Assembly (NCBI RefSeq): GCF_053078305.1 | Contig: NZ_CP166879.1 | Strand: one strand, 5' to 3' | Length of the DNA stretch: 64,000 bases | Part shown: one piece after another, positions 1 to 64,000 of the stretch | Layout: each line of letters opens with the position of its first letter | Position numbering within the stretch: position 1 is the stretch's first letter | Program-made: the position numbers and the translations under genes | The notes under the pieces: generated by a model | The model's input: only the letters and a program-made list of their open reading frames with translations | Told to the model about the DNA's origin: nothing | The model's database searches: none

Positions 1-692
1 GATGTATCAAGCCCGGATTGTAATCCCAGATTAACATAGATCACAAAACAACTTATTCTTCACTAACGTCAAGATAAATATCGTTGTATGCCCTATCACG
101 ACTACGAATACCAGCAAGATACAACTGACATACGGAAAGATACCACGTTTTTTACTCCCGAAAATAACGCTAAAAAGCTACTTCCCCATCGTTTGTCCTT
201 AGTATTGTCAGCGCCAACAATGTGGGCTGGCATGATAAAGCTGTCTAGGAAATCGTTCACCTCCTCAGCGGACAATCCAAATGGTGATTGTCTCTGTTAA
301 ACGTTTATTTTGAAGGTCGACTGAATAAGGTGATGACGCTGTAGAATTTTTCACGTGACACAGAATTTTGAACGCTTTCTCTTACAATATTTCAATGTTT
401 CTATCAGTATTCGCCGGAAGAAGTCATCGACCAAATCATCCCAGTCGTCTCGCACCACTGACCATTCATGGTTGACATGTGGTGGAAATCCGCTTCTACA
501 GAAACCATTTTTTATTCGCAAAACCGAACACGCCATACGGATAGCTGTTAACTGGCATGCCGAGGCAGTCGTTATTTATATTTAGTTTTGTCAATAATCT
601 TTATTTTTTGTAAAAGGTAAATATAAATTATTCTCATTATTGTTTGTATTTGTGTATTGTCTTGCCGGTTAACATGATCGGAGATTAGTAAT

Positions 693-2783
693 ATGCGAAT
701 AACCACTCTGGCTTCCGTAGTCATTCCCTGTCTCGGATTTTCAGCCAGCAGCATAGCTGCTGCAGAGGATGTGATGATTGTCTCGGCATCCGGCTATGAG
801 AAAAAGCTGACTAACGCAGCCGCCAGTGTTTCTGTGATTAGCCAGGAGGAATTGCAGTCCAGCCAGTACCACGATCTGGCGGAGGCTCTGAGATCAGTAG
901 AGGGTGTGGATGTTGAAAGTGGTACGGGTAAAACCGGTGGGCTGGAAATCAGCATCCGAGGAATGCCAGCCAGTTACACGCTGATACTGATTGATGGTGT
1001 TCGTCAGGGCGGAAGCAGTGACGTGACTCCCAACGGTTTTTCTGCCATGAATACCGGGTTCATGCCCCCTCTGGCCGCCATTGAGCGTATTGAGGTTATC
1101 AGGGGGCCGATGTCCACACTGTATGGCTCTGATGCGATGGGCGGTGTGGTGAATATCATTACCAGAAAGAATGCAGACAAATGGCTCTCTTCCGTCAATG
1201 CAGGGCTGAATCTGCAGGAAAGCAACAAATGGGGTAACAGCAGCCAGTTTAATTTCTGGAGCAGTGGTCCCCTTGTGGATGATTCTGTCAGCCTGCAGGT
1301 ACGCGGTAGCACACAACAGCGTCAGGGCTCATCGGTCACATCACTGAGCGATACAGCAGCCACGCGTATTCCTTATCCCACGGAGTCACAGAATTATAAT
1401 CTTGGTGCACGTCTTGACTGGAAGGTGTCGGAGCAGGATGTGCTCTGGTTTGATATGGATACCACCCGGCAGCGTTATGATAACCGGGATGGGCAACTGG
1501 GGAGTCTGACGGGGGGATATGACCGGACCCTGCGCTATGAGCGAAACAAAATTTCAGCTGGCTATGATCATACTTTCACCTTCGGAACATGGAAATCGTA
1601 TCTGAACTGGAACGAGACAGAAAATAAAGGTCGTGAGCTCGTACGCAGTGTACTGAAGCGCGACAAATGGGGGCTTGCCGGTCAGCCGCGGGAGCTTAAG
1701 GAATCGAACCTTATCCTGAATTCATTACTGCTTACCCCTCTGGGAGAATCTCATCTGGTTACGGTGGGGGGCGAGTTTCAGAGCTCGTCCATGAAAGACG
1801 GAGTTGTCCTTGCCAGCACAGGTGAAACTTTCCGGCAGAAAAGCTGGTCGGTATTTGCTGAGGATGAGTGGCATCTCACGGATGCACTTGCGCTGACTGC
1901 GGGCAGCCGCTATGAACATCATGAGCAATTCGGGGGACACTTCAGTCCGCGTGCATATCTGGTCTGGGATGTGGCAGATGCCTGGACGCTGAAAGGCGGT
2001 GTGACCACGGGATATAAGGCACCCAGAATGGGGCAGCTACATAAAGGGATTAGTGGTGTGTCCGGGCAGGGAAAAACAAATCTACTTGGTAACCCCGACC
2101 TGAAGCCGGAAGAGAGCGTCAGTTATGAGGCTGGGGTGTATTACGATAACCCCGCCGGTCTGAATGCCAATGTCACAGGTTTTATGACTGACTTCTCCAA
2201 CAAGATTGTCTCTTATTCCATAAATGATAACACCAATAGCTATGTAAACAGCGGAAAGGCCCGGTTGCACGGTGTGGAATTTGCCGGCACATTGCCGCTG
2301 TGGTCAGAGGATGTCACGCTGTCACTGAATTACACCTGGACCCGAAGTGAACAACGTGATGGTGATAACAAAGGTGCGCCGCTGAGTTATACCCCTGAAC
2401 ACATGGTGAATGCGAAACTGAACTGGCAGATCACCGAAGAGGTGGCATCATGGCTGGGTGCCCGTTATCGCGGGAAAACACCACGTTTCACCCAGAATTA
2501 TTCGTCACTGAGCGCTGTACAGAAGAAAGTGTATGATGAGAAAGGAGAATACCTGAAAGCCTGGACGGTGGTGGATGCAGGTCTGTCGTGGAAGATGACG
2601 GATGCCCTGACGCTGAATGCTGCGGTGAATAACCTGCTCAACAAGGATTACAGTGACGTGAGCCTGTTCAGTGCCGGTAAGAGTACGCTGTATGCCGGTG
2701 ATTACTTCCAGACGGGATCATCAACAACGGGATATGTGATACCTGAGCGAAATTACTGGATGTCGCTGAACTATCAGTTCTGA
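693..2783 (+). CDS. iha: TonB-dependent outer-membrane siderophore receptor / adhesin (IrgA-homologue adhesin-like), 696 aa
   Basis: Signal peptide, TonB-box/plug-like N-terminus, beta-barrel repeats, C-terminal ...YQF aromatic terminus; length and N-terminal sequence match my recollection of Iha. Not database-verified. Confidence 0.7.
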   Translation: MRITTLASVVIPCLGFSASSIAAAEDVMIVSASGYEKKLTNAAASVSVISQEELQSSQYHDLAEALRSVEGVDVESGTGKTGGLEISIRGMPASYTLILIDGVRQGGSSDVTPNGFSAMNTGFMPPLAAIERIEVIRGPMSTLYGSDAMGGVVNIITRKNADKWLSSVNAGLNLQESNKWGNSSQFNFWSSGPLVDDSVSLQVRGSTQQRQGSSVTSLSDTAATRIPYPTESQNYNLGARLDWKVSEQDVLWFDMDTTRQRYDNRDGQLGSLTGGYDRTLRYERNKISAGYDHTFTFGTWKSYLNWNETENKGRELVRSVLKRDKWGLAGQPRELKESNLILNSLLLTPLGESHLVTVGGEFQSSSMKDGVVLASTGETFRQKSWSVFAEDEWHLTDALALTAGSRYEHHEQFGGHFSPRAYLVWDVADAWTLKGGVTTGYKAPRMGQLHKGISGVSGQGKTNLLGNPDLKPEESVSYEAGVYYDNPAGLNANVTGFMTDFSNKIVSYSINDNTNSYVNSGKARLHGVEFAGTLPLWSEDVTLSLNYTWTRSEQRDGDNKGAPLSYTPEHMVNAKLNWQITEEVASWLGARYRGKTPRFTQNYSSLSAVQKKVYDEKGEYLKAWTVVDAGLSWKMTDALTLNAAVNNLLNKDYSDVSLFSAGKSTLYAGDYFQTGSSTTGYVIPERNYWMSLNYQF

Positions 2784-2815
2784 TAATAACAAAACGCTAT
2801 CACTGACGGTAGAAT

Positions 2816-2854
2816 ACGTTGCCACTGCAACTCCTGGCGGAACAGTGGCAACGT
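2816..2854 (+). terminator. 12-bp perfect inverted repeat (acgttgccactg ... cagtggcaacgt) just downstream of the iha-like stop; possible terminator or REP-like hairpin
   Basis: Inverted repeat read directly; no clear T-tract follows, so terminator function is uncertain. Confidence 0.35.
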
Positions 2855-3429
2855 ATTAGGTTAAGTGCATTTCCGATCCGCTAATGAGATTTCGTTACCA
2901 ACAACTAATATCGTCACAGGAAATGCACGGATTATTTTTAACTTATCATTTACATACTTGTCCAGAGTGTAAGCGCACCGTGAAGGACGAGGGGTAAAAA
3001 TTAGTTTACAGAGAGAGTGACGTTCCAGGGCAACAACTCTTTCATGCGGTTGGCAGGCCAGGTGTTGATTACACTGATCACGTGGCGTAGCCACGTTTCC
3101 GGCTCGATTCCGTTAAGTTTTGCAGCTACCGATCAGGCTGTACATCACTGCCGCACTATCGCTCGTCATCTCAAAGTCCGGTCTCGTCAGCAGGAAGGTA
3201 TCATTCTCTCCCGCCATTTTTCCGGAAGCCCGGTCAGATAAGTCCCTTTGTCTATCGCTGACTCCTGGCTCATAACCCGGTTAGCAGAATGCAGGGTCAC
3301 CACCTCGCCACGACCGAATCCGGATAAGTCAATTGCACCTTCTCAATCGCCATTTTGTCACAATTAAGTTTGATAAAGCAGGTCACTGAGGTGTACTGGC
3401 AATAGCGGACACTACCATTTGTTCTTTTT

Positions 3430-4248
3430 TTAAGCAGCCATCTGATGATATTTTTCCCTGAAGGCTGCCGGGGAGATATTCCCCAGACGAGAGTGACGAC
3501 GCTGACGATTGTAGAAAATCTCAATGTATTCCCGTATTACTGAGATGGCCTCATCCCGGCTCTTAAAACGATAGTGGCTCAGGCTCTCATTTTTCAGCGT
3601 TCCCCAGAAGCTTTCCATCGGAGCGTAGTCGTAACAGTTACCTTTACGCGACATTGATGTTTTCAGACCAAACTGCTCCTGTATGACCCGGTAATCGTAT
3701 GCGCAGTACTGTGAACCTCGATCGGAGTGGTGGATTAGCCCGGCAGGTGGGCGCTGGCTCCTGAGCGCCATAAACAGGGCTTTACCTGTCAGCTCTTTTG
3801 TCATGCGCTCTCCCATGGCGTAGCCGACAATTTCGCACGTATAAACATCTTTGATGCCAGCGAGGTACAACCATCCCTCCTGTGTGGCAACATACGTCAG
3901 GTCCGCCACCCAGACCTGATTTGGTGCTGTAGGAGCGAACGTCTGGTTCAGCAGATTTGGCGCAACTGGCAGATTGTGGTTCGAGTTCGTAGTCGCTCTG
4001 AACTTGCGTTTATGCTTACAGCGTAGCCTTAGCTCCTTACGAAGACGTGCCAGTCGGTCACGACCAACGATGATGCCATTCTCTGCCAGCTCCGTCTGGA
4101 GCCGCCGGGTTCCATATGTTTCGCGAGTGCGGATATGTGCCACCTTAATCTCCAGTTTTAGCCGCTCATCACTTTGTTTTCTGTCTGAGGGTTCATGCTG
4201 TACCCGGTTGTAATAACCGCTCCTGGATACACCAAATACCTGACACAT
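3430..4248 (-). CDS. IS600 OrfB (IS3-family transposase, DDE integrase core), 272 aa
   Basis: rve/DDE signature region (VWVADLTY...HSDRGSQY...); position inside the IS600 inverted repeats. Confidence 0.8.
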   Translation of the reverse strand: MCQVFGVSRSGYYNRVQHEPSDRKQSDERLKLEIKVAHIRTRETYGTRRLQTELAENGIIVGRDRLARLRKELRLRCKHKRKFRATTNSNHNLPVAPNLLNQTFAPTAPNQVWVADLTYVATQEGWLYLAGIKDVYTCEIVGYAMGERMTKELTGKALFMALRSQRPPAGLIHHSDRGSQYCAYDYRVIQEQFGLKTSMSRKGNCYDYAPMESFWGTLKNESLSHYRFKSRDEAISVIREYIEIFYNRQRRHSRLGNISPAAFREKYHQMAA

Positions 4249-4283
4249 CGCTTCAATGGGAAATTGTTGTCGCCATTGTTCGA

Positions 4284-4586
4284 TTAACGCGTATTTTTCA
4301 GCGACTCCTGTGCAAAATACGCTGTTGCTTTTTTTAATATATCTCGCTCAAGGCGAGCTTCATTTAACGCCTTACGCAGTTGCAGAATTTCAGATTCCAG
4401 TTCAGCCACCGTGCGGGAACCAGGAGTACCGAGCCCTTTTCTGGCGGCGGTAACCCATTGTCCTAAAGTGCCTTCAGGAAGAGATAATCGGGAAGCGCCT
4501 TCACTGATCGAAAGTTGATTTTCAAGAACCGTTCTGACAGCTTCGGCTTTGAACTCTTTAGAGTAACGTTGGGTTTTTCTGCTCAT
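4284..4586 (-). CDS. IS600 OrfA (IS3-family transposase HTH subunit), 100 aa
   Basis: Sequence MSRKTQRYSKEFKAEAVR... matches recalled IS600 OrfA; followed by OrfB. Confidence 0.8.
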   Translation of the reverse strand: MSRKTQRYSKEFKAEAVRTVLENQLSISEGASRLSLPEGTLGQWVTAARKGLGTPGSRTVAELESEILQLRKALNEARLERDILKKATAYFAQESLKNTR

Positions 4587-5071
4587 TATTAGCTCCTTCT
4601 GATGCCATTCTATTTCAGGAAGGAGTGTCCGTTAAACTCAGGCTACCTCACATCAGATGCCAACGCAACATTCCCTGCCATAAGCGCAGCCAGAACGCCT
4701 GTTACAACTAAACTATTCCTGGTGATATTGCTCATTCTCTTTCTCCATTTGTCGAGGATTTGGGCGTTGATTTTCGACGAGCTCCAGTTGCAACTCCAGT
4801 CTTAAGGTTATATCGGGATAGCACACAAGTGTTACACGCATAAACAAAAAATACCCAAAAAGTATTATTTCATAACATTTATTCATGGAAGATAACAATG
4901 AAACGATTCAGCTATATTTTTTAAACTAAAAAATACTTTATAAGAACATCCCAATTTTGGAGGCGATACTCATTCTCCCCCTGATAAATAAACACTCTCG
5001 TCCGACAGGGCGTGGAAACTATCAATAACCACAGTAATGATGCTGACTTTGTTTTCGTTTAAGGAAATGAC

Positions 5072-6628
5072 ATGCACGATTACCTGCTTTTTTTACTGGG
5101 ACTTACCCCCCTTCTGGCGATGATCATTTTGATTCTGAAAGTCAAAATGCCCATACACTATTCTGTGCTTAGCACTCTCCTGCTCACGCTAATCCTTGGA
5201 GGGGTTTTCTGGCAGACGCCAGTTATGGATATGGGATCTGCTGTGGTATACGGCGCAATCAAAGGTTTGTGGCCGATTGTGATTGTCATCCTTGCTGCCA
5301 TTTACAGCTATAACCTGATGAATGCGACAAAAAGCATGGATATTCTGAGAAATGTTCTAGCCAGCGTGAGCGATGATAAACGTATCCAGGTTCTTCTTAT
5401 CTCATGGTGTTTTGGCGGATTTCTTGAGGCGGCCGCCGGATACGGTACAGCGGTAGCAATCCCCATAGGTATACTCATTGCACTGGGCTTTAACCCACTA
5501 AAAGCAGCGATTGCATCACTGGTTGCTAATACAGTCCCTACAGCGTTTGGGGCAGTCGGTATACCTGTCTCCGTGCTTGCTGAACAAGTTAATTTACCTG
5601 TAACCACACTCAGCGGGACGATTATTCTTCAGCTGGCACTGTTCAACATTCTGCTCCCCTTCGTTATCGTCACGATTATCGGTGGAGGTATGAAAGCTAT
5701 ACGAGGCGTAGGGTTAATTACCCTGATGTGCGGTATTAGCACATTGATACCTCAGTATCTGGTGGCTGTTAATCTTGGCGCAGAGCTCCCGGCTTTCGCA
5801 GGAAGTCTTGTCAGTCTGATCGTTATAGTCTTTATGGCAAAAAACCGTAAAGAAAAAACAGAACCTGAATTTCTTATTGAGAGTTCAGCAGATAGCGCCA
5901 GCGCACTTTCATACTCTCGTGGGGCGTTGTTACGTGCGTGCTCAATCTACATTCTGATCTTTCTGTTCATTCTGCTTTGCTCTCCACTGTTCCCGACGAT
6001 AAAAAGTGCAGTGTCTCAGATTGCCTCGTCACTCACCTTCTCTCTGAGTAACGGCAGCAATCTGTCGATGAAAATTGAATGGATCGCAACCCCCGGTGTT
6101 CTGATTATCATTGCCAGTGTTATTGGCGGCTTGATACAGAAAGCATCCCTGTCATGCCTGTTAAACGTATTTGTCAGCACGGTAAAACAACTTAAAAACT
6201 CCATTATTGCCATTTCTGCGATTGTTGCCATGGCAACGGTAATGGATGTCTGTGGGTTGATTGGCACTCTGGCACAGAGCCTTGTGGATCTGACTGGTGG
6301 GGCCTACCTCTTCATTGCTCCGGTTATCGGCGCTCTTGGTACATTTGTTACTGGTAGTGACACAAACTCCAACATTCTGTTTGGTAAATTGCAGACTACT
6401 GCGGCTGAAAAATTGCATGTGGACCCGCTCTGGCTGGCTGCCGCAAATACATCTGGCGCAACAGGCGGCAAAATGATTTCTCCTCAGAGTATTGCTATCG
6501 CTGTTTCAGCCACCCGTATGGATGGTCAGGGCAGCGTAATCATGTCAGGAACACTGAAGTACTGCTTTGCTTATATTGTTATTCTTGGACTGAAAGTAGG
6601 CCTTGTCTACCACCTGTTCATGGCCTGA
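5072..6628 (+). CDS. L-lactate permease family (LctP/LldP-like) transporter, 518 aa
   Basis: Polytopic membrane protein; conserved LctP blocks (GLWPI, CFGGFLEAAAGYG, TGSDTNSN, GGKMISPQSIAIA) recalled from LldP/GlcA. Confidence 0.75.
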   Translation: MHDYLLFLLGLTPLLAMIILILKVKMPIHYSVLSTLLLTLILGGVFWQTPVMDMGSAVVYGAIKGLWPIVIVILAAIYSYNLMNATKSMDILRNVLASVSDDKRIQVLLISWCFGGFLEAAAGYGTAVAIPIGILIALGFNPLKAAIASLVANTVPTAFGAVGIPVSVLAEQVNLPVTTLSGTIILQLALFNILLPFVIVTIIGGGMKAIRGVGLITLMCGISTLIPQYLVAVNLGAELPAFAGSLVSLIVIVFMAKNRKEKTEPEFLIESSADSASALSYSRGALLRACSIYILIFLFILLCSPLFPTIKSAVSQIASSLTFSLSNGSNLSMKIEWIATPGVLIIIASVIGGLIQKASLSCLLNVFVSTVKQLKNSIIAISAIVAMATVMDVCGLIGTLAQSLVDLTGGAYLFIAPVIGALGTFVTGSDTNSNILFGKLQTTAAEKLHVDPLWLAAANTSGATGGKMISPQSIAIAVSATRMDGQGSVIMSGTLKYCFAYIVILGLKVGLVYHLFMA

Positions 6629-6677
6629 GAAAAAACAACAAAAGGACGTGGAATATTAATCAACAGGAGAAATTTCT

Positions 6678-7397
6678 GTGAATGTTAACTTTTTCGTCAC
6701 CTGCATTGGTGATGCGTTTAAATCCCGGATGGCACAAAAGAGTGTGCTGTTACTGGAGCAATTGGGTTGCAATGTCCATTTCCCCGAAAAGCAGGGATGT
6801 TGTGGTCAGCCAGCGATAAATGGCGGTTATGTTCGTGATGCCATCCCGGGCATGAAAAATCTCATATCTTCGCTGGAAGAGAATGACTGGCCGGTAGTAT
6901 CTCCTGCCGGGTCATGCACTTACACGATAAAAAATTACGCTCGCTATCTCAGTGAAGAACCTGAGTGGGCGGCACGAGCTGAAAAAGTGGCTGAACGCCT
7001 GCATGATTTGACATCATTTATAGTAAATCATCTTGGCATCACAGATGTTGGGGCAAAACTCAATGGTCGCGCTGTGTACCATCCCTCCTGCAGCCTTTCC
7101 CGTAAGCTGGGTGTAACCAGAGAGCCGCTTTTGCTACTTGAGAATGTACAGGGGCTTGAGCTACTGCCGTTTCACGCTCAGGAAACGTGCTGCGGGTTTG
7201 GCGGCACATTCTCTGTAAAAATGGCGGAGATCTCTGGTGAAATGGTGAAAGAGAAAGTCGGGCATATTATGGATGTTAAACCTGATTTTCTTATCGGGGC
7301 TGACGCCAGTTGCCTGCTAAACATCGGCGGTCGGCTTAACCGTGAAGGGCATCCTGTAAAAGTGATGCATATTGCTGAAGTCCTGATGCACAGATGA
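6678..7397 (+). CDS. LutA/YkgE-like Fe-S oxidoreductase (cysteine-rich CCG-domain protein), 239 aa, GTG start
   Basis: Two CCG motifs (QGCCGQP, ETCCGFGG); size and order as in lutABC/ykgEFG operons. Confidence 0.75.
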   Translation: MNVNFFVTCIGDAFKSRMAQKSVLLLEQLGCNVHFPEKQGCCGQPAINGGYVRDAIPGMKNLISSLEENDWPVVSPAGSCTYTIKNYARYLSEEPEWAARAEKVAERLHDLTSFIVNHLGITDVGAKLNGRAVYHPSCSLSRKLGVTREPLLLLENVQGLELLPFHAQETCCGFGGTFSVKMAEISGEMVKEKVGHIMDVKPDFLIGADASCLLNIGGRLNREGHPVKVMHIAEVLMHR

Positions 7398-7407
7398 GGT
7401 AAACAGA

Positions 7408-8823
7408 ATGTCTTTGAAAACAAGTGATATCAGGTTTAAAGAGCGTATCCGTATTCAGATTCAGGACCCGATCATGCGAAAAGCTGTGGCTAACGCACAG
7501 GAGCGCATAGGGACTAATCGACAGAAAATGGTTGATGAACTGGGACACTGGGAGGAATGGCGTTCACGAGCTGAACAGATTCGTCGGCATGTTCTGGAAA
7601 ATCTTGATGCTTATTTGTATCAATTGTCCGAAAAGGTTACTGCGAATGGCGGGCATGTATATTTTGCCCGTACCAGAGAGGATGCAACCAGTTACATACT
7701 GAAGGTGGCGAAAGAAAAAAACGCCAGGAAGGTTGTTAAATCCAAATCAATGGTGACTGAGGAAATTGGCATGAATGCCGTTCTTCAGAAAGCCGGGATA
7801 CCCGTGATTGAAACGGACCTTGGGGAATATATTCTTCAGCTAGCACATGAGCCACCATCGCATGTGGTTGTGCCGGCAATACATAAAGATCGCCATCAAA
7901 TCCGCAGAGTTTTACATGAACATCTGGGGTATGACGGGCCTGAAACTCCAGAAGCAATGACATTGTTCATCCGTGAGAAAATCAGACAAGATTTTCTGAG
8001 TGCTGAAGTTGGCGTAACGGGGTGTAACTTTGCCGTTGCAGAAACAGGGTCAGTCTGCCTTGTTACAAACGAAGGCAACGCACGGATGTGCACCACATTA
8101 CCTAAAACACATATTGCTGTTATGGGTATGGAGCGTATTGCTCCGACATTCCAGGAGGTGGATGTTCTGATTACCATGCTTGCAAGGAGTGCTGTCGGGG
8201 CGAGACTGACAGGTTATAACACCTGGCTTACAGGCCCCAGAGAAGAAGGACATGTTGATGGTCCGGAAGAGTTCCATCTCGTTATTGTTGACAATGGGCG
8301 TTCAGAGATTCTCGGCTCAGAATTCAGCGATGTATTGCGATGTATCCGCTGCGGTGCCTGCATTAATACCTGCCCGGCTTATCGTCAGATTGGTGGGCAT
8401 GGTTATGGTTCAATCTACCCGGGGCCAATCGGCGCGGTTATTTCCCCATTGCTTGGTGGATATGAAGACTTTAAGGATTTACCCTATGCCTGCTCATTGT
8501 GCACTGCCTGCAATGGGGTATGTCCTGTAAAAATACCTCTGGCAACGCTAATACAAAAACATCGCCAGGTTATGGCAGAGTCTGAAATCACACCATTAAC
8601 GGAACGCCGTATAACCAGAGCATTCAATTACATAAACAGCCATCCGGCGTTGTGGAAGGTAGGTATGGTTGCTGGGGCCAAAACAGCCCGTCTGTTCATC
8701 AGGAAAGGAAAAACGCCGATTAGTGTTGGGGCGATAAAAGAATGGACTGAAGCCAGAGACCTGCCATCACCTGATGGAGAAAGCTTCCGTAGTTGGTTCA
8801 AGCGACATAAGAAGGAGGGGTAA
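7408..8823 (+). CDS. LutB/YkgF-like 4Fe-4S lactate-utilisation protein, 471 aa
   Basis: Two ferredoxin-type clusters (CIRCGACINTCP, CSLCTACNGVCP); follows the lutA-like gene with a 10-bp gap. Confidence 0.75.
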   Translation: MSLKTSDIRFKERIRIQIQDPIMRKAVANAQERIGTNRQKMVDELGHWEEWRSRAEQIRRHVLENLDAYLYQLSEKVTANGGHVYFARTREDATSYILKVAKEKNARKVVKSKSMVTEEIGMNAVLQKAGIPVIETDLGEYILQLAHEPPSHVVVPAIHKDRHQIRRVLHEHLGYDGPETPEAMTLFIREKIRQDFLSAEVGVTGCNFAVAETGSVCLVTNEGNARMCTTLPKTHIAVMGMERIAPTFQEVDVLITMLARSAVGARLTGYNTWLTGPREEGHVDGPEEFHLVIVDNGRSEILGSEFSDVLRCIRCGACINTCPAYRQIGGHGYGSIYPGPIGAVISPLLGGYEDFKDLPYACSLCTACNGVCPVKIPLATLIQKHRQVMAESEITPLTERRITRAFNYINSHPALWKVGMVAGAKTARLFIRKGKTPISVGAIKEWTEARDLPSPDGESFRSWFKRHKKEG

Positions 8824-8826
8824 TTT

Positions 8827-9525
8827 ATGGAAAACAGAGAGGAATTTCTCGTTGCGATCGCCAGAAAGCTTGGCAGACCAGTAAGACATATTCCCGAAGC
8901 AATGCCGGAGCCTGTAAATACGCTGGCTACGACACGTTTAACAGAGTTGACATCAGACCAACGCTGTGAGGCGTTTATTAAATTTGCCTCGGAAGTGATG
9001 CTTGCCGAGTGTGTTCTGGTGTCGCCTGAGAACGCACCATCAACAGCCTTAGACATCTGTTGGAAGTTCGGTTCCGGGCCAGTCATTATCAGCAACGATC
9101 AACGACTGGTCGATACAGGGATTACGCCATTGCTACAAAAAGAAATGGACGCTGCTCTGTGGGATCCGGAGAAGGGCGATGAAAATATCCATCTTGCTGA
9201 AAAGGCAAAAACTGGTGTCGTTTTCGCTGAGTATGGGCTGACAGAATCAGGAGGCATTGTCTTATTCTCCGCACCAGAACGTGGGCGCTCAGTAAGCCTT
9301 TTGCCTGAAGCATCATTATTTGTTTTACGTAAAAGCACCATTCTCCCCAGAGTGGCGCAGCTTGCGCAAAAACTTCATGATATGGCTCAGGAAGGACAAC
9401 GGATGCCGTCCTGTATAAATCTGATTGGAGGCCCAAGTTCTACTGCAGATATAGAACTGATCAAAGTTGTTGGCGTACATGGTCCTGTACATGCAACCTA
9501 TTTGATCATTGATGATTGCGATTAA
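8827..9525 (+). CDS. LutC/YkgG-like lactate-utilisation protein, 232 aa
   Basis: Size and position completing the three-gene lutABC-like set; start 4 bp after the lutB-like stop. Confidence 0.65.
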   Translation: MENREEFLVAIARKLGRPVRHIPEAMPEPVNTLATTRLTELTSDQRCEAFIKFASEVMLAECVLVSPENAPSTALDICWKFGSGPVIISNDQRLVDTGITPLLQKEMDAALWDPEKGDENIHLAEKAKTGVVFAEYGLTESGGIVLFSAPERGRSVSLLPEASLFVLRKSTILPRVAQLAQKLHDMAQEGQRMPSCINLIGGPSSTADIELIKVVGVHGPVHATYLIIDDCD

Positions 9526-9618
9526 CGATTGCTAATAAAAAAATGGCCTTAAGGTGATATTTCGTCTTGTGAAAAGGCAACAATAGACTAAAGGTTAGGC
9601 ATAATTGTGTTTCTTTAT

Positions 9619-9649
9619 GCCTCCGCAGCAATTTGTGGAGGCTTTTTTG
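9619..9649 (+). terminator. Rho-independent terminator after the lactate module
   Basis: GC-rich hairpin gcctcc-(loop)-ggaggc followed by TTTTTTG. Confidence 0.6.
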
Positions 9650-9730
9650 CTTACTCCAAACAGTTTGGCTTCTTGAAAAAGTCATATCCCAAACCTATTG
9701 ACGCTTATAAAAAAGTAAAGAATGGTGAGT

Positions 9731-9792
9731 AAGCGTAAACTGACCACCGTATGTAGCCATGATGCCAGTATTGGTAACGTAGGTGCACCCCT
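9731..9792. repeat. Solo IS66-family terminal-repeat remnant (copy 1)
   Basis: GTAAGCGTAAACTGACCACCGTATGTAGCCATGATGCCAGTATTGGTAACGTAGGTGCACCC is near-identical to the orfA-side end of the IS66-family element at 21737..21798. Confidence 0.6.
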
Positions 9793-9861
9793 ATCTATTT
9801 TTGTAGAACCGGAGGAAACAGACCAGATAGTTTAAATGAGCTGGTTATACGTAACATAATT

Positions 9862-9893
9862 GTAAGCGTAAACTGACCGCCGTATGTAGCCAT
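9862..9893. repeat. Solo IS66-family terminal-repeat remnant (copy 2, shorter)
   Basis: GTAAGCGTAAACTGACCGCCGTATGTAGCCAT repeated 131 bp downstream of copy 1, same orientation. Confidence 0.55.
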
Positions 9894-9981
9894 CAGACGA
9901 AAATTGGTAACTTAGACGCCCATCTGATATAGACGGACATCTAAGTATGGAATTACATGAACCGCCCCGGAAATCCTGGAG

Positions 9982-10212
9982 ACATCTGGCCACCCTGATT
10001 CCTTCCCGTAACAACTGACGCCAGACTTTACGCACATCGTATACGCACGGTATCTTTTTCTTCAGCCAGTCATCACGCTGCGCACGGGCATTGCGTTTAT
10101 CAGGATGATGTCGCTGTTGCTGACAGTGGTAATACGTTGACGGGGCAATATGCAGTTCACTGCATACCGGTCCGATCCCGTACTGCTCACGCGACTTATC
10201 CAGCAGTGGCAT
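9982..10212 (-). pseudogene. IS629 orfB, 5' 77 codons only (deletion derivative)
   Basis: MPLLDK...GIRVARC matches the IS629 OrfB N-terminus; the reading frame then runs into the inverted-repeat sequence. Confidence 0.7.
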
Positions 10213-10538
10213 TATTTTTTCCAGGGGCGGTCGAACTCCGCCTTCGCAAAATAAGTGGAAGCCTGGCGAAGGATATCGTTACTGCGGCTCAGTTCACGAT
10301 TTTCACGTTCCAGCTCTTTCAGACGCTGACGTTCAGTGGTGGTGAAACCACCATCACCGCCCCCAATATCCTGCTCATGCTGGAGTACCCAGACGTGCAG
10401 AGTCTCCGGTGTACAGCCAATCTTAGGGGCAATAGAACAAATTGCTGTCCATTGTGAGTCATATTCGCCCTGACTTTCCAGAACCATACGAACTGCCCGT
10501 TGACGGACTTCGGGGGAAAAACGTGTATTTTTAGTCAT
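10212..10538 (-). CDS. IS629 OrfA (IS3-family transposase HTH subunit), 108 aa
   Basis: MTKNTRFSPEVRQRAVRMVLESQGEYDSQW... matches recalled IS629/IS1203 OrfA. Confidence 0.8.
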   Translation of the reverse strand: MTKNTRFSPEVRQRAVRMVLESQGEYDSQWTAICSIAPKIGCTPETLHVWVLQHEQDIGGGDGGFTTTERQRLKELERENRELSRSNDILRQASTYFAKAEFDRPWKK

Positions 10539-10752
10539 CCTGTTTACCTCTTTCTCAGGGAGTTTAGTCTCCAGGATTTCCGGGGCGGTTTAACGTTTAT
10601 AACAACTCCGACCATTCAAAATGGCCGGCGGGGTATAAATCCCTATCAATTTAACATTATCTCATTTGACATGAATAACGCCGTTTATCTATTTGTTGCC
10701 CTTTAGCTAGTTCATAGCAACCTAGAAAAATTTATTCGTTGCAATATAAATG

Positions 10753-12300
10753 CTACTTGCGTAGCGATAAAATTGCCCGTGCGGTTTCAGCACGGTTATA
10801 GATCTGCATTTTTTTTATTGCAGCATCCACATCTTCACCGCTTTTCTTATTCAGTTTAATCAGAAACTCAACAGGTAATAGCGAAGCTAAATTTTCAAAT
10901 TTTGATTCAGACCAAGTAATGGTTGCAACAGCCCCTTCAGTTCTCTTAATCATTAGTTTTTTAAGTAATTCTAAACGCTCTGGCTCAACAGTTATATAAC
11001 CAATCGGCAGGGTTAATGCACTATCAGAATTAGGTTGACCGTGGTATTGCACCAAAGCAATCACATCAGGAATTAAGAGGATCTCCAAACGATCAAATTT
11101 AGCCTCTGAAGTAAGGCCAATACCGGTAGGAAAACGACCTAAGTGCCGCTTACGCTCTTGACGTTTTTCACCTTCATCTGCACTTGAGTGTAAAAGCGAA
11201 ATGCGAGCAATCTTATCATCGGCATAATTGCCAAGTATATCGCCTAGAGCGCGAGTAAAACGCGAAAGTTGACTACCATTAGCTCCCCACAGTGGTACTT
11301 TACTGCTATACCACAGCGCTTTTGGAGCTGTTTTACCTATATAATCACGTAATGCATTATGCAACATACTAATGAACAGCTTAGAATTGTGCGGCAAATA
11401 AACAGCCCCTAACATGCCGGTAGTCAATGAAGTACCGTAGCCAGTTTTACGTTGTTCACGAGCCTCTATCCAGCCGGAATAGTTGAACTTATAACCATTA
11501 GCAAATTGTAACAACACTTTATCATTTGCTAGTTTACAGAAATCTTCACAGTCGATACCGAATTCATCTAGTTTATGTTCTCCCAAAAAATCTGCGATAT
11601 GAGCTTCCAGCTCGTTTGAAAGCGGCAGCCGGGTGTTACCTAAATATTCATAGGAACGAGTAAATTTCTGCGGCTCAATGCTCCCAGCAGAAACACCGTA
11701 GCTAACCTCTATCTCTATTGGGAGCTGCACCATCTCATGCGAACTACAGCCCATTATCTTATATAATTTAGTCCGTTGACGCTCATACTCGCTGTTGCGG
11801 CTGAGCAAAAGATGGTGCCGAAACTGGGAACTAAAAGCCTCTGTTACCGCAGCAGCATCTCCCCCGATCTGATGCCGCGGCAATAGCTCTGGCAGTCCAG
11901 AAGTAAAACGACGATTTGGTTGCGGTTTACATATCGAAAGAGTTAGTAGATCGAATGCAACTTCCTCCGTACATTCTTGATATTTAACTAAACTTGGCTT
12001 CCCACCATTATTAGCTGCATGCTTACGTAGGAATGAGCTAGCCTCAATATGCCCATCAGGATTAATGTTGATCAGTCTGTTAGCCAGCAACCCATCAAGC
12101 AATACCTCTCGCTCACGATCAGTTAGACCAAAGTAATTCTGTAACTCGCTGGGATAGAGTTGATCAAAAATCAGCAGCAAGCGACATGCAAACTGTTCAA
12201 TTCCAGGCATCAGTTTTTCAGTGGTCAAAGCGCAGTTGATCTTGTAACTACGCGCAGGTAGTAAAACGGTAATCAGATTACCCAGACGTGGTTCTGACAT
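10753..12300 (-). CDS. Hypothetical 515-aa protein, partner of the NERD-kinase-helicase gene; no motif recognised
   Basis: Long ORF in low-GC DNA; its ATG overlaps the upstream stop (TAATG) indicating translational coupling. No TM segments, P-loop, HKD, HEPN or other signature seen by eye. Confidence 0.7.
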   Translation of the reverse strand: MSEPRLGNLITVLLPARSYKINCALTTEKLMPGIEQFACRLLLIFDQLYPSELQNYFGLTDREREVLLDGLLANRLININPDGHIEASSFLRKHAANNGGKPSLVKYQECTEEVAFDLLTLSICKPQPNRRFTSGLPELLPRHQIGGDAAAVTEAFSSQFRHHLLLSRNSEYERQRTKLYKIMGCSSHEMVQLPIEIEVSYGVSAGSIEPQKFTRSYEYLGNTRLPLSNELEAHIADFLGEHKLDEFGIDCEDFCKLANDKVLLQFANGYKFNYSGWIEAREQRKTGYGTSLTTGMLGAVYLPHNSKLFISMLHNALRDYIGKTAPKALWYSSKVPLWGANGSQLSRFTRALGDILGNYADDKIARISLLHSSADEGEKRQERKRHLGRFPTGIGLTSEAKFDRLEILLIPDVIALVQYHGQPNSDSALTLPIGYITVEPERLELLKKLMIKRTEGAVATITWSESKFENLASLLPVEFLIKLNKKSGEDVDAAIKKMQIYNRAETARAILSLRK

Positions 12301-15300
12301 TAGTTGTTATCTCCAAGCAGACTTTGACCACACAGGATTTGGTAGTTGGGTTCATCTACTGCAACCTGTTTACTAATAAATTCATGAACGTTTCCAAGTG
12401 CTGAATCATTATTGGTCTTTGACCACATACGCCTTGCTCCCAGAATCAATAACCTTTCTTGAGCTCGCGAAATAGCAACGTTTATTCGCGGCGCGTCGCG
12501 CAGGAAACCTTGTAGTTTGTTGGGATTATCGCGAACCAGACTGAGGATAATTATCTTGTTTTCCTGGCCCTGATATGAATCAACGGTATCGATCTTGATC
12601 AAACCACGTAACGATGCAGCCCATTCAGCCCGACTGATAGCATTGTCAATTTCCTCTTTTTGCTGACGATACATTGTGATTATACCAATAGGATATGGCT
12701 GTTCTGTGGTAATAGTTTGCTCAAGCTGTGCAATGCAGCCATCACTCGACAATGACTGCAAAGCCTCTAGCAGTAGCCGGACTTCTCGTTGATTATAGTA
12801 ACGACCATTACCCTTATGTTCTTCTGCACCTGCTTCATTAGGGCTCGAACTATCGATCCAAGTAACAGTTTTGTTCCAAGGGATTGGTAACTTGGAATAC
12901 CAATCTGGCGAGACTTTCCTCGATGAATGCAGTTTACCGATATCTTGAGCGTAAAAGCACTCCGATACTAACTCGCCAATTGGTTCTACCATTCGATATT
13001 GAGTATCGAGTGTTACGCCGCCTGTTGCTTTAAAAGCACGTTCAAAATCAGACTCATAAAAGATCCCTTTCCCGAGTTCTAATTTCTTAGAGGCTAACTT
13101 AAGATGCTGTTGATGATAGAATGGTGGCAATTGTTTATGATCCCCTACCAACAGCACCCGCTTGCCTGATTGCAGCGCTACCATCAATTCAGCAGCTTGT
13201 GCTCGGCCAGCCTCATCAACTATTACCCAATCAAAGCTGGACTCAGCTAGTTCTAGTCGACGATTCCCAACACCAACAAGAGTTCCACAAACCAATCGCT
13301 TACTTTTGAACATAAATCGATCAAATCCAGCCTCGCCGCCGCGTAATACATCCATCCACTCTTGGCTCATTTCCAATAGCTGCATAAAACGTTCAAGGTT
13401 CTCTGGATTGTTATAATTGTATTGTATGGCAACTTGCTCAGCCAACTGTCTTATCAAGGTTTCATCATAGACAAGAGTTTTCAGCAAGCTGTCATCGAAT
13501 ATTGAGTTAATAATTTCTTGTGTTCGCAGTTTAAGCTGATTGCTTTGTTCTAATAATTCAGCCAGTCGCTCTTGATGACTAATACTACTACTCTTTATTT
13601 GTTCTACTTTATCCAGCTCACGGCTATATTGGCCATATGTCACCATCAAGGGATTCAGCGTACGATGTAACTGACATAACTGTTGGACTAATAATGGGGC
13701 CATCCCTAGGCGCTTTCCTAGGGAGCTAACTCGCAGATCATATTCACGGTGAAATTTATGCTGAATCTGTCGCTGAAGAGCTTTAGTTGCAACACTTAGC
13801 ATACCCTCATCAATCATAAGTTCATTACCAATACGTACTGTATCCAGTTCCATTCCTTTCGTATGGCAGAGCTCTCGAGCCTTGATGGCTACATTATCAA
13901 CAGAGGCATGGGATTGCCCGACCAAAAGAATGTTATTCACACCGCAATGTTGATACAGATAGTGAATAAATTTTGAAATAAATGTTGTTTTACCTGTTCC
14001 AGGTGGTCCCTGCAGAACTCCAACTGGTCCAAACTCGACCAACTGTTGAAATGCCATTAGCTGCTGTTCATTAAAACGTTGTCCAGGCTGATCATAAAGT
14101 GCGCGTAATGTCTCCGCGGATGGCCGCGGTTGCATTTGCTGCATGCAGGGTTTCTGGTGGTAATCAAAATACTGTGGCAGATGCTGGATCTCTGCTTTGT
14201 TTTCAATTACCCGTTGAAGGGCTCTTTGACGCAACTCTCTTGATGATTTGTCACGGATCGATTCCAATTGTAGCTGGCTGCCGCTACTAATTCGCTTACG
14301 AGCAGCATCAAAATCAAAGCGAATAGCCAATAGACTCGGCGTAGTCTCACTTAGCTGCAATTCCCCTAATTGCACTGATTCACGCTTATCTTTAATATAA
14401 ACAATGATCTTATCATCAAGTTCAAAGCTGAGGTCAGCACCGGATTCCGTAGTATATGGGTAGAGTAAGCAACCACTCGGTGATTCCTGAAAGTCAGTAG
14501 AGTCGATGTTGACTATATCTCGTAGGTCTACTTCTGTATCAGATAATGCCTGCCATAACTCAATTGGGCTTGACTCACTACTATCGAAGTCATCTTCATC
14601 CATCTCTTGATTAGGATTAGCTCGCTCAATGATGGCATCAATTACTGGCTCGAGGTTAAACAGTAGTTCAATAAAAGTATTACGCTGATTAAGTGAGCCA
14701 CGTTGTAATGAAAGTTGAGTATTAATTTTAGCCTGGGAATATTTACCAGCCTTTATACTTTCTTCGATCGATAATCCTTTTTCATACACTATTCTATTAA
14801 TAGTGCGATTATCAGGATCTAAGTCTATCAATAGCCGCTCTCCTAGGCCAGTGATGTAACAACGCAATTCATGCGCAAAGCGTGGGTTAGATGACCAGTT
14901 ACATTGAAAATAATAGATCCCATCATTTTGTTCTAGAAGCTTCACTTCTTGCGGCCAATCATCTGTGCCCCAGCAAACAGGAATTACCTTATCCTGTGAC
15001 TCAGACGCCACAACTTGATTAATCTCAGCTTGTTCCGGTGCTCGAATTGACTGCAGCAAAGGATCGAGCGCGATAGGTATACCGTCAACGGTTTGTTTTG
15101 CGCGTTCTAGCTCAGCCTGCACCAGTACTGGCATATCTTCACTAAATAGCTCCTCCACCATACGATATACTGCAAAGCAATCTCGCCCAAAAGCATCAGT
15201 ACTTTCGGGATTCTCTGGCTGGTAGCGATTATCTGCAGTTAATTCATCACTGAATTCAAGCAATCCAATCAGAGTAATTACTGTCTGCTCCCCGACTTGT

Positions 15301-17258
15301 ACCAGCAGTTTCTCTGGGCAAAGATCTCCATGAGGTAACTGCTTTTCATGAAAAGCATGAATGGTGTTGATCAACTTTTCCGCAATTGTAAAACGTTGGG
15401 ATTGTACTAACACGTTCTCAGCAATAAACTGTGACCACGGTAGGCCATCCACATACTCGCTCACTACATACAAGCCGCCTTGTCCTAATAGTCCATAGGA
15501 CTGCACCTTAGGAGTTGGCAGATTTATATGCGTAAGCTTATCGATCCGTTGCTTAAAAGCGTGGATACGGCGGTTAACACCAGGTTGTTGAGGGGTCAAA
15601 ATAACACCATCCCACAATTTTACCTGCAGAGCTTTCCCACCTTGTTCACAGTGATAACTGATGCTGCCAGTCGTAGCAATAGCAGCAAGAGCAGAGTAAA
15701 CCATAGACAACTGTTCAGGAAGTGGAGGAAACTCAATTAACACACCAACGCTGTTCATCCCTTCGCGAAAGAATTTGTTTTGCTTTAATTCTTGATAAAT
15801 CTGGTTAGCTTCATCAAATTCTTGGCTATGTTCCTTAGTAGCTGCATTAAACTCATTGAGCATTATGTCCGCACGTGGAAAGCGTTTACTTGGCTCAAGG
15901 TTAAGAGCTTGCTCAAACCAGCTATTTAGAATACCGCTAAAAGGATCAGTTAATGGAGCTCTCCATTCAGGCATCTGTCCAGGAGTCAGTAATGATTCAC
16001 CTGCAAAACAAATACGATAAGCAATTACAGCCAACATGAATACATCTAGGCGATAGGGCTCAACTGCTTCTTCAAAAGCATCTTCGGGCAAAATATATGG
16101 AGCACTTTGCAATGTCGGACGCAATGACTCTAGGCTATTATGTCCCTCCAGTGAGGCTGCGCCAAAGCCAGTAACGACAATGCTCTTCTGATCCCCTGCG
16201 TACCATAGATTGTGCGGGTCAATATCACAATGACTGATACCCAAGCTATGTAATTCCGAGAATGGAGCTAATAATGCACGAACGCGATCAATACGCTCAG
16301 ATTTACTCCATCCGTCAGCTTCGCTATCTAGAATCTCATCTAATCGGCTAAAACTACGGCGTAACTCATACAGCTCACGGGCATCATCAGTTATATCCTC
16401 CTCGGATAGTTCCCTTACAGCACGCAACATATAATCCTGCATAGTTGCGCTGCCATGACGAACTAGGCGACCGACTCGAGTCTCACGCAGAGCTATCTCA
16501 GCCCACAATGTTTGCATTGCGTTTGCTACACCCAAGGCATCAAAGTTCCACTGCCGTAGCAGACCTCTGTGTTGACTATTGTCTTTGTGGGTAGCCCTGA
16601 ATTCGTTGTAGACCATGTGAGGGTGACTAAAGAATGGCTTATCGTTCGCAAGATAACCGCTTTCTTTTAGTGGCAAAGGCCTGACTTTTGGTCCTTCAAA
16701 GAAGGACTTAATTATAGGTAATGCCTCATCAGAATTTGGTCGAGGCTTTCCCCCTTCAAAAAGATGAAAAAAGTTAGTGTGTTGCACCAGCTTTTCGTAA
16801 TTTTTTGGGTTACCTATAGTCAAGAATTCATCACGGGTATGAACATAGCGCCTCTCACTTAATGGCAAGTTTTCAGGACCAGCTGTGCCACACAGCACTA
16901 CATGAGCCTCAACATGCAAAAAGTAACCCAGCTTACGAGATAACTCTTCCTGCAACAAATCTTTTAGTCGCAGTGCATGCTCACGCTTGATCTGATAGGG
17001 ACTTTTGCCTCGTGACTTACCATTTTGCAGCCACTTCCCCCCTTCAAATGTGATGTTACCATTCCACTCTTTAAGCTCGACTAATAGCAGACGGTCAGCA
17101 GTAATAATTAGCATATCGATTTCCATCGACCCTTGGCTATCAGTAACAACTAAGCCAGCATAGCCAAACCAACTATCTGGTAACTGCTTAACCATCATAT
17201 CAACTGTTTTGGTTTCGCTGCGGTGCAGGCCAGCACCACCTACTATCTGATACTTCAC
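12300..17258 (-). CDS. 1652-aa multidomain protein: NERD (PD-(D/E)xK-like) domain, two protein-kinase-like domains, Upf1/DNA2-like SF1 helicase
   Basis: GTG start with GGAG about 9 nt upstream; NERD-like EIDMLIIT...LLVELKEW (aa 45-64); kinase-like catalytic loops HCDIDPHNLW (aa 343-352, then TGFGAA) and HGDLCPEKLLV (aa 643-653); helicase Walker A GPPGTGKTT (aa 1085-1093), Walker B VIVDEAGRA (aa 1345-1353), VGDHKQLPP, DSYQGQE, NVAISRAQERL. Confidence 0.75.
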   Translation of the reverse strand: MKYQIVGGAGLHRSETKTVDMMVKQLPDSWFGYAGLVVTDSQGSMEIDMLIITADRLLLVELKEWNGNITFEGGKWLQNGKSRGKSPYQIKREHALRLKDLLQEELSRKLGYFLHVEAHVVLCGTAGPENLPLSERRYVHTRDEFLTIGNPKNYEKLVQHTNFFHLFEGGKPRPNSDEALPIIKSFFEGPKVRPLPLKESGYLANDKPFFSHPHMVYNEFRATHKDNSQHRGLLRQWNFDALGVANAMQTLWAEIALRETRVGRLVRHGSATMQDYMLRAVRELSEEDITDDARELYELRRSFSRLDEILDSEADGWSKSERIDRVRALLAPFSELHSLGISHCDIDPHNLWYAGDQKSIVVTGFGAASLEGHNSLESLRPTLQSAPYILPEDAFEEAVEPYRLDVFMLAVIAYRICFAGESLLTPGQMPEWRAPLTDPFSGILNSWFEQALNLEPSKRFPRADIMLNEFNAATKEHSQEFDEANQIYQELKQNKFFREGMNSVGVLIEFPPLPEQLSMVYSALAAIATTGSISYHCEQGGKALQVKLWDGVILTPQQPGVNRRIHAFKQRIDKLTHINLPTPKVQSYGLLGQGGLYVVSEYVDGLPWSQFIAENVLVQSQRFTIAEKLINTIHAFHEKQLPHGDLCPEKLLVQVGEQTVITLIGLLEFSDELTADNRYQPENPESTDAFGRDCFAVYRMVEELFSEDMPVLVQAELERAKQTVDGIPIALDPLLQSIRAPEQAEINQVVASESQDKVIPVCWGTDDWPQEVKLLEQNDGIYYFQCNWSSNPRFAHELRCYITGLGERLLIDLDPDNRTINRIVYEKGLSIEESIKAGKYSQAKINTQLSLQRGSLNQRNTFIELLFNLEPVIDAIIERANPNQEMDEDDFDSSESSPIELWQALSDTEVDLRDIVNIDSTDFQESPSGCLLYPYTTESGADLSFELDDKIIVYIKDKRESVQLGELQLSETTPSLLAIRFDFDAARKRISSGSQLQLESIRDKSSRELRQRALQRVIENKAEIQHLPQYFDYHQKPCMQQMQPRPSAETLRALYDQPGQRFNEQQLMAFQQLVEFGPVGVLQGPPGTGKTTFISKFIHYLYQHCGVNNILLVGQSHASVDNVAIKARELCHTKGMELDTVRIGNELMIDEGMLSVATKALQRQIQHKFHREYDLRVSSLGKRLGMAPLLVQQLCQLHRTLNPLMVTYGQYSRELDKVEQIKSSSISHQERLAELLEQSNQLKLRTQEIINSIFDDSLLKTLVYDETLIRQLAEQVAIQYNYNNPENLERFMQLLEMSQEWMDVLRGGEAGFDRFMFKSKRLVCGTLVGVGNRRLELAESSFDWVIVDEAGRAQAAELMVALQSGKRVLLVGDHKQLPPFYHQQHLKLASKKLELGKGIFYESDFERAFKATGGVTLDTQYRMVEPIGELVSECFYAQDIGKLHSSRKVSPDWYSKLPIPWNKTVTWIDSSSPNEAGAEEHKGNGRYYNQREVRLLLEALQSLSSDGCIAQLEQTITTEQPYPIGIITMYRQQKEEIDNAISRAEWAASLRGLIKIDTVDSYQGQENKIIILSLVRDNPNKLQGFLRDAPRINVAISRAQERLLILGARRMWSKTNNDSALGNVHEFISKQVAVDEPNYQILCGQSLLGDNN

Positions 17259-17468
17259 GTTTTCTCCTGCACCACTAAATTTTTGTTGGTGGTAGTCCAG
17301 TAAAAATGGATGTAGTTATCTAAGACAGCGCATAGATTGTGCCTGCCTAACCCTAAAAAGTGTAATTATGAAAAGTAACGCTAGAAATTCTATACCGTTC
17401 GCAAAGAGAACACTTTTCAAAGATATATCATCATCTTGAACATGTCACTATAATGGTGAATCCATAAG

Positions 17469-17630
17469 ATGCGAACACCACATCTTGTGCCACTCAGCAA
17501 ACAGGCTGTAGCCATACTGATAAAACTTCAGACATGGGCAGTTGAAAATGGTCTGGTCTTTACGGGAGCACATGACCCGCGTAAACCAATCAGCGAAAAC
17601 ACCGTAAATAAGGCCCTTAGGTGCCCTTGA
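17469..17630 (+). pseudogene. Tyrosine-recombinase (phage integrase) C-terminal fragment, about 53 codons
   Basis: Translates to MRTPHLVPLSKQAVAILIKLQTWAVENGLVFTGAHDPRKPISENTVNKALRCP*, resembling the integrase segment around the catalytic region; no N-terminal part present. Confidence 0.35.
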
Positions 17631-17725
17631 ACCACTATATCCAGACAGCCGTTGAGCTTAAGTTAACGTTACCGAGTGACGTTGATATTCCCTCGGTGAG
17701 AGATAACCAAGGCACCATGAGGATG

Positions 17726-18353
17726 CTATTCGTTATAGTGTTCGAACGCCTCCGCAAGGTTTTTTACTGCCGTTAACACGTCCGGTTTAGGTATGATACT
17801 GATGTAATCGCTCTTCATCGTTTTCACGAACCGTTCTCTCATTCCATTACTCTGAGGGCTACTGACTGCCGTCGTGCAGAGCTCCAGATTCAACTCTCTG
17901 GCGAACTGCCGTGTTTCATGAGTTGTATAAGCCGAACCGTTATCGGTCAGCCACTGGATGGGCCATCCCGGTCTATCGCCAAAGCGTTTTTCTATCGCTC
18001 CTGACATGACATCCTGCACCGTTGCTTTGCCATAACCTCCCGTGCTTGCGGCCCAGTCTATGGATTCAAGATCGCAACAGTCCAGTGCGAACGTGACACG
18101 CAGTTTTTCGTCATCATCACAACCGAACTCAAAGCCATCGGCACACCAGCGCGGGTCGCTTTCCTTCACCGATATTCGGGCCTTTATGTTCCCTCTGCGG
18201 TCGTGAAGGTTTGTCATGTAATAACAACAGGTTATTCTCGCTCATTATTCGATAAACGCGATTTGCATTCACGAACTGCAGTCCTTCGTTAAGACTGCCG
18301 TCTGAGAATAGCCCAGACACGACGATAGCCATCGAATCGCTGAACAGCGTCAT
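17726..18353 (-). pseudogene. IS2-like (IS3 family) transposase OrfB remnant, truncated and frameshifted
   Basis: 163-aa ORF contains [10 protein letters not shown]...WLTDNGS...AEAFEHYNE resembling IS2 InsD; the upstream 74-aa ORF in another frame carries the adjacent NANRVYRIM segment. Confidence 0.6.
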
Positions 18354-18459
18354 TCGGCAGGCGATAAAGAAGGTGTCGTTACGGGGAAGTCATCTTCACA
18401 GAGATTTTCAGTCAGTTAGCATTACCGACATTCATTCACCAACTTACCGGAGATAATCA

Positions 18460-18789
18460 ATGTCAAAACCCCGATGGACCATTGAACAGAAAAGGCAGCA
18501 CGTTGCTGCCTGGCGCGCCAGTGGTCTTACACGTCAGCAATACTGTGAACTCAACGATATTCCCTTCACATCACTTCGCGAATGGCCGCAGGATGTCGCA
18601 AAAGCTGAACGCCGGGCAAATGAACCGACCGTTCTTCCCGTTCATATTGCGCCACCACTGCATGCTGATGTACCACAGCCCGTCACGAATGAGCCAGTCA
18701 CGCTCTTCCTTCCCGGCGGAGTACGGATGTGCTGTCAGCCGTCACAACTTACCGATGTCTTCAGGGCGCTCAAATATGCTCAGTCCTGA
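18460..18789 (+). CDS. IS66-family element B, OrfA-like (HTH), 109 aa
   Basis: Small HTH-like ORF immediately upstream of an IS66 TnpB-like ORF in the typical overlapping arrangement. Confidence 0.5.
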   Translation: MSKPRWTIEQKRQHVAAWRASGLTRQQYCELNDIPFTSLREWPQDVAKAERRANEPTVLPVHIAPPLHADVPQPVTNEPVTLFLPGGVRMCCQPSQLTDVFRALKYAQS

Positions 18790-19168
18790 TAATGTCTTCA
18801 TCGCGATTAAACCTGTTGACATGCGCCGGGGCATCGACACACTGACGCAGTATATACAGGATGAACTCCGGTCGACATGGCATGAGGGAGCCGCCTTCGT
18901 CTTTGTTAACAAAGTCCGTTCGCGTATCAAAGTTCTCCGGTGGGATAAACACGGGGTGTGGTTGTGTACCCGCCGTCTGCACAAAGGCAGCTTCCGCTGG
19001 CCACGTGCAAATGATGCTGCCTGGCACCTCACTCCCGACGAGTTTAACTGGCTGATTGCCGGTGTTGACTGGCAGCAGGTTAAGGGACATGACCTGACGA
19101 AATGGGGCTGGCAGAATGAACCTGAACTGCGCCCTGAAAACACGCAAAATACACTGCTAACTCAGTGA
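18776..19168 (+). CDS. IS66-family element B, OrfB (TnpB-like), about 130 aa
   Basis: MLSPDNVFIAIKPVDMRRGIDTL... typical IS66 OrfB; ATG overlaps the orfA stop (ATGCTCAGTCCTGA). The 228-aa ORF in the track is an upstream extension of this frame. Confidence 0.65.
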   Translation: MLSPDNVFIAIKPVDMRRGIDTLTQYIQDELRSTWHEGAAFVFVNKVRSRIKVLRWDKHGVWLCTRRLHKGSFRWPRANDAAWHLTPDEFNWLIAGVDWQQVKGHDLTKWGWQNEPELRPENTQNTLLTQ

Positions 19169-19295
19169 AAAATAATGAATATCCGTATCCGGAGTGGTAT
19201 ACTCCCCTGTATGGATATCTCCGCTCTCAACACCACGAATGACATCGAAAAACTGCGTGCTATGGGTAAGCGTCAACGGAGCACCGTATTGACGC

Positions 19296-20909
19296 TTATT
19301 TATTGGTGAGTACTACGTTCCATGGCAGGAGTTCATCAACTCGGTTGGAAGGCCATTCTGGCAGTACGCTCAGGATATGGCGCAGATACGCTTCCGGATC
19401 GATACCGTTCAGACGGCAGGTGCCGATCAGCCCGTACAACAGTGCTCCACGCTCGCCGCCGTGATCGCTGCCAAAGAACATAAAGTTTTTCTTTCCGAGA
19501 CAGACTGCACGAAGCGCTCTTTCCGCAGCATTATTATCCGCCTCCGCCAGACCGTCATCACTGTAATAACAGAGGGCATCCCACTGATTCAGTACATAGC
19601 TGAACGCTTCGCCCAGTCTGGATTTTTTCGACAGCGTACCATTCTTCTCCACCATCCATTCATGCAGTGACGTCAGTAACACTTTGCTTCGCTGCTGCCT
19701 GACGGCAAGACGCTCTGACTCCGGTAATCCCCGTATTTCATCCTCGATGGCGTACAGTTCACTGATTCGCTTCAGGGCTTCTTCTGCCGTCGCACTTTTG
19801 CTGCTGATGTATACATCGTGGATTTTTCGCCGGGCATGGGCCCAGCACGCAACTTCTGTCAGTGCACCACCTTCACGTTCTGCACTGAACAGCCGATCGT
19901 AACCGCTGAACGCATCCGCCTGCAGGATACCCCGGAAGGGACGAAGGTGTTGTACCGGATGTTTTCCCTGCCTGTCTGGTGAGTAGGCGAACCAGACCGC
20001 CGGTGGCTCTGATGAGCCCGCATTCCGGTCATCCCGGACATACGTCCAGATGCGTCCTGTTTTTGCCTTTTTTCTGCCCGCTGCCAGCACTTTTACTGGT
20101 GTGTCGTCAGTGTGAACCTTGCGGGTGTTCATCACGTAACGGTACAGGGTATCATTCAGCAGAGTCATTAACTGACAACATGCGTCAACCCAGTTGGAGA
20201 GTAATGCCCGGCTCAGTTCGATGCCCTGGCGGGCAAAGATTTCACTCTGACGATACAGTGGCAGGTGTTCGCAGTATTTTCCCGTTAACACGCGGGCAAG
20301 TAATCCGGAGCCCGCGATGCCGCGCTCTATCGGGCGGGACGGCGCTGGCGCTTCAACTATACAGTCACATTTTGTACAGGCTTTTTTTACCCGAACAGTG
20401 CGGATCACTTTCAGGGCGCTACTCACCAGTTCCAGCTGCTCAGCACTGACTTCCCCCAGATAATCCAGCTCACTGCCACACTCCGGGCAACAACTTTCTT
20501 CAGGCTCCAGACGGTGTATTTCACGGGGAAGATGTGCCGGTAACGGACGACGATGACGTGACTGTCGCAACTGGCGGGGAACCTGCGGGTCATCCTCACG
20601 CCCACTGTAACGATCGCTTTCCTGTTCGCGTTGTTTCAGTTGGGCCTCAGCCTGTTCAACCTCACGCTGCAGTTTTTCAGAACGGGTACCGAACAACATC
20701 CGGCGCAGTTTTTCTATCTGGGCCCTCAGATGTTCTATTTCCCGCTCCTCCTCTTCGATCTTTTCCTCGGCACGTGCCAGTGCAGAGCGCAGGAAGGCCT
20801 CCGTCTCTTCAACCAGACTCAGTTGCTGATCTTTCTGACGGAGGGCTTCAGCCTGCTCAGAGAGCAGCCTTTCCAGCTCAGTGATACGAATGAGGTATTT
20901 CCGACTCAT
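19296..20909 (-). CDS. IS66-family transposase OrfC, 537 aa (element A)
   Basis: Coiled-coil N-terminus, CxxC zinc-finger region, DDE-type core typical of IS66 TnpC. Confidence 0.8.
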   Translation of the reverse strand: MSRKYLIRITELERLLSEQAEALRQKDQQLSLVEETEAFLRSALARAEEKIEEEEREIEHLRAQIEKLRRMLFGTRSEKLQREVEQAEAQLKQREQESDRYSGREDDPQVPRQLRQSRHRRPLPAHLPREIHRLEPEESCCPECGSELDYLGEVSAEQLELVSSALKVIRTVRVKKACTKCDCIVEAPAPSRPIERGIAGSGLLARVLTGKYCEHLPLYRQSEIFARQGIELSRALLSNWVDACCQLMTLLNDTLYRYVMNTRKVHTDDTPVKVLAAGRKKAKTGRIWTYVRDDRNAGSSEPPAVWFAYSPDRQGKHPVQHLRPFRGILQADAFSGYDRLFSAEREGGALTEVACWAHARRKIHDVYISSKSATAEEALKRISELYAIEDEIRGLPESERLAVRQQRSKVLLTSLHEWMVEKNGTLSKKSRLGEAFSYVLNQWDALCYYSDDGLAEADNNAAERALRAVCLGKKNFMFFGSDHGGERGALLYGLIGTCRLNGIDPEAYLRHILSVLPEWPSNRVDELLPWNVVLTNK

Positions 20910-20939
20910 GACCGTTTTTATAATCCGGCCATGACATTT

Positions 20940-21290
20940 TTACAACATTGTCAGTGCATTAAGGCGGGATGTTTTGGGCTGACGCCAGTCCAGTTTATCG
21001 AGGAGCATTGCCAGCTGCGAGCGGGTAATGGATACCTTACCGTCACGCACCGCAGGCCAGATAAACTGGCCTTCCTCCAGACGTTTGGTGAACAGGCACA
21101 GACCATCAGCATCAGCCCACAGAATTTTAATCGTGTCACCCCGTCGGCCGCGAAAGATAAACAGGTGACCGGAGAAGGGGTTCTCATCCAGCACATGTTG
21201 TACCTGTTCTCCCAGACCGTTGAAGGATTTACGCATATCAGTAACGCCGGCAACCAGCCAGATTCGAGTGCCTGATGGGAGCGAGATCAT
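20940..21290 (-). CDS. IS66 OrfB (TnpB), 116 aa (element A)
   Basis: MISLPSGTRIWLVAGVTDMRKSFNGL... characteristic IS66 OrfB. Confidence 0.8.
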   Translation of the reverse strand: MISLPSGTRIWLVAGVTDMRKSFNGLGEQVQHVLDENPFSGHLFIFRGRRGDTIKILWADADGLCLFTKRLEEGQFIWPAVRDGKVSITRSQLAMLLDKLDWRQPKTSRLNALTML

Positions 21291-21712
21291 CGTCCCCTCC
21301 CGGTCAGTTCACGGATCAACACCGTGAGCAGCTCTGGTGAAGGATTTTCCAGCGTCATGTTACCGTGGCGGAACTCAACTTTACAGGAACTGGCACTGAC
21401 TGTGCTTTGTGAAGGAGTGGATAAAAGCGGAGTAAGAGCCGCCACAGGCTCTTTCTGCTCATCAGGCGTTATCTCAACAGGTAATAATTCAACGCCAGCG
21501 CCAGAAGAGGTTGTTACCGGAAGACGCCGCGATATACGCCCTTCGTTCTGCCAGAGCCTGAGCCATTTGAACAGGAGGTTATCATTGATATCGTGTTCCC
21601 GGGCAATACGGGCAACAGAGGCTCCTGGTTGTGAAGCCAGTTTAACCATTTGAAGTTTAAACTCATTTGAAAATGATCTGCGGGGTTCTGAGGATAATAT
21701 TTTCTGTTCCAT
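21287..21712 (-). CDS. IS66 OrfA, 141 aa (element A)
   Basis: HTH-containing OrfA (NEFKLQMVKL...); overlaps orfB by 4 bp. Confidence 0.75.
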   Translation of the reverse strand: MEQKILSSEPRRSFSNEFKLQMVKLASQPGASVARIAREHDINDNLLFKWLRLWQNEGRISRRLPVTTSSGAGVELLPVEITPDEQKEPVAALTPLLSTPSQSTVSASSCKVEFRHGNMTLENPSPELLTVLIRELTGRGR

Positions 21713-21802
21713 AACAGGTGTCCACTAGTTGAAAAGGTGGGCACCTACGTTACCAATACTGGCTTAATGGCTACATACGGCGGTCAGTTTACGCTTACTG
21801 CT

Positions 21803-23320
21803 ATGGCACTTACCATGGTACAAAAAGTCATGTCGGAGAATGCCGAAAAAGAGCGGGAATTACTGGAGAAAAGCCGGCGCATCCAGCTTCTGGAAGAAAT
21901 GCTGAAACTGGTTCGTCAACAGCGCTTCGGTAAAAAATGTGAAACGCTGGCTGGTATGCAACGCTCCCTGTTCGAAGAGGATGTTGATGTCGATATCGCC
22001 GCGCTTACCGCACATCTGGATAAACTGCTCCCGCAATCCCCTGAAGAAGACGAAAAAGCGTCCCGTTCACGCCCGATACGCAAACCCTTACCGGCTCATC
22101 TTCCACGGGTGGAAAAAATTATCCAGCCGGACACTGACCATTGCCCTGAATGTGACGAGCCGCTGCACTATATCCGTGATGCGGTGAGTGAAAAGCTGGA
22201 GTATATTCCCGTTCACTTCGTGGTGAACCGTTATGTCCGTCCGCAATACAGTTGTCCCTGTTGCCAGAAGGTGTTCAGCGGTGAAATGCCGGCACATATC
22301 CTCCCGAAAAGTGCCGTTGAGCCATCAGTCATCGCACAGGTGATCATCAATAAATACGGTGACCACCTGCCTCTGTATCGCCAGCAGCACATTTTCTCCC
22401 GAATGGGGGTGGAGCTCCCCGTCAGTACAATGGCGGATAGGGTCGGTGTTGCTGGCGCTGCACTGGCCCCGCTGGCAAAATTGTTACGCCACGAGCTTCT
22501 GACACGGGATGTTATTCATGCCGATGAAACGTCCCTGAGGCTCCCTGATACCCGGAAAGGCGGTAAATCCTGCTCCGGCTGGCTGTGGGCTTACGTCAGC
22601 GGAGAAAGAAGCAGTCCGCCGGTCGTCTGTTTTGACTCGCAGACCGGACGGGCCCTCAGATATCCTGAGGCCTGGCTGCAGGGCTGGTGTGGCGGTACGC
22701 TGGTGAGTGACGGATACAGCGTGTACAAATCTCTGGCGGATAATGACCCCGGTATTACATCTGCCTGTTGCTGGAGCCACGCAAGGCGCGGTTTCGCAAA
22801 TCTGTATAAGGCCAGCAGGGAGCCCCGTGCAGCCATGGCGCTGAGAAAAATCGCGGGTCTTTATCGCATTGAGAAGTTCATCCGTGAACGTCCTGTGGAA
22901 AAAATACGGCAATGGCGACAACGGTATTCCCGGCCGATAGTGAATGACCTGTTTGCCTGGCCTGAAGAGCAGGAGCCGTGCTGTCCGCCCGACGGACCAC
23001 TAAACAAAGCGATTAATTATATCCTGAACCGGCGCGATGAACTGAGCTGCTTCCTGAGTGACGGAGCCGTGCCCCTGGACAACAATATCTGCGAGCGTGC
23101 TATCCGCCCGGTCGTTATGGGACGAAAGGCCTGGTTGTTCGCCGGTTCACTGATGGCCGGAAACCGCGCGGCACAGATAATGAGCCTTCTGGAAACGGCA
23201 AAACGTAATGGTCTGGAGCCACATGCCTGGCTGACAGACGTCCTGGCGCGTCTGCCGGAATGGCCAGAGGAGCGACTGGCAGAGTTGCTGCCTCTTGAGG
23301 GATTTACCTTCTCCGGGTGA
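21803..23320 (+). CDS. IS66-family transposase OrfC (element B), about 505 aa; start codon lies inside the duplicated target of element A
   Basis: IS66 TnpC-like sequence; the track's longer ORF (from 21737) reads through the element A inverted repeat, so the first ATG after the repeat (21803) is preferred. Confidence 0.65.
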   Translation: MALTMVQKVMSENAEKERELLEKSRRIQLLEEMLKLVRQQRFGKKCETLAGMQRSLFEEDVDVDIAALTAHLDKLLPQSPEEDEKASRSRPIRKPLPAHLPRVEKIIQPDTDHCPECDEPLHYIRDAVSEKLEYIPVHFVVNRYVRPQYSCPCCQKVFSGEMPAHILPKSAVEPSVIAQVIINKYGDHLPLYRQQHIFSRMGVELPVSTMADRVGVAGAALAPLAKLLRHELLTRDVIHADETSLRLPDTRKGGKSCSGWLWAYVSGERSSPPVVCFDSQTGRALRYPEAWLQGWCGGTLVSDGYSVYKSLADNDPGITSACCWSHARRGFANLYKASREPRAAMALRKIAGLYRIEKFIRERPVEKIRQWRQRYSRPIVNDLFAWPEEQEPCCPPDGPLNKAINYILNRRDELSCFLSDGAVPLDNNICERAIRPVVMGRKAWLFAGSLMAGNRAAQIMSLLETAKRNGLEPHAWLTDVLARLPEWPEERLAELLPLEGFTFSG

Positions 23321-23921
23321 GTGATACCTGCCGTCAGGTGTTCGTGCACCGGGCCATAACCTGCAGTCGGGAGTTGAACTCCTGACGACAGGAAATGAGC
23401 CAGACCAGCAACCACACGGGCTGACAGCGAATAAGAACCTGAATCAGCCCGGAGTCATTCCCGGGTCAGTACATCATCACCTGCCATTAATCCCCGAGTC
23501 AGTACTTCGCGGCCTGACGCGATCACCCTACTCAGTACTTCAGAGCCCGCCTCCGGTACCTGCCTGGCGATCGCCCCTGTGCAACAAAATAAATCAACCG
23601 TTATCAGACCACGATCGTTCGTATGCGCCGCCGATGACGCGCGCCTGAAAAACGCGTCAATATGAGTTCCCCGGAAGCTTACGGAAAAGTTGAAGATCAT
23701 GCTGTTTATTTTCATCTGTATTGTCACCAGTCAGCATATGCCCCGGTCCCCGATTAGGTTGCGTGTTTTCATGGAAGGAGAGCGCCCAATAACCTCTATT
23801 GAGATTGGAGTTACTCACCGATCACTTCCACAGTAATACGCACATTACCATCATTCCTGATGGCATTGACCAGGAACATAACTACCAATAAAAATTCCCC
23901 AAAGTTGAAGTTACCGTAAGC

Positions 23922-24197
23922 CTATTTTTTATCTTCTTTTCTTTCTTGTAACTTTGCTTTTATCCAAATACCAATCCCTGCTAACATACCAGCCCCTCCC
24001 CCCACCTTTAAAGAATAAATAATATCTGCCCTCCAATCAAAAAATAAAACTTGAGTTTTAGAAAAAACTATCAGTCTACCAAGAATAGTACCTAACATTG
24101 CCATAAAAAAGATGCAAGCTATGCAGCGCATTATTAGTATGATAAGAATGTAAAAGTTGACACTCTTATTTATTTTTAATGGATTTATCAGCTTCAT
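23922..24197 (-). CDS. cdiI: CdiI-like immunity protein (small membrane protein), 91 aa
   Basis: Overlaps the cdiA 3' end by 32 bp; hydrophobic helices; position typical of CDI immunity genes. Function inferred from context. Confidence 0.55.
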   Translation of the reverse strand: MKLINPLKINKSVNFYILIILIMRCIACIFFMAMLGTILGRLIVFSKTQVLFFDWRADIIYSLKVGGGAGMLAGIGIWIKAKLQERKEDKK

Positions 24198-27100
24198 CTA
24201 GTGTTCCTTTTGTTACATTCCCGATAGCTTCACCAGTAATTGTTCCCCCAATATTACCAATAATATCAGATGTTCCCTCTTTGACAGTAGAGCCCATTGA
24301 CCCCGAGATGACTTTCCCTATACCGCCACCAAATACTGAACCTAATCCTGTCCCAATAACTGAATTTGTCGGATCCTCGCCTTTAATACTACTACCAATT
24401 GCCGCGCCGCTCATGTTGATAGGAGTTGAGACGATGATGCCTTTACCGGTTGTAGCTGCAGCTGTCACCCCAGCCATTATCGCATCCACATAACTGAAAG
24501 GACCTTTTCCAGCAAGCTGAGCAGCTGAGTTTACGCTGATACCAATTGCTGCATTAGTCGCCATACCTTTCACTGTTAACCCCAGTACGCTTCCTCCAAA
24601 CAACAAAGGAGCATCACCAATACTTGCATTAGATTTATGATACCCCCAGGTATTCATAATGCTTTGAGCCTTTGCCATTGCTTCAGTATCAGGGTTACGT
24701 TTTATATAGTCCTGTCCTGACAGTAACCCGGTAACAAGCTCCTGTGCCACCGCTGTACCGTACTCCTTTTCCATTTCTGAAGCATATACACGCAAGTAAG
24801 CTGCCAGTTCAGCACGTTCTGCGCTGTTTAATTGTGAAGGATCTTTATTAAATTTGGATACCAGAGCATCACTACGTTTATCTGCATTTTCCAGCTTAAT
24901 CAGCTCATTAGCAGTGGCTAATGTCTTATCGCCGTTCCTGATTTTCTCAATGGCTTTATCCAGTTTGTCAGAAGATGTCGCTCCCAGAAAGTTATTCTCA
25001 ACAGTCGTCTTACCTGACTGTGCGCCGGCTACCGCTGAAGCCCCCGAGTTGCCCACCAGACCACCGGCCAGGCCGGCAGCAACCGTTGCCAGTGTCGAGA
25101 CCGTCTGCTTCTCTGTCTCGCTCAGTTCACTCACCGGCTTACCGTACATCTGTGTGGCTATCATTCCCACCACCTCGCCGGTGGCAGCCCCTGCGGCACC
25201 GGCAAGGGCATTATTTCCCTGTGCCACCGCCAGCGCGGCATTCACAACCGCATGGGCGGCCACACGCCCCGCACCGTCCGGGGTGTTATTTTTGATTATT
25301 TCTGCAATGTACGGCGCAGCACCACCTGCCAGGGCTGCACTCAGATTACCACCGGCCAGTCCCTGTACCGCTGCCGTTGCAGCCTGTATCGCCTGCTGGT
25401 ATTTGCCTCCCGTTCCAAAACCGGAGGCTGCCATACCGTTATTGTAGGCCCGCTGTGCCACATCCTGTTCCGTGAACGGTTTTCCTGCTGCCTCAAGCTC
25501 CGCACGGGCCTGATTCAGTGCTGCCGGGTCCCGCTTCGCTTTCTCACCGGCTATCTGTCCTTCCGTTCTGGCAATATCTGCCACCTGGTTACCAATCTCA
25601 CCAATGAGTTGCGCCTGCTGCAGTCGCTGCTGCTCTTTTTCCCTGTCAAAGATGGGGGACAGCGTCTGATTTGCATGTGCTGCGTCACGGTTCAGGTCTG
25701 CCACATCCTGTTTCTGGCTCTGCGTATCCCGGATGGTGATATTCCCGGCAGACACTGCCGACTGCGTGGTACTGTCCGCATGGCCTTCATGATTTGCACC
25801 GACCAGCAGATTGTTTGCCATGTTCCCCAGGAAATTTCCAGCAACACTGCCACCGGTACTGAGCCCTGTACTCTGATGTTCCGTTTTAAAGTCGGCCCGG
25901 TTTTCAATGTCACTGAAGCCCAGTGTGCCGGTATCCAGCCTGTTTTTATCTGCCGTTGCCGTGGACGCAATCACCGCACCGTTCAGTTGCGTATGCTGTC
26001 CGGTGGTGACATCAAACCCGCCCCTGCCGGCAAAAATCCCCGTCTGCTCCTGTACACTGTCGTAGTTACTGTGCATTTTATCCCGGCTGAGGTTCACACT
26101 CGCCGAACCGCTCATGGACCCGAAAATGAAGCTGCCTCCGGCGCTGGCATTCTGCTGCTTACTGTCATAACGGTCACTGTCCTGCTCACTGGTCAGTGTC
26201 AGATGACGACCGGCATCCACTTTCACCGTTTCACCGCCAGCCTGCGCGCCGGTAAGCGTGGTGTCCCGCCCGCTGATAATGGTCAGCCGGTTTCCCGCAT
26301 CCACCGTGGTTTCTGTATGGGTGGTACCGTTGCCTTTTTCACTGCCCTTACCCTGGTTTGCGCTGGCTGAAACACTGATACCCCAGCCTCCGGAGCCCAC
26401 ACCAACACCGACACCCACGCTGCCACCACTGGATGTGTTCTTTCCTTCCAGCTTTGACGTGTTTTCTGCTGATACCAGATTCACGTCACGGTTTGCCTGC
26501 AGCAGAACGTTGTTCCCGGCCTTTATCTGACTGCCCTGTATCGTCAGGTCACCATCCACGCCCTTCACGCCGGAGCCGGTGGCCTGAATACTGAGGTTAT
26601 TACCTGCGGTCAGTGTACTGCCCTTCGCCACCGTCTGCTCTGACTGCTGTTCTGATTTCGAAGACTGGCTGCCGTAAGAGAGGCTGATGCCCACCGTGTT
26701 ATTATTTCCGGCATCGGCTCCCTGCGCGTCTGCCAGTCGTCCGGCCTGCACGGCCTGAGCCCCCGAGAGCGCGGCCTTCACCCCCTGCAGGGCTTCAAGC
26801 CGGCTGTTTCCGGCAGATTTCGCCGCCTGTACGGTCTCCACCGTCGTATTCAGGGCGCTGCCCGCTGTGCCGGACAGGGCAAGCGTCAGACCGGAGGTTT
26901 TCTGCTCCACCGTATGTGTCTGTACATGCTGGTCTGTGGCGGCGGTAATGCTGACCTCCTTACCGCTGAGTGCCATGTCCCTGCCGGCAATCAGGTCAGA
27001 GCCGTTGACGGTCAACCGGTTACCTGCCTGAAGGGAAACATCACCGTGAACACTCCCCACCGTGCTGCCTTTCTGTGTGGTGTCTGTTGCGGTGTCCGTG

Positions 27101-30100
27101 ACTTTCAGACTCTGGCTGCCCATGCTGAATCCCACACCTCCGGAGCTCATCAGCCCAGATTTTTTCTCCTGTTTCAGGTGTGTTTCACGGTTGCTTTCTG
27201 TCAGCGTGCCGATACTCAGGTCATTTCCGGCAGCCAGGGAGACACGGTTATCCCCGGCCACACTGCTGCCCGTGACGTTCAGATTATGTCCGGCACTGAT
27301 ACTGACCGTATCCCCGTTCAGTTCACTGCCCGTCATGGTCCGGCGGTCAGTGACATCATGCGTGGTTGTGGTGGTTTTCGATAACATCCCGCTGCTGCCG
27401 GTCACTTTATGGTATTCATCCAGCGAGCGGGTATTCTGTGCACCGGTCAGCGTCACGTCATGACCTGCCATCAGGGCCAGGCCTTTCTGAGCTGACAGCG
27501 ATGCCGCCTGTGACGTCATATCCCGTCCGGCGGTCAGCGTGACATCACCGTTACCGGCAAGCGTGCTGCCCGTACTCTGTGTGACGCCCTGCGACAGACG
27601 ATTATTTTTATCCCAGATAATATTGTCCTGCGCGGAAGTGGTCACAGTGGAAAGCGTCATATCCCTGCCCGCACTGAGTTGCGTCAGGCTGTCCTTACCC
27701 TGATTCACCACCGTTGCAGCCGTCAGATTCATATCCCGTCCGGCCTGCAGCACCAGTCTTCCCTGGTCGTTCTGCACATACACGCCGGCCACACTGTCGA
27801 TACTGGTACGTTCAAAATGGTTCTGTCCGGCGTCGCGCTGTGCCGTACGGGTGGTGGTGGTCAGACTGATATCCCGTCCGGCCATCGCCAGCAGGCTGTC
27901 CGTGGCCTGCAGCAGCCCGCCGGTACTGTTAATATCCGTCCGGGCCGTCAGGCTGACATTTGCTCCCTGAATGGAGCCGGCCTGGTTGTGAATGTTTTCT
28001 GCACTGAGCTGCACGGTCTGCTTCCCGGCCAGTTTACCGCTGTTAAACAGGTCACCATCCAGCTTCATCACCATGTCCCTGCCGGCAATCAGCGCACCGG
28101 CGCTGTTCACATCACCGGGTTTTACACGGGCATACACCTGAGGTACCTGAACCGTCTGCGTGCTGCCGTCCGGCAGTGTCACCGTGGTGTTAACCAGCCA
28201 GACAATATCACCGGTCAGTAACGCCATCTGCTCAGCAGTCAGCGCCACACCTGGTGTCAGGTTGTATTGCTTACCAAATGCAATACCCGCATCCATTAAC
28301 GCCTTAAACTGCTCTTCATCATTACTGTATCCGTCCAGGTACCGTTGCCCGGTCAGAGCGACAACCTGCTCACGAATCAGACGCTGTTCGTAAAAACCAT
28401 CCCCCAGGCGTTTGAGCATGTTATCCCCGTTCTGAGAAAACGCCTTCTGCATGTAATCACTGCCCAGCCACGTCTTCTGGTTCGTAAAACGCGGGTCCGT
28501 TTCAACCAGATATGGCACATTCACTGCCGGGTTTGTTTTAAACAGGCTGCTGTCCGGCAGACGGGTATCCGGCCCGGCAACATGGATACTGCCCTGAGGT
28601 GCGCTGACTTCAAACTGCTGCCCCGGCAACAGAATGACCGGTTCACCGGCAGACACCACCGGGCGAAGCGGTATCCGGTCAGTAGCGGCTACTGCCGCAT
28701 CCACATTTCCGGCCTGTCCTGTCTGTACATCCGTTCCCTGTGGCTTCAGAGGAGAAAGCGTGACCTGGCTGCCCTGAATCTGTCCGTGGCTGGTGAGCTC
28801 TCCCGGCTTCAGCGTAATGCTCTGAATTACAGTGGGCGGAGTGTACTGAGAGGTTTTCTCCCCCTGCTTATCCTTTCCTTTTTTCCTGATACGGTAATAA
28901 TACGTGGATGTTCCTGAGTCCGTAACATGCCGCTCGCCACTGACACTGACATTTTCCACGCTTCCTGACGGAATGGTCAGCAGGCCGCCTGCAACAACCT
29001 GACTCTTATCATTAAGCAGTTTGTCTGCCACAATCGTCATGCCGGCACCGGACAGAATTTTTCCCGGGTCGGAGTCTTTTACCCGGGTTTCTTCCACGGT
29101 ACGGGTGTAATCATACTGCGTGAATTTATCTCTGGCGCCTTCCGGTGTATGCAGTTTTTTCAGTGAGTTACTGGAATCGTTATCCACATAAACGCCCGGT
29201 TCACCGGCGCTCCAGCGTTTATCTGAGCCGCTGAGCTGATACTCAGTCACCTTTTCCGTGGAAACCACCACGCGCTCCGTGGTGAAATGGTCATTGACGT
29301 TATTGATTTGTCCGGCACTCAGTACCAGATATCCGGCGGCTTCAATAGTGGCACTGTGATTATTCAGTACACCGGCTTTCCCCGTGGCGGCACCATTCGC
29401 ATCCAGCATGCCACCAGTATGCATATCACCTGCACTGTAAATCAGGCTGTGCGTCCGGTTATTCAGGGTCTGTACCCCTAAGTCCACACGCTCACGCCCG
29501 GCCAGCGTCGCCGCCACGCCATTTTCTTCCAGATTATTAAATGTGGCAGCGCTGACACCAACAGCATCGCCGTAGATTCGCCCGGTACCGGAATTCGTCA
29601 GGGTGTTCGCCTGAAGATGCGTATATTTCCCGTCAATCAGCCCACGGTTCAGCAGTGTGTCCGTCACGTTAAGCCAGGTCTGCCCGGCACTGATTTCACC
29701 TTTCTCTGTGTTTTCAAGGCGGATGCTGTTCAGGTCAAGCCGGCTGCCTGCCAGCAGGCTGCCGGTATTAGAGACATCGCCATTAACGGAAAGCGTAAGG
29801 TTTCCGTTCGCAATAGTCTGACCACTGTTGCTGAACGTTGTGTTACTTTTCAGCGTCATATCGCCCAGCGAAAGCAGTTTCCCGTCACCACCGAGCTGAC
29901 CGGCATCCACAGATACTGACTGCCCGGCCTTAACCACGCCGTCACGGTTCGAAAACGCCAGCTGACGGCCACTGACAGACAATGTCGCGCCGGAAGAGAG
30001 GACGCCGTCATTATTACTGAGCGTCCTGTCTGCCATAACCGTAAGCGCCCTGTCTGCCAGAATACTGCCCTCCTGGTTATCAAGGTCCTGCGTCGTGATG

Positions 30101-33100
30101 TGTATTGTCTGCGCTTCCAGCCCCTGACCGGTATTCTGCGTGTGGCGATTGATAAACTGCAGGGCGTTCAGCGTAATGGCGGAACCACTGCGAATCAGAC
30201 CAGAGACGTTGTCCACAACGCCCCGTACACTGTTGAGCAACATGTCGCCCACAGACTGTATTTGTCCGTGGCTGTTCTGCAGACCTCCCGTATGCAGACG
30301 GAGTTCACCTTCACTGACCAGCCGGCCCCCCTCACGGTTATCCAGCGAGGTGGTGCTCAGGTCAGCTGTCGTTTTCGCCCCCACGGTCCCGCCCCGGTTA
30401 TCCATTGCTCCGGTACTGACAGTCAGTTCCTGCAGGCTGTTCAGCGTACCGCGTCTGTTATCCAGCGTCTGGCCTGCGGTATTAATGCTGATACCCCTCC
30501 CCTGAATAAGACCGGACTGATTGTTCAGCGCCTGGCTGTTCCAGCCGAGCAGACCGTTTGCCACCATCTGACCGGATGTATTGTTAACCACGCCTGCAGT
30601 CAGGGACAGAGCATCTCCCGACAAAAGCACACCGGCAGTGCTGTCCAGTGTGCCGGCATTCAGCGTCATCGGACCCTGACTGATAACCCCGCCCCGGTCA
30701 CCACTATTACGGTTACTCAGTGTGTCAGCACGGAGATTCAGCGATGCACCGCTCTGTATCAGGCCGCCGGCATCGTTGATGATATCCGTCGAGGAAAGTG
30801 TCAGTGACTGCTGTGCCACCAGTCTGCCGCCCTGATTATCAAACCGTGTGACATCCAGCCTGCTGTTACCGTTGCTGACCACCGTCCCCTGCTGATTTTC
30901 CAGCACACTCAGGTGCGTATTCAGGTCCCCGCCGGCGGCAAGCGCCCCTTCCTGATTACTGACATCACCACCACTCAGCAACATATCCGTCCCGGCCTTC
31001 AGTGCGCCTTTCTGGTTCATCAGCGTACCTGACGATATCTGTAATGACGTCTGACTCCCCAGCACGCCCTGACGGTTATCGAGCGTTCCGGCGTTCAGGG
31101 TCATATCCTTCTGACCCGCCATAAATCCCTGCTGGTTATTCAGCATACCGGCCCGCACTGTCAGGGTACCGGCGCTGCTGATACCACCCCGTGTTTTCGT
31201 GTTCCGGTTACTGAGTACCCCGTCCTGTACATCCAGCGTCATGTCACTGCCGGACTGAATCAGACCATCATCAGAGACCAGTTCGCTGCCTGACACAGAC
31301 AGCGTTTTCTGTGAAAGCAGTCTGCCGGACGTATTATCCAGCGCACCATCCAGCGTCACAGACAGCCCGTCAGCCACCACCGTACCCTGGTGGTTATTCA
31401 GATTCCCTGCCGAAATATCCAGCCTGCCGGCGGACTCCATTCGTCCCTCAGTATTGCTGACAGCCTGCTGTGTTTTTATCCTGCCCGTTCCGGCAGCAGC
31501 TGAAATCAGTCCGTTGTCGTTATTCAGCGCCTGTGTATTAATCAGGATGTCACGGCTGGCAAGCAGACGTCCCTGCTGGTTATCCACGGCGCCGGTTGTC
31601 CTCACCTGCAGACTGCCTGACTGCGCCGCCTGCACTTTCCCCCTGCGATTATCAAGGCTCAGTGCATCCAGACGCACCGCGCCATTTGCCGCAAACAGCC
31701 CTTCCCGGTTATCCACGCTTCCCGGCAGACTCAGCGAAAAATCCCCTGTTCCCGTCTGAGTCAGACTGCCTTTACGATTTGACAGGCTTTGTGCCGATAT
31801 CTGCAGTGTGTCGGCATTTATCGTGCCACCATTATTGCTGAAGTGCCCGACAGTCCGGGCGGAAAGCGTACCGGCACTCAGTTGCGCATTCTGTGTGGAC
31901 AGATTTCCACTGGTTGCATCCAGCTCAGTATGTTGTCCCTGTATCCGGCTGTTGCTTAAATCCAGCCCCTGCCCCTTCAGTTGCATGTCCCCACCGGACA
32001 GAACCTGTCCGTGTGCCGCCAGTTCGCCGGTGGTACTGACAGTCAGGTTGCCCGCTGCCGCCAGACGTCCGTCATCTTTCACCCCGGCGGCCAGCAGACT
32101 CCGCTCACCGCCGGTCAGACGCGCTGTCTGAATCCGGGTGTTGCGACGTGATGCCACAGAGCCTGTATGGGTGAAGACACCATCACTCTGTATCTGCGTA
32201 TCCTGCCCCGCATAAACAGAACCACTGTTATGCAGCTCCCGGGTTGTCGCCAGATGCACATCCGTTTTCGCACTGATACTGCCACTGTTTTCAATACGTC
32301 CGTCAGCCGTCAGGGTAACCGCCCCTGCCTGTGCACCAATATGACCGGCGTTACGAACACCCACCCCCGTTTCCGTACCGACAAGGCGAATTTTTCCGGC
32401 ATACATTCCGCCAAGACTGGCCACATCCAGTGCCATCTGAGGCTGTGAAGAGACATCACCGGTCTTTTTCTCAATCTGCCCGTGCGCGATATCCACATTG
32501 TTACGTCCTGTGGTCACTTTCAGATCCTGCGCCCAGATACCCGCATTAATCTTCACAGACCGGGCAATGATATCGGTATAATCCGTGCGCGAGGCATCCA
32601 TCCCTTTGCCCGTAACCTGAATCTCACCACGTTCAACACTGAATCCGGTCAGACTGCCGTTTTTCATCTGCGGCTGCCCCGTGGTCAGCGTGGCCCGGTT
32701 CGCATTAATAAAACCGCACCCGTCGCAACTGATGCCGGCCGGGTTCGCAATCACCACCTGCGCCTTTTTACCGGCAACCTCAACAAAACCGTTCAACTGG
32801 CTGGGATTGCGACTGTTCACTTCATTAAGAATGATTCTGGCCTCTCCCTTAGCCAGCCACGGGTTCCCGGCCACCATGCCACCCAGTTGAGTCTGCACAT
32901 TGTTATGGGCATTATTCAGAATGACGCCCTGGTTACCGACGTCGAACTGGCTGTATGCGTTATGTGAAACCCCGCCGGCAGAAGGCGTCTGAATATTCAC
33001 CTGCGGAATGCCGCTGGCCGTCTGCGTAATCGTGGGCTGCTGATACCCTGGTGCGCCATGGTCTGCGACAATGCCTGCAGCACTGACAGAATGCACCATC

Positions 33101-33279
33101 CCCGAAGCCAGCCACAAAGAGAATGCAAGCGGCGTGACACGGCAGATACGTTGCCTGTGTGGATATCCTGTGCGGGAGGACAGTGATGTACCGGCGCGAC
33201 CGGAACGGGCAATATCTGCCACCACCATCAGCATTCCCCGGGCTTTGTTAAAAATAATGCGGTAACAATTTCTGTTCAT
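24166..33279 (-). CDS. cdiA: CdiA contact-dependent inhibition exoprotein (TpsA/filamentous haemagglutinin family), 3037 aa, with VENN-delimited C-terminal toxin
   Basis: Extended signal peptide (YRIIFNKARG...VVADIARSG), TPS secretion domain (NPAGISCDGCGFINANRATLTTG), long haemagglutinin-type repeats, VENN motif 274 aa before the C-terminus. Confidence 0.85.
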   Translation of the reverse strand: MNRNCYRIIFNKARGMLMVVADIARSGRAGTSLSSRTGYPHRQRICRVTPLAFSLWLASGMVHSVSAAGIVADHGAPGYQQPTITQTASGIPQVNIQTPSAGGVSHNAYSQFDVGNQGVILNNAHNNVQTQLGGMVAGNPWLAKGEARIILNEVNSRNPSQLNGFVEVAGKKAQVVIANPAGISCDGCGFINANRATLTTGQPQMKNGSLTGFSVERGEIQVTGKGMDASRTDYTDIIARSVKINAGIWAQDLKVTTGRNNVDIAHGQIEKKTGDVSSQPQMALDVASLGGMYAGKIRLVGTETGVGVRNAGHIGAQAGAVTLTADGRIENSGSISAKTDVHLATTRELHNSGSVYAGQDTQIQSDGVFTHTGSVASRRNTRIQTARLTGGERSLLAAGVKDDGRLAAAGNLTVSTTGELAAHGQVLSGGDMQLKGQGLDLSNSRIQGQHTELDATSGNLSTQNAQLSAGTLSARTVGHFSNNGGTINADTLQISAQSLSNRKGSLTQTGTGDFSLSLPGSVDNREGLFAANGAVRLDALSLDNRRGKVQAAQSGSLQVRTTGAVDNQQGRLLASRDILINTQALNNDNGLISAAAGTGRIKTQQAVSNTEGRMESAGRLDISAGNLNNHQGTVVADGLSVTLDGALDNTSGRLLSQKTLSVSGSELVSDDGLIQSGSDMTLDVQDGVLSNRNTKTRGGISSAGTLTVRAGMLNNQQGFMAGQKDMTLNAGTLDNRQGVLGSQTSLQISSGTLMNQKGALKAGTDMLLSGGDVSNQEGALAAGGDLNTHLSVLENQQGTVVSNGNSRLDVTRFDNQGGRLVAQQSLTLSSTDIINDAGGLIQSGASLNLRADTLSNRNSGDRGGVISQGPMTLNAGTLDSTAGVLLSGDALSLTAGVVNNTSGQMVANGLLGWNSQALNNQSGLIQGRGISINTAGQTLDNRRGTLNSLQELTVSTGAMDNRGGTVGAKTTADLSTTSLDNREGGRLVSEGELRLHTGGLQNSHGQIQSVGDMLLNSVRGVVDNVSGLIRSGSAITLNALQFINRHTQNTGQGLEAQTIHITTQDLDNQEGSILADRALTVMADRTLSNNDGVLSSGATLSVSGRQLAFSNRDGVVKAGQSVSVDAGQLGGDGKLLSLGDMTLKSNTTFSNSGQTIANGNLTLSVNGDVSNTGSLLAGSRLDLNSIRLENTEKGEISAGQTWLNVTDTLLNRGLIDGKYTHLQANTLTNSGTGRIYGDAVGVSAATFNNLEENGVAATLAGRERVDLGVQTLNNRTHSLIYSAGDMHTGGMLDANGAATGKAGVLNNHSATIEAAGYLVLSAGQINNVNDHFTTERVVVSTEKVTEYQLSGSDKRWSAGEPGVYVDNDSSNSLKKLHTPEGARDKFTQYDYTRTVEETRVKDSDPGKILSGAGMTIVADKLLNDKSQVVAGGLLTIPSGSVENVSVSGERHVTDSGTSTYYYRIRKKGKDKQGEKTSQYTPPTVIQSITLKPGELTSHGQIQGSQVTLSPLKPQGTDVQTGQAGNVDAAVAATDRIPLRPVVSAGEPVILLPGQQFEVSAPQGSIHVAGPDTRLPDSSLFKTNPAVNVPYLVETDPRFTNQKTWLGSDYMQKAFSQNGDNMLKRLGDGFYEQRLIREQVVALTGQRYLDGYSNDEEQFKALMDAGIAFGKQYNLTPGVALTAEQMALLTGDIVWLVNTTVTLPDGSTQTVQVPQVYARVKPGDVNSAGALIAGRDMVMKLDGDLFNSGKLAGKQTVQLSAENIHNQAGSIQGANVSLTARTDINSTGGLLQATDSLLAMAGRDISLTTTTRTAQRDAGQNHFERTSIDSVAGVYVQNDQGRLVLQAGRDMNLTAATVVNQGKDSLTQLSAGRDMTLSTVTTSAQDNIIWDKNNRLSQGVTQSTGSTLAGNGDVTLTAGRDMTSQAASLSAQKGLALMAGHDVTLTGAQNTRSLDEYHKVTGSSGMLSKTTTTTHDVTDRRTMTGSELNGDTVSISAGHNLNVTGSSVAGDNRVSLAAGNDLSIGTLTESNRETHLKQEKKSGLMSSGGVGFSMGSQSLKVTDTATDTTQKGSTVGSVHGDVSLQAGNRLTVNGSDLIAGRDMALSGKEVSITAATDQHVQTHTVEQKTSGLTLALSGTAGSALNTTVETVQAAKSAGNSRLEALQGVKAALSGAQAVQAGRLADAQGADAGNNNTVGISLSYGSQSSKSEQQSEQTVAKGSTLTAGNNLSIQATGSGVKGVDGDLTIQGSQIKAGNNVLLQANRDVNLVSAENTSKLEGKNTSSGGSVGVGVGVGSGGWGISVSASANQGKGSEKGNGTTHTETTVDAGNRLTIISGRDTTLTGAQAGGETVKVDAGRHLTLTSEQDSDRYDSKQQNASAGGSFIFGSMSGSASVNLSRDKMHSNYDSVQEQTGIFAGRGGFDVTTGQHTQLNGAVIASTATADKNRLDTGTLGFSDIENRADFKTEHQSTGLSTGGSVAGNFLGNMANNLLVGANHEGHADSTTQSAVSAGNITIRDTQSQKQDVADLNRDAAHANQTLSPIFDREKEQQRLQQAQLIGEIGNQVADIARTEGQIAGEKAKRDPAALNQARAELEAAGKPFTEQDVAQRAYNNGMAASGFGTGGKYQQAIQAATAAVQGLAGGNLSAALAGGAAPYIAEIIKNNTPDGAGRVAAHAVVNAALAVAQGNNALAGAAGAATGEVVGMIATQMYGKPVSELSETEKQTVSTLATVAAGLAGGLVGNSGASAVAGAQSGKTTVENNFLGATSSDKLDKAIEKIRNGDKTLATANELIKLENADKRSDALVSKFNKDPSQLNSAERAELAAYLRVYASEMEKEYGTAVAQELVTGLLSGQDYIKRNPDTEAMAKAQSIMNTWGYHKSNASIGDAPLLFGGSVLGLTVKGMATNAAIGISVNSAAQLAGKGPFSYVDAIMAGVTAAATTGKGIIVSTPINMSGAAIGSSIKGEDPTNSVIGTGLGSVFGGGIGKVISGSMGSTVKEGTSDIIGNIGGTITGEAIGNVTKGTLDEADKSIKNK

Positions 33280-33294
33280 TCTGATAAACCTGAC

Positions 33295-33822
33295 TTATCT
33301 CTCCGGCACATCCACAGCAAGCGGGTGCTGCACACGCCACTGGCGCGCCTCTTCACGACTGACCTGTGCACCCCGGAAATTCATCACCCGTAACCCGGTC
33401 TGCTGCCCACGGTGGTACAGCGAACGCCAGCACAGACGGGGAAAAATATCCTGCCGGACAAGACGACTCATATCCGGAGTGTGTCCAAAAGGGGCAACCC
33501 AGTCACAGACCCACATCCGGTCGCCGCTGTTCCAGTCCGACTGAGGCATGAGAATTGCCGGCTGCGTAAGATAACGCGCCTCTGCCTCCGGGCTGAGCCA
33601 GGCCTGGCTCATGAAGAAAACCGGTCGCCCCTGCTCTGTTGCCACCACATACTGTCGGTGCTTAATCACCGGCAGCAGCAGGTCCGGCAGGGTATGCAGT
33701 GGCGCATCACGATGCAGGGGGGAGTGCATCCACAACCAGACGGCCGCCCCCAGGACTTCCGCCTCATTGACCGGCTCACCGGAATACAGGGGACTCAGAA
33801 CGTCATATTTCCCGTTACGCAT
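33295..33822 (-). CDS. cdiC: HlyC-family toxin-activating lysine acyltransferase (CdiC-like), 175 aa
   Basis: HlyC-like blocks WLWMHSPLHRDAP and SGDRMWVCDWVAPFG; sits between cdiB and cdiA. Confidence 0.7.
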   Translation of the reverse strand: MRNGKYDVLSPLYSGEPVNEAEVLGAAVWLWMHSPLHRDAPLHTLPDLLLPVIKHRQYVVATEQGRPVFFMSQAWLSPEAEARYLTQPAILMPQSDWNSGDRMWVCDWVAPFGHTPDMSRLVRQDIFPRLCWRSLYHRGQQTGLRVMNFRGAQVSREEARQWRVQHPLAVDVPER

Positions 33823-33831
33823 GAAACTTTC

Positions 33832-35571
33832 TCAGAAATCCCGGAACAGATTAAAACCGGCTGTCACATCACTCGTCATAAAACCCGCCGGCTTTGAAAA
33901 CGGACGACCGATGAAAACGTCATAATCCGTACTGAACAGTTGCCCCCTCAGCCCCACAACACCACCGGCCAGATGACGTCCCACCAGATATTCACTGCCG
34001 GCTCCCCCCACCTCGCCGTAATCCATTCCCAGATATAACGCCTGCTCCGGCAGTGGCGTACGCCAGGCCAGGTCGTTGCGGATATACCAGCCGTTACTGG
34101 CATTCAGCGTTCGCTCCCCGTCAAAACCACGAACCGTCCAGCGGTTACCGATGGCAAACTGTTCCTGTGGGGTCAGCGGGGTATTGCTCAGCTGGCGCTG
34201 ATACCGGAAGGAATAACTGAAGGGCTGCTCTGCCAGTGTAAAGGGCAGATTAAAGGATGCATTCATCTGCAGGATCTTACTGAGCGCCGTTGCCTCACCG
34301 AAGATTTCCTCCGGTGCCGGCTGTGCACCAAACCAGCGGGTTCCCCGTTGCCAGCTGACACCAGCATCCAGTGTGGCCTGAGAAATATAATGACGGTGCT
34401 GCAGCCCAAGTCGCCAGGCCGCTGTCTGCCGGCGCTGCACCTGGATTTCCGTATCATTAATGTAGTTACGCGACCTGCGGGCCTGAACATCGTAAGTCAG
34501 CACCGTTTTCTGCGTCCCGTTACGATGCAGTACCCGGCTCAGCTGCATGCCCAGATTCTGACTCTCGCCACTGTACTGGTAATCCTCAACCGCACCAGCT
34601 ACCGTCTGATGGTAATCGTAATCACTGGCGGTGACGGAAAACTGCCAGTAACCGAAAGGCACAGAGTAATGGGCCGTGTAGTTTTTACTGCCCTTACCCC
34701 CGTAATGTGGAAAATTATGGGTGGCAGAAACATACAGCAGGTCACTCAGGGAAAAAGGATTATCCAGAGAAAATGTTATACCACCGAGATAACGCCCTGT
34801 GCTGCGGGTACCTGAATCATCAAGCGAAAACCCCAGTCGCCAGTATTTATCCTGTTTACGGGTAATAAGAATATCACTTTCCCCTGGCTGCTCACCGGGC
34901 ACAATTTCCATATCAGCCTGCACACCCGGCAGTCGTTGCATATTCTCCAGCCCCTGCTCAATGTCCCGTAAATCCAGCAGAGAACCTTCGTGTGCCGGGA
35001 ATGAGGAATACAACTGAATATAGTCATCACTGTCCGGTGTCAGACGCACATGTCGCACAACACCGGGAATAATAACCAGCCGGAGGATACCGCTTTTTAA
35101 ATCCTGCGAAGGTGCCAGAACACGGGTGGTGACATAACCATGATCGACCAGACGGTTCTGCAATGTACTCATCAGCAGATTAATTCCTTTCGCCCCCAGG
35201 CAATGCCCGACCGCCCCGTTGGCGATTTTTTGTAAAGGCAGCCAGTGTGGTAACGCATCAGCCCCCTTCAGTTCCGTCTGTTTAATCTGAAAACAGGGCG
35301 TTTCAACAGGAAAATTAATCTTATGGGCAAAAGAGCCAGGTGCAGAAAGGCGAACATCAGGGGCTGAAGGCGTCAGTTGTTGCTCAAGGGCTTCCTGACG
35401 CTGCTGCTGAATGATAAATGTATCCTCTCCACTACGCCGGATATCCGCTGCCTGAAGAGATAAAGGCGATAGTAAAACAGACATCAGTGTCAGTGACAGC
35501 AAGGACGGACAGCGCCGGAATACGCTTTGTTCCTCAGCCCTCTCGTTCCTGCAACATAATTTTCCAGTCAA
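33832..35571 (-). CDS. cdiB: CdiB two-partner-secretion outer-membrane transporter (TpsB/ShlB/FhaC family), 579 aa
   Basis: Signal peptide, POTRA-like region, beta-barrel with C-terminal aromatic residue; immediately upstream of cdiC-cdiA. Confidence 0.8.
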
Positions 35572-36159
35572 ACGAAAAACCTTTTATTCATGCCATACCA
35601 ACAATCACCAGCCTCCTGACGATACCTCCCACCATGTTTTGCAGTGGTACGCTACCGCCCTTCCGGTATTTACCCACACCAACCGGTACCAGAATGCTGA
35701 GTAACAAATCCGTTCAGAATTGACTTAATTTTGATCATTATAGAATAATGATCTGAGCGACAGCAATATGACAGATTTATCGATCGATATAACACAAATG
35801 AACAGATCTTTATTCTGCCGAATATCGCAAAAACAGCATATCGCAAAACTTATAACCATAATTAATGGAAAAGTGCAGAAAATTATTCCACTGAATGCTT
35901 TTAATACAGTTGGTTAGCTAAAAAAATATCATTTTTTGATTTCAGTCATTGAAAATTGCAATGCGTGACGATTCAACAGCATTTAAGTGAGTTTCAGGAT
36001 ATGGGAAGGACATGAAAGGAGGAGCGTAATAAAACACACAGGAAGAAGGGGAAAATGTTTCGTAAAAACAGAAAATTAACAGCGCACATCAGGAAACTCA
36101 GTCTCCTGATTCAGTGCTACCACATGAAAATTTAGTTAACTGTTACCGTACTAAAATTT

Positions 36160-36351
36160 ATGTCAGAAGATGTTCCATTACCGAAAGTCAATCAGCGATA
36201 CAAAGACGATCATGGTGCGCTTGTCACCGTGACCAGTGTTGAGGAAACCCGGGTGGTGTTTATGCGGGAGGGCTATCCGCATCCCTGCATGCGACCGATG
36301 TACAACTTTCTGGGAAAATTCAAACCCGAAGCTCGGGAAGAAACAGAATAA
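36160..36351 (+). CDS. Hypothetical small protein, 63 aa
   Basis: ORF only; weak ribosome-binding site. Confidence 0.25.
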   Translation: MSEDVPLPKVNQRYKDDHGALVTVTSVEETRVVFMREGYPHPCMRPMYNFLGKFKPEAREETE

Positions 36352-36403
36352 AACGAAATCCCTGCCGGCAATCACACTGCCTGATGGCAGCATAATCCAC
36401 TTA

Positions 36404-36637
36404 TTAATTCTCATCCCCGGAGACAAGCCCGGAAAACCACTCCGGGTGTTCACTGTATGCCGTGTTCAGCGCATCCCAGGAAACGTTTATATAAAAGCTG
36501 TCCTGCAATTTCCGGGTAACCACCTCTGCCAGGCGGTTCCGGTTATCCACCAGTCCAGCATAACCTATCTCTGCCAGCCACTCATTCAGTTCATGTTCCA
36601 GAGACAGATTGACAATATCGTAATCGGACCTTGCCAT
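36404..36637 (-). CDS. Hypothetical protein, about 77 aa from the internal start MARSDYD (longer 102-aa ORF also possible)
   Basis: ORF with AGGAAA Shine-Dalgarno before the internal ATG. Confidence 0.3.
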   Translation of the reverse strand: MARSDYDIVNLSLEHELNEWLAEIGYAGLVDNRNRLAEVVTRKLQDSFYINVSWDALNTAYSEHPEWFSGLVSGDEN

Positions 36638-36732
36638 TCCCGTTTCCTTAGCACATGTTTTCAGGCACGGGGATAAAGTATAAAGAATGTCGTACTGCTG
36701 CTGCCAGAGCAATATTCCCCCTGATGGTTGTA

Positions 36733-37392
36733 TCAGAGATGGTATGCCGGTACTTTGCGGGTTGTTCCTGTCAGGTTATCGTGCACCTCCACGGTCGTGG
36801 TCACCACCGGCATTCCGGCCTTTCTCAGCCTCAGAACATCAGCCGCAATACGCTGACTGCCAAACCAGAACAGGCCGTCCAGTGCAGTCACCAGTAAACC
36901 CGCCTCCAGTGCATACTTCAGCCGTTCACGGGGCGCTTTCACTTCCCGGGCAACCTGCTGATATGGCAATGATGTGTTTTCATTCCCAACCACGCGACGA
37001 ATACGGTGAGACAGATGATACCGGAATGTATCCGGCACACCAGAAAGGCTGGCCTTCAGGCTGTACACGCAGCCAAACCGTTTATCGTTAAACACCACAT
37101 TTTTCTGACTGATGTCCCATTCTTCACGCAGCGCGGCAATCAGTTGTGGTGTCCGGGTAAGCAACAAGCGAAAAGGCAGTTCAAAACTGGTGACGTAATC
37201 CACATTCAGCAGTGCAATACGCAGCCGTTCTTCTGGCCCGGCCTCTGTCTGCCGGCACTCCTCCAGAACATCCTGCCACTGCTGGCGAAGACAGGGCGAT
37301 TCGTTCCGTTCTGTAAAACAGTATTTATCCGCCAGATAGTCAATTCGTGTATGCATACTGAAGAGTATTCCGTATAAAGATTCAGCTGGCAA
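36733..37392 (-). CDS. Hypothetical protein, 219 aa (prophage-remnant-like)
   Basis: ORF length and codon usage; no motif recognised. Confidence 0.4.
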   Translation of the reverse strand: MPAESLYGILFSMHTRIDYLADKYCFTERNESPCLRQQWQDVLEECRQTEAGPEERLRIALLNVDYVTSFELPFRLLLTRTPQLIAALREEWDISQKNVVFNDKRFGCVYSLKASLSGVPDTFRYHLSHRIRRVVGNENTSLPYQQVAREVKAPRERLKYALEAGLLVTALDGLFWFGSQRIAADVLRLRKAGMPVVTTTVEVHDNLTGTTRKVPAYHL

Positions 37393-37444
37393 AACTTTAT
37401 CAGTCTGTAAAAACTAACGGAAGAGTCGATATTTCTCCCGTCCA

Positions 37445-37942
37445 TCACCGGATGATTGTTGCAATACCCCGTGGCATCAGAGACTGAACAGCCGTTTTTA
37501 ACGCAACGTATTGCTCTGATGTATCAGGCCGGACAACCCGAAAACACCTTTCCACCCGGCATTGTCCGCCAGCGCTTATCACCGGCCAGGTCTGTTGCAG
37601 TAAATCCGCCACTTGCGAACATGCTTCATCAACTGTAACACTGGCCCGCGGATGGCAAACACTCGTCTGGCTGAGCAGTAACAGGCAGCGTATTGTTGCT
37701 CCTCCATGTTGTTCCCGCAACCAGCGTAATACCACCGGCGATGATGGGCTGGCAGTGTGATTACGCACAGTAATAAGTTCATAAAAGGAAGTACAGAATG
37801 TCTGAATCTGTTGACCACAGACGCCTTCTGTCGAATGAAGTGTGAAGTGGATTGCCAGCAGATGTGGCCTGTGATCCACCGCCTGCTGCACAAAACGCCG
37901 GATTTCCCCCGGCTCTGAAAGTAAGGCTTCGGTTATTTGCAC
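37445..37942 (-). CDS. Hypothetical protein, 165 aa
   Basis: ORF only. Confidence 0.3.
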   Translation of the reverse strand: MQITEALLSEPGEIRRFVQQAVDHRPHLLAIHFTLHSTEGVCGQQIQTFCTSFYELITVRNHTASPSSPVVLRWLREQHGGATIRCLLLLSQTSVCHPRASVTVDEACSQVADLLQQTWPVISAGGQCRVERCFRVVRPDTSEQYVALKTAVQSLMPRGIATIIR

Positions 37943-38291
37943 TATTTTATCTCTGTTGAATTTGGTTAAGTCGGTGCAGACTCATCAACACAAGTACGGT
38001 TCGATGCAAACAGCTGTGACTGGCAATATGAAAGGAATGATGAATCAGTCAGGATGACAAAGTGCCGTCTGACCGGAGGGGACACAGGAAGATTCACGGA
38101 GGGACCAGCACTAGGGAACAGCGCCACATCCCGGGTGGTACTGCTTTGATGCGCCCGGTGACACAAAGCCCGGATTGTTCCAGACATCCTGAATCAAACG
38201 CCCCAGATCAGGGGCGTCGAAATATGCCTCTCTGGCCATTATATTCCGGCGTACAGGTAGCAGGTCAGAAGTGACAATGCGTCACCTAACG

Positions 38292-38858
38292 TTAAAAGTC
38301 ACTACACCCAAGATGACGTTCAACAGCACCATGCGATTCAATGTAAGCCCGGGCTGTCTGTTCCAGTACACCAGGCTCAGCGTTGTATGTGTTAGCTGCA
38401 TCAAATACCAACGACAACACTTCAGGATACACAACCAGATGTGTAATGGAGTTATCTTCACTCAATACTTTTCCCCACGCCTGCTCAATCAGATTTCTTA
38501 GAACCACCACCTCACGACTCTTACACCAGACATCGTTATTAAGTAGCAGCACCATAAGATAAGGAGTGGTATCGTTAGCCACAGCTTCCCTACTCCAGAG
38601 ATAATATAAAGGGGTGGGCTCAACAGATTTATCTTTACGTCTCTTGCACTGCAAATATTCAGAAATGAGTCTATGCAGTTCACCAGTAAAATCAGCCATC
38701 AGAGAGGGAATGGCCTTATTAATACCCTGCCCTGGTATTAATTTAAATTGTAATAATTTAATTTCAGGATGTGTAGCTGCAGCCCGATACAGAGTTGCAA
38801 GGACACACTTTTGCCAGAGGGCGTTACAGGAAAGCTTAACATTTGATTCTGTATACAT
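38292..38858 (-). CDS. Hypothetical protein, 188 aa
   Basis: ORF only. Confidence 0.35.
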   Translation of the reverse strand: MYTESNVKLSCNALWQKCVLATLYRAAATHPEIKLLQFKLIPGQGINKAIPSLMADFTGELHRLISEYLQCKRRKDKSVEPTPLYYLWSREAVANDTTPYLMVLLLNNDVWCKSREVVVLRNLIEQAWGKVLSEDNSITHLVVYPEVLSLVFDAANTYNAEPGVLEQTARAYIESHGAVERHLGCSDF

Positions 38859-38885
38859 AATAAATCACCTTACAGTTACAACAGG

Positions 38886-39128
38886 TCAAAAACCGCTGTA
38901 GCCAGAGTTACGCTGGCCTGATGCTTTAGTGTCGAGCTTCGTCAGATAATCCAGACGTGCCAATAAGCGCTGATACTGCTCAGGGAAATCAGGAGCATTA
39001 ATATCCTGGATGTCACGTCCATTAGCAGGGAAATGAACAATGCAGCCCCCTGGATTAACTATGCAGAAATCATCCTGAGGCACTGATAAATACGGAGAGG
39101 ACTCTCGCGTATGGTTGATTGACACCAC
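38886..39128 (-). CDS. Hypothetical protein, 80 aa
   Basis: ORF only. Confidence 0.25.
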   Translation of the reverse strand: MVSINHTRESSPYLSVPQDDFCIVNPGGCIVHFPANGRDIQDINAPDFPEQYQRLLARLDYLTKLDTKASGQRNSGYSGF

Positions 39129-39329
39129 AGTGCGAATTCGGCGAATGCGAGATCACGGTACGATTCCGCACCACACTACCAATCAATACCCCGGGTTTTA
39201 TTCAGGTAAGCAGGACTGCGGATATCCGGTGTCGCGCCTTTGTGTCACGAACGGGGTGGGTGCGAAACACCAGATAAAATACAGGTTGGCAATACCTCTG
39301 AACGCCCTGAGCAGGTCGGGCATTTCGGA

Positions 39330-39755
39330 TTAAGTACTCGCACCTCCGCAGTCCTCAAACAAGTCTGGCTGGTAGCTGTAAACAGACTTCGTACATACCG
39401 CTCTGCAATAAATCCCCGTACCACAGGCCTCACAGAACTTCTTCCCATGAAAAAACTGCTCACACATCACACAATGCCACTCCAGCACGACCGGTAATGG
39501 CGATAAAAACATCGCCATATCCTCAATGTAAGGGTGGGACTTCTCCGGATTCAGCACCACACAGTCCGCCTTCTGTTGCTCACTCAGGGCATGTAAATCA
39601 TGCTCAAACCACGCCCCCTGAGCATCTGTCTGCAGAATCAACCGGCCATGGCAGGAAAGGCAGAAACACTGCCGGATATTTCTGCTGAGCGCAGAGTCGG
39701 CACTGATAATGTGCTCACCCGGCGTGATCCCCAGCCCCGTTTTTATACCGTTCAT
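39330..39755 (-). CDS. Cys-rich (zinc-ribbon-like) hypothetical protein, 141 aa; paralogue of the next gene
   Basis: CxxC pairs and shared WFEH motif with the upstream ORF; 4-bp overlap with it. Confidence 0.45.
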   Translation of the reverse strand: MNGIKTGLGITPGEHIISADSALSRNIRQCFCLSCHGRLILQTDAQGAWFEHDLHALSEQQKADCVVLNPEKSHPYIEDMAMFLSPLPVVLEWHCVMCEQFFHGKKFCEACGTGIYCRAVCTKSVYSYQPDLFEDCGGAST

Positions 39756-40135
39756 TCTGCTCCCCCCTCCTCACTGAAGCGCCCGGTCTGGCAGTGTGTG
39801 CAGTACTGCTCCCCATAATAATCGTGGTGACATTGCCTGCAGTGCCAGCTGGCTTTACGTACTACGGGTAAGGCATCCGGGACGAATTGCTGCAGACGTT
39901 TAATCAACCGTATTTCTCTGCGTTCCGGCCTGACATAAGGGCACTCATGACCGTGCTCCGTCAGCCCTTCGTCAGCGTGTTCAAACCAGGGCCGTTCAGT
40001 GTCGTATTGCGGGTGGTATCTGAGTGCACTGCCGCAAAGGTGGCAGGTGTAGCTATCGTAAGGTGCAGTCTGTGCGGTACGGGCACCGGTCAGACGTCCG
40101 TTGCCATCAAGTGCGAGAAAAGATTTTGCGTACAT
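39752..40135 (-). CDS. Cys-rich (zinc-ribbon-like) hypothetical protein, 127 aa
   Basis: CxxC ... CxxC pairs (CHLC, CRQC, CTHC) and WFEH motif. Confidence 0.45.
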   Translation of the reverse strand: MYAKSFLALDGNGRLTGARTAQTAPYDSYTCHLCGSALRYHPQYDTERPWFEHADEGLTEHGHECPYVRPERREIRLIKRLQQFVPDALPVVRKASWHCRQCHHDYYGEQYCTHCQTGRFSEEGGAE

Positions 40136-40507
40136 AGTATATGTTCCTCAGCCGCCAGACGACACGCAGGCAACAGCCGTCCCGGTACGGGCAGCGTGGT
40201 CAGGGTGTGAATGGCGGTTCAGTTAAAATCTGGACTGGAGTTTGGGTAAAGCAGGCTGGTTGCTGTTACAGCACTGTGGTTGTCACACAATGGCCCACTG
40301 ACGTAAAAAACAGTCAGTAAGCAGAGATGGAGATTGGGGGATGTGCTGTATCGGTTGCCGGAAGGAATGGTAAAGAATGTGTCATGGTTAAATCTCCGTA
40401 TGGTTCATACGGAATGGCCACGCCGTAAAAAATGCGCAGAGCCGCTGAAGTGGCCGCCGGAACCGACAGCAAAGATTAGCGCCAGCCCGTACTTGTCGTT
40501 CAGGGGC

Positions 40508-41107
40508 TTACACCAGAGCACATATCCCCGGCAGGGGGCTGTCCAGTCGTGGTCGACCACGGTTACTTTTTTCAGGAAGCCCGCTGCATTTCAGGATGAT
40601 GCCACATTCTTTCTGTTCCCGTTTGGCCAGGTAGCTGATGGCATAGCGTAAATCATTCACCGCTTTGTGATCTGAATAGTGAATGACGTGGTTAATGTTT
40701 ACCGGATAATTTTTATTAAACCGGCACCAGTGGTAGTAACCATTACCATCGGTAACCCGCCTCCAGATATCTCCCATCAATCTGGATACCAGATACGAAC
40801 TCCTGTGGATCTGACCGTTCAGATAGCCCACAAAATGAATGTGAAGCCCTTTACGTTCTGTATATTCCATCACCCAGGCATACCCGACCAGTTTCTCTCC
40901 CACCTCGTTAATCAGTTGCAGCATCTCCGCGCACATGGCGTACCTGCAGGCGCATCCGTAGCTGAATGTGTTTTTTCGGTAAGCAAAATCCATTCTGAAC
41001 GGTAACAGCTTCGAATAGACCCCGAATAATGAATCCAGATGCTGGTTAAAGTGTGTCAGGAGCTGGGGAGCCATTTCGTAAGCGGGATTGGTGTTATAAG
41101 TTTGCAT
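40508..41107 (-). CDS. Inovirus Gp2-like / HUH-motif Rep-like protein, 199 aa
   Basis: HUH-type motif LHIHFVGY and downstream tyrosines (RYAISYLAK); recalled similarity to the Gp2 family proteins common in E. coli islands. Confidence 0.45.
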   Translation of the reverse strand: MQTYNTNPAYEMAPQLLTHFNQHLDSLFGVYSKLLPFRMDFAYRKNTFSYGCACRYAMCAEMLQLINEVGEKLVGYAWVMEYTERKGLHIHFVGYLNGQIHRSSYLVSRLMGDIWRRVTDGNGYYHWCRFNKNYPVNINHVIHYSDHKAVNDLRYAISYLAKREQKECGIILKCSGLPEKSNRGRPRLDSPLPGICALV

Positions 41108-41338
41108 GTTTCTTCCTCGTGTTCTGTAACACAGGAAGAAGCGCTGGCGTAATTTTTGAAGAAAACGTTATCACACGAAGACGTGCAAGTTCACAACTCC
41201 CCGGGCGCCACAGAGAAAGTGGGAGCACACCCGGGTATCAGAACCATACAGAGAACGGCATACGTGACTGTCAATCACAGCGCAGATAATATCTGATATG
41301 ATGTCATTGTGACGACTGTACTTCATCAGAAACATTTA

Positions 41339-41692
41339 TCAGGTAACATATTTCCAGACTGAAGCGGGAACACGATCGTAAAGTTTGTTCATGGTCAGTT
41401 CTGCCAGCCGGTGATCGACCGCAGAGTTGAAGGCTTCCATCTCCGCTGGAGTAAGCTTATAACGCGTGTGGGAAATCACTTTTTCCAGTGTCTCCCGGGA
41501 TGAACAACGACGGAACTGATACAGCCAGTCTTCTTTGGTCTTAACTTCCATTATCCTCTCGTTATTTTGTGCTGTGATTAACGTTAACATAATACCGTCA
41601 GAATAACGTATTCTGACGTCATCCCGGAAGTCTTTCCACTTTCCTGTCTCTCCGGTAATAAAACATTTTAAATGCTGAAGGCATAACGCCAT
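41339..41692 (-). CDS. Hypothetical protein, 117 aa (or 71 aa from MEVKTKEDW)
   Basis: ORF only. Confidence 0.3.
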   Translation of the reverse strand: MALCLQHLKCFITGETGKWKDFRDDVRIRYSDGIMLTLITAQNNERIMEVKTKEDWLYQFRRCSSRETLEKVISHTRYKLTPAEMEAFNSAVDHRLAELTMNKLYDRVPASVWKYVT

Positions 41693-42502
41693 AACCAGAT
41701 ATTACAAGTAACGTGGCGTTACACGTGTTAATGCATTACAGAAGTAACAGAGACAATCAGATAGTAAACAACACTCCGGAAGACTGTTTAATGGCATAGG
41801 TATACTTTTTACGATCACAATATTATATCACTACCAAAATTCATCAGGTGAACTGCAAAAGCAAAACATTAACAGTTCTCCCTCAACCACCGTTATCCAC
41901 ACTATTGACACTGACGATTCATACTCTTATTTAGCCAGAATAGCCTCCACACAACAGGCATTACTTAACAAAGTACATTACAGTCAGTGTGTGTACATGA
42001 CAGATTTATATTCAGGTGTTACGAGATTACATTACAGCAGAGAGAGTTAAGGACAGAGTTACAAGTACTACTACAGAGAATATCTCTGTACAGATACTTC
42101 TATGAGCATATCTTTATGAGAGATCCGTCTACAGGATTGGGTTACAAGGTGGAATTACAGAATTACAGGGTTCATTTACATAACCATACTTCTATAAATA
42201 ATACTAATTAACCTTAATTATTTTTTAATAGTACATGAACTGCCTGTAGCTGTAACGACAAATCACCCAAAATGAAAAATACTGGTTATCACGGTTCAGA
42301 GAACTCGTATAAGTACCTCCCCCCTGAGCAATGCTTCATTTTCTGTGGTTCTATGTGATAGAGTTATGCTGAGTACAGTGGCAGTAACCCTGCTTTCCAC
42401 CACTCAATGACAAAACACACAAAAAATTAATTATATGAATTAACAGTGTTTTTTATGGAATGTTATGCATATCAACCAATATGATTAACAGAAAACTTCA
42501 TC

Positions 42503-43294
42503 ATGACAACACGTATAACTTTCAATATGACCAGTGATGAGACGCTGCGAATTGTGGATGAGTACTGTCATACCCACAAACTTTCGCGCTCTAAGGTAAT
42601 CGACGCATTACTCAGCGCCACAGCACCTGTCCTTAACGATATTAACTGTTATTATCAACTTGCAGGCAAACTGCAGTCACGCTTATTAAATGGAGTGTAT
42701 CAACGGGATCTTCCTCACAAACGCAATGTCGTCAGTGCAGAGAAGTATTGTCTGGAAATCTGGGAAAACAAACTTTTCACCAAAAGAATCCTGGAGTTTG
42801 ACAGTTCAAATGGTGTTCTATACGCGCTGAAACATAAAAGACACTATCGCCGGGATAAGATGATTGGACGGGTTGAAAGCCGGCGTATCAAAGACATTTG
42901 CGAATACCAGATGCAACTGTCCGGGGAGAAGGCAAAATATGCCTGTTTTATTTATATTGAAAGAACAATATACAATCACGATAATCCATCCGGTGAAACA
43001 CCTGTAAAAGCGGCTGTTGGTAATGCAGTCATCCTGCTGGCAAAAGACGTGATATATGACGAGTACTTTTTTGATCTGCGGCAGTCATTTTTCGTGAGCG
43101 TTAAAGATTTGATGGCCTCTGGCGCAAAAGGTATTCCGGAGACACAGAAATATCCGGACGTTTATTGCTGGATCCCGCTTTTCTCCATAAATTCCGGCGT
43201 GGTCATTACCCCGGTCTATAAAATTGATCCCCGGAAACCCGTAACGGTAAAAAAACCGGATCAGATCACTGTTGTTTGTAATTACAGAGAATAA
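42503..43294 (+). CDS. Hypothetical protein, 263 aa, low-GC
   Basis: Long ORF preceded by a very AT-rich region carrying TTACAG-type repeats; no motif recognised. Confidence 0.5.
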   Translation: MTTRITFNMTSDETLRIVDEYCHTHKLSRSKVIDALLSATAPVLNDINCYYQLAGKLQSRLLNGVYQRDLPHKRNVVSAEKYCLEIWENKLFTKRILEFDSSNGVLYALKHKRHYRRDKMIGRVESRRIKDICEYQMQLSGEKAKYACFIYIERTIYNHDNPSGETPVKAAVGNAVILLAKDVIYDEYFFDLRQSFFVSVKDLMASGAKGIPETQKYPDVYCWIPLFSINSGVVITPVYKIDPRKPVTVKKPDQITVVCNYRE

Positions 43295-43676
43295 TTTCAG
43301 TCTTCTCCGTTCACCGCAACAGTGTTTACCTCTGCTTTATCTTCCTTTCAGTAAATACAAACCACAGCTCTGGCAGGTACAGGGCGTGGTTTATCTCCGA
43401 TACTCCCCTGCGCAGTAATAATCATCACTGAAAATACTGATTCCGTCACGGCAAAACGCCATCCCATATTCCGGCAACACAAAATCATCTTCCGTTTATA
43501 CCGGCTTCACTGACAAAACAGACAACCTGTATTGCCTGTACACAACAGTTTCTCTCCTGGCAGGAATATTCCTCAACTTTTTTACGTTTCTCCCCGGTTG
43601 TTATGCCGGTGAAGGTGGTGCGTCGTTTTCATCACCAACGCCGGTTGAGATTAACAACATCCGGAGGAACATTTTC

Positions 43677-43883
43677 ATGAAGACCCCAGTTTCGCTGATG
43701 GATGACCAGATGGTCGACATGGCGTTTATCACTCAACTGACCGGCTTAACCGATAAGTGGTTTTATAAGCTCATCAAAGATGGTGCCTTTCCGGCCCCCA
43801 TCAAACTCGGCCGCAGCTCCCGATGGCTGAAAAGTGAAGTGGAAGCCTGGTTGCAGGCGCGTATTGCACAATCCCGTCCGTAA
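43677..43883 (+). CDS. alpA: AlpA-family prophage transcriptional regulator, 68 aa
   Basis: Characteristic AlpA sequence (LTGLTDKWFYKLIKDGAFPAPIKLGRSSRWLKSEVEAWL). Confidence 0.8.
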   Translation: MKTPVSLMDDQMVDMAFITQLTGLTDKWFYKLIKDGAFPAPIKLGRSSRWLKSEVEAWLQARIAQSRP

Positions 43884-43968
43884 TTACTGACCGTTATCCG
43901 TTCAACCGCAGCGAATACACTATCCGGCCTCCGGAGGCATTCTGCTGCGTGCTAAAGGAGAGAATATT

Positions 43969-44541
43969 ATGCAAAAACTTGAAAACCGGTGTGATCTGCT
44001 GCTAATTCAGCATCAGAAATGGATGGCAAGTGTAACCCGGTTTATTGTCGCTCATGGAATGGGCTCTCCGCATCTTCATGGTTATCACCGCCTGACCCTG
44101 GCTCACTTTTTTCTACCGGAAAAAGGCACCATCATCTCAGTGGCACCACAGGGACTCTATCAGGTCGTCAACCCGGGAACGCCACCGTTCATTCCTGCCA
44201 TTCAGGAAGGGTTAATGACCAGCATTCAGACCCATGAAATCATGCTGCTTACGCATTTTAATCTGGGCGGCGTTTTACTCAGTGAGCTACATCGTCTGGG
44301 CGAAAGCCGGCTGGCAAACAGGCTGAACAGTCTGCTCCGGCGTTTCGAAGATCGCGATCTCTACCACACGCTGATATGGCTGTGCTGGTATGATCTGATG
44401 TGTGCCCACTCCATGCAGCCCTGGACTGAAGAGTTAAAGCATAAATCACACACAGAGCTTGAAAGCTGGGCTGTGGCGCGCAAACGGGAAAAGCGCGAGC
44501 TTGAACTGATGATTGACGAGTATCTGTTATACGCCTGTTGA
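43969..44541 (+). CDS. Hypothetical protein, 190 aa
   Basis: ORF following alpA; no motif recognised. Confidence 0.4.
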   Translation: MQKLENRCDLLLIQHQKWMASVTRFIVAHGMGSPHLHGYHRLTLAHFFLPEKGTIISVAPQGLYQVVNPGTPPFIPAIQEGLMTSIQTHEIMLLTHFNLGGVLLSELHRLGESRLANRLNSLLRRFEDRDLYHTLIWLCWYDLMCAHSMQPWTEELKHKSHTELESWAVARKREKRELELMIDEYLLYAC

Positions 44542-46121
44542 TTCATAACGCTCCCGGGATTCCTTCCTCATCGTTGCACACAACCGGACGGCTATCTGTG
44601 GCAGTCCGCCAAATGACCCTCGCCGCATTTCGTTCTGCTGAAAACGGTACGTAGCCAGTGATACCGGAATTTCCGGAGAGGGTCGCAGGTATATTGCTTC
44701 TGTGCAATTGATGCTTATTTACATTGGATGTGGTTATTTCTGCATCCAATGCTATCGGAAAGAGATCAACCAGCAAATGGTTCCTCAAATCGTATTGATA
44801 TTTACCCGGTGCATTGAGCACCTCCATCTGACACTCCGTTCCCGCATCAAACGGCTGAACCGGAAAACGATTTGCTTTTCACGCTCCGTGGAAATTCACG
44901 AAAAAGTTATTGGGTCATTCATCGAAAAACACATGTTCTGCTGACTGGAGCCATCACCCGGAAATATACGTCAACTGAACAATAACGATTTTTTCTTTAT
45001 GGGATCCCATACACTTTCCCATACCCCTCTGAAAATCAGTCATCAACTCACCAACACATCTTCTGAAATCTGTATTAAACTTATTGCTTAAATAGATGAT
45101 ATAACACATCTTCCATTGCACGGAATCAGCGAAAACTGTCATTCTGGCAATCTTAACAAGATCATTTATCGGTTAATTTTATCAGTAAACAATGGAATAT
45201 CACACTGATAAAATGAACATTCAGGGTAAGATGATAAAATTCACATAAAAAATGCTGAAGATTATTTATTTCATGCAGATAAACGATAAAATACAAGAGA
45301 GTATATTTTTCAGTGTAAGAGTCAATCGTTCATCTCCACTGACGATCACGGTCAGCACATAAACAAAGTGAGTCCTCCTGCTTAGTCATTGCGTATCAGA
45401 AACTAAAAAACAAAAGATTCTGTAAACAACGTGACATTTTTTATGACATTTCCCGAATACAGATATATCAACAAACAGTAGTCAGCGTTGAATTAATAAG
45501 TTTTACAGGGCTATACGTATCTTATAAAACCACTCAACGACCATCATCACCTGACTATTTAGCGGGAGTATCATCTGTATAAATCCCTAAATAATAACAC
45601 CTGTTATTAAAATAAGAATGCTGTCAGCAGTAAATTATTAACATAACACCTGTCCACTCTATCTGTTCTTCTAACTCAACCGGCATCGAAAATATTGCCT
45701 GATTAGTGCATCATAGCCTTCTTTTTTCTTTCCCGACCATCAAAACAAATACAACATTTACAACCACACAATAAAACAAAACTAAAACATAAGATTAACA
45801 ACACCAATCAACAGGAAAACACTGAATATTGAGGTGCCCTGTAACCTGGAGAGCGCATACGGCGCATGTGATCAACACAGCCCATTCTTTTCTGTCATCC
45901 CCCAAATGCAGAACAAACAAGCATAACCTAATGAATATAAAATAAAATATTATTTTTCACCATCATAAAAACATCAATGTATCTTTATATAAAAACACTG
46001 ACAACATGACATAAACATTTAAAAACATAAACAAATCACAACAAAAACATTTGATAATCACTTAGTGACAAAATAAAATTGAGACGATTTTGTTATAAGA
46101 GAGGCGCCATGGAGTGAGATA

Positions 46122-47141
46122 ATGAATAACGAACAGATGCTTATCAAATGCAAAGATCCCCGTAAATGTCGGTTTTATGCTGAATATCTGAATCACAAAT
46201 ACCCCAATGAATTCCCTCAGTTTGCGCCTGACAACCCACAAAACTGTATCAGAAATGTTAATGCGTTTTTAAAAGAAAAGTATTGTAATACTTCAAACAA
46301 TTCTTTTGGTGTTTTTGGTTCGACTGCAGAAGAAGCTCTCAGCAAAGAAATTAATGAACTTGAAATTATTGCAGGGCAGGCAATACTGCCTGAAGAGAGT
46401 TTTCTCTGGTTGAAAACTGACGAACTTGCGACTTTCTTTACCTGGACTACTATTTATCTGTCGAAGGAAGACCATACAAATTTCCCGGAAATAAACCATA
46501 ATTCATCAGGGATAAAAAACGGAATTGAAGTCAGAAAAAGACGAACAGTTACCGATGAAACGTTAAATACTTACAAAAAAAGTAACCTTCCGGATAATCC
46601 ATCATCCCATAACGAACGAATAAAAGTAATCATTTTATATTTTGATTCCTGTCATTCTTTAATTAATAAAAATGCAAAAAGCATATACCTCGAGGAACTC
46701 AGGCAGACGTGGCTTAAAAATAAAAGCGCTTGTCAAAAGTTTAAGTGGCTCCTTCCTGACGATGATGAAATGTGTCAGTGGTTCTGGACAAGACTGAAAC
46801 AAAAACAGGATGAAACACATCCGGTACATAACCCGGTGACCCGGTGGTTCATACCATCTTCAACGAAAGAATATTATCTTGCCTCTCTCGTCGCCTTTGC
46901 TTTATGGAAAGAGGCACCTGATACCATTGAACTGTTCAGAACACGCATAAATCATGCCTGGCATCAAAAAAAACAAAAAGACAAATATCGGAATGATGGT
47001 AAAAAGGCTATTAATATACATATAAGAAGCAATGCGAAAGAAATGCTTGATGAACTCAGAACTGTTTACGGTCTGAGAACAGGAGAGTTTTTTGAAATGC
47101 TGATTACAGAAAAATATCTTGAACACAAGCGAAGGAAGTAA
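46122..47141 (+). CDS. Hypothetical protein, 339 aa, strongly AT-rich (Lys/Asn-rich)
   Basis: Long ORF after a noncoding AT-rich stretch of about 1.1 kb; foreign composition. Confidence 0.5.
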   Translation: MNNEQMLIKCKDPRKCRFYAEYLNHKYPNEFPQFAPDNPQNCIRNVNAFLKEKYCNTSNNSFGVFGSTAEEALSKEINELEIIAGQAILPEESFLWLKTDELATFFTWTTIYLSKEDHTNFPEINHNSSGIKNGIEVRKRRTVTDETLNTYKKSNLPDNPSSHNERIKVIILYFDSCHSLINKNAKSIYLEELRQTWLKNKSACQKFKWLLPDDDEMCQWFWTRLKQKQDETHPVHNPVTRWFIPSSTKEYYLASLVAFALWKEAPDTIELFRTRINHAWHQKKQKDKYRNDGKKAINIHIRSNAKEMLDELRTVYGLRTGEFFEMLITEKYLEHKRRK

Positions 47142-47250
47142 TTCATTACCTGTTACATTCTAAATAATCTCAGACAGATATTATCTCCGTGAATCCCCCG
47201 CCACCTTTCCGGTGCGCGGGGTTTTGTCTTTTTTCACCGGGAATACATGT

Positions 47251-48123
47251 ATGAATCCGTCTGATGCCATTGAGGCAATTGAAAAACCGCTCTCCTCCCT
47301 GCCTTACTCACTTTCCCGTCACATCCTGGAACATCTGCGCAAACTCACCAGCCACGAACCCGTGATTGGCATTATGGGGAAAAGCGGGGCCGGTAAATCC
47401 TCACTCTGTAATGCACTGTTTCAGGGGGAGGTCACCCCGGTCAGTGATGTTCACGCCGGCACCCGGGAAGTGCGGCGCTTCCGTCTGAGTGGCCATGGTC
47501 ACAACATGGTTATCACTGACCTGCCCGGGGTGGGTGAGAGCCGGGACAGGGATGCAGAGTATGAAGCCCTGTACCGTGACATTCTGCCTGAACTTGACCT
47601 GGTGCTGTGGCTGATTAAAGCCGATGACCGTGCCATGTCTGTGGATGAGTATTTCTGGCGACACATCCTGCACCAGGGACATCAGCAGGTGCTGTTTGTG
47701 GTGACACAGGCCGACAAAACGGAGCCCTGCCATGAATGGGATATGGCCGGTATTCAGCCTTCTCCCGCACAGGCACAGAATATTCGCGAAAAAACGGAGG
47801 CGGTATTCCGTCTGTTCCGGCCCGTACATCCGGTTGTGGCCGTATCGGCCCGCACCGGCTGGGAACTGGATACGCTGGTCAGTGCGCTCATGACAGCGCT
47901 TCCCGACCATGCCGCCAGTCCCCTGATGACCCGCCTGCAGGACGAGCTGCGCACGGAATCTGTCCGCTCTCAGGCCCGTGAACAGTTTACCGGTGCGGTG
48001 GACCGGATATTTGACACGGCGGAGAGCGTCTGTGTTGCCTCTGTTGCCCGTACGGTTCTGCGTGCCGTCCGTGACACGGTGGTCTCTGTTGCCCGCGCTG
48101 TATGGAACTGGATTTTCTTCTGA
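47251..48123 (+). CDS. yeeP: YeeP/YkfA/YfjP-family GTPase (50S ribosome-binding GTPase-like), about 290 aa
   Basis: P-loop GKSGAGKSSL, DLPG motif; conserved position upstream of agn43 in CP4-44-like modules. Start set at the first in-frame ATG with a plausible context. Confidence 0.7.
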   Translation: MNPSDAIEAIEKPLSSLPYSLSRHILEHLRKLTSHEPVIGIMGKSGAGKSSLCNALFQGEVTPVSDVHAGTREVRRFRLSGHGHNMVITDLPGVGESRDRDAEYEALYRDILPELDLVLWLIKADDRAMSVDEYFWRHILHQGHQQVLFVVTQADKTEPCHEWDMAGIQPSPAQAQNIREKTEAVFRLFRPVHPVVAVSARTGWELDTLVSALMTALPDHAASPLMTRLQDELRTESVRSQAREQFTGAVDRIFDTAESVCVASVARTVLRAVRDTVVSVARAVWNWIFF

Positions 48124-48241
48124 ACACTCTGCCAGGAAAATGCCTGATTACATTGCGTTAACCAACTGAAAACATGACACAAACACCTCATGCTCCTCCT
48201 GTTTCTCTTGCGTGACCGCCTTGCAATCAATAGAATAAAAC

Positions 48242-48277
48242 GATCGATAAAACAGATATCGATCGTTACTATCGATC
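48242..48277. promoter_or_regulatory. Three closely spaced GATC (Dam) sites in the agn43 upstream region: candidate OxyR/Dam phase-variation switch
   Basis: GATC at 48242, 48261 and 48274 within cgatcgataaaacagatatcgatcgttactatcgatcgtt, about 220 bp upstream of the agn43 ATG. Confidence 0.65.
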
Positions 48278-48494
48278 GTTTATAGTGGTTAATGGTCTGC
48301 GAAAAGGCAGTTGAATCTCTTCATCATGCAGAACGGAATTGCACAAAACGGACTGATACTTCTCTGGCGGATGAGAGAGGGGAAGCATTTATGTCCGGGA
48401 AAAACCACTGTATCTGACCATGCTGTTTTGTACCTGCCGGTATCCACATTTGTGGGTACCGGCTTTTTTATTCACCCTCTGTAAGGAAAAGCTG

Positions 48495-51400
48495 ATGAAA
48501 CGACATCTGAACACCAGCTACAGGCTGGTATGGAATCACATTACGGGCACCCTGGTGGTGGCCTCCGAACTGGCCCGCTCACGGGGAAAACGCGCCGGTG
48601 TGGCGGTTGCTCTGTCTCTTGCTACTGTCACGTCAGTCCCGGCACTGGCTGCTGACACGGTTGTTCAGGCAGGAGAAACCGTGAATGGCGGAACACTGGT
48701 AAACCATGACAACCAGTTTGTATCCGGAACAGCTGATGGCGTGACTGTCAGTACCGGGCTTGAGCTGGGGCCGGACAGTGACGAAAACACCGGCGGGCAA
48801 TGGATAAAAGCGGGTGGCACAGGCAGAAACACCACTGTCACCGCAAATGGTCGTCAGATTGTGCAGGCAGGAGGAACTGCCAGTGATACGGTTATTCGTG
48901 ACGGCGGGGGACAGAGCCTGAACGGGCTGGCGGTGAACACCACGCTGAATAACAGAGGCGAGCAGTGGGTTCATGAGGGCGGGGTTGCCACCGGTACAAT
49001 TATCAACCGCGACGGTTACCAGAGCGTTAAAAGTGGCGGGCTGGCAACAGGAACCATCATCAACACCGGCGCAGAAGGCGGCCCGGATTCTGACAACTCG
49101 TACACGGGTCAGAAGGTCCAGGGAACAGCAGAATCCACCACCATCAACAAAAATGGACGGCAGATTATCTTATTTTCCGGGATAGCCCGTGACACTCTCA
49201 TTTACGCAGGTGGTGACCAGTCGGTACACGGAAGGGCCCTGAATACCACACTGAATGGCGGTTACCAGTATGTGCACAAGGACGGACTTGCGCTGAACAC
49301 GGTAATTAACGAGGGGGGCTGGCAGGTTGTTAAGGCAGGTGGTGCTGTCGGTAACACCACCATAAATCAGAACGGTGAACTGAGAGTACATGCCGGCGGG
49401 GAAGCAACTGCAGTCACCCAGAACACGGGCGGTGCACTGGTTACCAGTACGGCTGCAACCGTTACCGGCATAAACCGCCTGGGAGCATTCTCCGTTGTGG
49501 CGGGTAAGGCTGATAATGTCGTACTGGAAAATGGCGGACGTCTGGATGTGCTGAGCGGACACACAGCCACTAATACCCGTGTGGATGATGGCGGAACGCT
49601 GGATGTCCGCAACGGTGGTGCCGCCACCACCGTATCCATGGGGAATGGCGGTGTACTGCTGGCCGATTCCGGGGCCGCTGTCAGTGGTACCCGGAGCGAC
49701 GGAAAGGCATTCAGTATCGGAGGCGGTCAGGCGGATGCCCTGATGCTGGAAAAAGGCAGTTCCTTCACACTGAACGCCGGTGATACGGCCACGGATACCA
49801 CGGTAAATGGCGGACTGTTCACCGCCAGAGGGGGCTCGCTGGCGGGCACCACCACGCTGAATAACGGTGCCACGCTTACCCTTTCCGGGAAAACGGTGAA
49901 TAACGATACCCTGACCATCCATGAAGGTGATGCACTCCTGCAGGGAGGCGCTCTTACCGGTAACGGCAGGGTGGAAAAATCAGGAAGTGGCACACTCACT
50001 GTCAGCAACACCACACTCATCCAGAAAACCGTCAACCTGAATGAAGGCACGCTGACGCTGAACGACAGTACCGTCACCACGGATGTCATCGCTCAGCGCG
50101 GCACGGCCCTGAAGCTGACCGGCAGCACAGTGCTGAACGGTGCCATTGACCCCACGAATGTCACCCTGACATCCGGTGCCACCTGGAATATCCCCGATAA
50201 CGCCACGGTGCAGTCGGTGGTGGATGACCTCAGCCATGCCGGACAGATTCATTTCACCTCCACCCGCACAGGGAAGTTCGTACCGGCAACCCTGAAAGTG
50301 AAAAACCTGAACGGGCAGAATGGCACCATCAGCCTGCGTGTACGCCCGGATATGGCACAGAACAATGCTGACAGACTGGTCATTGACGGCGGCAGGGCAA
50401 CCGGAAAAACCATCCTGAACATGGTGAACGCCGGCAACAGTGCGTCGGGGCTGGCGACCAGCGGTAAGGGTATTCAGGTGGTGGAAGCCATTAACGGTGC
50501 CACCACGGAGGAAGGGGCCTTTGTCCAGGGGAACAGGCTGCAGGCCGGGGCCTTTAACTACTCCCTCAACCGGGACAGTGATGAGAGCTGGTATCTGCGC
50601 AGTGAAAATGCTTATCGTGCAGAAGTCCCCCTGTATGCCTCCATGCTGACACAGGCAATGGACTATGACCGGATTCTGGCAGGCTCCCGCAGCCATCAGA
50701 CCGGTGTAAACGGTGAAAATAACAGCGTCCGTCTCAGCATTCAGGGCGGCCATCTCGGTCACGATAACAACGGCGGTATTGTCCGTGGGGCCACGCCGGA
50801 AAGCAGCGGCAGCTATGGCTTCGTCCGCCTGGAGGGTGACCTGCTGAGAACAGAGGTTGCCGGTATGTCTCTGACGACAGGGGTGTATGGTGCTGCAGGC
50901 CATTCTTCCGTTGATGTTAAGAATGATGACGGCTCCCGTGCCGGCACGGTCCGGGATGATGCCGGCAGTCTGGGCGGATACCTGAATCTGGTACACAACG
51001 CCTCCGGCCTGTGGGCTGACATTGTGGCCCAGGGAACCCGCCACAGCATGAAAGCGTCATCGGACAATAACGACTTCCGCGCCCGGGGCTGGGGCTGGCT
51101 GGGCTCACTGGAAACCGGTCTGCCCTTCAGTATCACTGACAATCTGATGCTGGAGCCGCAACTGCAGTACACCTGGCAGGGACTCTCCCTGGATGACGGC
51201 CAGGATAACGCCGGTTATGTGAAGTTCGGGCATGGCAGTGCACAACATGTGCGTGCCGGTTTCCGTCTGGGCAGCCACAACGATATGACCTTTGGTGAAG
51301 GCACCTCATCCCGTGACACCCTGCGCGGCAGTGCCAAACACAGTGTGCGTGAACTGCCGGTGAACTGGTGGGTACAGCCTTCTGTTATCCGCACCTTCAG

Positions 51401-51617
51401 CTCCCGGGGGGACATGAGCATGGGTACAGCCGCAGCCGGCAGTAACATGACGTTCTCACCGTCACAGAATGGTACGTCACTGGACCTGCAGGCCGGACTG
51501 GAAGCCCGTGTCCGGGAAAATATCACCCTGGGCGTTCAGGCTGGTTATGTCCACAGCGTCAGCGGCAGCAGCGCTGAAGGCTATAACGGTCAGGCCACGC
51601 TGAATGTGACCTTCTGA
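48495..51617 (+). CDS. flu: Antigen 43 autotransporter adhesin, about 1040 aa
   Basis: N-terminus MKRHLNTSYRLVWNHITGTLVVASELARSRG (extended signal peptide), passenger repeats, C-terminal beta-barrel ending ...NVTF. Confidence 0.85.
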   Translation: MKRHLNTSYRLVWNHITGTLVVASELARSRGKRAGVAVALSLATVTSVPALAADTVVQAGETVNGGTLVNHDNQFVSGTADGVTVSTGLELGPDSDENTGGQWIKAGGTGRNTTVTANGRQIVQAGGTASDTVIRDGGGQSLNGLAVNTTLNNRGEQWVHEGGVATGTIINRDGYQSVKSGGLATGTIINTGAEGGPDSDNSYTGQKVQGTAESTTINKNGRQIILFSGIARDTLIYAGGDQSVHGRALNTTLNGGYQYVHKDGLALNTVINEGGWQVVKAGGAVGNTTINQNGELRVHAGGEATAVTQNTGGALVTSTAATVTGINRLGAFSVVAGKADNVVLENGGRLDVLSGHTATNTRVDDGGTLDVRNGGAATTVSMGNGGVLLADSGAAVSGTRSDGKAFSIGGGQADALMLEKGSSFTLNAGDTATDTTVNGGLFTARGGSLAGTTTLNNGATLTLSGKTVNNDTLTIHEGDALLQGGALTGNGRVEKSGSGTLTVSNTTLIQKTVNLNEGTLTLNDSTVTTDVIAQRGTALKLTGSTVLNGAIDPTNVTLTSGATWNIPDNATVQSVVDDLSHAGQIHFTSTRTGKFVPATLKVKNLNGQNGTISLRVRPDMAQNNADRLVIDGGRATGKTILNMVNAGNSASGLATSGKGIQVVEAINGATTEEGAFVQGNRLQAGAFNYSLNRDSDESWYLRSENAYRAEVPLYASMLTQAMDYDRILAGSRSHQTGVNGENNSVRLSIQGGHLGHDNNGGIVRGATPESSGSYGFVRLEGDLLRTEVAGMSLTTGVYGAAGHSSVDVKNDDGSRAGTVRDDAGSLGGYLNLVHNASGLWADIVAQGTRHSMKASSDNNDFRARGWGWLGSLETGLPFSITDNLMLEPQLQYTWQGLSLDDGQDNAGYVKFGHGSAQHVRAGFRLGSHNDMTFGEGTSSRDTLRGSAKHSVRELPVNWWVQPSVIRTFSSRGDMSMGTAAAGSNMTFSPSQNGTSLDLQAGLEARVRENITLGVQAGYVHSVSGSSAEGYNGQATLNVTF

Positions 51618-51737
51618 CAGAACCATCGCCTCTCTGTGGTCCCGGTCATCATGATCGGGACCCGGACCGGCGCAACGGATATTCAACGCCACATTCGCTG
51701 GCATTAACAATAACATGATATTCATCACGGAGTGACT

Positions 51738-54254
51738 ATGTTACAGATAGTCGGCGCGCTGATCCTGCTGATCGCAGGATTTGCCATTCTTCGCCTTTTG
51801 TTCAGAGCATTAATCAGCACGGCTTCTGCGCTGGCAGGGCTCATATTGCTGTGTCTGTTCGGCCCGGCCTTACTGGCTGGCTATATCACCGAACGCATAA
51901 CCCGGTTGTTCCATATTCGCTGGCTGGCAGGCGTATTTCTGACGATTGCCGGAATGATCATCAGCTTCATGTGGGGACTTGATGGTAAACATATCGCGCT
52001 GGAGGCTCACACCTTTGACTCTGTGAAATTTATTCTGACCACCGCTCTCGCCGGTGGTCTGCTGGCTGTTCCCCTGCAGATCAAAAACATTCAGCAGAAC
52101 GGGATCACACCAGAAGATATCAGCAAGGAAATTAACGGGTATTACTGCTGTTTTTATACTGCCTTTTTCCTTATGGCGTGTTCTGCATGCGCACCATTGA
52201 TCGCGTTACAGTACGATATTTCACCGTCACTGATGTGGTGGGGCGGGTTGTTGTACTGGCTGGCTGCATTAGTGACGCTGCTATGGGCGGCCAGCCAGAT
52301 CCAGGCGCTGAAAAAACTGACCTGTGCCATCAGCCAGACACTGGAAGAACAACCGGTGCTCAACAGTAAATCGTGGCTGACCAGTTTGCAAAACGATTAC
52401 AGCCTTCCTGACTCACTGACGGAGCGCATCTGGCTGACGCTCATTTCACAACGGATTTCCCGGGGAGAGCTGAGGGAATTTGAACTGGCAGACGGAAACT
52501 GGTTACTGAACAATGCCTGGTATGAAAGAAACATGGCAGGGTTTAACGAACAGTTGAAAGAGAACCTGTCATTCACACCTGATGAACTGAAAACGCTCTT
52601 CCGGAACCGCCTGAATTTATCACCGGAAGCGAATGACGATTTTCTCGATCGTTGCCTGGACGGCGGTGACTGGTATCCCTTTTCAGAAGGTCGCCGTTTT
52701 GTATCATTCCATCACGTGGATGAGCTTCGTATCTGTGCCTCCTGCGGGCTGACAGAAGTACATCATGCCCCGGAAAATCATAAGCCGGATCCGGAATGGT
52801 ACTGCTCCTCTCTTTGTCGCGAAACAGAAACACTGTGTCAGGAAATTTATGAACGCCCTTACAACAGCTTTATTTCCGATGCAACGGCGAATGGTCTGAT
52901 TCTCATGAAACTGCCGGAAACCTGGAGTACAAATGAGAAAATGTTTGCTTCCGGAGGGCAGGGACATGGGTTTGCCGCTGAACGGGGAAACCATATTGTC
53001 GACAGAGTCCGTCTGAAAAACGCACGGATCCTCGGTGATAATAATGCCAGAAATGGAGCAGACAGACTGGTCAGCGGAACAGAAATCCAGACGAAATATT
53101 GTTCAACTGCAGCCCGTAGCGTCGGTGCGGCATTCGACGGACAAAACGGACAGTATCGTTACATGGGAAATAATGGCCCCATGCAACTGGAAGTCCCCCG
53201 TGATCAGTATGCCGGCGCTGTTGAAACCATGAGGAATAAGATCCGCGAAGGTAAAGTACCCGGTGTAACCGATCCCGCAGAAGCGTCCCGGCTGATTCGT
53301 CGGGGACATCTGACTTATACTCAGGCCCGTAATATCACCCGGTTCGGGACCATCGAATCGGTCACTTATGATATTGCCGAGGGGTCGGTTGTCAGTCTGG
53401 CGGCCGGAGGGATCAGTTTTGCCCTGACGGCATCGGTCTTCTGGCTCAGCACCGGCGAGCGCGATGCTGCCCTGCAGACAGCTGCTGTCCAGGCAGGAAA
53501 AACCTTCACCCGCACACTGGCTGTCTACGTCACAACCCAGCAACTCCACCGGCTCAGTGTTGTTCAGGGTATGCTGAAGCACATTGATTTTTCGACTGCC
53601 AGCCCGACTGTCCGACTGGCTCTTCAGAAGGGGACCGGTGCAGGAAATATCAGTGCCCTGAACAAAGTGATGAAGGGTACGCTGGTGACATCTCTGGCAC
53701 TGGTAGCTGTCACAACCGGCCCTGACATGATCAAAATGTTGCGGGGACGGATCTCCGGTACGCAGTTCATCAGGAATCTTGCCGTGGCATCTTCCGGTGT
53801 GGCAGGTGGAGCTGTCGGGTCAGTGGCGGGCGGGATACTGTTCAGTCCACTGGGACCATTTGGTGCACTGACAGGGCGTGTGGTTGGCGGTGTTCTGGGG
53901 GGAATGATTGCCTCCGCTGTATCAGGAAAAATTGCCGGAGCGCTGGTTGAAGAAGATCGCGTCAAAATTCTGGCAATGATTCAGGAGCAGGTGACATGGC
54001 TTGCCGGCAGTTTCCTGCTGACCGGACATGAGATTGAAAATCTGAACGAGAATCTGGCCCGTGTTATCGATCAGAATGCTCTGGAGATCATTTTCGCCGC
54101 CGGTATACAACAACGGGCCGCGACCAATATGTTAATCAAACCACTGGTGGTCAGTATCATCAGGCAACGCCCCGTCATGGAATATGATGCATCCCATCTC
54201 GGCAATATGGTTAACCGACTGGAAGAAGCATTACCCCCGGAGTTACCGGCATAA
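51738..54254 (+). CDS. YeeR-like inner-membrane protein (long form, about 838 aa)
   Basis: Several N-terminal TM helices; position after agn43 as in CP4-44-like modules; GGAG 6 nt before the ATG at 51738. Confidence 0.55.
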   Translation: MLQIVGALILLIAGFAILRLLFRALISTASALAGLILLCLFGPALLAGYITERITRLFHIRWLAGVFLTIAGMIISFMWGLDGKHIALEAHTFDSVKFILTTALAGGLLAVPLQIKNIQQNGITPEDISKEINGYYCCFYTAFFLMACSACAPLIALQYDISPSLMWWGGLLYWLAALVTLLWAASQIQALKKLTCAISQTLEEQPVLNSKSWLTSLQNDYSLPDSLTERIWLTLISQRISRGELREFELADGNWLLNNAWYERNMAGFNEQLKENLSFTPDELKTLFRNRLNLSPEANDDFLDRCLDGGDWYPFSEGRRFVSFHHVDELRICASCGLTEVHHAPENHKPDPEWYCSSLCRETETLCQEIYERPYNSFISDATANGLILMKLPETWSTNEKMFASGGQGHGFAAERGNHIVDRVRLKNARILGDNNARNGADRLVSGTEIQTKYCSTAARSVGAAFDGQNGQYRYMGNNGPMQLEVPRDQYAGAVETMRNKIREGKVPGVTDPAEASRLIRRGHLTYTQARNITRFGTIESVTYDIAEGSVVSLAAGGISFALTASVFWLSTGERDAALQTAAVQAGKTFTRTLAVYVTTQQLHRLSVVQGMLKHIDFSTASPTVRLALQKGTGAGNISALNKVMKGTLVTSLALVAVTTGPDMIKMLRGRISGTQFIRNLAVASSGVAGGAVGSVAGGILFSPLGPFGALTGRVVGGVLGGMIASAVSGKIAGALVEEDRVKILAMIQEQVTWLAGSFLLTGHEIENLNENLARVIDQNALEIIFAAGIQQRAATNMLIKPLVVSIIRQRPVMEYDASHLGNMVNRLEEALPPELPA

Positions 54255-54329
54255 CGGCTATTCTGCGCCTTTTACGCTTTATCACCTGATTTGTCAGTGT
54301 CATCGTCATGACTCAGAGAGGTAAATACC

Positions 54330-54785
54330 ATGATTCACCTGTTCAAAACCTGCATGATTACCGCCTTCATTCTGGGGTTAACGTGGTCTGCCCCACTCCG
54401 GGCACAGGATCAACGTTACATCAGTATACGCAATACAGATACGATATGGCTCCCGGGAAATATTTGTGCTTACCAGTTCCGGCTGGATAATGGCGGAAAC
54501 GATGAAGGATTTGGCCCCCTCACCATCACTCTGCAACTCAAAGACAAATATGGTCAGACGCTGGTGACCAGAAAAATGGAAACGGAAGCTTTTGGTGACA
54601 GTAATGCCACGCGAACCACAGACGCATTTCTGGAAACGGAGTGCGTGGAAAATGTCGCCACAACCGAAATCATTAAAGCAACTGAAGAAAGTAACGGCCA
54701 TCGTGTCAGTCTGCCGTTATCGGTTTTCAATCCCCAGGACTACCATCCACTGCTGATTACCGTTTCCGGAAAAAACGTTAACTGA
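54330..54785 (+). CDS. Hypothetical secreted protein, 151 aa
   Basis: N-terminal signal peptide (MIHLFKTCMITAFILGLTWSAPLRA). Confidence 0.45.
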   Translation: MIHLFKTCMITAFILGLTWSAPLRAQDQRYISIRNTDTIWLPGNICAYQFRLDNGGNDEGFGPLTITLQLKDKYGQTLVTRKMETEAFGDSNATRTTDAFLETECVENVATTEIIKATEESNGHRVSLPLSVFNPQDYHPLLITVSGKNVN

Positions 54786-54810
54786 TCCCTGAAGTCAGTT
54801 TCATGCTTCA

Positions 54811-54846
54811 GCCTCTGTCACAACGCGTGGCAGAGGCTTTTTATTT
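54811..54846 (+). terminator. Rho-independent terminator
   Basis: Hairpin gcctctg-(loop)-cagaggc followed by TTTTTATTTA. Confidence 0.65.
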
Positions 54847-54863
54847 ATCAGGAGAAAACAGAT

Positions 54864-55097
54864 ATGCCGGGTTACACAGAGTATGTCCTGGCTGAAGGAT
54901 CTTTCTCATACGGGCAGGCGGTTGCTGTCATAACCGCTTACCGCAATGTGTTTATCCAGGATGACCCGGGAATGCATTTCCGTCGGGTTATCCGCAACGC
55001 GGAAGGTCAGCGACGCTGGCGCTGCCGGAATTCTGAACCCGATGCCGGAAAGGTGCTTAATACGCGGCTCGCCAGTGACGGTCTTCTCAGACAATAA
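54864..55097 (+). CDS. Small conserved island protein, 77 aa (DUF905-like, recalled)
   Basis: Position before the yafZ-like gene as in K-12 cryptic-prophage modules. Confidence 0.4.
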
Positions 55098-55196
55098 ACG
55101 TCATTCATTTCACCCATCAGGCCGCGTCTTCTCCGGGAGACGTGGCTTTTTCATTTATTACACCAGTAAATCTTAACCACCGATAAGGAGCAAATT

Positions 55197-56015
55197 ATGC
55201 GACTAGCCAGTCGTTTTGGTTATGCGAACCAGATACGCCGTGACCGTCCGCTGACACACGAAGAACTGATGCACTATGTGCCGGGGATTTTCGGGGAAGA
55301 TAAACACACGTCCCGAAGCCAGAACTATACGTACATCCCCACCATCACCGTACTGGAAAGCCTGCAGCGGGAAGGCTTTCAGCCATTCTTCGCCTGCCAG
55401 ACCCGTGTGCGCGACCCGGGCCGCCGGGGATACACAAAACACATGCTGCGTCTGCGGCGGGCCGGAGAGATAAACGGAGAACATGTCCCTGAAATTATTC
55501 TGCTCAACTCTCATGACGGTACCTCCAGCTACCAGATGCTGCCGGGTTACTTCAGGTTCGTCTGCCAGAACGGATGCGTCTGTGGTCAGTCTCTGGGGGA
55601 AGTGCGTGTTCCGCACCGGGGAAATGTGGTGGACAGAGTCATTGAAGGGGCTTACGAGGTGGTGGGGGTTTTTGACCGGATTGAGGAAAAGCGTGATGCC
55701 ATGCAGTCGCTGATTCTGCCGCCACCGGCACGCCAGGCGCTGGCACAGGCGGCACTGACTTACCGTTATGGTGACGAACATCAGCCCGTCACCACCGCCG
55801 ACATTCTGACGCCACGACGCCGGGAGGATTACGGTAAGGACCTGTGGAGTGCTTATCAGACCATTCAGGAGAATATGCTGAAAGGCGGAATTTCAGGTCG
55901 CAGCGCTAAAGGAAAACGTATCCATACCCGTGCCATTCACAGCATTGACACTGACATTAAGCTCAACCGCGCATTGTGGGTGATGGCGGAAACCCTGCTG
56001 GAGAGCCTGCGCTGA
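55197..56015 (+). CDS. YafZ/YfjQ-like protein (DUF932 family), 272 aa
   Basis: Strong similarity to the recalled YafZ sequence (MRLASRFGYANQIRRDRPLTHEELMHYVP...). Confidence 0.7.
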   Translation: MRLASRFGYANQIRRDRPLTHEELMHYVPGIFGEDKHTSRSQNYTYIPTITVLESLQREGFQPFFACQTRVRDPGRRGYTKHMLRLRRAGEINGEHVPEIILLNSHDGTSSYQMLPGYFRFVCQNGCVCGQSLGEVRVPHRGNVVDRVIEGAYEVVGVFDRIEEKRDAMQSLILPPPARQALAQAALTYRYGDEHQPVTTADILTPRRREDYGKDLWSAYQTIQENMLKGGISGRSAKGKRIHTRAIHSIDTDIKLNRALWVMAETLLESLR

Positions 56016-56069
56016 TTCAGCCATTACCCTGAAAACCACGCATTTATTTGTCCTTTAAGGAGTCATTTC

Positions 56070-56555
56070 ATGAAAACCATTTCACATAATTCCACCACAT
56101 CTTCTGTTTCCGTAACCGCTGCATCAGGGAATGACCAGCCTCAGTTGGTTGCCACCCTCGTCCCTGATGAACAGCGCATCAGCTTCTGGCCGCAGCACTT
56201 TGGCCTCATTCCACAGTGGGTGACCCTGGAGCCCCGTGTCTTCGGCTGGATGGACCGTCTGTGTGAAGACTACTGCGGTGGTATCTGGAATCTGTACACC
56301 CTGAACAACGGCGGGGCATTTATGGCACCCGAACCGGATGACGATGATGACGAAACATGGGTACTGTTCAATGCCATGAACGGTAACCGCGCTGAAATGA
56401 GTCCGGAAGCTGCCGGCATTGCTGCCTGTCTGATGACGTACAGTCATCATGCCTGTCGTACGGAGTGTTATGCCATGACGGTCCATTATTACCGGCTGCG
56501 GGATTACGCCCTGCAGCATCCGGAATGCAGCGCCATTATGCGCATCATCGACTGA
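56070..56555 (+). CDS. Antirestriction protein (YfjX/YafX/KlcA-like), 161 aa
   Basis: Acidic stretch EPDDDDDETW and conserved order before the radC-like gene. Confidence 0.6.
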   Translation: MKTISHNSTTSSVSVTAASGNDQPQLVATLVPDEQRISFWPQHFGLIPQWVTLEPRVFGWMDRLCEDYCGGIWNLYTLNNGGAFMAPEPDDDDDETWVLFNAMNGNRAEMSPEAAGIAACLMTYSHHACRTECYAMTVHYYRLRDYALQHPECSAIMRIID

Positions 56556-56570
56556 ATGGAGAGAAGTACA

Positions 56571-57047
56571 ATGCAACAGCTTTCCTTTCTGCCCGGAGAG
56601 ATGACGCCCGGCGAGCGCAGCCTCATTCAACGGGCCCTGAAAACCCTGGACCGCCATCTTCATGAACCCGGCGTGGCCTTCACCTCCACCCGTGCGGCAC
56701 GAGAATGGCTGATTCTGAACATGGCGGGACTGGAGCGTGAAGAGTTCCGGGTGCTGTATCTGAACAACCAGAATCAGCTGATTGCCGGTGAAACCCTCTT
56801 CACCGGCACCATCAACCGCACGGAAGTCCATCCCCGTGAAGTGATTAAACGCGCCCTGTATCACAATGCCGCTGCTGTGGTGCTGGCACACAATCACCCG
56901 TCCGGTGAAGTCACACCCAGCAAGGCAGACCGCCTTATCACGGAACGTCTGGTACAGGCACTGGGCCTGGTGGATATCCGGGTGCCGGACCATCTGATAG
57001 TCGGTGGCAGCCAGGTTTTCTCCTTTGCCGAACATGGTCTGCTTTAA
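56571..57047 (+). CDS. RadC-like JAB-domain protein (YeeS/YkfG/YfjY-like), about 158 aa
   Basis: JAMM motif region (HNHPSGEVTPSKAD); start set at MQQLSF. Confidence 0.7.
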   Translation: MQQLSFLPGEMTPGERSLIQRALKTLDRHLHEPGVAFTSTRAAREWLILNMAGLEREEFRVLYLNNQNQLIAGETLFTGTINRTEVHPREVIKRALYHNAAAVVLAHNHPSGEVTPSKADRLITERLVQALGLVDIRVPDHLIVGGSQVFSFAEHGLL

Positions 57048-57109
57048 CCCGTCACAACCACATCACACCTGTTTTCACTTTTATCTTCTGTCTTCAGAGG
57101 TATCCCACT

Positions 57110-57331
57110 ATGAAAATCATCACCCGTGGCGAAGCCATGCGTATTCACCGTCAGCATCCGGCATCCCGTCTTTTTCCGTTCTGTACCGGCAAATACCGCT
57201 GGCACGGCAGTGCTGAAGCGTATACCGGTCGTGAAGTGCAGGATATTCCCGGTGTGCTGGCCGTGTTTGCAGAACGCCGTAAGGACAGTTTTGGTCCGTA
57301 TGTCCGGCTGATGAGCGTCACCCTGAACTGA
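57110..57331 (+). CDS. YeeT/YkfH-like protein (DUF987), 73 aa
   Basis: Conserved small ORF preceding the antitoxin gene. Confidence 0.6.
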   Translation: MKIITRGEAMRIHRQHPASRLFPFCTGKYRWHGSAEAYTGREVQDIPGVLAVFAERRKDSFGPYVRLMSVTLN

Positions 57332-57493
57332 TGTTCCGTCACCCGGAAAACGAGTACGACTGGCTGAGCTCAGACGCCGCTGTGGATGAGGTCCTGCTCA
57401 TCAACGAATACACCTTTACCGAAGCCGGTCTGCGCGCCGGCTGACCCGTCATCGTTAAACTATCATTCACCGATTTTCTGTGAGGATTTTATC

Positions 57494-57862
57494 GTGTCAG
57501 ACACACTTTCCGGGACAACGCATCCCGATGACAATGACGACCATCCCTGGTGGGGACTACCCTGCACAGTGACGCCCTGTTTCGGCGCCCGTCTGGTGCA
57601 GGAGGGTAACCGCCTGCATTACCTTGCCGACCGCGCCGGTATCAGAGGCCTGTTCAGCGATGCAGATGCGTACCACCTGGACCAGGCCTTTCCGCTGCTG
57701 ATGAAACAACTGGAACTCATGCTCACCAGCGGTGAACTGAATCCCCGCCATCAGCATACCGTCACGCTGTATGCAAAAGGTCTGACCTGCAAAGCTGACA
57801 CTCTCGGTAGCGGTGGTTACGTTTATCTGGCTGTTTATCCGACGCCCGAAACGAAAAAGTAA
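57494..57862 (+). CDS. cbeA: CbeA/YeeU-family type IV antitoxin, about 122 aa (GTG start)
   Basis: [43 protein letters not shown]... matches recalled YeeU; the track ORF is an upstream extension. Confidence 0.8.
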
Positions 57863-57951
57863 ACCACCGGAATAACCTTCTGCTCCGGCCTGGTGCTTTC
57901 ACCACGCCACTTTTCCATTTTTCATCTCTGCATATCAGGAAAACCTTCAGT

Positions 57952-58326
57952 ATGAAAACATTACCCGATACACACGTACGGGAGGCATCGAGCTGCCCGT
58001 CTCCCGTCACCATCTGGCAGACTCTGCTCTCCCGACTACTGGGCCAGCATTACGGCCTTACACTGAATGACACACCGTTCGCCGATGAACGTGTGATTGA
58101 GCAGCATATTGAAGCTGGCATTTCACTGTGTGATGCGGTGAATTTTCTCGTGGAAAAATACGCGCTGGTGCGTACCGACCAGCCGGGATTCAGCACTTGT
58201 CCCCGCTCTCAGTTAATAAACAGTATTGATATCCTCCGGGCTCGCAGGGCGACCGGCCTGATGACCCGCGACAATTACAGAACGGTAAATAACATTACCC
58301 TGGGTAAGCATCCGGAGAAACGATGA
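57952..58326 (+). CDS. cbtA: CbtA/YeeV-family type IV toxin (cytoskeleton-targeting), 124 aa
   Basis: Matches recalled YeeV sequence (…[41 protein letters not shown]…). Confidence 0.8.
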
Positions 58327-58811
58327 AACTTTCCCTGATGCTGGAAGCCGACAGAATTAATGTGCAGGCACTGAACATGGGGCGAATTGTCGTTGACGTC
58401 GATGGTGTTAATCTCACTGAACTGATTAACAAGGTCGCTGAAAACGGTTATTCACTCCGCGTGGTGGAGGAATCCGACCAACAGTCAACCTGCACACTAC
58501 CACCGTTTGCAACCCTTGCCGGCATACGCTGCAGTACCGCACATATCACGGAAAAGGATAACGCCTGGCTGTACTCGCTGTCGCATCAGACCAGTGACGT
58601 TGGTGAATCAGAATGGATTCATTTCACAGGTAGCGGATATCTGTTACGTACCGATGCGTGGTCATATCCGGTTCTGCGGCTTAAACGCCTGGGGCTGTCA
58701 AAAACGTTCCGTCGTCTGGTTATCACACTTACCCGACGTTATGGCGTCAGTCTCATTCATCTGGATGCCAGCGCTGAATGCCTGCCGGGTTTACCCACTT
58801 TCAACTGGTAA
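58323..58811 (+). CDS. YeeW-like hypothetical protein, 162 aa
   Basis: ATG overlaps the cbtA stop (ATGA); conserved position. Confidence 0.45.
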
Positions 58812-58822
58812 CCAGGAACAAC

Positions 58823-59020
58823 ATGAAATCATTAACCACGGAAACAGCACTGGATATTCTGATTGCGTGGCTGCAGGACAATATCGACTGCGAATCGGGA
58901 ATTATCTTTGACAACGATGAGGATAAAACGGATTCGGCAGCACTGCTGCCCTGCATTGAACAGGCGAGGGAGGATATCCATACCCTGCGCCAGGTGCAGC
59001 TTCTGCACCAGAACCAGTGA
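58823..59020 (+). CDS. Hypothetical small protein, about 65 aa
   Basis: ORF from MKSLTTETALD; the track's longer form starts in the previous gene. Confidence 0.3.
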   Translation: MKSLTTETALDILIAWLQDNIDCESGIIFDNDEDKTDSAALLPCIEQAREDIHTLRQVQLLHQNQ

Positions 59021-59104
59021 ATATTACTCACCATACTTCATTCCACTGACGCCAGCCTGAACAGGGCTGGCGTTTTCATTTATCTGCAAAAAGGAATATC
59101 GATT

Positions 59105-59953
59105 ATGTCTGAACTCACAGCCTCCCGTCCGGAAGTGGTCAACGGACATACGGACGTTATCTGCTCAACCTCAGTCAGCCACATTCTGGCTGTACGAAAG
59201 AGTACACTGTTGCAAATCGACATACTTATCCGGCAACTGGCTGAAATCTCAGCAATGACAGAAAGTATTGGCGGTAAAACTGCTCTGGACTGGGCCATGA
59301 AACAGGATTTTCGCTGCGGCTGCTGGCTGACTGAGAAACCGGAAACCGCAATGAAAGCCATTACCCGCAACCTTGACCGTGAAATCTGGCGTGACCTGAT
59401 GCAACGTTCCGGGATGCTGTCATTAATGGATGCACAGGCACGTGATACATGGTACCGGTCACTGGAGTACGATAATTTTCCGGAAATCAGCGAAGCGAAC
59501 ATTCTGGGCACGTTTGAACAACTGCATCAGAATAAAGATGAGGTGTTTGAGCGAGGAGTCATCAACGTCTTCAGGGGACTGAGCTGGAATTACAAAACCA
59601 ACTCCCCCTGTAAATTTGGCAGTAAAATTATCGTCAACAACCTGGTGAGGTGGGACAGATGGGGATTGCATCTTATCACCGGGCAACAGGCAGATCGACT
59701 CGCCGACCTGGAAAGAATGCTACACCTGTTCAGCGGCAAACCGATCCCCGACAGCCGGGAAAATATCATCATTCGGCTGGATGATCACATCCGCTCCGTT
59801 CAGGGCAAAGTGTGCTATGAAGATGAGATGTTCAACATCAGATACTTTAAGAAGGGCTCCGCACACATCACGTTCAGGAAACCAGAACTGGTTGATCGGC
59901 TAAATGATATTATTGCGAAACATTATGCGGGAAAAGTATCTTCTTCAGTATAG
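59105..59953 (+). CDS. Hypothetical protein, 282 aa (DUF4942-like, recalled as a common island-terminal gene)
   Basis: Long ORF; last island gene before the ulaE junction. Confidence 0.5.
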   Translation: MSELTASRPEVVNGHTDVICSTSVSHILAVRKSTLLQIDILIRQLAEISAMTESIGGKTALDWAMKQDFRCGCWLTEKPETAMKAITRNLDREIWRDLMQRSGMLSLMDAQARDTWYRSLEYDNFPEISEANILGTFEQLHQNKDEVFERGVINVFRGLSWNYKTNSPCKFGSKIIVNNLVRWDRWGLHLITGQQADRLADLERMLHLFSGKPIPDSRENIIIRLDDHIRSVQGKVCYEDEMFNIRYFKKGSAHITFRKPELVDRLNDIIAKHYAGKVSSSV

Positions 59954-60162
59954 ACTTATATATCACAGGTATTGTGTCTCGTCCGGAACAAGACAGGTAG
60001 GTATGCTGCATTCACTGAACCATTACAGAGAATATTTCAACAGAGTTCAATATACCTCCATGTATAACAACTACACCTTGGGGGCTATATTGGGGGCTAT
60101 TTATAGGGAGGTGTTTAAATATATACTTATTATTCAATAATATAGGTTGATTAAGTTCATCC

Positions 60163-60215
60163 CCGGCGGGGAGCGCTTTTTCATAGATGCCAAGCGGGAT
60201 TTGTTTGGACAACAT
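60163..60215 (-). pseudogene. ulaE: ulaE 5' fragment (first 18 codons: MLSKQIPLGIYEKALPAG) truncated by the island junction
   Basis: Starts 10 bp after the ulaD stop; matches the recalled UlaE N-terminus, then diverges into island sequence. Confidence 0.6.
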
Positions 60216-60224
60216 ATCCGCTCC

Positions 60225-60875
60225 TTAGCCCCACAGTTCAGCGATGGAACGTTTGAACTGACGTGCGGCTTCCACCGGAGAAGCGGCATCACGGATACTA
60301 CGGCCCGCGATAAAGACGTGAATCGGAATACCCTTGAACAGCGGCAGATCTTCCAGCGCCAGGCCTCCGGTGACGGTCACTTTGAAGCCCATATCGGAAA
60401 GACGTTTGATCGCGGTGATATCTGCTTCGCCCCACGCCACGCCTGCGGCCTGCGCATCACGGCTGCGGTGATAAACCACCTGCTGAATGCCTGCATCGCG
60501 CCACTGCTGCGCCTGTTCCCAGGTCCAGTAACCGGTCAGTTCGATCTGCACGTCGCCGTTAAACTCTTTTGCCACGTCCAGCGCGCCTTTGGCGGTGTTG
60601 ATATCCGCACAGCAAATTACCGTCACCCAGTCAGCGTTGGCTTCGAAGCACATACGCGAAAGGATTTTGCCTGCATCGGCAATTTTGGCGTCTGCCAGTA
60701 CGATTTTGTGCGGGTAGAGCGCTTTCAGGTCACGAACCGCACGCACGCCTTCGCCCACGCACAGAATGGTGCCCACTTCGATAATGTCGACTTCTTCGGC
60801 AATCAGGCGAGTGGTTTCGTAGGCGCTATCCATAGTCTGGTTGTCCAGCGCGACTTGCAACATCGGTAATGACAT
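60225..60875 (-). CDS. ulaD: 3-keto-L-gulonate-6-phosphate decarboxylase, 216 aa
   Basis: Sequence from [19 protein letters not shown] matches recalled UlaD; start chosen at that Met rather than the track's longer ORF. Confidence 0.8.
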
Positions 60876-60888
60876 GTTCAATTCCTTC

Positions 60889-61353
60889 TTAAGCTGCCGC
60901 GTTGGTGCGGTCAATGAGATCCAGTACTTCCTGCTCGGTACGGCAGGAGCGTAAACGGTCAAAATTCTCTTCATCTTCAAACAGGTTGACGATCTGCATG
61001 ATGCCCACTTCCTGGTGAGTATTGGCATCGACCGCCGCCATGGTGATGAGGATATCCACCGGATCGTTGTCGTCGTGGTTAAATTCCAGCGGCTTTTTCA
61101 GCGTTACCAGAGAGAAACCGGTTTTCTTAACACCCTCTTCCGGCCGCCCGTGCGGCATCGCCAGCCCCGGAGCGATAACGAAATAAGGGCCAAACTGTTC
61201 CACGCCATCCAGAATCGCCTGGTAATAGCGCGGCTCGACAACGTCCGCCGCCACCAGCAGATCGACGCCGATTTTCACCGCGTCCTGCCAGGTTTCAGCT
61301 TCAGCCTGCAGGCGGATGGATTTATTTACAGCCAGCGAATCACGTAATTTCAT
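60889..61353 (-). CDS. ulaC: Ascorbate-specific PTS enzyme IIA, 154 aa
   Basis: Size, PTS EIIA-type sequence and operon position. Confidence 0.75.
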
Positions 61354-61362
61354 GGCGCGTCC

Positions 61363-61668
61363 TTACTTCACATCCTGCGGGAAATGCTCTTTGATCACTT
61401 CCAGCAGTTTCGGGCCAAAGTCAGCAGGAGAGAGCATGTTGCGCACGCCAACCACGTATTTGTTGCCGGTCACGGTGATTTCGCCCGCAATGTGCGTAGA
61501 AGCGATGATGATATCCGCGCCGCTCAACTCGCTTTTGTATTCGCCAACCGCGCAGCTGTTTACCGTGTGGTCAATGTTTGATTGGGTTAAAAACTGGTCC
61601 ACTTTCATCTTCATGATCATGGAACTGCCTTGTCCGTTGCCACACACAGCCAGAATACGTACGGTCAT
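61363..61668 (-). CDS. ulaB: Ascorbate-specific PTS enzyme IIB, 101 aa
   Basis: [16 protein letters not shown] (phospho-cysteine loop); operon position. Confidence 0.75.
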
Positions 61669-61683
61669 AATCAAAACTCCTTA

Positions 61684-63138
<1,455 letters not shown>

Positions 63139-63435
63139 TCACTCTAATTTTCAAAAGTAATCACAACAAGATTATTTATGATTAAATGTGACGCGACACA
63201 CAAATAATTCCATAACGAAAATATGGGATTCACACAAAGAAACAATTAATTATTTAAATTCATTAAGTTAATTGAATTACACATTCCATTAAATCTTTCC
63301 ATACTCCAAATTCACAACAAATCACCCGGCAAAAAGTCAAAAAATGGTCATTGCCTTCCTGAAAAAATAGTGTCAGGATTAATCAAAACCAATCATATGT
63401 TGATTCGAATTGAACTATCATGAAGGTAAATGGCG

Positions 63436-64000
63436 ATGAGTAAAGTGAAAAGTATCACCCGTGAATCCTGGATCCTGAGCACTTTCCCGGAGTGGGGTAG
63501 CTGGTTGAATGAAGAAATTGAACAAGAGCAGGTAGCTCCTGGTACATTCGCGATGTGGTGGCTCGGTTGTACCGGGATCTGGCTGAAATCGGAAGGCGGT
63601 ACCAACGTCTGCGTCGATTTTTGGTGCGGTACTGGCAAACAAAGTCACGGTAACCCGCTGATGAAACAGGGTCACCAGATGCAGCGTATGGCTGGCGTGA
63701 AAAAACTGCAGCCGAACCTGCGCACTACGCCGTTTGTTCTTGATCCATTTGCTATTCGCCAGATCGACGCCGTCCTGGCGACTCACGATCACAACGATCA
63801 TATCGACGTAAACGTCGCTGCTGCCGTGATGCAGAACTGCGCTGATGACGTACCGTTTATCGGACCGAAAACCTGCGTGGATTTATGGATCGGCTGGGGC
63901 GTGCCGAAAGAACGTTGCATCGTGGTTAAACCGGGCGACGTGGTGAAAGTCAAAGACATTGAAATTCATGCGCTTGACGCCTTCGACCGTACTGCACTGA
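63436..64000 (+). CDS. ulaG: L-ascorbate-6-phosphate lactonase (metallo-beta-lactamase fold), 5' partial, runs off the window
   Basis: [23 protein letters not shown]...; HDHNDH-type metal motif; divergent from ulaA as in the known operon layout. Confidence 0.75.

Follow-up and report, generated by a model that had tools for sequence, protein, structure and literature searches.

Why does ulaE break off after its eighteenth codon in the 64,000-nucleotide stretch of DNA analysed here (the window), and what became of the rest of the gene? The initial annotation attributed the break to an IS-mediated deletion or rearrangement rather than to site-specific integration. Comparison with K-12 and with complete Escherichia coli genomes leads us to a different account, in which 59954-60225 is very probably the attR junction of an island some 74 kb long, brought in through conservative site-specific recombination by a P4-type tyrosine integrase.

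Alignment to K-12 (NC_000913 4415000-4427000) places the ula genes on the minus strand of the window, and window positions 59801-60900, covering ulaD and the start of ulaE, match with 734 of 741 identities. The homology stops at window position 60160, which corresponds to nucleotide 56 of ulaE, that is, 18 codons and 2 nt. The split of ulaE after codon 18 had therefore been read correctly from the letters, as had the 18-codon peptide, MLSKQIPLGIYEKALPAG, which stands exactly as called and whose frame continues into island DNA. The divergence had been put at about 60163; the junction itself is real and its true position lies 3 nt away. The description of the remaining ula genes as intact holds for ulaA, ulaB, ulaC and ulaD (Table 1). 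The exception is ulaG, which is cut by the end of the window, so its intactness cannot be claimed from the window. The chimeric reading frame that crosses the junction is labelled as a hypothetical protein in several genomes and is probably a by-product of the insertion. Searches of the 64-kb window found no tRNA genes, and no K-12-matching sequence for the remainder of ulaE or for ulaF. The left part of the window was considered as the place of the other junction and rejected, since it holds no K-12 ulaE or ulaF sequence and no second copy of the core described below.

Table 1. Features of the island and of the interrupted ula operon in the window
Feature	Position	Strand	Remarks
Island body inside the window	1..60159	+	left ~13.7 kb of the island lies outside the window
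AlpA-family protein, 68 aa	43677..43883	+	Pfam PF05930, E=5e-9
DUF4942 gene	59105..59953	+	last gene of the island
attR arm, 206 bp	59954..60159	+	island terminus, from the DUF4942 stop codon to the core
Chimeric ORF, 67 codons	60012..60215	-	ulaE codons 1-18 fused to island DNA
Motif ATTTCAACAGA	60034..60044	+	also in the integrase-proximal arm
Tandem pair TGGGGGCTA-N3-TGGGGGCTA	60079..60099	+	12-bp spacing; candidate arm-type integrase-binding sites
att core copy at attR	60160..60173	-	CTCCCCGCCGGGGA, ulaE nt 43-56
ulaE 5' stub	60160..60215	-	18 codons + 2 nt, identical to K-12
ulaD-ulaC-ulaB-ulaA block	60225..63081	-	intact; own promoter region kept
ulaD	60225..60875	-	no internal stops; 215/216 identical to K-12 protein
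ulaC	60889..61353	-	no internal stops; 151/154 identical to K-12 protein
ulaB	61363..61668	-	no internal stops; 101/101 identical to K-12 protein
ulaA	61684..63081	-	no internal stops; 464/465 identical to K-12 protein
ulaG	63436..64000	+	first 188 of 354 codons, then window end

Relatives show where the rest of the operon lies, namely at the island's opposite end. In NT1W22 the series rplI-rpsR-priB-rpsF-yjfY-ulaF-'ulaE leads to a 393-aa tyrosine integrase; some 58 kb of cargo separate the integrase from DUF4942, which is followed by the ulaE stub and by ulaD. The order rplI-rpsF-yjfY-ulaF-'ulaE / int ... DUF4942 / ulaE stub-ulaD is common to NT1W22, GPEC1176 and CE0007a. The remainder of ulaE, together with an intact ulaF, lies at the far end in every relative examined, which bears out the earlier suggestion that the two genes had been displaced from ulaABCD. 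The reciprocal junction ('ulaE / integrase) occurs in 63 complete E. coli genomes, a count equal to that of the window-type junction. At the integrase end of NT1W22, K-12 homology resumes at ulaE nucleotide 43; as it ends at nucleotide 56 on the other side, a 14-bp direct repeat flanks the island. A large chromosomal inversion ending in ulaE, suggested by a ula-hflK block that seemed reversed relative to K-12, was also considered and rejected, because the region from rplI to hflK is collinear around the island.

No complete E. coli genome is identical to the window. The closest is GPEC1176, which is collinear with it at 99.1-100% identity, interrupted only by 13.9 kb inserted in the window and by an IS2 that GPEC1176 carries. 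In that genome the 'ulaE / integrase junction lies about 13.7 kb to the left of the position matching window base 1. Given this collinearity and the position of the junction, we infer that the island measures about 74 kb and that its integrase end falls just outside the window. The absence of an integrase and of a tRNA at the boundary, as originally described, thus holds for the window, with the integrase located beyond it. The genome from which the window comes would share the GPEC1176-type left end, where these ~13.7 kb carry the integrase, a two-component system, a uhpC-like gene and an ABC iron transporter.

The integrase contains Arm-DNA-bind_3, Phage_int_M and Phage_integrase domains, and its sequence shows RTGE, HGFRH and a C-terminal Y. 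Against the NCBIfam P4-type model NF007246 (PRK09692 integrase) it scores 254 bits, under the cut-off of 434. In relatives with the same junction, the gene for this arm-binding-domain tyrosine recombinase adjoins one island end. The opposite end is occupied by a terminal CP4-type module (DUF932, antirestriction, RadC/JAB, DUF987, CbeA/CbtA, DUF5983, DUF957 and DUF4942). The AlpA-family protein encoded within the island is a candidate excisionase or recombination directionality factor.

The two ends of the island are defined by one short sequence. CTCCCCGCCGGGGA is present as a single copy in the 64-kb window and as a single copy at the empty site in K-12; in relatives it stands at both island ends as the 14-bp direct repeat, so that the island is bounded by a duplicated att core. 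Inside this repeat lies a 13-bp palindrome, TCCCCG-N-CGGGGA (60160-60172). In the 24 junctions that we read, the break always falls at the palindrome edges, and the central base of the core follows the polarity of the chromosome in all 24. One core copy in DLI.5a (NZ_CP103972.1, locus position 301) carries a C-to-T change (TCTCCGCCGGGGA), which might be an obstacle to excision there. No excised-circle or tandem attP junction was found in the 5,426 complete genomes or in metagenome contigs, and assemblies seldom capture circles. As a separate observation, the palindrome followed by GCGCTTTTTC (window 60160-60182, plus strand) scores as a hairpin like that of an intrinsic terminator for transcripts that exit the island; this hairpin arises from the junction itself.

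The 206-bp arm next to the core is specific to this site. At a coverage of at least 80% it occurs in 64 of 5,426 genomes, in all 64 at ulaE junctions, and diverged partial matches occur in 26 further genomes. The DUF4942 gene beside it, unlike the arm, is common at other island sites.

The arm also contains the short direct repeat that had been noticed near the boundary. The repeat is real: TGGGGGCTA occurs at 60079 and at 60091, and these are exactly two copies in 64 kb, compared with 0.5 expected by chance. In relatives the pair recurs upstream of the integrase ATG, on the same strand, with the same 12-bp spacing and with the first copy at about -39. A diverged variant of the island, 89% identical over the 'ulaE-integrase query, keeps the TGGGGGCTA pair, and its ~60 bp between the repeats and the core are no longer alignable. 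Among plasmids, 174 places match part of the 'ulaE plus integrase query, and 177 records have a best match of 80-90% identity. Upstream tandem motifs, counted where the 120 nt before the integrase gene contain exact copies of an 8-mer at a spacing of 10-14 nt, were found at 25 of 79 related integrase loci of other species vs. 25 of 1,120 control windows; the 25 motif-bearing loci mostly show a 12-nt spacing near -50 and are mostly of the G-rich TGGGGG(C/T)AT type. Because the pairs are present in both arms, the arrangement recurs in the integrase family and the enzyme has an arm-binding domain, an arm-type reading is the most economical, and the tandem repeat is most likely a binding site for the N-terminal Arm-DNA-binding domain of the integrase. 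A likeness between K-12 ulaE nucleotides 22-33 (CTTGGCATCTAT, codons LGIY, ending 9 nt upstream of the core) and window 60077-60088 (CTTGGGGGCTAT), which agree at 9 of 12 positions, is probably a coincidence (a rough estimate of chance after scanning is ~0.03).

We propose the following course of events. The integrase encoded at the island's left end would recognise CTCCCCGCCGGGGA in ulaE as its attB, and the 206-bp island terminus would serve as an integrase-specific arm. Integration would duplicate the 14-bp core and leave two products: on one side ulaABCD with the 18-codon stub of ulaE, and on the other a promoter-less ulaE body without a start codon, followed by an intact ulaF. Catalysis of the insertion would fall to the 393-aa integrase.

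The island does not always lie the same way around. In some genomes the arm is joined to the ulaE body, not to the stub, and the island is co-directional with ulaE-ulaF (orientation B, as opposed to orientation A in the window). The window-type arm stands in orientation A in 57 genomes and in orientation B in 7, which together make up all 64 genomes with the arm. When the reciprocal junction expected for orientation B (ulaD-stub / integrase arm) was built as a synthetic sequence and searched for, the identical 7 genomes were retrieved, with 2 more of the diverged variant. With the variant included the totals are 63 A and 9 B genomes, so that orientation is assigned in 72 of 90 arm-bearing genomes, the other 18 being diverged partial arm matches. 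The same integrase protein occurs in both arrangements: WP_021513337.1 is found in NT1W22, GPEC1176 and CE0007a (A) and in CE0026a and PK-F-10122 (B), and WP_053287687.1 in CS5L (A) and AR_0085 (B).

The comparison of CE0007a (A) with CE0026a (B) is particularly informative. Their island ends are identical over 1601 of 1601 and 1600 of 1600 nt, whereas their chromosomal flanks are 96.3% and 97.9% identical, with differences right up to the core. One island is therefore present in two backgrounds and in opposite orientations, and on these alignments its ends show recent horizontal movement into the same site. We tentatively suggest that the palindromic core, in which polarity resides in the central base only, allows one P4-type integrase to insert the island either way, and that the orientation then decides the fate of ulaEF; we hold this to be a little short of an even chance. 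A simple heteroduplex model of wrong-way recombination was rejected, since it predicts two unlike cores, and in all 10 islands for which both ends were read the two cores have the same central base. Because the central base follows the chromosome and the repeats are perfect, either two attP isoforms one base apart or directed repair would be needed.

A different origin for orientation A would be an integrase-mediated inversion in situ of an island in orientation B, or the import of the segment by homologous recombination. The core is palindromic but for its central base, which means that attL and attR can pair in inverted alignment; the sharing of one integrase protein between the orientations fits as well, and orientation B mirrors the layout of tRNA-targeting relatives. 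Yet the shared ends and differing flanks of CE0007a and CE0026a favour separate integrations over an inversion inside one lineage or a joint transfer of the flanks, A is the commoner arrangement, and inversion across a central mismatch should give the unlike cores that none of the 10 islands displays. We consider such an origin unlikely. Inversion in situ as the sole source of B is likewise weakened by the identical islands in different chromosomal backgrounds. JNEC-KY203 (NZ_AP045179.1) has its attL and attR junctions at 4361856 and 4475056, some 113 kb from each other and on different strands, a layout that points to another rearrangement in which the island took part.

Returning to insertion by the integrase, the first interpretation of the locus can be weighed against it. 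A deletion or rearrangement mediated by an IS element, removing most of ulaE and ulaF, would agree with a boundary that shows neither integrase nor tRNA inside the window and with the many IS elements of the island. However, there is no IS end at the breakpoint (none in 59954-60160), where the DUF4942 gene is followed directly by the arm specific to ulaE junctions; the supposedly deleted genes survive at the other end of the island; and the target is repeated on both sides, with an identical breakpoint in every junction read. This leaves the deletion with hardly any probability, and the associated claim that site-specific integration was not involved fails on the tyrosine integrase and the direct repeat of the target seen in relatives. 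Finally, an assembly artefact or chimeric join is virtually out of the question, because the ulaD-side junction (DUF4942 gene, 206 bp, ulaE stub, ulaD), counted where at least 80% of the query is spanned, recurs in 63 of 5,426 complete and independent E. coli genomes, with single uninterrupted alignments in at least 40 among the matches listed.

What does the island do to the genes that it separates? In orientation A the ulaE body is preceded by TAA TAA ATC and a divergently oriented integrase gene, no ATG, GTG or TTG start is present at its new 5' end, and it lies about 74 kb away from the ulaA promoter region. The idea that, in orientation A, ulaE receives a replacement 5' end from the island was considered and is ruled out by the same TAA TAA ATC; the PGAP call of 271 aa starts at ATC. 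In orientation B the arm contributes a start codon in frame with ulaE, either a TTG that gives 274 aa or, as the diverged variant has it, an ATG that gives 303 aa. An example of the latter is AR_0085, where an ATG ORF (locus 6107..7018) runs through the TGGGGGCTA repeats (...LGATLGAI...) into ulaE, yielding a 303-aa fusion that is annotated as an epimerase; the homologous ORF in the window (59904..60140, plus strand) ends 20 nt short of the core.

In both orientations the segment LGIYEKA, conserved between UlaE and its paralogue SgbU (60% identical), is lost from the ulaE body. Structures of UlaE have been solved (3CQH and related entries), and a single-sequence AlphaFold2 model of the protein, at a mean pLDDT of 43, was too poor to place the segment. 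UlaE converts L-xylulose-5-P to L-ribulose-5-P. Impaired anaerobic fermentation of L-ascorbate in island strains is a plausible prediction, and the caveat raised at the outset, that paralogues of the yiaQRS type may compensate, is a reasonable one.

The cargo inside the window is varied. An Iha siderophore receptor/adhesin gene (693..2783) is followed by an IS3-family element and then by a lactate permease gene with lutABC-like genes (5072..9525). On the minus strand at 10753..17258, a 515-aa ORF matches PADLOC MkoB (E=1e-61) and a 1652-aa ORF matches MkoA (E=0), forming a Mokosh-type anti-phage defence pair. At about 17466-17621 (GPEC1176 2952946-2953101), a 156-nt internal fragment of an integrase pseudogene is annotated in relatives beside IS remnants, and its presence there suggests that the island is a composite of earlier elements. 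The 13.9-kb segment absent from GPEC1176 (21584-35438) carries an IS66-family transposase (21737..23320) and a 3037-aa filamentous-haemagglutinin-type ORF (24166..33279, minus strand). Next to these, a 579-aa ORF (33832..35571, minus strand) has no NCBIfam match, and it and the 3037-aa ORF are possibly a two-partner secretion or contact-dependent inhibition module. Further along, after a GTPase gene, an Rfam IS102 RNA (48240..48476) lies directly upstream of an Ag43 autotransporter gene (48420..51617).

Taken in this way, an apparent gene loss becomes a defined event, the splitting of the ula operon, at one fixed site of 14 bp, by a mobile island. Such an island is carried by between 1.3% (72 genomes, both junction types) and 1.7% (90 genomes, any arm match) of complete E. 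coli genomes, and among the cargo of ulaE-site islands are adhesins, iron uptake and phage defence. In practice, strains with the island are predicted to be poor L-ascorbate fermenters. If the island does insert either way, orientation A, the case in the window, would silence ulaEF, and orientation B would put ulaEF downstream of co-directional island genes with a start codon from the island. The locus would also offer a natural case of a tRNA-type integrase shifted to a protein-coding target, and one in which the symmetry of the core permits both orientations, useful for understanding how asymmetry of the overlap region sets the directionality of tyrosine recombinases.

Among known elements, the P4/CP4-57-type islands at pheV, pheU, leuX, selC, argU and other sites are close in construction. 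They share the integrase architecture (Arm-DNA-bind_3, central and catalytic domains), the G-rich tandem motif upstream of int, the terminal module ending in DUF4942, an AlpA-type gene and short flanking direct repeats. Their target is the 3' end of a tRNA or tmRNA gene, whereas the island described here uses codons 15-19 of the protein-coding ulaE; orientation A, unlike insertion at tRNA sites, does not restore the target gene. In a survey of 80 relatives, one genome per species, identity to the nearest integrases of other species does not exceed 55%, and a tRNA gene lies close by, nearly always just upstream of int, in 67 of the 80. The ulaE target therefore departs from the norm of the integrase family, and none of these 80 nearest relatives has an integrase at ulaE or with the core.

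The 5' end of a protein-coding gene is also the target of DusA-associated islands and prophages, which, as Farrugia and colleagues reportedly described in 2015, integrate into the 5' end of dusA and supply a replacement that keeps the gene intact. The ulaE island differs in what it supplies: orientation A gives TAA TAA ATC, and orientation B gives only a TTG or ATG start without LGIYEKA. Another tyrosine-recombinase island at a short palindrome within a protein-coding gene is PAISt of Streptomyces turgidiscabies, where crossover takes place at the 8-bp palindrome TTCATGAA in bacA (PMC4057263). Unlike the ulaE site, that of PAISt lies at the 3' end of its target gene, in an island with duplicated gene ends, and the word 'orientation' is absent from the paper (PMC4057263).

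Closest of all are the islands already placed at ula. The passages of Biggel et al. considered here give six loci at which papGII+ PAIs integrate, one of them the ula operon (ulaE-ulaD), and report an insertion-site-specific integrase for them (Nat Commun 2020, PMC7686366), and those of Alvarez-Fraga et al. name an island of ST131 clade B GI-S21EC-ulaE (mBio 2022, PMC8764528). Both the arm and the 'ulaE / integrase junction (attL) described here were found in the genome of S21EC as well. As far as these passages go, the published islands insert between ulaD and the ulaE body, as in the window, and carry afa/dr or papGII, in contrast to the Iha, lactate utilisation, Mokosh-type, filamentous-haemagglutinin-type and Ag43 genes of the window. 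The same passages of PMC7686366 and PMC8764528 give no description of the core sequence, of the arms or of the two orientations, and the literature that we searched yielded no report of two-way insertion of this E. coli element. The ulaE insertion site is thus already published, the island in the window is a new member with its own cargo, and the palindromic core with its two orientations adds a modestly novel detail.
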